Source: Idiomarina loihiensis L2TR
Lineage (GTDB): Bacteria > Pseudomonadota > Gammaproteobacteria > Enterobacterales > Alteromonadaceae
Direction: 5' to 3'
Assembly (NCBI RefSeq): GCF_000008465.1
Contig: NC_006512.1
Location: 2,790,001-2,822,000, forward strand
DNA: 32,000 nucleotides
In this document: positions 1-32,000 of the stretch, piece by piece
How the letters are laid out: each line of letters opens with the position of its first letter
How positions within the stretch are numbered: position 1 is the stretch's first letter
The notes under the pieces: generated by a model
Databases searched by the model: none
Told to the model about the DNA's origin: nothing
Seen by the model: the letters and a program-made list of their open reading frames with translations, nothing else
Made by a program: the position numbers and the translations under genes

Positions 1-1443
1 GAAAAAGACTTTGGCAACTTTTCATTCAATACCGCCGTTTATTATCACAGAATGAAAGGCCGTGGTGACTGGATCCCTCCCTACATTACCGATGTCGATG
101 GAGATGGAAACCTGGATAACGAACGCTCCGGTAACACAATTTATGGCGATTACGAGGGTGACGATATCTTTTTCGTTAACGCCGGTACAAATGTACCAGG
201 TACATTGATTGACTCTTGCACTGGTCGATATGGTTTAGACGCTGAAAAAGATCCCAATTGTTATGATGGCAATGTCGAAGGGGTTGGCTCATATCGTACG
301 TCAAATTATGCCAATCATCGTTATGGCATAACGGGGGATGTTTCCTACGACTTTGAAACTGGCAACATACAACATACCTTACGCAGCGGGTTTTGGTATG
401 AAAACTACGATGCCGATGTAACGCGCTCATGGCATTTAGTTGAGAACTCGGCAATTAGCCCGGAATTCAATGAAACCCCTTACTGGATTCAATATAAAAC
501 CGAAGCAAACACTAAAGAACTCATGTACTACGCTCAGGAAAAAGCGGTTTTAGGCCCGCTGAGCGCAAGTCTCGGCGTAAAACAATATCAGGTCGATACT
601 ACGGTTGATCACTTCTATAACGATGACAGAACGGGTCAATTAGACTCCACTTCAGATCCGTTACTCTACGCAGGGTTAACCTATACAACACCGGTTAATG
701 GTTTAGAGTTATTTGCCGGCTACTCTGAAAACTATAAATCCATTGTTCCTGGTATCATTGATTCCGGTTTATCTAATTCAGAACTGGGTGGCATTGATCC
801 TGAAACGGCGGAGAACATTGAGTTAGGCTTCCGTTATATCAACAATGGCTTTAACGCAGCGGTTACCTTATACGACATTAAATTCGATAACCGAATTGTA
901 CAATTGGATACTAGTGTATTGGATGGTATCGATTACAAAGAAGAAGTCGACGGCAGCTATGTGAACGTTGGTGGTCAGAAGAGTCGCGGCGCTGAACTGC
1001 TCACCTCATATCAAGTTACCAGCGGCCTGAGAGTTTCTGGGTCTTATACCTATAATGATGCTGAGTACCTTAGTACAGGTGATACCGGTCTTGACCAAGA
1101 CGCAGAAATTCGGGCTGGGAACCAAGTATACGGCGGACCAAAAACTTTCTTCACCATCGCAGCTGATTATGTCGGTAGCAACATAACGAGTGGAATCTCT
1201 CTGCGCCATATTGGGGATAGATTTATCAACTTTGAGAACTCAGCCACCGCGCCTGGGTATGAAGTGGTAGATGCCTACATTGGTACTGATATTCAGGGTG
1301 TTTCCTCCAGCATATCGGCTCTTCGCCTGCGTTTGAATGTGAATAACCTGCTCGACGATGAGTATATATCGGCTGTTGGCAGTAACAGTGTTTATCCCGG
1401 TTCACCAAGAACGGTGACTTTCTCTGTTAGTGCTGATTTTTAA
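1..1443 (+). CDS. TonB-dependent outer-membrane receptor, C-terminal beta-barrel part (5' end lies outside the window)
   Basis: The frame is open from nt 1: EKDFGNFSFNTAVYYH precedes the first Met at 52. The sequence shows an alternating beta-strand pattern rich in Y/G/N/D. The C-terminus ...RTVTFSVSADF ends in an aromatic residue, as in TonB-dependent receptors. Confidence 0.8.
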   Translation, partial: EKDFGNFSFNTAVYYHRMKGRGDWIPPYITDVDGDGNLDNERSGNTIYGDYEGDDIFFVNAGTNVPGTLIDSCTGRYGLDAEKDPNCYDGNVEGVGSYRTSNYANHRYGITGDVSYDFETGNIQHTLRSGFWYENYDADVTRSWHLVENSAISPEFNETPYWIQYKTEANTKELMYYAQEKAVLGPLSASLGVKQYQVDTTVDHFYNDDRTGQLDSTSDPLLYAGLTYTTPVNGLELFAGYSENYKSIVPGIIDSGLSNSELGGIDPETAENIELGFRYINNGFNAAVTLYDIKFDNRIVQLDTSVLDGIDYKEEVDGSYVNVGGQKSRGAELLTSYQVTSGLRVSGSYTYNDAEYLSTGDTGLDQDAEIRAGNQVYGGPKTFFTIAADYVGSNITSGISLRHIGDRFINFENSATAPGYEVVDAYIGTDIQGVSSSISALRLRLNVNNLLDDEYISAVGSNSVYPGSPRTVTFSVSADF

Positions 1444-1458
1444 CCAGATGTTAGGTAA

Positions 1459-1488
1459 GAGGCATTAGATTTCGAAATCTAATGCCTC
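1459..1488 (+). terminator. Perfect 14-bp-stem hairpin after the receptor gene
   Basis: gaggcattagattt / aaatctaatgcctc pair perfectly around a 2-nt centre. Only a short T run (tt) follows, so it is a weak intrinsic terminator or an RNA-stability hairpin. Confidence 0.55.
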
Positions 1489-1505
1489 TTCAAGGAGTTA
1501 CTTCT

Positions 1506-3545
1506 ATGGTCGATATTAGTCGCCGTCGGTTTCTTTTAGGGGCAGGAGCTGCCAGCGTAATGGCTTCTTTTCCCGCAATATCAAGAGCTTTGGCTATTCC
1601 TGCTGCGGTACGTACTGGCACGATAAAAGATATTGAGCACGTGGTTATTCTGATGCAGGAAAATCGGTCTTTTGATCATTACTTCGGTACCTTGTCAGGA
1701 GCACGAGGTTTTTCCGACCCTTATCCTGCACCAGCTAAATCGTTTGACCAAATCAAAGACCGTACGATATTCACGCAATTAAACCAAACTGAAATAGGCC
1801 CTAAATTTGTCACCCCATTTGCGTTAAATACACGCCAAACATTCGAACATATGCGTGTAGAAGGCACGCCTCATTCCTGGCCAGATGCGCAAGCGGCTTG
1901 GGATAACGGGCACATGGATCGTTGGCCAGAAGCAAAAAATCTGCACTCAATGGGTTACTTTGAGCGCGCGGATATGCCATTTCAGTACGCCTTAGCCGAT
2001 GCCTTTACACTATGCGATGCTTACCATTGTTCTATGCATGCGGGAACCAACTCCAACCGTTTGTTCCTCTGGTCCGGAACCAACGACGGGCAGGCCCAAT
2101 TTGGTGGGCCGAGTATTGGTAACTCACATGACCGTTTACCTGAAGATGGTGGTGCAGCCATTCCATACACCTGGACAACCTACGTGGAAAGGTTGCAGGA
2201 AGCAGGTGTAAATTGGCGTATTTATCAGGATATGTCGGATAATTTTACGGACAATCCGCTTGTCGGGTTTGCTGCGTTTCAAAACTCAGTAGCAGGTAAG
2301 CCAGGTTCAAATCCAGAGCTCGCAAAACGAGGGTTAACGACTCAGGCTTTAGACCAGCTGCGAGAAGATATTATGGAAAATAAGTTGCCTTCTGTATCTT
2401 ATATTATAGCAACAGCGGAAGGTTCCGAGCATCCTGGACCATCTAGCCCGGCACAAGGGGCTGCATATACCTCAGAGGTATTAGACGCTCTAACGGCGAA
2501 TCCTGAGGTTTGGGCAAAAACAGCATTGTTTATCATGTTTGATGAAAACGACGGATTTTTCGATCACGTACCGCCACCAGCACCGCCTTCAGAAGATCCA
2601 GCATCACCCGGCGGATATGCAGGCCATTCTCAGGTGTCTACCCGAGGGGAGTATCATACTCATCGATCCGAAGCGGATGAGTCGTTGGAAGTACAAGACT
2701 ACATGGGAAGACCCTACGGATTGGGACCACGCGTTCCAGCCTACGTAATTTCTCCCTGGAGTCGGGGCGGCTACATTAACTCGGAAGTTCTCGATCATAC
2801 TTCGGTTATTCGTTTTCTGGAACAACGTTTCGGTGTTTTAGAACCCAACATTAGCCCCTGGCGACGGGCTGTTTGTGGTGATTTCACAAATGCTTTTGAC
2901 TTCGTAAATCCAAACAGGGACTTGCCGTTAGCTTTTCCTGACCCCACAGCTGACGCAAAAAGGGCAGCGGCACTGCCAAAAAGAACAACGCCTAAACTTC
3001 CGATTCAACAGTCGATGCCTGCCCAGGAACCGGGTATGCGTCCACACCGGCCTAGCCTCTATAAGCTGGATTTAGAGTGGGATGAGCTGCCGGAAACCAA
3101 TACATTGAAGCTGACCTTCATTAATAAAGGCAAGCACGCTGCTGTATTCCATGTTTACAACCGACTGAATCTGGACTCAATTCCGCACCGATATACTATC
3201 GAAGCCAAAAATAAAACGAGCAGAGAGTGGACGCTAATTGAAGATGCTTATGACTTGCAAGTCATGGGGCCAGAAGGTTTTCATCGTCGCTTAGCAGGAA
3301 AACATTCTGAAATACAACCCGGAAGAGATATTAGCTTTATCAGTGACGGCAAGTACTGCGGCCTATTGGCTCGTAGTGACGGCTTTACCTACTATCTTGG
3401 ACAAGACGTTGATACGAAAAAAAGGCTGCCTCAAGGACAGGTCGTTCATATACCGACGGACAGTAATCAACGCTACGATGTCTCAGTGACGAGCACCTCA
3501 TCTGATTCTTTTCTTAGACAATTTGCCGGCCGCCTGAATCGTTAA
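1506..3545 (+). CDS. Phospholipase C / phosphoesterase family protein (PlcN/AcpA-type), Tat-exported
   Basis: Twin-arginine signal SRRRFLLGAGAAS. Phosphoesterase hallmark HVVILMQENRSFDHYFGTL. FIMFDENDGFFDHVPPP motif. Long C-terminal region as in non-haemolytic PLCs. I place the start at ATG 1506, 9 nt after AAGGAG (1492-1497). The track start at 1482 lies inside the upstream hairpin. Confidence 0.85.
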   Translation: MVDISRRRFLLGAGAASVMASFPAISRALAIPAAVRTGTIKDIEHVVILMQENRSFDHYFGTLSGARGFSDPYPAPAKSFDQIKDRTIFTQLNQTEIGPKFVTPFALNTRQTFEHMRVEGTPHSWPDAQAAWDNGHMDRWPEAKNLHSMGYFERADMPFQYALADAFTLCDAYHCSMHAGTNSNRLFLWSGTNDGQAQFGGPSIGNSHDRLPEDGGAAIPYTWTTYVERLQEAGVNWRIYQDMSDNFTDNPLVGFAAFQNSVAGKPGSNPELAKRGLTTQALDQLREDIMENKLPSVSYIIATAEGSEHPGPSSPAQGAAYTSEVLDALTANPEVWAKTALFIMFDENDGFFDHVPPPAPPSEDPASPGGYAGHSQVSTRGEYHTHRSEADESLEVQDYMGRPYGLGPRVPAYVISPWSRGGYINSEVLDHTSVIRFLEQRFGVLEPNISPWRRAVCGDFTNAFDFVNPNRDLPLAFPDPTADAKRAAALPKRTTPKLPIQQSMPAQEPGMRPHRPSLYKLDLEWDELPETNTLKLTFINKGKHAAVFHVYNRLNLDSIPHRYTIEAKNKTSREWTLIEDAYDLQVMGPEGFHRRLAGKHSEIQPGRDISFISDGKYCGLLARSDGFTYYLGQDVDTKKRLPQGQVVHIPTDSNQRYDVSVTSTSSDSFLRQFAGRLNR

Positions 3546-3571
3546 GGTGTACTTAAGGACGTACTTTAATA

Positions 3572-4240
3572 ATGACAAAACCAAAGCTTACTGTATTTGA
3601 CCTTGATGGCACCCTGGTTGATTCAGATAGTGCGCAGGACTGGATGTACTTTTTACGAAAAAACTCTTGGCCTTACAGCAAAGAAGCGACTGAGATTTGC
3701 AGCGAAATCATGCAGGATTACAGTAGCGGACGAATGAATATGAAGGATTATATGCAGGCATGGGTTTTACCCATAAAAGGTAAACGGGTTACTGAAATCA
3801 GAACTCTGGCTGCCGAATTTGCTGAACACTATATTAAGCCTCGCATTTATACAGAAGGTATGCGTAAAGTCAGGGAGCATCAGAAAGCAGGAGACATTCT
3901 TCTGGTTATTTCTGCCAGCCCCACCATTATAGTAGAGCCCATTGCTGCTCTTTTTGGTATTCAGTATGTTATTGGAATCGATATTGAGGTCTCTAGCAAT
4001 AAGTTCACACAAAACCTAATAGAGCCATTTAGCTTTGGAGAAGGAAAAGTTGCTCTTTTAAAGCAGTGGCAAAAACAGCACGACTTAGAAGACTTACCGT
4101 TAGGCTGCATATATAGTGACTCAATTAACGACGTACCATTACTGGATTACGCGCTTAACAGCCATGTTATAAATGGTAACGAACAAATGCGCTCAATTGC
4201 GAAAGAAAACGACTGGCATACTCACGAGTGGAGCATATAA
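3572..4240 (+). CDS. HAD-superfamily hydrolase, subfamily IB (SerB-like phosphatase family)
   Basis: HAD motif I FDLDGTLVDS, motif II VISASP, and motif III/IV GEGK ... YSDSINDVPLL. Confidence 0.8.
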   Translation: MTKPKLTVFDLDGTLVDSDSAQDWMYFLRKNSWPYSKEATEICSEIMQDYSSGRMNMKDYMQAWVLPIKGKRVTEIRTLAAEFAEHYIKPRIYTEGMRKVREHQKAGDILLVISASPTIIVEPIAALFGIQYVIGIDIEVSSNKFTQNLIEPFSFGEGKVALLKQWQKQHDLEDLPLGCIYSDSINDVPLLDYALNSHVINGNEQMRSIAKENDWHTHEWSI

Positions 4241-4243
4241 GCT

Positions 4244-4286
4244 CAAAGGTCAGTTCGTTTTCTTGTTTTAATGAAACTGACCTTTG
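4244..4286. terminator. Bidirectional hairpin between convergent genes
   Basis: caaaggtcagtt (4244-4255) pairs with aactgacctttg (4275-4286). The flanks are T-rich on one side and A-rich on the other. It sits between the 3' ends of the HAD gene and the GH114-like gene. Confidence 0.6.
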
Positions 4287-4296
4287 CTTTAAAATT

Positions 4297-5208
4297 CTAT
4301 TCGCTGCAGCTCAGAACATTTTCCCCATCCAGGTTAAAACCCTCTTTCCATAAAGCGGATATTCCAACGTCAAGGAAGTAAGAGCAGGCATTACTTTCAA
4401 ACTCCTGCTGGCTGATTTCACCCTCTGAGCCGTCTTCATAATATTCCTGCACAAACACCGCTTTGTTATTTTTCAGGAAAGTGTCCTCGTAACTCACGCA
4501 TTCATTTCCGTAGGCATAACACTGTTCGTTTACGGCAAAATCAAAGTCATTAACCAGTTCATTCAGTTGGTCTACATCATTCTTTAAACCAATGCTTAAC
4601 CCTCGCGAGTGTGCGGCATTGGCTAACCATTTATTGTAATTTAGCTGATCATCGTAAGTGATAATGCCTTTTGTCTCGTCAGTGTTTATATAGCCGTCGA
4701 CATTGTCGGGTTCAACCGCATCACAACCTGCAGATTGAGCTAAGTCCAGACGCGCTTCCATAATGGGTTTGATGTTTTCATTCAGGACAGCCTCATTGTT
4801 TATGTCCAGCCATACTTCACCCGGCCAGTCCGCCATTTCACCGTTGGCAATAACCGCGTCTTCCGAAAATTCAGTCGCATCGGGCCGCCAGTCTTCACGG
4901 GTTCCGGCACTAAAATAACAAATAACCCGTTTACCGTTGTCCTTTAATGAACTGATAATACTGTCGTCACCACCCTCGGCACCTTCAAATAAGTCGATAT
5001 CGAACGCCTCGGCGTCCTTGCTTATATCCAGGTTATCGTAGTTCTCCAGCTGCCAATGCCAGCTTGTTCCTGGCTTGGGTTGCCATATGCCGGATTCTTG
5101 GTGATCCGAGCTTTCTGAAGACGAATCAGAGTTACAAGCGGTTAGTTGCGAGCAGGCTAAAACCAATAAACTTGCAGCAAAACAGTTTCGGTAAAACATT
5201 GGTGTCAT
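4297..5208 (-). CDS. Glycoside hydrolase family 114-like (endo-alpha-1,4-polygalactosaminidase-like) lipoprotein
   Basis: Lipobox LTAC after a hydrophobic N-terminus. Motifs WHWQL, DIDLF, VICYFSAGTREDWRPD, WLDI and CDAVEPDNVDGY match my recollection of the GH114 TIM-barrel family. Confidence 0.7.
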   Translation of the reverse strand: MTPMFYRNCFAASLLVLACSQLTACNSDSSSESSDHQESGIWQPKPGTSWHWQLENYDNLDISKDAEAFDIDLFEGAEGGDDSIISSLKDNGKRVICYFSAGTREDWRPDATEFSEDAVIANGEMADWPGEVWLDINNEAVLNENIKPIMEARLDLAQSAGCDAVEPDNVDGYINTDETKGIITYDDQLNYNKWLANAAHSRGLSIGLKNDVDQLNELVNDFDFAVNEQCYAYGNECVSYEDTFLKNNKAVFVQEYYEDGSEGEISQQEFESNACSYFLDVGISALWKEGFNLDGENVLSCSE

Positions 5209-5399
5209 TCCTTAGGTGATCCTTTAGAGATTATCGAGCTTTGCCGGATGGGCGGCAACCTTATTTGAATAACCGACCCTAGAAACTAAGTTTAGGTTCG
5301 CGAACCCGCTATCTGGATATTATTTTAAAGGTTAATTAATATACTGGGTGAAAAGTTGATTCAGACACAACGGAATGAGAAGTTTCAGAAGGAGACGCT

Positions 5400-5951
5400 A
5401 TGTTAACCAAAGCTTTTTTTGCCCCTTTTTTAACAGCTAGCTTGCTGCTGATATCGGTATCGACGACAGCACAGTCAGTTTCGCAGAAAACCGATATGCT
5501 CCCCAATAAATCGAATACACCCGCTTGTAAGCTTCTGACAGAAAAAGACGTTCTGGATCATATTCCCACCAGCGAAGGCGTTCATATAGCAGAAGAAAGA
5601 GCTGAGCAAGGTTATTCAACCTGCGTTTGGGTACGAAATGATCTGGATCCTGACTTGGCCACCAAAGAGCCATTTCAGTTGACTGTATCCTGGGACTACC
5701 ACGACCATGAAAGTGACAACATGGGAGGCTATGTATTAACCCAAGCTCGTCGATTAGGTGAGCCAGTCTTAGGCATTGGCGATGAAGCACACTGGATGCA
5801 AGGCGCAATGCCAACACTGGCGGTCTGGTATAAAGAACAAAGCGTGGCTATACAGCTTTTAGGAGGAGAGCCTCAGCGAAAAGGTAGCAAAATTTTAGCC
5901 AGCAAAGCATTACGTCGGATAAAAGCCGGTAATATTGCTCAAACGAATTAG
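5400..5951 (+). CDS. Secreted hypothetical protein
   Basis: GGAG-containing RBS upstream. Signal peptide ending TTAQS. No recognisable domain. Confidence 0.6.
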   Translation: MLTKAFFAPFLTASLLLISVSTTAQSVSQKTDMLPNKSNTPACKLLTEKDVLDHIPTSEGVHIAEERAEQGYSTCVWVRNDLDPDLATKEPFQLTVSWDYHDHESDNMGGYVLTQARRLGEPVLGIGDEAHWMQGAMPTLAVWYKEQSVAIQLLGGEPQRKGSKILASKALRRIKAGNIAQTN

Positions 5952-6062
5952 AGCTGTTAATCCCCAGGCGTTGACTCGTTGTCACTGCTTCAATAAAGTT
6001 ATTATCACTAAGGTAAGGAAGTAAAAACCTTTAAGTTTATCTTAAACACAGGAATATGACTG

Positions 6063-6533
6063 ATGAAATCAACAGGAATAATGTTTGCAGCCGCCCTTAC
6101 TTTAAGTCTCTCCGCTAATGCACAAACACCACCTGAACAGTCGATGGATAAGCCATGGGAATCTTTGTATGAAAACCCAGGTAAAACACCTTATGACAAC
6201 GACCAGTCTGAGCATGGCAAGCTGCTGCAGGCCCGTTGGAAAAGTTGCTCTGGTATGGTTTTAAAAACCAATATGGTCGCCAAAACAGTGGCTGATCTTA
6301 AAGATAACCCGGACGACTACTACGTAACCGAAGAGCAGAACCGCAAACAACTGGAACGCTTTTTTCCTACAGATACCGGTACCTACCAGGACACCATTAA
6401 CGAAAGAATATTAGCCTTAGGCTATGAACACTGGAAAATGGGCCGAGGCAAAGCCGACAGCTCACCGGAGCTGTCTCAATTAGTATGGGACTGGTGTACT
6501 AGTCAGACAGCGGATAATTTTAAAGGACTGTGA
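6063..6533 (+). CDS. Secreted hypothetical protein
   Basis: Signal peptide MFAAALTLSLSANA-Q. No recognisable domain. Confidence 0.6.
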   Translation: MKSTGIMFAAALTLSLSANAQTPPEQSMDKPWESLYENPGKTPYDNDQSEHGKLLQARWKSCSGMVLKTNMVAKTVADLKDNPDDYYVTEEQNRKQLERFFPTDTGTYQDTINERILALGYEHWKMGRGKADSSPELSQLVWDWCTSQTADNFKGL

Positions 6534-6593
6534 GTTTCTCGTTGAAAAACAAGCGACTTAATTTATTCTGCAAGCGATTAAAAAAAGGAAAAA

Positions 6594-6640
6594 TGTTAAC
6601 CAAACTGTTGCCGACGATAAACTGTTATGTAACTGTAAGC
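6594..6640 (+). repeat. Candidate outermost Tn7-family left-end sequence (degenerate)
   Basis: TGTTGCCGACGATAAACTGTTA at 6606-6627 aligns position by position with my recollection of the Tn7 terminus TGTGGGCGGACAATAAAGTCTTA (one gap). AAACTGTT recurs at 6602 and 6619, and TAACTGTA occurs at 6630. An alternative TGT at 6594 is preceded by AAAAA (6589-6593). GC content drops from about here onward. Confidence 0.25.
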
Positions 6641-6675
6641 TTTTCATCCAGCGAAAAACAGAAATATGAAAGTCT

Positions 6676-6954
6676 ATGAACTGCCACAATTGTCATAAAG
6701 ACTTAGCAAAGCCTAACTGGTTCTCTTTTTCATCAAAAACAATAAATTGCCCTTATTGTGGAAAGGAAAATTACGCAAGATTTTCTTTATTTCGCTTCCT
6801 AACCTCAATGGTTATTTCATTTATACTGCTAACTATTGTTTCTCAGTTATTTTTGAACGACAAAGGTCTACTAGAAATAATTCCTATTTTACTTGTGGGT
6901 CCGCTTAGTTTTTATTTTGCTTGGAAATACAAACCTAAAAATATAACGAAATAA
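6676..6954 (+). CDS. Small membrane protein with N-terminal zinc-ribbon
   Basis: CxxC...CxxC (CHNCHK ... CPYCGK) followed by two hydrophobic helices. AT-rich codon usage. Confidence 0.5.
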   Translation: MNCHNCHKDLAKPNWFSFSSKTINCPYCGKENYARFSLFRFLTSMVISFILLTIVSQLFLNDKGLLEIIPILLVGPLSFYFAWKYKPKNITK

Positions 6955-6969
6955 AACTGGGGATTTTCC

Positions 6970-7425
6970 ATGCGACACTTTAAATACAATCATTTTTGGT
7001 TTATTCCAAATATAATATTACAGCTTTTAGTTCTATTTTATGTAAATTCTAGTAAAAAAGAGGAAATTATCAGCTTTTATTTGGGTAATGGCGGTGACAA
7101 CTCAGCGGCGTTTGTAGCCATGCTATTGCCAATTATGCTTTTTAGTACATTCATATACATGCCTTATAGGATCATCACTGACCCGACGAAAAAGTATCGC
7201 TTTGACGACGACTATCTTTATATTGACTCAAAAAGTCATACCGAGCAGATTAAGCTAGGGGCAATCAATGATGTTTTAGTTAAACCCAAATGGATGCGCC
7301 TTTTAGCTACCCCTTATATAATACTTCATGCAAAAGGGAAGGAAATCAAAATTCCATCTGGATTTAAGCTGAGCAATGAAGACTATGTGTACTTTAAGAG
7401 TAAAGTTGTCGTTAAGGAGCAGTAG
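6970..7425 (+). CDS. Membrane protein, possibly with a bacterial PH (DUF304/YdbS-like) domain
   Basis: Two N-terminal TM helices, then KYRFDDDYLYIDSKS...IKLGAINDVLVKPKWMRLL...YIILHAKGKE. This pattern is reminiscent of membrane-flanked bPH domains. It lies 15 nt after the previous ORF. Confidence 0.4.
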   Translation: MRHFKYNHFWFIPNIILQLLVLFYVNSSKKEEIISFYLGNGGDNSAAFVAMLLPIMLFSTFIYMPYRIITDPTKKYRFDDDYLYIDSKSHTEQIKLGAINDVLVKPKWMRLLATPYIILHAKGKEIKIPSGFKLSNEDYVYFKSKVVVKEQ

Positions 7426-7455
7426 CTTAAATAATAGGCTTAATCTGTCACGGTT

Positions 7456-7480
7456 TTAACAACTTTAATGCACGCCGACG
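7456..7480 (-). repeat. Solitary relic of a Tn7-family terminal TnsB-site (same family as 10261-10435)
   Basis: ttaacaactttaatgcacgccgacg differs at 3 of 25 positions from the terminal 25 bp of the 64-bp modules (ttaagaactttaatgtacgccgaca). The terminal ACA is mutated to ACG. Confidence 0.55.
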
Positions 7481-7946
7481 TTTCCACTCATCTTTCTGAA
7501 TGGTTTTCTAACACCAAACGTAATAGCCCGGGATGCACAGAGCACCCTTAAGTCATAAAGTGATTCGAGCAACTCAAGGTCATGAGCCCTGTCAATGGCC
7601 TTACACAGCTCAATAATATTGAGTCCGGGGACATTATTGGCAGGATCAAACAAGTTATTTTCCCGGGCGATATCTCGCGTATCATCACGAATTAGAGGAA
7701 ATTGTTCACGTATGTCAGTAACGGAAGGGTTGTTATCAAGCAGAAGGAAAGCAGCAAATTCGAGATCGGAAAGTAAGTGATGGATGCGCTTGGTGCGGTG
7801 AGAGTAACCTGTAGGGATCGCCCTAAAGATAGAACTTCATCGACCCGCACCCAAGGGCTGTAGTCCGCGCCGGAACCAGATCCGCGTCCTTCCTTTATTC
7901 TTTTCGCAATCTGCCCCTCGCCCAGAGAGTATTTTGATTTTGCCAT
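7465..7946 (-). pseudogene. tnsA: tnsA pseudogene (frameshifted and 3'-truncated)
   Basis: The N-terminal frame reads MAKSKYSLGEGQIAKRIKEGRGSGSGADYSPWVRVDEVLSLGRS. This parallels intact TnsA at 24957 (WIKEGRGSGQNEEYRPWLTVRDLPSLGR). After a 1-nt indel near 7810-7820, a second frame reads GYSHRTKRIHHLLSDLEFAAFLLLDNNPSVTDIREQFPL, parallel to FGHKSRRTHHLLSDLELSVFLLLEWLPDVTQVREQFPL. Similarity is lost near 7610, and the frame runs into the end relic. Confidence 0.8.
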
Positions 7947-8134
7947 GTCATCAACTCGATCTGCTTTGTTTCAGCATAAACGACTTGCATTTTTTACAAA
8001 ACTAGTGCCCGTTTATTTCTAACCTATTACTATGGAAAAATAATAGGTTACCGAAAATTCTTTACATCTTCATCTTACAAAACTATGTTGTTATTTGTTT
8101 GTTATAAAACTATAAAAATAATAAAGAGGAAGAG

Positions 8135-8941
8135 ATGAAACCTGCACGAAAATTTATAGTACCTGTGTCGCTATCTTTATTAGTAATAGGCCTGTTAATG
8201 ACAAAACAGGTTTATTCCGTTGAACTCGTTCAGATGTGTAAAGTGACAACTATCGGAGTATCTGGAAGTTCGACTTCTTGGACGAGTCAAACCTGCTGGT
8301 GGGAGGATTTAGGAGGCGGTGGCGGGGGCGGCCCCGGCGGAGGAAGTGGTGATCCTTTCCCCAGCGGCGGTGGTGGCTCTGGGGGATCACCTACCTATTC
8401 ACATAATGACTTCGACACAGATGGCAATAATGAGAGCGACTGCTGGAAAAGTTTAGTAGCGAATGGTGATCATTATCTAGATGAGGGTGATGACTTTGGC
8501 ATGAGAGTTTTGAGCGGTAAGAATGATATGCATGACGGCATTGATATTCAAGCACCATACGGTTCAATTATACGCTCTCCAGCTTACGGTAAAGTCACAG
8601 GAGTAGAAAAAACAGATTCTGGTCTTAACGGAGCATATGTACGCATGCGCTATATGAAAAATCAAACCTTATATGAAGCCGTTATGATACATATGGTTGA
8701 AGACTCGCCTACTGTAGGCATAGGGGATATAGTTTATCCTGGCACCCCATTGGGGATGGTCAACAGCACAGGTTCTTCTACAGGTGACCACCTACACTTC
8801 CAATTATATGTTATTGATACTCCTATCTCTCCAGATGGCATTAATCCTTGGACTGGCAAGCCATATAATTATGCAGCATTAGGCCCTAAAACCCCTATTG
8901 ACCCGGTACCCAGAATGGGTGACTTATCTTGTGAAATTTAG
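8135..8941 (+). CDS. Secreted M23 (lysostaphin-like) metallopeptidase with Gly-rich linker
   Basis: Signal peptide ...TKQVYS-VE. Linker GGGGGGPGGGSGDPFPSGGGGSGGSP. M23 motifs HDGIDI (HxxxD) and STGDHLHFQL (HxH). Strong RBS AGAGGA. Confidence 0.85.
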   Translation: MKPARKFIVPVSLSLLVIGLLMTKQVYSVELVQMCKVTTIGVSGSSTSWTSQTCWWEDLGGGGGGGPGGGSGDPFPSGGGGSGGSPTYSHNDFDTDGNNESDCWKSLVANGDHYLDEGDDFGMRVLSGKNDMHDGIDIQAPYGSIIRSPAYGKVTGVEKTDSGLNGAYVRMRYMKNQTLYEAVMIHMVEDSPTVGIGDIVYPGTPLGMVNSTGSSTGDHLHFQLYVIDTPISPDGINPWTGKPYNYAALGPKTPIDPVPRMGDLSCEI

Positions 8942-8966
8942 TGAATAAAAGACATGGAAGGACATT

Positions 8967-10061
8967 ATGAATATTTTAAAAAGAATCTGTTTAGTAAGTA
9001 CTTTTACTTTAGCTATCAGTGTTCATGCGGAAGAACTACATTTCACCCAAGAAAGTAGTACCTTTGTTGAAATACTGAGTTCGCAATACATCGCGACTAT
9101 TAAAGGGGACTCTTCTGACAAAGTTGATTTTTATACTAAAAATCAAGATTTGGTCAATTCAGTCTCATTAGATTGGAAAGCCAACCATGCATGGAGACTT
9201 TCAAAGGATTATTTTCTGGTCGCATCATTAAAAAGAGCACCTGATCCAGAAGCCTATAATCAAGCCGTTTTATTTAAAGGCGATAAAATTGTTGAGCATT
9301 TTAGAGATGTTAAAAATATCCATTCAATACCAGGAGGAGAAAAGTTTGCCATTGAAACAGCCACGGGCAACGATGAAAAGAAAACTCACTTAAAGATATT
9401 TGACGTCAAAAAAGGGTTTGTTAAAGAAGGAAGAATTCCACGGACAACTCGCTTCAGTACGGTGTCTATTTCTCCTGACCTTAATAGCGTTGCAATTTCC
9501 CCTTTCTCCACAGATTCAAGTTCTGTCTTGAATATAACGGTCTACTCTGGTGATAATTTTTCGTCAGAGACAGATTATAACTTCGACAATACTCGAATAT
9601 ATCAAACAATCCCCCTTGCAAATGGGTTAGTGGCAATTAACGTGAATCGCCGTATTGCAGCAATGTCTGAAGCTAAGGCTGAATGGACCATTCCAAATAA
9701 ACAAATTTTTGTTACCGTTGATGTTTTAAAGCAAACCTCAGATCCGAACTACATAATCGCGGAAGAAAATACCGGTAGGGTCGTGGTTATCGGACTAGAC
9801 GGTTCCATCGCCTTTGACTCAAAAGATCAAGAGGATGATACCTTCGAAAAGATAGAGCAAAACGGAGCTTATATTGATGTTGTCAATGACCAGTTAATCA
9901 TTAATGACAGTAATCGTGGGGAGGCGCTAATCATACCGCTTAAAAAACCAAAGCAAGTTAAGCATATTCGTGAAGTAAGCGACATACTAGCTATCGACGT
10001 AGCAAGTGGATACATCGCTTTTAAGAAAAAGGGTAAATTGAAAATAAAGAAGATTAATTAA
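8967..10061 (+). CDS. Secreted hypothetical protein co-transcribed with the M23 peptidase
   Basis: Starts 25 nt after the M23 stop, with RBS GGAAGG. Signal peptide LAISVHA-EE. No recognisable domain. Confidence 0.6.
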   Translation: MNILKRICLVSTFTLAISVHAEELHFTQESSTFVEILSSQYIATIKGDSSDKVDFYTKNQDLVNSVSLDWKANHAWRLSKDYFLVASLKRAPDPEAYNQAVLFKGDKIVEHFRDVKNIHSIPGGEKFAIETATGNDEKKTHLKIFDVKKGFVKEGRIPRTTRFSTVSISPDLNSVAISPFSTDSSSVLNITVYSGDNFSSETDYNFDNTRIYQTIPLANGLVAINVNRRIAAMSEAKAEWTIPNKQIFVTVDVLKQTSDPNYIIAEENTGRVVVIGLDGSIAFDSKDQEDDTFEKIEQNGAYIDVVNDQLIINDSNRGEALIIPLKKPKQVKHIREVSDILAIDVASGYIAFKKKGKLKIKKIN

Positions 10062-10069
10062 AGCAAAAA

Positions 10070-10104
10070 CTCCGAAACAGAGTTCCAAAGGCTTTGTTTC
10101 GGAG
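10070..10104 (+). terminator. Intrinsic terminator after the M23 two-gene unit
   Basis: ctccgaaaca (10070-10079) pairs with tgtttcggag (10095-10104). A T-rich tract follows shortly after. Confidence 0.6.
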
Positions 10105-10260
10105 TGATGTATTTTTAATATCGTAAATTTATAGTTTTTTTAATAATCTTATACTATTTTTCAAAATATCTTTCCTCTTAGCACTTAGAATCGCTCCTAT
10201 TGATAAGAACAAAATTACTCTTAGAGGTTGCGCGAACAACCTTATAGCCAAATCTATTTT

Positions 10261-10324
10261 TAACAACTTTAATGTCTCATTTAAGACCTTTAATGTTTGT
10301 TAAGAACTTTAATGTACGCCGACA
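10261..10324 (-). repeat. Tn7-family right-end module, copy 1 (three TnsB-type sites plus terminus)
   Basis: The reverse complement reads TGTCGGCG-TACATTAAAGTTCTTAA-caaaCATTAAAGGTCTTAA-atgagaCATTAAAGTTGTTA. The CTTTAATG cores lie at 10267, 10288 and 10307, i.e. 19-21 bp apart. It ends in ...GACA at 10324. Confidence 0.7.
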
Positions 10325-10371
10325 GCTATATACTCAACAGGCATTATTTTCCACCCTTAAAATAGTATTTT

Positions 10372-10435
10372 TAACAACTTTAATGTCTCATTTAAGATCT
10401 TTAATGTTTATTAAGAACTTTAATGTACGCCGACA
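10372..10435 (-). repeat. Tn7-family right-end module, copy 2
   Basis: 62 of 64 positions are identical to 10261-10324, offset by 111 bp. The terminal ACA at 10433-10435 abuts the A-run that precedes the intact element. Confidence 0.7.
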
Positions 10436-10439
10436 AAAA

Positions 10440-10589
10440 TGTGGTGTGGTAATAAAGCTCCATACTATACTCGGCTAAGTTATTGATTTATTGAATCACA
10501 TTCGCAGACCTGAATAATAAACAATCATACTAATAAATCGATTAGCCTTTTCTCTTGACTAAAATTTAAGAATAAAGTGTCATACCTAC
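10440..10589 (+). repeat. Left end of the Tn7-like element with three spaced TnsB-type sites
   Basis: Sites are GGTAATAAAGCTCCATACTA (10448-10467), TGAATAATAAACAATCATACTA (10511-10532) and AAGAATAAAGTGTCATACCTA (10568-10588). Their dispersed spacing resembles Tn7-L. Confidence 0.8.
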
Positions 10590-10683
10590 TGGCCTCTACA
10601 ATCACAGACTAAAAGGCTTGATAATACGATGCTTTATATCAGTATAGCTTGAGGCTGAGAGACCATGTCTTAAGAGGTTATGA

Positions 10684-10995
10684 ATGAAAAGCTTATCTTG
10701 CCCTGCCGCTCTATTCTTCCATGGCTCTATCGCTTGGCTAATCCGCTATCTTCACTCAAGGGCCGATGCGCTTTTTTATATCGTGTTAACACTAATCACT
10801 TCACTTGTTGTTCACTTTGCTACTTATAAAGGTGTATTTGTAAGATATTGGCCAGAACATCTCAAAGACGATGCAATATTGTCTAGACTTTTTACGGTAC
10901 CGCTTCTTGCAACCGCCAATATTGCAGTAGCGGCGATTTCTCTTTTCATTGCATCCTTTATTCATAACCCCATGGGGGAGCATTTAAAAAAATAG
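10684..10995 (+). CDS. Small hydrophobic hypothetical protein (2-3 TM helices)
   Basis: ORF only. Hydrophobic segments are present. No clear RBS and no homology recognised. Confidence 0.3.
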   Translation: MKSLSCPAALFFHGSIAWLIRYLHSRADALFYIVLTLITSLVVHFATYKGVFVRYWPEHLKDDAILSRLFTVPLLATANIAVAAISLFIASFIHNPMGEHLKK

Positions 10996-11303
10996 AAGAT
11001 ACTATTTATAAAAATCAATTAAGCACTCAGAACGATCTTGAAAACCTCAGATTGCATATCCCTGCGTCAAAAGAGGTTACCGTAGTATCAGATTTTTTAT
11101 TTTGGTTGAAAAGTCAATTTTTCTGAAACTCTTACTTTTAGTGTAATAGAGGCTTCTTTGACGTCAATCGTTTTATTTTATTTATCGAATATATTCTTTT
11201 TTTGATAATCAAACTAATTAAAACTATAGTTAATGGCTAGCTAATATGGCTTTCTATTGAACAAAAAAAGTATCAATTCGAGTTAAACCTATAGTTTAAT
11301 CTA

Positions 11304-11609
11304 TTACCAAAGTTCTCTTTCTGCAGTTTCTATAAAACTTTCTATTACGTCAAACTCGGCATTAGTAAAAGCTATTTTTGCTCCCCCATGTGTCAAGGTC
11401 ACACCGGAGTCCGTAGAATAAAAACCATAATTAATATTATTTTTATGATTATCATTTCGATCATAATTTTTAATATAATTATTAGCAATCTCAGGATCGA
11501 TCGGAACGGACCAGCCGCCTGAAGATACGATCAAAAGACCTTCTGAATCAGCTTTAAGGAATACTTTACCTTCATCTCTGTCAAGCTTAATCGTATTCAT
11601 GAAATACAC
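11304..11609 (-). CDS. Hypothetical protein, last gene of the cargo operon
   Basis: 101 aa. It starts 32 nt downstream of the preceding gene on the same strand. No domain recognised. Confidence 0.5.
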   Translation of the reverse strand: MYFMNTIKLDRDEGKVFLKADSEGLLIVSSGGWSVPIDPEIANNYIKNYDRNDNHKNNINYGFYSTDSGVTLTHGGAKIAFTNAEFDVIESFIETAERELW

Positions 11610-11641
11610 CTTTTAAAATGATAAGTCTAAATAGATATAAA

Positions 11642-12370
11642 TTACTTCTTAAAACAATACCAATTATGACTACAAAGTTCCGAATTATGACTCATAAACA
11701 AATGTTTACTATAGTCATCACTCTCTGTCCCCGAGTCTGGCTTGAACCATTTTTGATGGCATTGGCTAATTAAATCGCTAAAGATAGAAACATGGATCCC
11801 TTCATCGTGGTCAACCAAGTGGTCTGCTATAATCATCAAAATTGTAGAATAAAAGTCTAACTGGCTAGTTGGAATTCTTACTGAGCCAAACCCTCGGTTT
11901 TTACTCTTTTCAAGACTTACGTTCAATTTATCGTGTATGTCATGAACCAATACAGAGTTGTCCTGTTGAGCATGAAATACAGGATGTGCCGGACTAACTT
12001 CCTTATCAAAATCGTAATGAAAACCTATAGGATCTTTAAGATTTAGTTTCTCACTTGGCTTGTTAGGTCGGCAATACAGTACATCCGTTTTGTATTTTGT
12101 AAAATAAATATCTTTACCCTTCTTAATTGCGTGCATATGGCCTTTTACATATATATTTATTTTACTCTTACGATCTGACTTGCCCGAGTCTGATACACTT
12201 TCAAATTTAGCTAAATCACATATATCACATTTAAAAATACCATCATCAATCTCTTCAATAGACCAAGGAGGTATATGCACGAAGGACCCTATATCTAACT
12301 TAGAACACATAGTTAAGATACAATTCGTAAAATGACTATGGTTCTTATCAAGTAGCTTTTGAAATGACAT
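11642..12370 (-). CDS. Hypothetical His/Asp/Cys-rich protein, fourth gene of the cargo operon
   Basis: 242 aa, starting 8 nt after the upstream stop. Motifs are CDICD, KGHMHAIKKG, HPVFHAQQD, VHDIHDK and ADHLVDHDEGIH. These are compatible with metal binding, but no family could be assigned. Confidence 0.55.
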   Translation of the reverse strand: MSFQKLLDKNHSHFTNCILTMCSKLDIGSFVHIPPWSIEEIDDGIFKCDICDLAKFESVSDSGKSDRKSKINIYVKGHMHAIKKGKDIYFTKYKTDVLYCRPNKPSEKLNLKDPIGFHYDFDKEVSPAHPVFHAQQDNSVLVHDIHDKLNVSLEKSKNRGFGSVRIPTSQLDFYSTILMIIADHLVDHDEGIHVSIFSDLISQCHQKWFKPDSGTESDDYSKHLFMSHNSELCSHNWYCFKK

Positions 12371-12378
12371 GTAAGTTA

Positions 12379-13545
12379 CTAATTCTTAGATTCTAAGTAT
12401 GGATGATATAGTTCATACGCTTCTGTAGCAATACGGCTCAAATCAGCACCTCTAGGCATCCAATCCAACGCACCTATAGAGTGTTTTTTACAAACAGGAG
12501 CTTCTTTAACCAAACAAAAATATCCCGCTGACTCTCCACACTCGAGACATGCAGATTGCTTGCATTCGATACCTTTCTTAAGAAGAAGTTGATAGCCTGA
12601 ATCTACCTCTTCATCAATTAAAATATCATCTAAGTCGAATCGCCACCAAAATTCGTATTTTGTTTTCTGAGAGAATGGACCAGTGTATAAAGCTGAGTTA
12701 AATTGTTGCTTATTTTCTATGAAATCATCGTAATTAAGATCCAAATATGACGCAGCAGCTTCAGACTTCAAAATGACACCAGGAAATTTCAATACAGAAT
12801 TATATAGCCAGAATCCTATTAAATAGGCTAACCCTGTTTTAAATTTTAATATAACGGAATCTTCATCAGAATTTTCATTATCTATAGCTTCAAGAAGCTC
12901 AACATAGTCACCGTATAAGTTAAAAGACCTCGCATATCCACTAAGAATGGGTTCCATATCGTCTTTATCCAAAATTTCTGTGGCTATGTCTACAATATCT
13001 TTTCTAGTATTATCTTCATTAACGAAGTCTTGCTTTTCTAGCTTATTAATTCTTTCTCTAAGTTCTTCAAATCCCAGGTAGATTGAATGAATACGTACAA
13101 TATCCTCAGGGATTAATTCTATATCCTCGTTCCCCGTCCCTTTAAGGTCTAATTTCGCTGAATATAAATGAGCACGTTGAACGAGCTCTTTTATTCTTTG
13201 ACGCGGAGTTTGCTTGGACATAACGCGAGAATATCTGCAATGAGGCACCCCAGCAAGCTTACAGGCATCGCTCACTACAGACTCTGATAGCTTTGAGTTA
13301 TAGCCGCTCAAATCGTGATCGACTACAACTAATTTTATATCAGGGTTATCTGTTAAGTACCGCTCGAATTGCTTCTCAGTTGAATTGTTAGCTCCAACTT
13401 TTTCAGATGGCTTCAACAAAGTTTCGCAAACAGAATCGTCGACTTCGACAACTTCTACACTATCTTGTTGTAATTGACGCCGTAAATTACTTACTACTTC
13501 GGATCGTTTCTTATTATCGTCGTCAATAACTAAAATTTTATCCAT
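12379..13545 (-). CDS. Receiver (REC)-like domain protein with unassigned C-terminal region and terminal Cys cluster
   Basis: The N-terminus KILVIDDDNKKR ... IKLVVVDHDLSG has the acidic pocket and a candidate acceptor Asp (about D76) of CheY-like receivers. The C-terminal roughly 250 aa are unassigned. The protein ends with CKQSACLECGESAGYFCLVKEAPVCKKH (zinc-ribbon-like). Confidence 0.6.
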   Translation of the reverse strand: MDKILVIDDDNKKRSEVVSNLRRQLQQDSVEVVEVDDSVCETLLKPSEKVGANNSTEKQFERYLTDNPDIKLVVVDHDLSGYNSKLSESVVSDACKLAGVPHCRYSRVMSKQTPRQRIKELVQRAHLYSAKLDLKGTGNEDIELIPEDIVRIHSIYLGFEELRERINKLEKQDFVNEDNTRKDIVDIATEILDKDDMEPILSGYARSFNLYGDYVELLEAIDNENSDEDSVILKFKTGLAYLIGFWLYNSVLKFPGVILKSEAAASYLDLNYDDFIENKQQFNSALYTGPFSQKTKYEFWWRFDLDDILIDEEVDSGYQLLLKKGIECKQSACLECGESAGYFCLVKEAPVCKKHSIGALDWMPRGADLSRIATEAYELYHPYLESKN

Positions 13546-13551
13546 AAAAAC

Positions 13552-15789
13552 CTACTTAACAGGAAGTTCAATTTCAAAGGTAGTTGCAAACCCATTCTCA
13601 GGCGAGACCAACTCTATCCTGCCACCGAGCTTTTCGATTATTTGTTTTACTAAGGGCAACCCCAATCCCATTCCACTACCTAATGGGTTATTTTCGTTAG
13701 AAGTGGTCGTATACAGTGGGTCCCATATGAGTCTTCTAGTTCCAGGAGGAATACCTGCACCATTATCACTCACTCGAATAAAGTGACTGTTTTTCCGATT
13801 CAGAGTCGAGATTTTTATGCATTTATTCTCTTTTGATTCAGATACAAGAGCCTTAAGGGCATTAGTATATAAATTGTGAATGATTCCTTTATAGACAGCC
13901 ACCGGCATTTTAGGCGCATACACATCTCGGTCTACATCTACCATATCTATATCAATATCGCGTTCTAACCTGAACTTAGAAAACGAATTAACGACATCCT
14001 GTATTTGAGGAAAAGCTCTAAAATAGACCTCATTGCTGAAATTGATCGACTCAATAAACGACTCAGTATACTCGGTATAAGCTAAAAAAGCAGACAACGA
14101 CTCATCAAGCTTTTGTGAGTGGCCAGATAATTCAGGATAGTTAGCTTCGAGAAATTTTACTCGATCTAGAGTTTCCTCTAAAAGATGAAGAGTGCTTTTG
14201 AATTCATGCGTCATAAAACCCGCAACCACTCCGAGTAACCCCATATTTACAAAATTTTCACGGGTCTTTCTTTCATGATCTATGAGCTTATCATAGTCAT
14301 TTCTCAAAGAGCTGTATTTACTTGTTAGTGCTTCCTTGTCCTCTTGGCTCAATGTCGACGTATTTTCGATTAGGTCAATTACCTCGTCTATCTCGTCTTG
14401 TGCCCTTTCATAATCTCTTTTTTTTCTTTCTTCCTCTTCATCCAGAGAATATTTTTTATCATGGTATGCGACTAGCTCTATGGAAAATCGGCATATATCA
14501 TTTAGCTGTTGAAACCCCTCATTTTCTACTAGGCCTTGCCTATCGGTACTAGGAGAAAGAGATTTAATATCGTCAGTTATACGAGCATTGCTAGCCTCAA
14601 TAAAAACCCCTCCAACTAACTGATGAGTTTCAGGTAAGGCAAGCATTGGGTTGAGTTTAGGACTCGTTCTTTGCTCAGTCGACATTTCATAGTGTTCTTT
14701 CATAAAGGGAGAACGCCAATGCCGTTCGCTGCGAGAACTATCCGCATTTAGACTTAACCAGTCATCATCAATCTCTCCGTAAGGAGGTACCTTAAAGCTT
14801 TTATCATATACAGCTACACTTGGTGAGTTTCTTATCCATGCTCTAGCCTTGTTCCCGTTAATAGTTCCATTTCGGAGCATACCTTTACGGGAAGGAAAAT
14901 AATTCACTTGTCCGTATATATCACAACCCATTAAATTCTTTATTGGAATTTTTACTTCATCACATAAACCTTTATCACGATGAAGAACCTTCATAAAAAG
15001 ATTATTTCCGTTGGTATAGAAGTAGGATCTAAATAGATAACTTTTGAGAACATCGTCCGCGATATTATCTACTTCAGACTTTCTTTTCTCGGTTTTGTCG
15101 CCAGGAACTATAAAATTTAAATTGAATTTATCGCTTTCTTCTGATGAAACTTCACGTTTAGATTTATAGGAATGCTTTAGCTTAAAGTCATAAGGTGCGT
15201 CAGACAAAAGTGCATCTATCGGCGATACCATTGATAAAGTGCTATCTTTGATTTGCTTAATTTTTTTGTAATCGAATTTGTGTCTGAGGTTTTTTATAAC
15301 TAAGGTAGTTCCCGCACTATCCTCAACTCGATTATAAAGTCGATAACTAATAATAAGCGAGTCGATCGAGGATTGACTATCTACTTTTTCCCAATTAAAT
15401 CTAGCAACTATTTTGCTTCTATCACCACATTTATTTTCATAGACCGTGATTAAAAGTAAAGTTTTTCCTAAAAATCTAGTCGCAAACCTTCCAATTCCCT
15501 TTGAGCCAGTAATTGTTCTACCAAACACTTTACTTGTAGGTGAGCCTGCTTTATTTCCGGTAGCAATTCGCATCCATTTATTCTTAAAGTCATCCAGACT
15601 CATTCCATGTCCGGTGTCTTTCACAACGATTCGGCTATCACTCCACTCAACATTACAGCTTGTTGCATCAGCATCGTATGAATTTTTAATCAATTCGGTC
15701 AACGCGACTTCAGAAGAGCTAACAAGCTGCTCTCCTAACTCACGGAGGATTGCACTTTCAACACTGAAACGAATTTCATCGCGATTCAT
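13552..15789 (-). CDS. Cytoplasmic fusion protein: N-terminal Hsp90/MORC-like GHKL ATPase module plus C-terminal histidine-kinase core (DHp H-box and HATPase_c)
   Basis: N-terminal Bergerat motifs: LTELIKNSYDADA (N-box), VKDTGHGMS (DxGxG) and GSKGIGRFA (GxxGxG). A central acidic coiled-coil follows. C-terminal motifs: H-box GFMTHEFKSTL, N-box IIHNLYTNALKAL, G1 VSDNGAGIP and G2 GSGMGLGLPLVKQIIE. No TM segments. The ATG directly abuts the MTase stop (TAAATG). Confidence 0.75.
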   Translation of the reverse strand: MNRDEIRFSVESAILRELGEQLVSSSEVALTELIKNSYDADATSCNVEWSDSRIVVKDTGHGMSLDDFKNKWMRIATGNKAGSPTSKVFGRTITGSKGIGRFATRFLGKTLLLITVYENKCGDRSKIVARFNWEKVDSQSSIDSLIISYRLYNRVEDSAGTTLVIKNLRHKFDYKKIKQIKDSTLSMVSPIDALLSDAPYDFKLKHSYKSKREVSSEESDKFNLNFIVPGDKTEKRKSEVDNIADDVLKSYLFRSYFYTNGNNLFMKVLHRDKGLCDEVKIPIKNLMGCDIYGQVNYFPSRKGMLRNGTINGNKARAWIRNSPSVAVYDKSFKVPPYGEIDDDWLSLNADSSRSERHWRSPFMKEHYEMSTEQRTSPKLNPMLALPETHQLVGGVFIEASNARITDDIKSLSPSTDRQGLVENEGFQQLNDICRFSIELVAYHDKKYSLDEEEERKKRDYERAQDEIDEVIDLIENTSTLSQEDKEALTSKYSSLRNDYDKLIDHERKTRENFVNMGLLGVVAGFMTHEFKSTLHLLEETLDRVKFLEANYPELSGHSQKLDESLSAFLAYTEYTESFIESINFSNEVYFRAFPQIQDVVNSFSKFRLERDIDIDMVDVDRDVYAPKMPVAVYKGIIHNLYTNALKALVSESKENKCIKISTLNRKNSHFIRVSDNGAGIPPGTRRLIWDPLYTTTSNENNPLGSGMGLGLPLVKQIIEKLGGRIELVSPENGFATTFEIELPVK

Positions 15790-17127
15790 TTAAGTCTGCC
15801 TTTTTAGCCAGTCGACTATCACGCTATTCATCTGGTTCACCTCTACCTTTTTTAGCTTATTCGAGTGACTTACTATCTGTCGCTCAAAGTCTACCGCCTT
15901 TAAATGATTAATCAAACTATCAATATCATCCTCAGCGACTTGATGAACTCCATGTACTGTACCTATAGCAATGGCACCAATCCTGTTAGTAAGAGTTCTT
16001 GGTCCAAACTTTGTAAATCCGGAGTTGTACAATATAGAAGGGGATGGATGAGGACTATATCTCCACCACGGCGATTGCTTCCGGCAAGTATAGGTATCTA
16101 TAAGCTCCTCAGGAACTGAATCAAAATAGCGTTGAAGATTTTTTGAAGGTGAAGAGGACGGAGAAACAAGCCAGCACTTCTGATCGCCCAAAACGTAATA
16201 TTTAAAAAAATTATTCTCATCTAAAGAGTCGATGTTAGGCGGCAAAGTCTTCATTTGGGTAATGCAGGGAAAGACATCAAATCCCACTTTCAAGCCAAAC
16301 TGCTTTCTTATTTTTTCTGTCAGACAGAAAACAGTCTGTGAACCCGGACTAAGGCCTCGTTGAGCAAAAATTTCTTTATCTCGTTTTGTATAAGAAAGAA
16401 GTCTCTCATCACTCCCTGTTACCGACTCAGCTTCCTTAATTTTTAAATCTTCCGATACTTTAAAAAACCTCCAACGGCATGAGCTCGTAGATTTATCAAT
16501 TATTGAAAGGCTTGCTGTTGTTAAAACCTTTGAATCAGTAAAGATATTTGACTCAAATCGATACACGTCAACTGACCAACCTTTCTTCTCTATTGCGTTA
16601 CGTAAAAAGGCTGCAGAAGGTCGTGATACCCATTCGTACGGAACTACTTGAGCACAAAGTCCGTCATCTGCAGTACTCAAGAGTGCTTGGCACATAAAAT
16701 AAACAAATCCATTAGCTCGCTTATCGAACTTTTCGTCCAGCGCACGACCAAGTATGCCCGATAACTCTAGCTTCCACTTCGGAGACAAATCGTGGTGTCG
16801 AACATAAGGAGGGTTACCGATAGCCAAATCGAAATCGCCCCCAAAATCCTCACCAAAAAAAGCACATTGGTTCAAAATCCTTTTGCGATTTTCGTTTTGA
16901 AAATCGCCAAGCCGTTTACTATCTACTTCGATCCCGAGATAACTATCATATACGTCTGATCTCGAAAAATTTCCCGAGCCGGCACCTAAGTCCAAAACTG
17001 AACGGATATCCCTTCGATACTCTTTCACCAATTTCCAAACAAATTCGACAATTTTATCTGGCGTATCAATTTGACACCTTGATAAATAGTTATCCATAAA
17101 TTGGTTACTTTCAGGATTTACAGTCAT
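15790..17127 (-). CDS. DNA methyltransferase, NPPY type (N6-adenine/N4-cytosine, gamma-class motif order; Eco57I/TaqI-like)
   Basis: SAM-binding motif I VLDLGAGSGNF precedes catalytic motif IV AIGNPPYVRHH. The C-terminal roughly 250 aa are a plausible target-recognition region. Confidence 0.8.
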   Translation of the reverse strand: MTVNPESNQFMDNYLSRCQIDTPDKIVEFVWKLVKEYRRDIRSVLDLGAGSGNFSRSDVYDSYLGIEVDSKRLGDFQNENRKRILNQCAFFGEDFGGDFDLAIGNPPYVRHHDLSPKWKLELSGILGRALDEKFDKRANGFVYFMCQALLSTADDGLCAQVVPYEWVSRPSAAFLRNAIEKKGWSVDVYRFESNIFTDSKVLTTASLSIIDKSTSSCRWRFFKVSEDLKIKEAESVTGSDERLLSYTKRDKEIFAQRGLSPGSQTVFCLTEKIRKQFGLKVGFDVFPCITQMKTLPPNIDSLDENNFFKYYVLGDQKCWLVSPSSSPSKNLQRYFDSVPEELIDTYTCRKQSPWWRYSPHPSPSILYNSGFTKFGPRTLTNRIGAIAIGTVHGVHQVAEDDIDSLINHLKAVDFERQIVSHSNKLKKVEVNQMNSVIVDWLKRQT

Positions 17128-17289
17128 CTTTGCACTTTGCCCAGTATTTACATAGATATAATGTAACCTTTTGAGTCGACGTCCACAATCCCCATAGGTA
17201 CTATTTACCCGAAGAAATTAGCTTTTCTTAATGTACGAGAGAGAAGTTAATCGATATAGCTTTTCTGTTCACTAGTTATTCATTACCAC

Positions 17290-18888
17290 TCATACTCTGG
17301 CTAACAAATGGCGGCAAACATTATTAGCCCACCTCCTTACATTTTCTTGCCGTATTGAACCCGCTTTTTCAGACGCTTGATGTACTATAAAAAAATGATT
17401 GTCTTTACCAAACCCACTATCAAAATAATCCTTTGGCCAACTCAACGACTTTTTGAGTAGCTTTATCTCAATCTCGGATAGGTGTTCAACTACTGCTTTC
17501 GCAGAAGAAGCCATAACCACCTTTGTTGATAATGACTTTGCAGCATCCGAGGTATCAACCTCCATAAGGTAGAATTGGTGACCACTGACAGTCACCCTGG
17601 CCAACATCCAACACCTTGGCGCTAAGTCATCCCGCATTAGGTGCATTTTGCATCGACCAACAGATGGCAGCTTTCTAAAGGCTAGACGCTCAACTCTGCA
17701 GTTATGATTAGTAACCAAGTAGTTCAGCATTTTTGAAAAGCTTTCAAACTTACTATCGTACAAGTGCATATCATCAGTATTTTCGTCTAAACCATCCCAT
17801 TCAGCACTAGGCAACTCACCCATAGGAGATTGTTCTTCTGTACTAACTAGACTGGATGCTTCGCTTCCGTCAGAATTGTCGCTGGAACCAACCTTTTTCC
17901 TTTTTCTTGCCGTTTTATGAGTATTTACCGCCTTTGCAAATTCAACTTTCGTTTTGACTCCATCAATTTGCACCGGATCATTTTCACCACTGGAGTCTTG
18001 ATCCTCATCTACTTCATGATTAGGCGGTCGGTAATCTCCACCACGGGCACCCCTTCCACCACTCAGCTCAGGCACATAGAATTTGGGACTAAAGAACTCA
18101 ACGTCACTAGGCACACCTGTCGGAATACCTGTTAATTCAGTGATTTCATAAACCAACAAGGTATTAGTTTCTGTATCTAAATTTCCGCGAACTTTTAAAT
18201 TAACTCCTTGAAGGGGAGGAGGCTCAAACTCAAAGTTCCAAATCCTGTATGAGCCTCGGTTAAAGCCAGACTCTAGCTGCGCCTTACTGATACTTTCGTA
18301 GGAGAGCCGAGCATCGTTATCTAAGAGAAGCCAAGCTAAGTAACGCCGGTAACCGGGATCTGAAAATACGTTATCGGGGCAGGTGCTATTTGGGAGCACA
18401 GTAATGACGGCATGCTCTGAATTAGTCGCATCATGCTCTACTGAAAACTCATTCTGCAGTATTCCGTGCTCCATACACGCACGAGAGAAGTAGGCATTAT
18501 GAAAAAATAACGCCCTGGCTAATTCAAACTGCGGTAAATACACTGTCATGCCATCAGGTAAGGTTTTAACGAAACAACGAGACTTCCGCTCCTTTGGCAA
18601 ATCTCGCTCTTTCGCAGGGCAGTCTTCTAGATTGCTTACTTCCCATTTTTGTAAGTTATCGACGGTGAACTCTATCTCAGAACCTTGTTTCCGAAATGGT
18701 CGCGTGGGATTAATAACATTTTTTCTGACTAGAATTGGGGCTTGAGACAATAGAACACTATCGTTGCCTCTCGTTTTTCTTGGGTAAATACTTAGATTAA
18801 TCCCCCATTGGCTTCCATCAGTCCGTTTGAACACTGATCCAATACCATTTATCCAGGTGTTATCTTCAAACCCACCGAGCCTATCCAT
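17290..18888 (-). CDS. tnsE: TnsE-like target selector (conjugal/lagging-strand pathway)
   Basis: 532 aa, directly after tnsD with a 3-nt gap. Tn7 TnsE is about 538 aa. Segments PQFELARALFFHNAYFSRAC, NFEFEPPPLQGVNLKVRG and LMEVDTSDAAKSLSTKVV parallel my recollection of Tn7 TnsE (PQLELARSLFLINSYFCRSC, FSFDPPPMQGWKLHVKG, LLEVDASDGVKMLSTKVL). Confidence 0.75.
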   Translation of the reverse strand: MDRLGGFEDNTWINGIGSVFKRTDGSQWGINLSIYPRKTRGNDSVLLSQAPILVRKNVINPTRPFRKQGSEIEFTVDNLQKWEVSNLEDCPAKERDLPKERKSRCFVKTLPDGMTVYLPQFELARALFFHNAYFSRACMEHGILQNEFSVEHDATNSEHAVITVLPNSTCPDNVFSDPGYRRYLAWLLLDNDARLSYESISKAQLESGFNRGSYRIWNFEFEPPPLQGVNLKVRGNLDTETNTLLVYEITELTGIPTGVPSDVEFFSPKFYVPELSGGRGARGGDYRPPNHEVDEDQDSSGENDPVQIDGVKTKVEFAKAVNTHKTARKRKKVGSSDNSDGSEASSLVSTEEQSPMGELPSAEWDGLDENTDDMHLYDSKFESFSKMLNYLVTNHNCRVERLAFRKLPSVGRCKMHLMRDDLAPRCWMLARVTVSGHQFYLMEVDTSDAAKSLSTKVVMASSAKAVVEHLSEIEIKLLKKSLSWPKDYFDSGFGKDNHFFIVHQASEKAGSIRQENVRRWANNVCRHLLARV

Positions 18889-18891
18889 CGC

Positions 18892-20400
18892 TTACAACCC
18901 CATTACCTCAGAAAGAAACTCTCTTGCTTCTTCCGTTAAGCGCTCTTCACTAAGCCCAGCGCTACGCAAAACATCCCATCGTTTAAGGTGTTCACTTTGT
19001 TTATGCCGCTCAATCGCCACGTGTGTTATGCGGCGGATCTGATAGTCCGCAATCGTTTCCGTGTATCTACTTAGAAACAGCTTACACAGGGGAAGCTTAT
19101 ATAAGTTTTTTTCCACCTTTGACTTATGATCCAACTGGTTAAAGTACCAGTTTCTTGATCTCCTAGGGCTCTCCAGCTTTATTTCAAAGCAGTCACGAAT
19201 GGATATCAGAGCCTTTAACAAGCCGCGATCAAATGAGCTCCAATTCACTCGTGTAGACAGTGCTGACCTTTTACACATCAACTTTGCATTAAGCGACAAT
19301 AACCAAGCTCTATCGTGGCGATACAGCCAAGTATAGTCTCCTCCGGCACCTTCAAGGCGAGCCCTTTTCGTCCCTTTATTCTTTATCGCTTTAAGCCAAA
19401 CTCTGCGCCGTTTAAGTATTGTTAACTTATCAGCCTGGAGCATAAGGCTGTGAGTAACTGACTTTTCCGGCTCATATGATTTGACGTCTTTAATGACGTC
19501 ATTTAACGCAATCGTATCTCCGAGAAATGCATGTAATACAACAAGGTGCTCAAGGTAACTGAAGCTTTTACGATGTTTTCTAAATAGGCTTCTTAGCCAG
19601 CATGTATCAGAGTCTATTAGTTTCAGGCCAACACTTTTCAACCAGCTTTCTGACCAATAGTTAGTGACTTTCCGAGCGACTTCTTCATGCTCTATATTGC
19701 AGCCTCTATTGAATCCAAAATCACAAGCAAGAGCTTTATAAAACAACCCCCATTGGATAACTGTTGGTACCGACTGCTCAGGCAGGTTCAAAATCGATGT
19801 AATGCTTGAATTCAAGACATTGCTCTGCCTATTCGTTTTGCTTTGCGGCTTACAAGAACATAAGTTTAGGTCTGCGGCCGTATACACATGGCGCTTATAA
19901 GAAGTCCGTCTTACTGCTGTTTCCTTTAGCTCCCCATGAATAGGACAGTAATCCATACCCGCAATTTGCCAGTCTCGTCGCCAGAAGCATTCGCCAAATT
20001 GATTCCATTGCTGTTCAATGCATTTAGGGCAATATCGTAAGTAGTACGGTTGAGTAATTCGGGATGCGGCGAATCCTGACATGACATGTACCGAATGCAC
20101 TTTATCGGCTAAAAGCTGCTTTTTCAGTTCTGTTCTTCGTGATTCGCCAATAAACAGAGCGTACAGAGGAAACAATGTATGTTTATAAAGCAAACTCTCA
20201 GGTTGAACGTTCAGCTGGCCTGGATATAGTTCCGCTACCTGCTCTAAATGACCGTGTAAGTCAGACGTAGCAATGATTGTGTTCTTCCCAAACACTTCGT
20301 GTAAGAGCTCTTTAGGTGAGGTTAAACCGCTGTGGATACCATAACGGGCTATCGTGCTATAGATAAGCTCATCGGGATAAGGAAGCGGAAAACCGAGCAT
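18892..20400 (-). CDS. tnsD: TnsD/TniQ-family target selector (attTn7/glmS pathway)
   Basis: N-terminal TniQ motif PYPDELIYSTIARYG. CCCH zinc finger CPKC...CPIHG. Abuts the tnsC stop (TAGATG). The element sits at the glmS attachment site. Confidence 0.85.
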   Translation of the reverse strand: MLGFPLPYPDELIYSTIARYGIHSGLTSPKELLHEVFGKNTIIATSDLHGHLEQVAELYPGQLNVQPESLLYKHTLFPLYALFIGESRRTELKKQLLADKVHSVHVMSGFAASRITQPYYLRYCPKCIEQQWNQFGECFWRRDWQIAGMDYCPIHGELKETAVRRTSYKRHVYTAADLNLCSCKPQSKTNRQSNVLNSSITSILNLPEQSVPTVIQWGLFYKALACDFGFNRGCNIEHEEVARKVTNYWSESWLKSVGLKLIDSDTCWLRSLFRKHRKSFSYLEHLVVLHAFLGDTIALNDVIKDVKSYEPEKSVTHSLMLQADKLTILKRRRVWLKAIKNKGTKRARLEGAGGDYTWLYRHDRAWLLSLNAKLMCKRSALSTRVNWSSFDRGLLKALISIRDCFEIKLESPRRSRNWYFNQLDHKSKVEKNLYKLPLCKLFLSRYTETIADYQIRRITHVAIERHKQSEHLKRWDVLRSAGLSEERLTEEAREFLSEVMGL

Positions 20401-22068
20401 CTATCCCACCTGTTTTAACCTAGCTTCCATATCGAAAATGTCACGGCCTACTGCAAGCTCACCATAAAACTGACTTTTCCGTTGTGAGTATTTAAAGCGT
20501 AAATCATCGGATGGAAGGGTGTGCCATTCTTTTGACTTTATTGTTTTTGCCTTCGGTTTGGACTTTTGCACTGCCGTAGGCTCTTGCTCCGTTTTATACC
20601 ACTCGAGAACGATACGAGTTAACTCCGGCAGCTCAAGCTCAGAATGTTCACTGAAAACTTTCTCAACCAGCGCCGGCAGCAAGTCAGATTCGCAGCCCAT
20701 CGCCTGGAGCATATTATAAAGCCTTAAAGCTTTTTCATTATTGCCAAACGACACCTCTTTTTTCTTCTCTTCCTGCTCCTGTGCAATTAGGTTTCTGAGT
20801 TCAAGTAAGCGCTTATCTATTGAGGGTAAGTGTAAGTCCGAGTATTTCACTATCAAGTCAGCATCATTGCGTCTCAAGGCTTCAAGCATTGGGTGAACAG
20901 GAATAAGTTCTTGTTCATAAACTTTTCGAAGTAAGTCTGCGGTAATACGTTCAAGGCCCGTCGCTATTGCCCGCATTTGAGCCAATACAAAAATCTTCAC
21001 GACGATATCTAAAACGCCTTGTGATAGGTCATACCAACAGTCTCGAACTTCGTCACTGAGCGTTTCATCTCGTCGCTCTAGCCACTGGTACTTCCATAGT
21101 TTATTAGTAAAGGCCTCCCATTCGCTCAGCTTTGGCTCTCCCGTTTTAGGGTGGTATCGACGAGTGCCTCGTTGCATTGGTTCCCAAAACAATGAACCAA
21201 ATCCAGCGCTTCTTCTCCCAGCCTGCAGCTCCATTTCAAAGATCGGCCTGGCTTTTGGTGTTCCAACTAATACAACCGGAACACCGATGACGTTTACCAA
21301 CGCAACAAAGAACTCAAGCATAGCTTCTTTACTTAAAGTACCTTTCAACCCTAGTCTTTGAATTTCATCGATAACAAGAACACCAATCGCTTTTTGAGTA
21401 GCTACTTGCCCCATCAAAGCCAGGAGAACTTCAGGCCCATGACGTTTTCGAACATACTTTTTCTCATAGCCTGTCTGAAGCGTCCGGTCGACTTCACGGA
21501 AAAAGTTCAAACATAAGCTTTTAAGAGAACCATCACTCGGGCATTCAATGCGCAGGTAGGGGAGTTGAATAAAATTATAGTCCGGATGGAAAATCACCTC
21601 AGGATAAGTAGCGAGTATACGGTTAACTGTGGTGCTTTTCCCTGACCCTGAACAGCCTATCAGGGACAAACATTTAGCCGTTGAATTCGACTGTGAAAAA
21701 CGAAAGTCACTCGTCGCCCCCTCCATTATGCGCTGATATCCCTCCTGCATTTTTTTGTTAAGGGAGCCATCTGCAGGGTTACGACCAACGTAACCCGCCC
21801 GAATCATGATTGACAACTTCTCCTCTAACTGTAAATGCATTGATAGAGGTTGAAAGAAATCATCCAGCAAAGACGCTATGTTATGGGCTCTTTCTTGAGG
21901 CTCTGCAAATCGATTTTCTTGGTCGAACCGGACTTTTCCGGTGAGGCTATTTCGAAGTGTTTTGCGATCCATTATCGGAGGCAGAGCTTCAATCAGCGGG
22001 TTGCCCTGATAGCGCTCAGGTTTAAGAGGCCTGTAAACCGCTGAAACGTAATTATTGGGTAGCGGCAT
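20401..22068 (-). CDS. tnsC: TnsC AAA+ ATPase regulator
   Basis: Walker A GCSGSGKST. Walker B VLVIDEIQ. 1-nt overlap with the tnsB stop (TAATG). Confidence 0.9.
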   Translation of the reverse strand: MPLPNNYVSAVYRPLKPERYQGNPLIEALPPIMDRKTLRNSLTGKVRFDQENRFAEPQERAHNIASLLDDFFQPLSMHLQLEEKLSIMIRAGYVGRNPADGSLNKKMQEGYQRIMEGATSDFRFSQSNSTAKCLSLIGCSGSGKSTTVNRILATYPEVIFHPDYNFIQLPYLRIECPSDGSLKSLCLNFFREVDRTLQTGYEKKYVRKRHGPEVLLALMGQVATQKAIGVLVIDEIQRLGLKGTLSKEAMLEFFVALVNVIGVPVVLVGTPKARPIFEMELQAGRRSAGFGSLFWEPMQRGTRRYHPKTGEPKLSEWEAFTNKLWKYQWLERRDETLSDEVRDCWYDLSQGVLDIVVKIFVLAQMRAIATGLERITADLLRKVYEQELIPVHPMLEALRRNDADLIVKYSDLHLPSIDKRLLELRNLIAQEQEEKKKEVSFGNNEKALRLYNMLQAMGCESDLLPALVEKVFSEHSELELPELTRIVLEWYKTEQEPTAVQKSKPKAKTIKSKEWHTLPSDDLRFKYSQRKSQFYGELAVGRDIFDMEARLKQVG

Positions 22069-24146
22069 TAATCGTCATCCTCAAAGAGTTCATCAATATA
22101 ATCCGGATAATCAAGGTCAGGGCTGCTTTCCTTAAGAGGGATAACATCAGCTGATTTATTACCCGACTGAGCATTTTTAGGTGCTTTGCTTTTACGCTCT
22201 AATCTTTTTTCACTAGACCGGTTGTCATTGATAGCTCTTATTCGCTCCGCTTTTGGCCGATCAGAGCGAGCGGGGGAATCAGATACAGTCTGAGAAATCT
22301 TATCAAGCACAAATTCTTCATGTTCTCGACGGCTTTCTTTAGCTGCTAACTTTGCTTTTGCAGCAACTTTCTTCTGCTCTTCTTGAAGTTGCCAAACATC
22401 CCAAAATGATGAGCCTCGGTATTGACGAGAAATTTCAGTCAGGCTGCACTTCCAGTACTTGTTGCTTCCTTTTTCATAAAAGAGATAAATACTGTCTGCA
22501 CTCAACGGATCATATGCCGCCATCATCTTTTTAGGTCGTTTCACATCACGACCCCGATGCGTCCAACCTAACCGGACGATCTCTGAAGCAGTATAATACA
22601 AGCCAAATAACCCCACACCGCGCTCTGAAAGCGTTACCTCACTCCTGGGAAGCAGTGCAATTTTAAGTGCATCACTATCAGTCTGGCGGAGACGCCCAGT
22701 ACGATTTTGAATACCCCAGTTCCAAAGGTGAATGGGAGTACTCGGTAAGTCCGTTGGCATATCAACTTCCCGATCGTATTTATCAAGTACCGCAAATTGA
22801 TTGTGTTGCAGCACTGACGACAAAACAATTTGAGTGAAGTCTGTAATCGTTAGCTTGGCATCAAGACGGTAATCTGAGCCTCCACGCTTTTTCACCAAAT
22901 TACCGGTTACATAACCAGGCACAAACGGACCAAAAGATTCGTGCATTGTTTTAAAATGCCTTTCGACAATACCTTTGGCTTCGCCTCGATACGGTGGAGT
23001 ATTTTCTATTCGCATAGAAAAACTACTCTCTAAATTTTCAATCTGATGACCAAGTAATTCCCCTCTATCGGCCAGGAGGGCATCAGGCAAACCAATACAT
23101 GGCCACTCATCGTCCGTGATATCAAAACCAAGCTCGCGACAATAGTCTGACTTACTGCTTATCGCTACGTGCAATGCCTGAAGCGCAGCGGCGTATGAGG
23201 GGTTTTCAAAACCGATATAAAATCCAGCCACCATTCGACTGAATACATCGATAACCATGTAAACAACCGGACGCCCAACGATATTGCCCCTGTCGGAATC
23301 AGAAACCAGATAAACATCCGCTATCGTCGCATCAATTTCATAACGAGAGCCGGGTCCCAAAGCTTGCGATGCTGCAGTTCCGTGTAACGGTCGTATATCT
23401 TTGCTGTAGTCTTTCTTCGATATCCTTTTTTGCAGCGCTTCCGTTTGATTATATTCTCGTTTATAGAAATGACGCAGCTGCCATAAGCTTGGTAGATTTT
23501 CCTCAGCAACATCCGGAAAGTAGTTGTGATACATGGTTTCTAAGCGACGATGTGCATAGGGAAATGAATGCCTCTTGTCGCTTAAAATATACTTATCAAT
23601 CGCTATCCGAAATAACCGTTCAGTTTGTTCATCAACAATTGCTCCCGTGCCTGGTAAATACTTACGCGGGCGGCCTAATTTTTTTCCTTTGGCGACACGC
23701 TTTTTGCCCTTGCCACCAGAATTCTTGTAGTCAGGCAGTAAGGCATTAGGTATTTGTCCCCGTTGCCAATATCTCCGCGCTAGTCGGTAAACCGTCTGCT
23801 TTGTCGTACCAAACTCACTAACAATTTTATCAACTACTGGTCCTCGCCTTTTCGGATTATAAAAGTCAGTTAGTTCAATCAAAGGCCTCAACACCGCAAA
23901 ATTCTTATCCCGTTTATCACGGGCAACGGTTCCCTCGCCCGGCGATTCATATGCAAGGTAGTTATACGGGTCGTCTATACGCTCAAAAGCGTCATCATCA
24001 ATTGTCTTATAAATTTCGCTGATAAGAATTAACTCGGGCAGTGCTTTTTCATCGTCCAGACTTATCCAGACGAGTTGTTCATCAAGACTTTCGAGAATGC
24101 GAAAGCGCTCATCGTGAAACTTAACTACTTCATTGATTCGAAACAC
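22068..24146 (-). CDS. tnsB: TnsB DDE transposase
   Basis: DDE triad context: YEIDATIADV, ALLADRGE and PYRGEAKGIVERHF. N-terminal HTH region. 17-nt overlap with tnsA. Confidence 0.9.
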   Translation of the reverse strand: MFRINEVVKFHDERFRILESLDEQLVWISLDDEKALPELILISEIYKTIDDDAFERIDDPYNYLAYESPGEGTVARDKRDKNFAVLRPLIELTDFYNPKRRGPVVDKIVSEFGTTKQTVYRLARRYWQRGQIPNALLPDYKNSGGKGKKRVAKGKKLGRPRKYLPGTGAIVDEQTERLFRIAIDKYILSDKRHSFPYAHRRLETMYHNYFPDVAEENLPSLWQLRHFYKREYNQTEALQKRISKKDYSKDIRPLHGTAASQALGPGSRYEIDATIADVYLVSDSDRGNIVGRPVVYMVIDVFSRMVAGFYIGFENPSYAAALQALHVAISSKSDYCRELGFDITDDEWPCIGLPDALLADRGELLGHQIENLESSFSMRIENTPPYRGEAKGIVERHFKTMHESFGPFVPGYVTGNLVKKRGGSDYRLDAKLTITDFTQIVLSSVLQHNQFAVLDKYDREVDMPTDLPSTPIHLWNWGIQNRTGRLRQTDSDALKIALLPRSEVTLSERGVGLFGLYYTASEIVRLGWTHRGRDVKRPKKMMAAYDPLSADSIYLFYEKGSNKYWKCSLTEISRQYRGSSFWDVWQLQEEQKKVAAKAKLAAKESRREHEEFVLDKISQTVSDSPARSDRPKAERIRAINDNRSSEKRLERKSKAPKNAQSGNKSADVIPLKESSPDLDYPDYIDELFEDDD

Positions 24147-24957
24147 GATATGCCTCCTTGATAAAACTTAAGTCAGAGGCACGCAAAGCGCCAACCTTTA
24201 ACTTCGTTATGGGAGTAAAAATATCAAATTCAAAGTAACGCTTAGCTAAAAGACGCCGAATCTCATACAACGACTCGCCAGCATTTAAACCATAACTGGT
24301 ATCGAGTTTCTTACACAGTGAAATGATGGTTTGATTGGGATTTTGCGTGAACTGATGTTGATAAAACTCTATCTGCTCAGACGCTAATTCATCATCTTCT
24401 TCTGAGCGGCTAGCAGGATATAACCAGTTTACGTTCTTGCTAACTTCCTTGGGTATCTGATGATCGGTTATCAGGTACCAAGGCACACCTTTCTCCATCC
24501 AGTACCTGCGCTCCAATTCAAGTTTCTCAACCGTACGCTCATCATCTAGTGCACTCGCATACTTGGCCTGAAATACTAATCTTGGGGTTTCTTCATTTGA
24601 CGAGTCGACTAGAAAGTCGCTCGACATGAAATGGTCAAAGCCATTTTGTGCTGGATGCTTAATACCTGCATCGGCAGCAAGTTGCTTAGTAAGGGTTCGG
24701 TCTAATGGGAACTGTTCACGTACTTGGGTAACATCGGGTAGCCACTCGAGAAGAAGAAAAACTGAGAGCTCTAGATCGGACAGTAAGTGATGGGTTCGTC
24801 TGGACTTGTGGCCAAATACTCGATGAACACGGCCAAGGGAGGGCAAATCTCGAACAGTCAGCCAAGGTCGATATTCTTCATTCTGGCCGCTACCGCGCCC
24901 TTCCTTTATCCATTTTAAGAAAGTCGCTTCGGAAATTAGGTTCTTCTTCGTTGCCAT
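24130..24957 (-). CDS. tnsA: TnsA endonuclease-like transposase subunit
   Basis: Motifs IKEGRGSG, HHLLSDLE, SSDFLV and VFQAKY fit the restriction-endonuclease-like E/D/K pattern of TnsA. It is the first gene of the tns operon, reading inward from the right end. Confidence 0.9.
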   Translation of the reverse strand: MATKKNLISEATFLKWIKEGRGSGQNEEYRPWLTVRDLPSLGRVHRVFGHKSRRTHHLLSDLELSVFLLLEWLPDVTQVREQFPLDRTLTKQLAADAGIKHPAQNGFDHFMSSDFLVDSSNEETPRLVFQAKYASALDDERTVEKLELERRYWMEKGVPWYLITDHQIPKEVSKNVNWLYPASRSEEDDELASEQIEFYQHQFTQNPNQTIISLCKKLDTSYGLNAGESLYEIRRLLAKRYFEFDIFTPITKLKVGALRASDLSFIKEAYRVSNQ

Positions 24958-24967
24958 TACGAACCCC

Positions 24968-24997
24968 CTGACTTAGACATTAAGTCATACTAGTCAG
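24968..24997 (-). promoter_or_regulatory. GACT/AGTC inverted-repeat cluster in the tnsA 5' leader, abutting the SD
   Basis: The plus strand reads ctgacttag-acat-taagtca-tac-tagtcag. TGACTTA appears once forward (24969) and twice inverted (24981, 24991). On the mRNA, the hairpin ends at ...AAGTCAGGGGG, and GGGGG serves as the Shine-Dalgarno 6 nt before the ATG. Confidence 0.4.
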
Positions 24998-25236
24998 TGA
25001 GTTAATGGTATGCAACTTTACGTTTTAACCTGCTATCAAATCGCTACACAAAAATAGCTTTATTAAGTTTATGAACATGAAAAAACGGATGTGTATTTAT
25101 TCGAAAATCAAAATAAAACATTGACTTCTGGATGTTTATACAGTAGTGTGGCTCTGATTGGTTTTTTCCGATCAAGGTAGGCTTTTACGTAATTTTAGTA
25201 ACAGCTTTGAACTATTACTAATAGAAGGAAGAAAAA

Positions 25237-25281
25237 ATGTTTTTCTTAAAACTCTTCTCAATAACGACATACCTATTATAA
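25237..25281 (+). promoter_or_regulatory. Candidate 14-codon leader ORF (MFFLKLFSITTYLL) overlapping the SD of the 175-aa gene
   Basis: An ATG lies 5 nt after GAAGGAAG. The leader stop TAA (25279-25281) is the first 3 nt of TAAGGAGG, which is the SD for the ATG at 25292. Confidence 0.3.
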
Positions 25282-25291
25282 GGAGGTAAAT

Positions 25292-25819
25292 ATGTCTGAA
25301 AACGACAGTACTAACGAAAACTCGCGTCAAGCTTTCCGCGTCTACAAATCTCAGGATAAAAATATTGTTGGTAGCAATATTCCTAAAGAACTAGATACTC
25401 ACCTAGAAACGCCGCGGATTGTATTCGTTCGAGATAAGCATGTCAATAGTAGTTGGCAAAAAGTATTACCAACGGCTAAAAATGACATTACAGCAAAACT
25501 TATCGGCTTACAACACTATCCTGAAAATTACCTTTCTTACGACATAGACTTACTTACAAGTCTTGACCGTTCAAGCACGGTAAATGGAAGTGTTATTACT
25601 GCAGCAGGCCAAACAGGGAGCATTAATACCCCGTTCATTCTTCATGATCACGATACGCAATACCATGTGGCAGCGTTCGTTAGTAGTGAAGGGCTTTGCC
25701 ACGTATTAAGTGTATGGCCATTTGATGTATCAGACAACAACGGCCAGGTTCACAATCGTAAACCTGAGTCCGTCATGTCTAAAGTTGAAAGCTTATATGA
25801 GGCTTTAGTACTAGCCTAA
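25292..25819 (+). CDS. Hypothetical protein (175 aa) between the transposon right end and tnsA
   Basis: Strong SD AAGGAGG 6 nt upstream. A terminator hairpin follows. No domain recognised. Confidence 0.6.
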   Translation: MSENDSTNENSRQAFRVYKSQDKNIVGSNIPKELDTHLETPRIVFVRDKHVNSSWQKVLPTAKNDITAKLIGLQHYPENYLSYDIDLLTSLDRSSTVNGSVITAAGQTGSINTPFILHDHDTQYHVAAFVSSEGLCHVLSVWPFDVSDNNGQVHNRKPESVMSKVESLYEALVLA

Positions 25820-25836
25820 TACGTTGTAAGAAATAG

Positions 25837-25866
25837 AGCCGCGATGTTCACCGCATCGCGGCTTTT
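25837..25866. terminator. Bidirectional intrinsic terminator between convergent genes
   Basis: agccgcgatg (25837-25846) pairs with catcgcggct (25854-25863). TTTT follows on the plus strand, and the minus-strand side is A/T-rich. Confidence 0.7.
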
Positions 25867-25875
25867 ACTTGTTAC

Positions 25876-26298
25876 CTAAAGAACATCTAACTGGTTAGAT
25901 GTGCTATCAGTACTGTTCTCTTTAGCAATCTGATGTGGGGATAGCTTAAACGTAAACCCTCCAGCGAATGCCATTTCAATAAGGCGATCAATACTAAATT
26001 GAGATACGCGCTGATTCTTCAAAAGGCTCACTTGCGCTTGAGTAATTCCTAACGCATTTGCAGCATCTTTTTGCTTCATATTTTTTACTAAACCATAGAT
26101 AAACATCATCAAGTGTGACTTAAAGTTGGTTTTATAAAGCTCGACACTATCCATTCCCGTCTCAGAAATATGGACGGTTTTGCTACCTTGACGCGTCCGA
26201 GACACGTCAAACTTCGCAATATTACTGTGGCTTTCCTTTTTCTCCTGATCTCGTATCTCCGCGCTATCTACCACACATTTACTTGTGCCGTTTTTCAT
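25876..26298 (-). CDS. XRE-family helix-turn-helix protein (HigA2/HTH_37-like) with a long N-terminal extension
   Basis: KQKDAANALGITQAQVSLLKNQRVSQFSIDRLIEMAFAGGFTFKLS matches the XRE HTH plus the 'fS.drLi..l..lG' tail typical of this subfamily. About 65 aa of unassigned N-terminus precede it. An internal Met start is possible. Confidence 0.7.
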   Translation of the reverse strand: MKNGTSKCVVDSAEIRDQEKKESHSNIAKFDVSRTRQGSKTVHISETGMDSVELYKTNFKSHLMMFIYGLVKNMKQKDAANALGITQAQVSLLKNQRVSQFSIDRLIEMAFAGGFTFKLSPHQIAKENSTDSTSNQLDVL

Positions 26299-26394
26299 CC
26301 TAACTCTCCAATTTCACGCAGTTATTATTTAGCGAGTTTACAGAAGCTGACTCTCGCACTTGCGAGGTAGTAAAATTTACTATTAGCCAGCGAC

Positions 26395-26419
26395 AAAAAA
26401 ACCAGAGAAAAGTCTCTGG
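26395..26419 (-). terminator. Inward-facing intrinsic terminator just inside the transposon right end
   Basis: The minus strand reads CCAGAGA-CTTT-TCTCTGG followed by TTTTTTT. It is oriented to stop transcription entering from the glmS side. Confidence 0.6.
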
Positions 26420-26601
26420 AAGTATTGACAGGTGTAAATATATCACCACTCGAATAAAAAAGCCAAATTTTTTGTTGCCTTTTTATACAATCTTTTGTAA
26501 AGACGGAAAATTTTTCTAGAGAGTCTGGAAATTACGAGAAAGAAAGTATCAGGAAAGCATTTAAGGCGGCAGTATTAAGAAGGAAAAAATTAGCAGTGGC
26601 G

Positions 26602-26669
26602 GAGTATCAAACTTTATTCCTAAGTATGATTCTTTATTACTAGGTATGAATCTTTATTACTCCACCACA
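26602..26669 (-). repeat. Right end of the Tn7-like element: three abutting 20-bp TnsB-type sites plus an 8-bp terminus
   Basis: Plus-strand sites are gagtatcaaactttattcct (26602-26621), aagtatgattctttattact (26622-26641) and aggtatgaatctttattact (26642-26661), followed by ccaccaca (26662-26669). The contiguous arrangement resembles Tn7-R. Confidence 0.85.
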
Positions 26670-26690
26670 AAAAAAAGGGCCTTTCGGCCC
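26670..26690 (-). terminator. glmS intrinsic terminator (also the attTn7 insertion point)
   Basis: The minus strand reads GGGCC-GAAA-GGCCC followed by TTTTTTT, beginning 4 nt after the glmS stop. The T-run runs directly into the transposon terminus. Confidence 0.75.
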
Positions 26691-26694
26691 TTTC

Positions 26695-28527
26695 TTATTC
26701 CACAGTAACTGACTTGGCCAAGTTCCTGGGCTGATCCACATCGGTACCTTTTATCAGAGCTACGTAATAGGACAGCAGCTGTAATGGAACGGTATAGACA
26801 ATAGGCGCTATCACTTCGTCGCAATGGCAGACGTTAAGTACGGTTAACGAGTCATCGCCTTTGAAGCGGGCGTTTTTGTCGGCAAAAACGTACATTAGGC
26901 CACCTCGAGCGCGCACTTCTTCAACGTTGGACTTCAGTTTTTCCAGCAAATCATTGTTCGGTGCTACGACAATAACCGGCATTTCTTCGTCAATAAGTGC
27001 TAACGGGCCGTGTTTTAACTCACCGGCGGCATAAGCTTCAGCGTGAATGTATGAAATTTCTTTCAGTTTTAACGCGCCTTCCATAGCAATAGGGTATTGG
27101 TTACCACGCCCCAGGAACAAGCTATGTTCTTTGTTCGCAAAGTCCTGCGCTAACTCTTCAATTTCATCGGCTAAGGACACCGCTTCTTCCAGCTTAGTTG
27201 GCAACGCCTGTAGGGCATGAACAACGGCTTCTTGCTGCTGCTCTGGCATGCCGCGATATTTGCCTATACCCAAGGTCAGCATAAGCAGGCCGGTTAACTG
27301 GGTAGTAAAGGCTTTAGTCGATGCCACGCCAATTTCTGCGCCGGCACGGGTTAAAAAGGCCAGGTCGGATTCGCGCACCATAGACGATGAGCCCACGTTA
27401 CAAATGGTCAGACTGCCTTTATAGCCAAGCTTTTTGGACAAGCGCAGTGCCGCTAGAGTGTCTGCCGTTTCACCGCTTTGTGAAATAGTCACCAACAAAC
27501 TGTTCGGGTGAACATAGGACTTGCGGTAACGAAACTCCGAGGCAATTTCAACATTGCACGACACATTTGCCATAGATTCCAGCCAATAGCGCGCCACCAT
27601 GCCCGCATGGTAACTGGTACCACAAGCGACTATCTGAACATGCTCAATGTCTTTTAGAATGTCAGCGGCATTCTCGCCAAAAGCATTATCCAACACGGAA
27701 ATTTCAGACAAACGGCCTTCCAGCGTGTTACGCACGGCAATAGGCTGCTCGTAAATTTCTTTCAGCATAAAGTGGCGATACTGGCCTTTGCCACCGGCGT
27801 CGTAGCTTACGTCAGATTCAACAACCTCGCGTTCTACCGCGTTGCCTTCAGAATCGTAAATGTCGATTTCAGTGCGGTTAATATCTGCAACATCGCCTTC
27901 TTCCAGATAGATAAATTGGCGGGTCACGGGCAATAATGCGAGCTGATCTGAAGCTACAAAGTTCTCGCCAATACCCACACCAATAACCAGAGGGCTACCG
28001 GAACGGGCAACCACTAAACGCTCCGGGTATTGGGTATCCATAACCACGGTGCCGTAAGCACCTTCCAACTGACGTACTGCTGATTTAACGGCAGCCAGTA
28101 AGTCGCCATGAGTTTTACGCTCATGATGAATTAAGTGAGCGATTACTTCGGTGTCAGTCTGCGAATTAAAGACATAACCTTCGGCTTGCAGCTCTTCGCG
28201 CAGGCGTTCGTGGTTTTCGATAATGCCATTATGCACTACGGCAATTTCGTCTTCTGAACGGTGAGGGTGAGCGTTCGCTTCCGTAACCCCGCCATGCGTT
28301 GCCCAACGTGTATGGGCAATACCGATAGTGCCGTCTAAGGGATTTTGCTCTATGGCGTCTTTCAGCTCCTGTACCTTACCGGTACGGCGTACGCTTTTAA
28401 GATGGTTATCAGCGTCGATAACAGCCACACCCGCCGAGTCATACCCCCGGTATTCCAGTCGTTTTAAACCTTCCAGCAAAATACCTGTTACCCGACGTTC
28501 CGACGTGGCGCCTACAATACCGCACAT
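26695..28527 (-). CDS. glmS: Glutamine--fructose-6-phosphate aminotransferase
   Basis: N-terminal MCGIVGA (Ntn Cys). Two SIS domains. Conserved C-terminus [13 protein letters not shown]. Confidence 0.97.
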
Positions 28528-28530
28528 AAG

Positions 28531-29901
28531 TTAAGTTCCTTTTTTCGACTGTGGACGTTGCCATCCGCTGATATTACGCTGCTTGCCGCGGGCAACAGCC
28601 AGTTCTTCGTCCGCTACAGCCCGGGTAATAACCGAGCCGGCGCCAACGGTTGCATTCTTACCAATGGCGACAGGCGCAACCAGAGAGCTGTTTGAGCCTA
28701 TAAAAGCGCCGTCACCAATTTCGGTGAGTGCTTTATTCACACCATCGTAATTGCAGGTAATGGTACCTGCACCAATGTTTGCGTATTCACCCACCTGAGT
28801 GTCGCCCAAATAGGTTAAATGGCTGGCTTTAGAACCTTTACCCAGGCGGCTTTTTTTCATCTCGACAAAGTTTCCGACCTGCGCTTCATCCGCAAGTTCC
28901 GCACCAGGGCGCAAACGCGCGAAAGGACCAACTTTACAGCCTTTCGCCACTTTTGCGTCTTCAATATGGGAGTTCGCGCGAATAACGGTGTCATCACCAA
29001 TAACGGAGTTTCTTATGACACAGTTTGGTTCAATAACAACCCGGTCACCCAGAACCACATTGCCTTCAAACACTGCGTTAATATCAATAGTGACATCACT
29101 GCCGGCACTCAGTTTACCGCGACAATCGAAGCGGGCAGGGTCAATTAAGGTAACGCCCTGGGTCATCAGCTCTTCAGCCTGACGCTGCTGCAGTGCTCTC
29201 TCTAAAGAGGCTAATTGCTGACGGTTATTGGCACCTTCCACTTCCTGAGCGTTGTCAGGCTGTGCAGTGGCAATATTAATACCTTCCCGCGCCGCCATTG
29301 CCACAATATCGGTCAGGTAATATTCTTTTTGCGCATTGTCATTACTCAATTGCTCAAGCCAGCTTTTTAATTTATCGCTGTCGGCAATCATAATGCCGGT
29401 GTTCACTTCATTAATCGCTAATTGCTGCGCGTTGGCGTCCTTTTGCTCAACAATACCGGTTACACTGCGGCGTTCATTACGCACAATACGGCCATAACCT
29501 GTAGGCTCGGCAAGCGTCATAGTCAACAAACCAAGCGAGGTGTTTGCGCTGGCCGTTACCAATTTAATTAAGGTGGATTCTGTCAGCAGCGGCACGTCAC
29601 CATACAAAATAATGACTTTTTCACTGCTTTTCAGGTGCGGAATAACCTGCTGAACCGCATGTCCTGTACCCAATTGTTCGCGTTGTTCAACCCAGGTTAA
29701 GTCATCACCTGCTATCGCCTGTTTAAGCTGATCGCCGCCATGGCCGTAAATTAAATTAATGGCGTCAGGCTTTAGCGACCTGGCTGTATCAATAACATGC
29801 TCTACCATAGGTTTATTCGCCACCTTATGTAGCACCTTTGGCAGCTCCGATCGCATGCGGGTTCCTTTTCCTGCGGCCAGAATAACAACGCGTAACTTCA
29901 T
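28531..29901 (-). CDS. glmU: Bifunctional UDP-N-acetylglucosamine pyrophosphorylase / GlcN-1-P acetyltransferase
   Basis: N-terminal VILAAGKGTRMRSELPKVLH. C-terminal left-handed beta-helix hexapeptide repeats. 3-nt gap to glmS. Confidence 0.95.
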   Translation of the reverse strand: MKLRVVILAAGKGTRMRSELPKVLHKVANKPMVEHVIDTARSLKPDAINLIYGHGGDQLKQAIAGDDLTWVEQREQLGTGHAVQQVIPHLKSSEKVIILYGDVPLLTESTLIKLVTASANTSLGLLTMTLAEPTGYGRIVRNERRSVTGIVEQKDANAQQLAINEVNTGIMIADSDKLKSWLEQLSNDNAQKEYYLTDIVAMAAREGINIATAQPDNAQEVEGANNRQQLASLERALQQRQAEELMTQGVTLIDPARFDCRGKLSAGSDVTIDINAVFEGNVVLGDRVVIEPNCVIRNSVIGDDTVIRANSHIEDAKVAKGCKVGPFARLRPGAELADEAQVGNFVEMKKSRLGKGSKASHLTYLGDTQVGEYANIGAGTITCNYDGVNKALTEIGDGAFIGSNSSLVAPVAIGKNATVGAGSVITRAVADEELAVARGKQRNISGWQRPQSKKGT

Positions 29902-29963
29902 ATTAATGGGTCCTTAATTCAATCGCTGGCGTAAGCCTTATGACATTAGCTTATTGTAACGAC

Positions 29964-29998
29964 AAAAAAGGCCCTGTTGCACTAACAACAAGGCCTTT
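29964..29998 (-). terminator. Intrinsic terminator after atpC (end of the atp operon)
   Basis: The minus strand reads AAAGGCCTTGTTG-TTAGTG-CAACAGGGCCTTT followed by a T run. The 13-bp stem has one mismatch. Confidence 0.75.
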
Positions 29999-30020
29999 TA
30001 CGTATTTTAACGCAGAAGTT

Positions 30021-30437
30021 TTAGCGCTTAAGCTTACGAATAATATCGATTTGAGCTAACGCACGCGATAGCTCAGCAATCGCTTCTGCATAGGTCACAT
30101 CAGAACCTGAATCGGCAATGGCTTCTTCAGCGCGTTTCTTCGCTGCTTCGGCTTCCTGCAGGTCAAGCTCGTCACCACGAACAGCAACGTCCGCAAGAAC
30201 AATAACGTGACCAGGCTGTACTTCTAACACACCACCGGCAACATAAAGAAGCTCTTCGTCGCCCGCTTCGCTAACATAACGAACCATACCTGGTTTGATT
30301 TTAGTCAAAAGGGGCGCGTGACCTGGGTAAATACCCAGCTCACCTTCGCTACCAGTGACCTGAACCGTTTGTACAACGCCTGAGAACAATTTGTCTTCAG
30401 CGCTAACAACGTCCAGATTTAATGTTTGTGTTGCCAT
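30021..30437 (-). CDS. atpC: F0F1 ATP synthase subunit epsilon
   Basis: 138 aa. LDVVSAE..LFSG...[16 protein letters not shown] pattern. Located directly downstream of atpD. Confidence 0.95.
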
Positions 30438-30454
30438 TCAAACCTCCCGGTCGG

Positions 30455-31858
<1,404 letters not shown>

Positions 31859-31882
31859 TCAATTCTGTTAACCGTTGCCGCA

Positions 31883-32000
<118 letters not shown>

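Follow-up and report, generated by a model that had tools for sequence, protein, structure and literature searches.

A cluster of minus-strand genes carried by a Tn7-like transposon of Idiomarina loihiensis L2TR raises the question of whether it constitutes a defence system and, if so, whether the system is a new one. The cluster lies within a window of 32,000 nucleotides, which is the whole stretch of DNA that was analysed (contig NC_006512.1, positions 2,790,001 to 2,822,000). All positions below are those of the window. In the initial annotation, all five genes were interpreted as a defence system of a categorically new kind, a phosphorelay linked to methylation. Comparison of the genes with sequence and structure collections led to a different reading: with a probability of about 0.6, four genes of the cargo make up a cassette for defence against mobile elements, of the class that combines a methylase, a paraMORC-type histidine kinase, a receiver and an effector. 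That the cassette is a defence system was considered probable.

The carrier element was delimited by its genes and ends. The Tn7-like transposon occupies positions 10440-26669 and contains tnsA (24130-24957), tnsB (22068-24146), tnsC (20401-22068), tnsD (18892-20400) and tnsE (17290-18888), all on the minus strand. It is bounded by Tn7-like terminal inverted repeats starting with TGT (10440-10465 and 26644-26669) and by a 5-bp AAAAA target duplication (10435-10439 and 26670-26674), and it was inserted downstream of glmS (26695-28527), with 25 nt between the glmS stop codon and the transposon end. The proposed status of the cassette as Tn7 cargo was thereby confirmed. The claim that five ORFs make up essentially the whole cargo was found to be too broad: they take up approximately 85% of the interval between tnsE and the left end, this interval also contains a 103-aa hydrophobic ORF, and a second cargo slot with two genes is located between the right end and tnsA. 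No ORF was found in the 162 nt separating tnsE from the first cassette gene, and a promoter and terminator scan gave no signal exceeding the shuffled background.

The coordinates of the five minus-strand ORFs, designated g1 to g5, and the gaps of 0, 6, 8 and 32 nt between them were reproduced, and the sequence TAAATG, in which the stop codon of the methylase gene adjoins the start codon of the kinase gene, was read directly. Conservation of this arrangement was examined in related loci. All of g1-g2-g3-g4 were syntenic in 55 of the 63 loci having both flanks. The g1 gene was found directly upstream of the kinase gene in 71 of the 76 loci with enough upstream DNA. Among the 72 loci with enough downstream DNA, g3 was present in 70 and g3 and g4 together in 65, with g4 following g3; a divergent copy of g4 was found in three more. 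The conserved unit is therefore a unit of four genes, g1-g2-g3-g4, which excludes g5. The proposed five-gene operon was not retained, since g5 has no homologue beyond near-identical contigs; the expected synteny in other genomes was observed for g1-g4 and not for g5.

The subtype was found in Gammaproteobacteria, Betaproteobacteria and Verrucomicrobiota and on many metagenome contigs of unassigned taxonomy, and the relatives of the kinase form at least 805 clusters. Related cassettes are often located in mobile elements: besides the window, Tn7-like elements carry them at three loci (L001, L088 and L091), and others were located inside integrase islands (L002 and L004), on a plasmid (L094) and on 65 IMG/VR viral contigs. 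A megablast search of plasmids with the cassette itself gave no match, and a genome scan in which one protein served as query yielded two irrelevant kinases and nothing else. A conserved upstream XRE/HTH regulator was considered for the subtype and rejected, since such a gene was found only in L094, one of 72 loci, where a C-protein-like HTH gene overlaps the methylase start.

The g1 gene (15790-17127, minus strand) encodes an N6-adenine DNA methyltransferase of the Eco57I type (445 aa). Its product matched Pfam PF07669 (E 1e-10) and PADLOC MTase_II (E 1e-18), and it contains motif I (VLDLGAGSGNF), motif IV (GNPPYV) and its own C-terminal M_Eco57I_C domain; PF22837 is on record for an identical protein. 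The assignment of g1 as an NPPY DNA methyltransferase was thus correct. Of the other conserved products, searched for nuclease models in Pfam, PADLOC and NCBIfam, g2 matched only via its ATPase module and g3 and g4 gave no match. As had been stated before, these libraries recognise no nuclease in the cassette.

According to Pfam and profile matches, g2 (13552-15789, minus strand) encodes a soluble sensor histidine kinase of 745 aa. Residues ~1-180 are a MORC/HgiDII-like GHKL ATPase (HATPase_c_3 at 25-158), residues ~180-500 form a middle domain that is conserved but has no assigned fold, and residues ~500-745 comprise a DHp domain with H528-E529-F530 and a CA domain (HATPase_c at 636-744). Residues 490-740 matched the DHp and CA domains of solved histidine kinases (E 8e-19). 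H528 and E529 are invariant among 35 homologues; further invariant residues are N639, N643, D675, G677, G679 and the G704-G710 loop. Both ATPase domains, the H528-E529-F530 motif and the lack of a hydrophobic segment support the earlier description of a soluble protein with a GHKL module and an H-box/HATPase_c kinase core. Hydrophobic, membrane-like segments were absent from the other cassette products as well. The N-terminal module matched NCBIfam NF050001 (E 6e-22) and PADLOC REase_II (E 5.5e-12). Type II restriction enzymes of the HgiDII/BbrUII family and GHKL ATPases of the paraMORC type were reportedly treated by Iyer, Abhiman and Aravind in 2008. The ATPase module of these enzymes matches the N-terminal ~180 aa of g2, whereas the remainder of g2 is a DHp-CA kinase core and not the remainder of a restriction enzyme.

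Profile comparisons and an AlphaFold2 model (pLDDT 88.7) indicated that the 388-aa product of g3 (12379-13545, minus strand) consists of a divergent receiver domain and a novel C-terminal domain. The receiver domain (approximately residues 1-135) contains the acidic pair D8-D9 and the predicted phospho-acceptor D76, and D9 and D76 are invariant in the family. Among PDB sequences, the g3 profile matched CheY-like chains, with a best E of 1.3e-3. Because the beta5 Lys is not conserved and the beta4 Ser/Thr is only partly so, phosphotransfer to this domain is plausible but not assured. The C-terminal domain of ~250 aa has an invariant pair of cysteines (C333 and C344), whereas none of its acidic, His or Lys residues is conserved. 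Foldseek with the g3 model yielded only local matches of the receiver/flavodoxin-like type and no PDB structural match for the C-terminal domain. No model in Pfam, PADLOC or NCBIfam matched g3, and neither an HTH nor any other Pfam domain was found in g3 and 65 homologues. The initial view of g3 as a REC-like protein with a large unassigned output region was thus upheld, and so was the coupling of a methylase to a His-Asp pair. Two g3-g4 fusions (P0218 and P0264) were considered as evidence of physical interaction and set aside as apparent frameshift read-throughs.

The 242-aa product of g4 (11642-12370, minus strand) had been called an orphan. It was found instead to belong to an unnamed family of 418 representative clusters at 50% identity, whose members are almost all ~240 aa long and stand-alone. 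The family has a conserved site, the first part of which is H118-x-D120 and H129-P-x-F-H133-x-Q135 and the second part R165-x-P167, D172, D183-H184 and W237; the most divergent branch has lost H129 and D183-H184. No match to g4 was found in Pfam, PADLOC, NCBIfam or the PDB sequences, and g4 showed no detectable resemblance to nucleases or to AbrD, the endonuclease of the Ambrosia system described below. The AlphaFold2 model of g4, which was built from a four-sequence alignment, was poor (pLDDT 58), and Foldseek with this model gave no match; the model is too poor for a fold to be assigned. An HNH identity was considered and rejected: there was no HNH match, and hhalign gave E 0.27 against AbrD and E 0.07 for the g4 profile against a 12-member AbrD-family profile. 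Weak matches to DUF2290 (PF10053), from both Pfam and PADLOC, were obtained for 2 of 55 members, and none was obtained for 150 representatives or for 10 divergent members.

The genes that occupy the fourth position elsewhere were also examined. Across the kinase superfamily, the fourth-gene neighbours include HNH (13 proteins), HNH_2 (2), HNH_4 (2), EcoRII-C (1), Vsr (1) and an MBL-fold protein (1), and the swapped fourth genes adjoin methylases of four families. From its sequence and its place in the cassette, g4 is likely to be the effector.

The combination of genes in the cassette, which was not recognised in the initial annotation, had in fact been predicted in 2021 by Bellieny-Rabelo, Pretorius and Moleleki (PMC8011034), and the homologous system Ambrosia was validated in 2025 (bioRxiv 10.1101/2025.09.30.679545). 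In the 2021 study, kinase/receiver pairs with HATPase_c_3+HEF_HK+HATPase_c kinases were linked in silico to methylases and R-M nucleases; C5 cytosine methylases next to Vsr or HNH_2 genes predominated in the set, and the Pectobacterium homologues behind the study were induced in plant infection and under competition stress (PMC8011034). The cassette shares with these HEF_HK/Response_reg_2 pairs a soluble HATPase_c_3 + DHp + HATPase_c kinase, the literal H-E-F at the phospho-His, a neighbouring receiver-like protein without another known domain, a methylase directly upstream and a mobile, R-M-rich context. It differs from the bulk of that set in having an N6-adenine methylase, and the 2021 work was purely computational. 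With g2, the HEF_HK model (PF19191) reached 12.7 bits, below its cut-off of 24.1; it matched homologue P0107 weakly and was carried by 6 of 120 homologues among the matches listed. Response_reg_2 (PF19192) was found at E<=1 in none of the 66 g3-family members, on the assumption that the searched library held this model.

Ambrosia, which originates from Pseudomonas aeruginosa and has mostly been reported in Pseudomonadales, consists of an XRE protein, an N6 methylase, a kinase, a receiver and an HNH protein (AbrR and AbrA-D), and its anti-phage activity was shown in 2025 to be strong and not accompanied by host toxicity (bioRxiv 10.1101/2025.09.30.679545). Defence was abolished by point mutations of conserved residues in the domains of AbrA-D (N40A, D60A, H60A and others), and the AbrC phospho-acceptor D60 is essential; E45A and AbrR deletion constructs were also made. 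The published HMMs for Ambrosia have cut-offs of 100 bits (AbrA), 500 bits (AbrB), 150 bits (AbrC) and 200 bits (AbrD). Expression of an Ambrosia reporter increased on infection, and AbrC is said to carry a wHTH (bioRxiv 10.1101/2025.09.30.679545). Methylation by AbrA did not protect the phage (bioRxiv 10.1101/2025.09.30.679545), and the epigenetic self-marking attributed to the present cassette is an assumption.

Both systems have the same order of an N6-adenine methylase, an HATPase_c_3+HATPase_c kinase, a receiver protein and a small fourth protein, with methylases of 448 aa in Ambrosia and 445 aa here and kinases of 747 and 745 aa, respectively. In BLASTP, g2 was 25% identical to residues 1-399 of AbrB (E 5e-19), with N36 aligned to AbrB N40, and the g2 profile spanned Ambrosia-type kinases from approximately position 2 to 720. 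The g3 receiver matched the AbrC-family profile in hhalign at a probability of 94.6% (E 7e-8), and in this alignment D76 is paired with AbrC D60. These alignments indicate that g2 and the receiver domain of g3 are homologous to Ambrosia-type AbrB and AbrC. However, g1 belongs to the Eco57I family and AbrA to N6_Mtase/MmeI, with no BLASTP similarity between them; g3 has 388 aa with the novel C-terminal domain, whereas AbrC has 209 aa; and g4 stands in the place of the HNH endonuclease AbrD. In addition, Ambrosia is headed by AbrR, a HipB-like XRE regulator, whereas no XRE gene is adjacent here, and the reports of Ambrosia come mostly from Pseudomonadales, whereas the present subtype occurs in the groups given above. 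It may be concluded that the cassette is an undescribed variant of the class predicted in 2021, of which Ambrosia is the one validated member.

Other systems with comparable parts were also considered. Detocs (DtcABC) contains the kinase DtcA, the buffer receiver DtcB and the receiver-PNP effector DtcC, and no methylase. It shares with the cassette the logic of His-Asp phosphotransfer in phage defence, and none of the Detocs models in PADLOC matched any cassette product. In Pgl/BREX type 2, a DNA methylase acts in phage defence alongside a protein kinase, the Ser/Thr kinase PglW; neither PglZ nor PglY/BrxC is among the cassette products, and the matches of g1 to PglX were weak and generic (E 3.8e-7 in PADLOC; 18 bits against a cut-off of 500 in NCBIfam). 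Of the MADS models (mad1 to mad8), only that of the mad2 methylase matched g1 (E 3.2e-7), and the other mad models in PADLOC matched no cassette product. MADS, BREX and Detocs identities were rejected, as nothing beyond generic methylase matches was obtained. The PADLOC search placed the cassette outside MADS and agreed with its earlier placement outside BREX, DISARM, Detocs and Dnd.

The following mechanism is suggested for the four-gene cassette. Judging from its family, g1 would methylate adenine in its own recognition motif. A g2 dimer may survey DNA or an infection cue by means of the N-terminal GHKL ATPase and the middle domain. The CA domain, whose motifs are present, would phosphorylate H528, and the phosphoryl group would then move to D76 of g3, the residue aligned with the essential D60 of AbrC. 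As conserved residues of a catalytic type are missing from its C-terminal domain, g3 may use this domain as an adaptor, which would license g4 directly or else turn on expression. Finally, g4 would attack the invader, most likely its DNA, since g4 has the sole enzyme-like site without an assigned function and occupies the slot that HNH, MBL-fold, EcoRII-C or Vsr proteins have in sister cassettes. It is possible, though we hold this only tentatively, that g4 founds a new enzyme family (H-x-D/E ... H-x-Q ... R-x-P ... D) that is licensed post-translationally through direct contact with the novel C-terminal domain of phosphorylated g3. If this is true, the His-Asp relay gates restriction at the level of protein and not of transcription, and the cassette represents a branch of the Ambrosia class that differs in mechanism and has a new effector chemistry.

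An ordinary Type II R-M system, in which g1 is the protective methylase, g4 an endonuclease of new fold and g2-g3 provide only transcriptional control, would account for the self-sufficiency of g1, a Type II-like methylase that brings its own C-terminal domain. The sequences of restriction enzymes are known to vary widely, and a g4 that cannot be recognised as one would fit such a system. Transcriptional control was proposed for the two-component pair by Bellieny-Rabelo et al. (PMC8011034) and for AbrB/AbrC by the authors of Ambrosia (bioRxiv 10.1101/2025.09.30.679545), and the response of the Ambrosia reporter, the reported wHTH of AbrC and the HTH gene of L094 point the same way. However, no HTH or other Pfam domain was detected in g3 and 65 homologues, and the C-terminal domain of g3 gave no structural match in the PDB. 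Moreover, the kinase of ~745 aa with two ATPase modules is as strictly conserved as the methylase, a costly arrangement if its role were no more than switching transcription, and the Ambrosia methylase did not protect phage. We regard this explanation as unlikely.

Still less likely is a module without a defence role, that is, an epigenetic, regulatory or addiction module serving maintenance of the element or control of host genes. Travel with transposons, islands, plasmids and proviruses would fit addiction modules as well, and the induction of the Pectobacterium homologues (PMC8011034) also speaks for a module without a defence role. Nevertheless, the homologous Ambrosia protects strongly against phage without toxicity to the host, sister cassettes contain HNH, EcoRII-C and MBL-fold nucleases, and the N-terminus of the kinase is that of the HgiDII/BbrUII restriction enzymes. 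The categorically new five-gene system of the initial annotation draws on the finding that PADLOC 2.0, Pfam and NCBIfam contain no named system covering g3, g4 or g5, and on the position of g3 outside Response_reg_2 and of g4 outside HNH. Since this architecture has been in the literature since 2021 and validation of a homologous system followed in 2025, the kinase and receiver are homologous to AbrB and AbrC, and g5 is not conserved, this reading is highly improbable.

Cassettes that combine a methylase and a paraMORC-type kinase with a receiver and an effector are a large and modular class of mobile-element cargo, of which one member has been tested. The present subtype is abundant across phyla, and its carriers include Tn7-like elements, islands, proviral contigs and a plasmid. 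Because g3 and g4 are invisible to Pfam, NCBIfam and PADLOC, the pipelines now used to find defence systems would see only an orphan methylase beside a "sensor histidine kinase". A name for the subtype and a role for g4 would extend annotation, and they bear on the question raised by Ambrosia of how DNA methylation and attack are tied to a phosphorelay.

The remaining ORF, g5 (11304-11609, minus strand; 98-101 aa), is of uncertain coding status. Its homologues were found only in the near-identical contigs L089 and L090, and the nearest relative that is distinct (L091-L093) does not have it. It may be an unrelated passenger ORF. Translation more probably begins at the ATG at 11600, which gives a product of 98 aa and is preceded by AAGG.

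The five minus-strand ORFs described in the Tn7 cargo (g1, 15790-17127; g2, 13552-15789; g3, 12379-13545; g4, 11642-12370; g5, 11304-11609) were found at the coordinates proposed in the initial annotation, with spacings of 0, 6, 8 and 32 nt, and the TAAATG in which the stop codon of the methylase meets the start codon of the kinase was confirmed in the sequence. Gene order was studied in 95 loci with a g2-family kinase, which came from genomes, metagenomes, a plasmid and viral contigs. Counting loci that include some duplicates, g3 followed g2 in 70 of the 72 with at least 2 kb downstream, g3 and g4 together followed it in 65/72, g1 preceded it in 71 of the 76 with at least 1.4 kb upstream, and g1-g4 were all present in 55 of the 63 with both flanks. 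The exceptions were mostly frameshifts, truncations and ORF-calling problems. In three loci, g3 was followed by a divergent g4 (hhalign E 0.007) in which the motif order was kept. The conserved unit was g1-g4 and not the five genes originally suggested: homologues of g5 were found only in near-identical contigs, and the closest distinct relative, itself Tn7 cargo beside tnsE, lacks g5. Translation of g5 more likely begins at the ATG at 11600 (98 aa), which has AAGG ahead of it and is the start in public gene calls on the near-identical contigs.

The contexts of the four-gene cassette are mobile. Tn7-like or TniQ/TniB transposons surrounded it in the window and in L001, L088 and L091, integrase islands in L002 and L004, Paraburkholderia plasmid NZ_AP023177.1 in L094, and IMG/VR viral contigs in L097-L101. 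In L094, a small gene for an HTH regulator (5337-5582), reminiscent of a C-protein or AbrR, overlapped the start of the methylase gene; an HTH/XRE gene next to the cassette was present in this locus only (1/72) and was not conserved in the others.

The reading of g1 as an NPPY DNA methylase held: it is an N6-adenine methylase of the Eco57I type that contains VLDLGAGSGNF and GNPPYV and has M_Eco57I_C as its C-terminal domain. For g2, domain matches and conserved motifs bore out a soluble protein with two ATPase modules and an H-box core. Pfam HATPase_c_3 matched residues 25-158 and HATPase_c residues 636-744, and no hydrophobic segment was found in the protein. The N-terminal 180 aa matched the ATPase module found in restriction enzymes of the BbrUII/HgiDII kind (E 6e-22 in NCBIfam and E 5.5e-12 with PADLOC REase_II), with N36, D58, G60, G62 and the GSKGIGRF lid invariant. 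Positions 490-740 matched the DHp+CA core of solved histidine kinases (35-sequence profile, E 8e-19), and among 35 homologues H528, E529, the N box (N639/N643), G1 (D675/G677/G679) and G2 (G704-G710) were invariant. At least 805 homologous clusters were found, nearly all of about 745 aa.

As had been supposed, g3 combines a divergent receiver with a large output region, which proved to be a novel domain. The PDB matches of its profile were CheY-like receivers only (best E 1.3e-3). D9 and D76 were invariant and residue 8 was Asp or Glu throughout; the beta4 Ser/Thr was kept only in part and the beta5 Lys was not kept. In a confident AlphaFold2 model (pLDDT 88.7, pTM 0.89), about 250 aa folded into helices and small sheets come after a (beta-alpha)5 domain, and Foldseek against the PDB gave only local receiver/flavodoxin-like matches. 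The C-terminal domain keeps aromatic, Gly and Pro residues, the Cys pair C333/C344 and R371. Because no conserved acidic, His or Lys residue was found there in the homologue alignment, its conservation is probably of the adaptor type and not that of a metal-dependent enzyme.

The initial annotation did not recognise this combination of genes. However, the concept was predicted in 2021 (PMC8011034), and the homologous Ambrosia system was validated in 2025 (10.1101/2025.09.30.679545). Bellieny-Rabelo et al. (2021) described soluble kinases with HATPase_c_3, HEF_HK and HATPase_c, linked to a receiver-like Response_reg_2 protein in 91.6% of 644 regions, usually with a methylase (mostly C5) upstream and with R-M nucleases, HNH_2 and Vsr among them, in the vicinity; this computational study, which contained no experiments, proposed a two-component system that is cytoplasmic and linked to R-M (PMC8011034). 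On g2, HEF_HK fell below threshold, yet a literal H-E-F is present; Response_reg_2 was matched by 0/66 g3 homologues. Ambrosia, validated in P. aeruginosa in a preprint, comprises AbrR (XRE), AbrA (N6 methylase, 448 aa), AbrB (kinase/HSP90-like ATPase, 747 aa), AbrC (receiver, 209 aa) and AbrD (HNH, 213 aa). Defence was lost when conserved residues in the domains of AbrA-D were changed by point mutation, AbrR E45A and deletion constructs were also made, and expression rose on infection; methylation by AbrA did not shield phage from the system, and host toxicity was not seen (10.1101/2025.09.30.679545).

It was found that g2 shares 25% identity over 378 aa with the published part of AbrB (E 5e-19), with N36 aligned to AbrB N40, a residue whose mutation kills defence. 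In 12 IMG/VR loci, AbrC-like and AbrD-like genes followed a kinase to which the g2 profile aligns over positions ~2-720. The g3 profile matched a 15-member AbrC-family profile (94.6% probability, E 7e-8), and D76 aligned to the essential D60 of AbrC. In contrast, g1 and AbrA belong to different Pfam families and have no BLASTP similarity, g4 is unrelated to AbrD, g3 is nearly twice as long as AbrC, and no XRE gene adjoins the window's cassette. The concept of the cassette is already known and its subtype is not categorically new. The subtype itself, which joins an Eco57I-type methylase and the g4 family to a long receiver protein whose output domain is new, is not represented in Pfam, NCBIfam or PADLOC 2.0 and appears to be undescribed; it is abundant and testable.

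Neighbours in the wider kinase superfamily were surveyed on viral contigs and two plasmids. Counted as proteins, they included Response_reg receivers (16), HNH (13, plus two each of HNH_2 and HNH_4), EcoRII-C, Vsr and an MBL-fold hydrolase (one each), and methylases of the C5 (12), Eco57I (10), N6_Mtase (10) and N6_N4 (6) types. Therefore, the kinase-receiver core does not vary, and the modules that can be exchanged are the methylase and the fourth gene. A further case of effector swapping is the sister cassette L095 on Hymenobacter volaticus plasmid NZ_CP095070.1 (4628-9762), in which an N6_Mtase methylase and a 687-aa kinase are accompanied by a 227-aa protein and an MBL-fold hydrolase. Enterobacter mori plasmid NZ_CP119171.1 (L096, 5956-9178) carries two genes, a kinase and then a 357-aa AbrC-family receiver protein, with neither methylase nor fourth gene beside them.

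The nuclease slot of the cassette is occupied by g4, which had been taken for an orphan; its family comprises 418 clusters at 50% identity, nearly all of them stand-alone and about 240 aa long. Conserved in it is an enzyme-like site (H118-x-D120, H129-P-x-F-H133-x-Q135, R165-x-P167, D172, D183-H184, W237), which, judging from residue conservation, is the only such site in the cassette without an assigned function. No match to g4 was found in Pfam, NCBIfam, PADLOC or PDB sequences, and Foldseek found nothing with its poor model (pLDDT 58). In 2/55 g4 homologues, weak matches to models of DUF2290, the partner in the validated Helicase+DUF2290 defence system, were seen with Pfam (E 0.0018) and also with PADLOC (E 0.001); of 150 family representatives, none gave such a match. 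The proteins P0218 (596 aa) and P0264 (376 aa) resemble g3-g4 fusions, but their Arg/Ser-rich junctions look like frameshift read-throughs, so both proteins are probably assembly or calling artefacts. As the occupant of this slot, g4 may be a new effector.

On sequence comparison, the synteny of the cassette is strict and it is homologous to a validated defence system; the catalytic motifs of the methylase, of both ATPase modules, of the H-box and of the receiver acidic pocket are intact. In the proposed mechanism, the MORC/HgiDII-like module of g2 would sense infection or a DNA cue, g2 would autophosphorylate on H528, and the phosphate would move to g3 D76. The non-catalytic C-terminal domain of g3 would then activate g4 directly or induce expression, and g4 would attack the invader. 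Methylation by g1 would either mark self, as in classical R-M, or create the substrate, as suggested for Ambrosia.

The Tn7-like carrier spans 10440-26669 and has terminal repeats (TGTGGTGTGG... and ...CCACCACA, repeat I3) and the genes tnsA to tnsE (17290-24957). AAAAA, a 5-bp duplication, is found at both ends, and the glmS stop lies 25 nt from the right end. The five ORFs do occupy most of the tnsE-to-left-end interval, but they are not, as had been claimed, essentially the whole cargo: a 103-aa ORF (10684-10995, plus strand) with strongly hydrophobic segments (Kyte-Doolittle 2.13) and no match in family searches lies beside the left end, and two ORFs lie between the right end and tnsA. This second slot (25292-26298) houses a divergent ORF of 175 aa, which matched no family, and, on the minus strand at 25876-26298, an HTH_37 protein of 140 aa. 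In L164, a contig with an identical glmS, the slot (4084-5661) contains two ORFs (292 and 209 aa) that are unrelated to these. The glmS protein of the window also has an identical copy in CP005964.1, which we take to be an Idiomarina genome.

Remnants of a second Tn7-like element lie immediately left of the main one (7456-7479, 7697-7904 and 10255-10435). Two plus-strand genes (8135-10061) lie between the two Tn7-like end remnants: the first encodes an M23 peptidase (268 aa), and the product of the second (364 aa) has a signal-peptide-like N-terminus and matched no family. The remnants include a tnsA-like fragment with 74-87% identity to parts of 24707-24915 and three copies of the end-like motif TTAA[CG]AACTTTAATG[CT]ACGCCGAC, and a 111-bp tandem duplication adjoins the left end of the main element. 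Together, the remnants and the duplication look like the result of successive insertions at the glmS attachment site.

Follow-up and report, generated by a model that had tools for sequence, protein, structure and literature searches.

The window, a 32,000-nucleotide stretch of the Idiomarina loihiensis L2TR genome, contained an uninterrupted frame at 13552..15789 (minus strand) for a soluble double-GHKL histidine kinase of the AbrB/HEF_HK type (745 aa). The product is one soluble protein with a MORC/Hsp90-type ATPase in its N-terminal part and a complete histidine kinase in its C-terminal part. An earlier note on this DNA had described two Bergerat-fold modules in one polypeptide, and this was borne out by the Pfam matches to HATPase_c_3 (PF13589, aa 25-158, E 3.4e-30, 105 bits vs a cut-off of 25) and HATPase_c (PF02518, aa 636-744, E 3.4e-22). 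All the motifs quoted there were found at their positions in the 745-aa translation, including ELIKNSYDADA (aa 32), DTGHGM (aa 58), and GSKGIGRF (aa 95) in the first module, MTHEFKSTL (aa 526), HNLYTNALKAL (aa 638), DNGAGIP (aa 675), and GSGMGLGLP (aa 704) in the second, and the acidic stretch DEEEERKK... from aa 450. The absence of a membrane segment was likewise upheld, with a maximum Kyte-Doolittle value of 1.03 over any 19-residue window, as was that of PAS, GAF, and HAMP domains, for which Pfam gave no match. The public annotation of the protein is 'sensor histidine kinase'.

Domains of the double-GHKL kinase

The N-terminal MORC/Hsp90-type GHKL ATPase domain (aa 25-170, 15280..15717, minus strand) was delimited by the HATPase_c_3 match and by its invariant catalytic residues. 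In an alignment of 40 homologues, E32xxxN36xxD39, D58xGxG62, and the lid G95xKGxGR101 were invariant (checked codons: Glu32 at 15694-15696 and Asn36 at 15682-15684), which supports a catalytically intact ATPase in the sensor position and upholds the proposal that a second GHKL module occupies that position. By sequence, this domain is closest to the N-terminal parts of type II restriction enzymes, those of the BbrUII/HgiDII family among them, and a model of the BbrUII/HgiDII N-terminus matched it at E 5.9e-22.

The middle region (aa ~175-420, 14530..15267, minus strand) was characterized by alignment, AlphaFold2, and Foldseek. It carried the near-invariant motifs FPxRxG (298-303), PYG...DDDWL (336-345), RxWR (356-359), and DRxG...N (416-423), and was modeled as a mixed beta/alpha region with mostly high pLDDT. 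Foldseek aligned the first ~500 residues of the kinase with the SMCHD1 ATPase module and with Hsp90/HtpG, and these alignments of ~500 columns covered both the GHKL domain and the middle region; the latter is a putative transducer domain, possibly of the S5 fold. A long acidic helix (aa 424-476, 14362..14520, minus strand), recognized from the AlphaFold2 model and from its composition (17 acidic and 8 basic among 53 residues), joins the ATPase module to the DHp.

The AlphaFold2 model proposed as a check in the earlier note (mean pLDDT 79.9) showed long helices at aa 424-476, 482-548 (bearing His528), and 552-583 and, C-terminal to them, an alpha/beta domain. In Foldseek, the last ~237 residues could be superposed on HK853 over its entire DHp+CA core (E 4e-12, TM 0.66-0.68). 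The DHp helical hairpin (aa 482-583, 14041..14346, minus strand) contained the putative phospho-acceptor His528 (checked codon 14206-14208), followed by Glu529-Phe530 to form an 'HEF' motif, and His528 and Glu529 were invariant among the kinase homologues. The H-box reading gained from this pair and from the HK853 fold match, on which the call rests because Pfam HisKA was not detected and HEF_HK (PF19191, aa 519-564) reached only 12.7 bits (E 0.18), below its gathering cut-off of 24.1. The position of this weak match and its T-H-E-F motif fit the family, and PF19191 was present in a few of the 120 closest homologues. The catalytic (CA) GHKL domain (aa 592-745, 13555..14016, minus strand) was identified by HATPase_c and by the sequence and fold of histidine kinases in the PDB; its invariant residues were Asn639/Asn643 of the N box, Asp675xGxG of G1, and G704xGxGLGL of G2.

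Canonical class I kinases (HK853/RR468) share with this protein the DHp histidine followed by an acidic residue, the N, G1, and G2 boxes, and the DHp+CA fold, but its input lacks a membrane, PAS, HAMP, or GAF part and consists instead of a second ATPase of the same superfamily.

The four-gene cassette and its Tn7-like carrier

The kinase gene is the second of four in operon order, after an Eco57I-type N6-adenine methylase gene and before those for a 388-aa receiver-like protein and a 242-aa protein, P242 (cassette 11642-17289). The genes are tightly coupled, with gaps of 0-8 nt, and the methylase stop codon abuts the kinase start codon. The methyltransferase (445 aa, 15790..17127, minus strand) is of the N6-adenine type, as judged from Pfam Eco57I (E 9.8e-11) and PADLOC, in which type II MTase models matched down to E 1e-18. 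It carries motif I, DLGAGSG, at aa 46 and motif IV, NPPY, at aa 105, and its homologues carry PF07669+PF22837.

The receiver-like protein (388 aa, 12379..13545, minus strand) was assigned by comparing its family profile with the PDB and by AlphaFold2. A divergent REC domain (aa 1-135) contains Asp9, in the acidic pocket, and Asp76, the putative acceptor (codon 13318-13320), both invariant in 47 sequences of the family. All PDB matches of the family profile were receiver domains, with E values of 1.6e-4 or weaker, Response_reg of Pfam matched seven of the 47 members, and hhalign related the receiver part to the receiver parts of two other partner families at ~95% probability. The AlphaFold2 model (pLDDT 88.7) had (beta-alpha)5-type secondary structure at aa 2-134, and a clearly conserved Thr/Lys pair was not evident in the alignments of the receiver domain. 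The 388-aa protein is the predicted cognate receiver-type partner of the kinase. Its C-terminal 240-aa domain, with the invariant Tyr287, a WW(R/K) motif, and a Cys cluster, was left unassigned to any family by our searches: Foldseek against the PDB and BFVD gave no fold match, Pfam gave no match, and Pfam scans of ten such C-terminal segments at E 10 returned nothing. An identity as Response_reg_2 (PF19192) was rejected, as none of the 47 members matched it even at E 10. The reading of aa 256-311 as an excisionase/MerR-type winged helix (HTH_17), drawn from motif and predicted topology, was unsupported and is kept as a lead only.

P242 (11642..12370, minus strand) belongs to an unannotated family defined by alignments of conserved His/Asp motifs, namely His118-x-Asp120, His129-Pro130-x-x-His133-x-Gln135, Arg165-x-Pro167, Asp172, and Asp183. 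Stand-alone relatives numbered 181 in 1.84 billion representatives, and searches of Pfam, NCBIfam, the PDB (30- and 102-sequence profiles), PHROGs, and PADLOC gave nothing. P242 is a candidate effector, probably metal-dependent. A 2-oxoglutarate-oxygenase-like HxD...H site was discarded on inspection of the alignment, in which the spacing and order of the residues do not fit. Downstream of P242, the gene for P101 (101 aa, 11304..11609, minus strand) was not conserved in related loci, and P101 is probably outside the system. PADLOC called no complete system for the kinase, receiver-like protein, or P242; only the kinase N-terminus gave partial matches, to restriction-enzyme and MzaB models. Scans of 10400-17400 were uninformative, since shuffled sequence contained more promoter-like sites and at least as many terminator-like ones.

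A Tn7-like element (10440-26669), whose insertion point follows glmS, carries the cassette as cargo. The tnsABCDE block (17290..24957, all on the minus strand) was identified by Pfam as tnsA (24130-24957, TnsA N/C), tnsB (22068-24146, Mu-transpos_C), tnsC (20401-22068, AAA_22/Tn7_TnsC_Int), tnsD (18892-20400, TnsD/TniQ), and tnsE (17290-18888, TnsE_C), the last separated by 162 bp from the methylase gene, which it directly precedes. The ends of the element, located from the glmS-proximal repeats, carry repeated 18-mers as terminal inverted repeats and TnsB-site arrays at 10440 and 26669. The left end (10440..10530, plus strand) has the terminal TGTGGTGTGGTAATAAAGC and a second TnsB-site-like repeat at 10513, and the right end (26604..26669, minus strand) has the terminal TGTGGTGGAGTAATAAAGA and three 20-bp-spaced repeats. 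AAAAA was found on both flanks, and the stop codon of glmS (26695-28527) lies 25 bp from the right end. A set of 15-nt repeats at 10260-10425 was rejected as Tn7 end sites, with no inverted copies at the other end. The remaining cargo besides the cassette comprised only two small unconserved ORFs. The locus neatly illustrates a Tn7-like element at attTn7 whose main cargo is a defence-type cassette.

A link of the kinase to methylases and mobile elements had been set beforehand as a test, and it holds: the gene lies in an operon with a methylase, and it or its relatives are found in Tn7-like elements, a prophage, and a plasmid. When the gene neighbours were tabulated, as had also been proposed, methylase, receiver, and P242 recurred together with the kinase in 33 of 80 related loci from many phyla. 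The receiver type of the 388-aa protein was present in 41 of the 80, a P242-like gene lay 3' of the receiver gene in 36 of these 41, and the methylase was almost always linked to the kinase. The four proteins co-diverge, with identities of 44-49%, 42-50%, 33-41%, and 30-36% to three named genomes. Other mobile settings included a Tn7-like element in Rheinheimera, a Paraburkholderia plasmid, a prophage of Acinetobacter indicus in which the locus adjoins a CI-like repressor, and an island of Vibrio parahaemolyticus with an integrase and a toxin-antitoxin pair. The phage genome collection yielded only two partial N-terminal matches, so the kinase gene is not a common phage gene. These context data effectively refute an ordinary housekeeping cytoplasmic sensor kinase with a methylase neighbour by chance. 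The public annotation would suit such a kinase; its patchy distribution over bacterial phyla and archaea, the fixed linkage to methylase and receiver, the placement in Tn7-like elements, prophage, and plasmids, and a cargo GC of 0.33-0.39 vs 0.43-0.51 in the flanking chromosome do not.

Relationship to Ambrosia and other methylase-linked systems

The novelty that the earlier note implied for this architecture did not stand, since it had been reported in 2021 as the commonest form of its family, and a 2025 study confirmed it within a defence system. HATPase_c_3+HEF_HK+HATPase_c kinases adjoining receiver-like genes and DNA methylases were described by Bellieny-Rabelo et al. 2021 (PMC8011034), and the HATPase_c_3 architecture predominated in the HEF_HK family (174 of 222 sequences). 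These pairs resemble the present locus in the soluble kinase, the H-E-F DHp, the receiver-like gene directly downstream, the methylase upstream, and the neighbourhoods rich in restriction-modification (R-M) genes. They differ in that the DHp here falls below the PF19191 threshold, their partner carries PF19192, which the receiver here never matches, the C-terminal domain of such PF19192-like partners is unrelated to its own, and the methylase beside them is predominantly of the C5 type, in contrast to the N6-adenine type here.

Bellieny-Rabelo et al. suggested that R-M genes are under regulatory control, and plant infection and competition both induced the Pectobacterium homologue (PMC8011034). 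Both observations would suit a selfish or epigenetic module, in which the two-component pair controls the methylase in a phasevarion-like or addiction manner and stabilizes the carrier element or reprograms host expression, and so would the constant location on mobile elements, often near toxin-antitoxin genes and integrases. We regard this as improbable, given that the AbrB-containing system protects strongly against phage (bioRxiv 10.1101/2025.09.30.679545), that P242 with its invariant His/Asp site looks enzymatic rather than regulatory, and that variable nuclease neighbours suit defence better.

Ambrosia is the anti-phage system AbrR-AbrA-AbrB-AbrC-AbrD (van den Berg et al. 2025 preprint, bioRxiv 10.1101/2025.09.30.679545), reported from Gammaproteobacteria, mainly Pseudomonadales. 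Its defence needs all five genes, the operon is induced upon infection, and either AbrB N40A, in the N-terminal ATPase, or AbrC D60A abolishes defence (bioRxiv 10.1101/2025.09.30.679545). AbrB is similar to the kinase here in length (747 vs 745 aa), in the Pfam pair HATPase_c_3+HATPase_c, and in the position of its gene between N6-adenine methylase and receiver genes. BLASTP aligned aa 8-347 of the kinase with the published first 400 residues of AbrB over 378 columns (E 1.2e-18), with an identity of only 25%, and AbrB Asn40 aligned with Asn36.

Only the kinase was demonstrably homologous to an Ambrosia component by BLAST. The methylase has the NPPY N6-adenine type, size, and position of AbrA, but its best BLAST E value was 0.58 and its family is Eco57I vs MmeI_Mtase/N6_Mtase in AbrA. 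AbrC is a 209-aa REC-wHTH protein, whereas the receiver partner here has 388 aa, no BLAST match to AbrC, and no HTH by Pfam in its C-terminal 144 residues (aa 245-388); hhalign (94.6%) related only its receiver part to the short-REC partner family. AbrD is an HNH (type IV-like) endonuclease, whereas P242 had no HNH match, and its reading as a divergent HNH/AbrD relative was ruled out by the lack of a BLAST match to AbrD and by hhalign (0.1% to the AbrD-like HNH cluster). AbrR, an XRE/HipB-like regulator, heads the Ambrosia operon, but none flanks the cassette here, and the sole HTH gene of the element (25876-26298) lies 9 kb away. A conserved AbrR-like XRE regulator was also rejected, as the upstream HTH gene of the Paraburkholderia relative had no homologue in the 80 loci. 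In contrast to the reported range of Ambrosia, the present cassette type occurs in many phyla and archaea.

The paraMORC GHKL ATPases (Iyer, Abhiman & Aravind 2008, PMC2292703) share with the kinase the intact ATP-binding/hydrolysis motifs followed by a conserved domain, and with the locus the linkage to methylases or nucleases and the lateral mobility. They carry nuclease, TIR, or other C-terminal extensions or are paired with helicases, but none was described with a histidine-kinase core, and 'receiver' and 'two-component' are mentioned nowhere in that paper (PMC2292703). An ATP-dependent R-M system in the sense of these authors would use the methylase to mark host DNA and the paraMORC-like module to clamp or loop unmodified sites, while the phosphorelay would license a nuclease, P242 or the receiver C-terminus, on unmodified DNA only. 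The relationship of the N-terminal domain to restriction enzymes, the almost constant methylase linkage and tight gene coupling, the classical restriction nucleases carried by distant loci, and the paraMORC precedent all speak for it. We nevertheless consider it rather unlikely. In Ambrosia, the one relative tested so far, phage that had been propagated with the methylase stayed sensitive, so that methylation gave no protection, and the operon was armed by transcriptional induction, not constitutively (bioRxiv 10.1101/2025.09.30.679545). Moreover, no recognisable nuclease fold was found in the cassette. That phage gained no protection from the partner methylase of Ambrosia speaks against an input to the kinase as simple as 'unmethylated DNA'.

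Anti-phage phosphorelay logic also links the kinase to Detocs, a defensive two-component system compared here by description only, in which a histidine-kinase-like sensor is said to phosphorylate receiver-domain proteins and thereby release an effector. Detocs reportedly differs in its TPR-type N-terminal sensing, buffer receiver, and receiver-nucleosidase effector fusion, and in having neither a methylase nor a GHKL sensor.

Proposed role of the cassette and its significance

We propose, with a probability of about 0.62, that the 745-aa protein acts as sensor kinase in an Ambrosia-like, R-M-associated phosphorelay defence cassette carried by a Tn7-like transposon. An infection-linked cue, perhaps a phage product, altered nucleotide pools, or foreign DNA, would act on the N-terminal ATPase module, whose ATP binding and hydrolysis would open or close the N-terminal dimer in the manner of MutL, MORC, and Hsp90. 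Through the connecting helices this change might be relayed to the DHp, leading to autophosphorylation of His528 by the C-terminal GHKL domain and transfer of the phosphoryl group to Asp76 of the receiver. The receiver C-terminal domain could then trigger the response, either by induction of the operon, as reported for Ambrosia, or by direct action on P242, which would serve as the probable metal-dependent effector in place of the Ambrosia HNH nuclease. The methylase may act in self-marking or in making a substrate.

More tentatively, and with the odds against it, the methylase-kinase-receiver-X-P242 cassette may represent a widespread defence type in its own right, which has nothing but the sensor kinase in common with Ambrosia and acts through the receiver C-terminal domain and P242, both of families without known relatives. 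If this is true, such a type could hide a new phosphorylation-controlled effector chemistry, and its MORC-type ATPase could sense foreign nucleic acids directly.

The kinase design is already known, and the undescribed part is the cassette variant. The idea of coupling such an ATPase to a phosphorelay is likewise already in the literature, and the locus adds no new concept to it. What the locus adds is a compact, transposon-borne, four-gene variant, in which the receiver output domain and P242 represent two families of uncharacterised function, both of which have invariant polar residues. Among the few proteins that wire a MutL/MORC/Hsp90-type ATPase clamp directly to a phosphorelay, the double-GHKL kinase provides a natural test bed for the conversion of ATP-driven dimerisation into a kinase signal. 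The functions of the receiver output domain and P242 would tell whether Ambrosia-type systems form a modular superfamily, with one sensor kinase and interchangeable effectors, and might reveal a new effector.

Domain architecture and conserved residues of the kinase

The second gene of the operon (13552-15789, minus strand) encodes a kinase of 745 residues, in which all motifs quoted in the earlier note were located where that note had placed them. Pfam assigned HATPase_c_3 (PF13589) to residues 25-158 (E 3.4e-30) and HATPase_c (PF02518) to residues 636-744 (E 3.4e-22). A Pfam search with the full protein gave no PAS, GAF, or HAMP domain, and no hydrophobic segment was found in the hydropathy of the protein, in agreement with the earlier view that such motifs and transmembrane helices are absent. 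In an alignment of 40 full-length homologues (35-53% identity), two sets of Bergerat-fold residues were both complete and invariant, so that the catalytic residues of both ATPases are intact. The N-terminal set comprised Glu32, Asn36, Asp39, Asp58, Gly60, Gly62, Gly95, Lys97, Gly98, Gly100, and Arg101, and the C-terminal set Asn639, Asn643, Asp675, Gly677, Gly679, Gly704, Gly706, Gly708, and Gly710. His528-Glu529 was likewise invariant.

In the AlphaFold2 model (pLDDT 79.9), His528 lies within a 67-residue helix (482-548) with a partner helix at 552-583, and an acidic 53-residue helix (424-476) precedes the His528 helix. Using Foldseek, the last ~237 residues were superposed on the whole core of HK853, including the helical hairpin (DHp) and the catalytic domain (E 4e-12), and the first ~500 residues were aligned with the SMCHD1 ATPase module and Hsp90/HtpG. 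Taken together, the Pfam matches, invariant residues, and fold matches indicate that one polypeptide carries two GHKL modules in this order, and that the second of these forms a complete histidine-kinase core, as had been read from the sequence. The proposed H-box was upheld by the invariant His528-Glu529 and the HK853 fold match and was not recovered by profiles: the HisKA models gave no Pfam match and HEF_HK remained sub-threshold (12.7 bits vs. a cut-off of 24.1), which is the sole weak point of the histidine-kinase reading. The double-ATPase kinase is a real feature and was correctly read.

The four-gene operon and its putative output proteins

The kinase gene belongs to a minus-strand operon of four genes with intergenic gaps of 0, 6, and 8 nt, in which it is preceded by a gene for an Eco57I-type amino-methyltransferase (15790-17127, minus strand; 445 aa, with DLGAGSG and NPPY motifs) and followed by those for a 388-aa receiver-like protein (12379-13545, minus strand) and P242 (11642-12370, minus strand; 242 aa). 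The 388-aa protein had no Pfam match. Its family profile found solely receiver domains in the PDB (best E 1.6e-4), seven family members reached Pfam Response_reg, Asp9 and Asp76 (the acceptor) were invariant in the family alignment, and the confident model (pLDDT 88.7, pTM 0.89) begins with a (beta-alpha)5 unit; this evidence points to a divergent receiver. The remaining 240 residues (147-388, window positions 12379-13107) were modelled with very high confidence as a bundle of helices together with a small beta/alpha unit; they also contain a Cys cluster, a WW(R/K) motif, and the invariant Tyr287. Foldseek gave no similar structure for this part in the PDB or BFVD, nor did it match a Pfam family, and it may be a new domain.

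P242 gave no match in any library searched or in solved structures. Its family contained 181 stand-alone proteins of ~240 aa, in which His129, Pro130, and His133 were invariant and His118, Asp120, Gln135, Arg165, Pro167, Asp172, and Asp183 were conserved at ≥90%. These conserved residues suggest that the active site is metal-dependent.

The kinase belongs to a large family: a word-indexed search gave 805 matches, the best 120 of which all carried PF13589 and PF02518 over the full length, and a scan of one genome per species confirmed at least 567 stretches. Among the matches listed, the family ranged over many phyla of bacteria and, on the archaeal side, haloarchaea, Thermoplasmatales, Nitrosopumilus, and methanogens. 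ORFs were called in the 80 best kinase loci, and neighbours were sorted by iterated HMMs. A homologue of the 388-aa protein was found directly downstream of the kinase in 41 of these loci, followed by a P242-like gene in 36 of the 41 (seven detected by hhalign alone, probability 97%). Twenty of the 80 encoded a different partner of ~360-400 aa (alignment A5), and 11 a short partner of ~205 aa (alignment A6). The three partner families have just the receiver part in common (hhalign), indicating that one sensor kinase has been combined with interchangeable outputs. In seven short-partner loci (L031, L042, L050, L060, L062, L067, and L072), the ~205-aa receiver is followed by a family of ~200-220 aa, which clusters apart from AbrD, the HNH protein of the anti-phage system Ambrosia, by BLAST and showed no relation to P242 by hhalign; it may be a further unannotated candidate effector.

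Mobile elements carrying the cassette

Genes for tnsE, tnsD, tnsC, tnsB, and tnsA were identified by Pfam upstream of the operon. One end of the Tn7-like element was mapped at 10440 (plus strand, TGTGGTGTGGTAATAAAGC) and the right end at 26669 (minus strand, TGTGGTGGAGTAATAAAGA), with further 18-mer repeats at both ends, AAAAA on each flank, and 25 bp between the right end and the stop codon of glmS (26695-28527). Besides the cassette, the cargo (GC 0.33-0.39, below that of the chromosome) held only two other ORFs, small and unconserved. The mapped ends and the position of glmS therefore indicate that the cassette makes up nearly all the cargo of a Tn7-like element of 16.2 kb in attTn7.

Near the left end, the cargo contains a strongly hydrophobic 103-aa ORF (10684-10995, plus strand; Kyte-Doolittle maximum 2.13), which had no database match and was not found among the related loci examined. 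Between the right end and tnsA lies a gene for a 140-aa XRE-clan HTH_37 protein (25876-26298, minus strand), and divergent to it, also inside the element (within 25292-26298), a 175-aa ORF with nothing in Pfam or PHROGs; the two may have a regulatory role for either transposon or cargo. Two 70-nt direct repeats (10255-10435; 97% identical, 111 nt apart) each contain three copies of the 15-nt motif TTAA[CG]A[ACT]CTTTAATG, which has a seventh copy at 7456-7470 and 12 matches in the window vs. 2.5 expected. The block stops 5 bp short of the left end and is not matched by an inverted copy at the right end; it may represent a recombination site or what is left of a transposon end. Non-coding stretches at 7736-7793 and 7882-7904 are 74-87% identical to parts of tnsA (24746-24803 and 24893-24915) and were probably left behind by a previous Tn7-like element in the attachment site that the present one occupies. 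Genes for a GH114 glycoside hydrolase and for an M23 peptidase lie in the flanking chromosome (4297-5208 and 8135-10061). The peptidase gene is followed by one whose 364-aa product starts with a hydrophobic stretch resembling a signal peptide and matched no family; none of these genes has a relation to the kinase finding.

The same four genes were found on another Tn7-like element in Rheinheimera mangrovi, on an island that also carries an integrase and a PemK/MazE pair in Vibrio parahaemolyticus, and in a prophage of Acinetobacter indicus (MRUT01000039.1, locus L084, 6014-12425), directly beside Peptidase_S24 (CI-like) repressor and Cro genes, a site typical for prophage-borne defence genes. 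They also occurred on a 607-kb plasmid of Paraburkholderia (NZ_AP023177.1, locus L088, 4337-9969), where an 81-aa helix-turn-helix gene overlaps the methylase start and gives a five-gene layout like that of Ambrosia; no homologue of this gene was found in the other 80 loci. The link of the kinase to methylases and mobile elements, the absence of which would have counted against the earlier note, is thus present on Tn7-like elements, a prophage, and a plasmid. The methylase, receiver protein, and P242 occur together in 33 of the 80 best loci.

Relation to known systems and proposed signalling

The novelty implied by the earlier note did not hold for the architecture itself. HATPase_c_3+HEF_HK+HATPase_c has been reported in 174 of 222 sequences of HEF_HK kinases, with 91.6% linkage to a receiver-like gene (Response_reg_2), a methylase upstream, and R-M enrichment (Bellieny-Rabelo et al. 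2021, PMC8011034). An origin from the paraMORC ATPases (Iyer et al. 2008, PMC2292703) was put forward in the same study. The role of this architecture is supported by Ambrosia, validated in Pseudomonas aeruginosa and consisting of AbrR (XRE), AbrA (N6 methylase, 448 aa), AbrB (747 aa, HATPase_c_3+HATPase_c), AbrC (REC-wHTH, 209 aa), and AbrD (HNH, 213 aa). Defence needs every gene and is lost with AbrB N40A or AbrC D60A, infection induces the operon, and AbrA methylation does not protect the phage (van den Berg et al. 2025, bioRxiv 10.1101/2025.09.30.679545). Using the protein sequences from Table S1 of that study, AbrB was aligned with the kinase at E 1.2e-18, with N40 corresponding to N36, and AbrA, AbrC, and AbrD had no significant match in the Idiomarina cassette. 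AbrD-like genes were found in two short-partner loci (L065 and L077), and the short partner of L077 weakly matched AbrC (E 5e-4), indicating that the short-partner group is the Ambrosia-like one. PADLOC 2.0 has no model for the system.

By analogy with MutL, MORC, and Hsp90 clamps, histidine-kinase signalling helices, and the Ambrosia mutants, the N-terminal ATPase module would be the input device of the kinase, and its ATP-dependent conformational cycle would pass via helix 424-476 to the DHp hairpin. His528 would then be phosphorylated and donate the phosphoryl group to Asp76 of the receiver protein, which would switch on the response, with P242 as the likely effector. DNA or dimerisation, as suggested earlier, is a reasonable putative input.

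Since the architecture has been published with an experimentally supported role, novelty is confined to the cassette variant, in which the methylase is of another family, the output domain of the receiver protein is novel, and P242 takes the position of HNH. This variant might constitute a distinct type of defence with a new effector, a tentative reading to which we give about three chances in ten.
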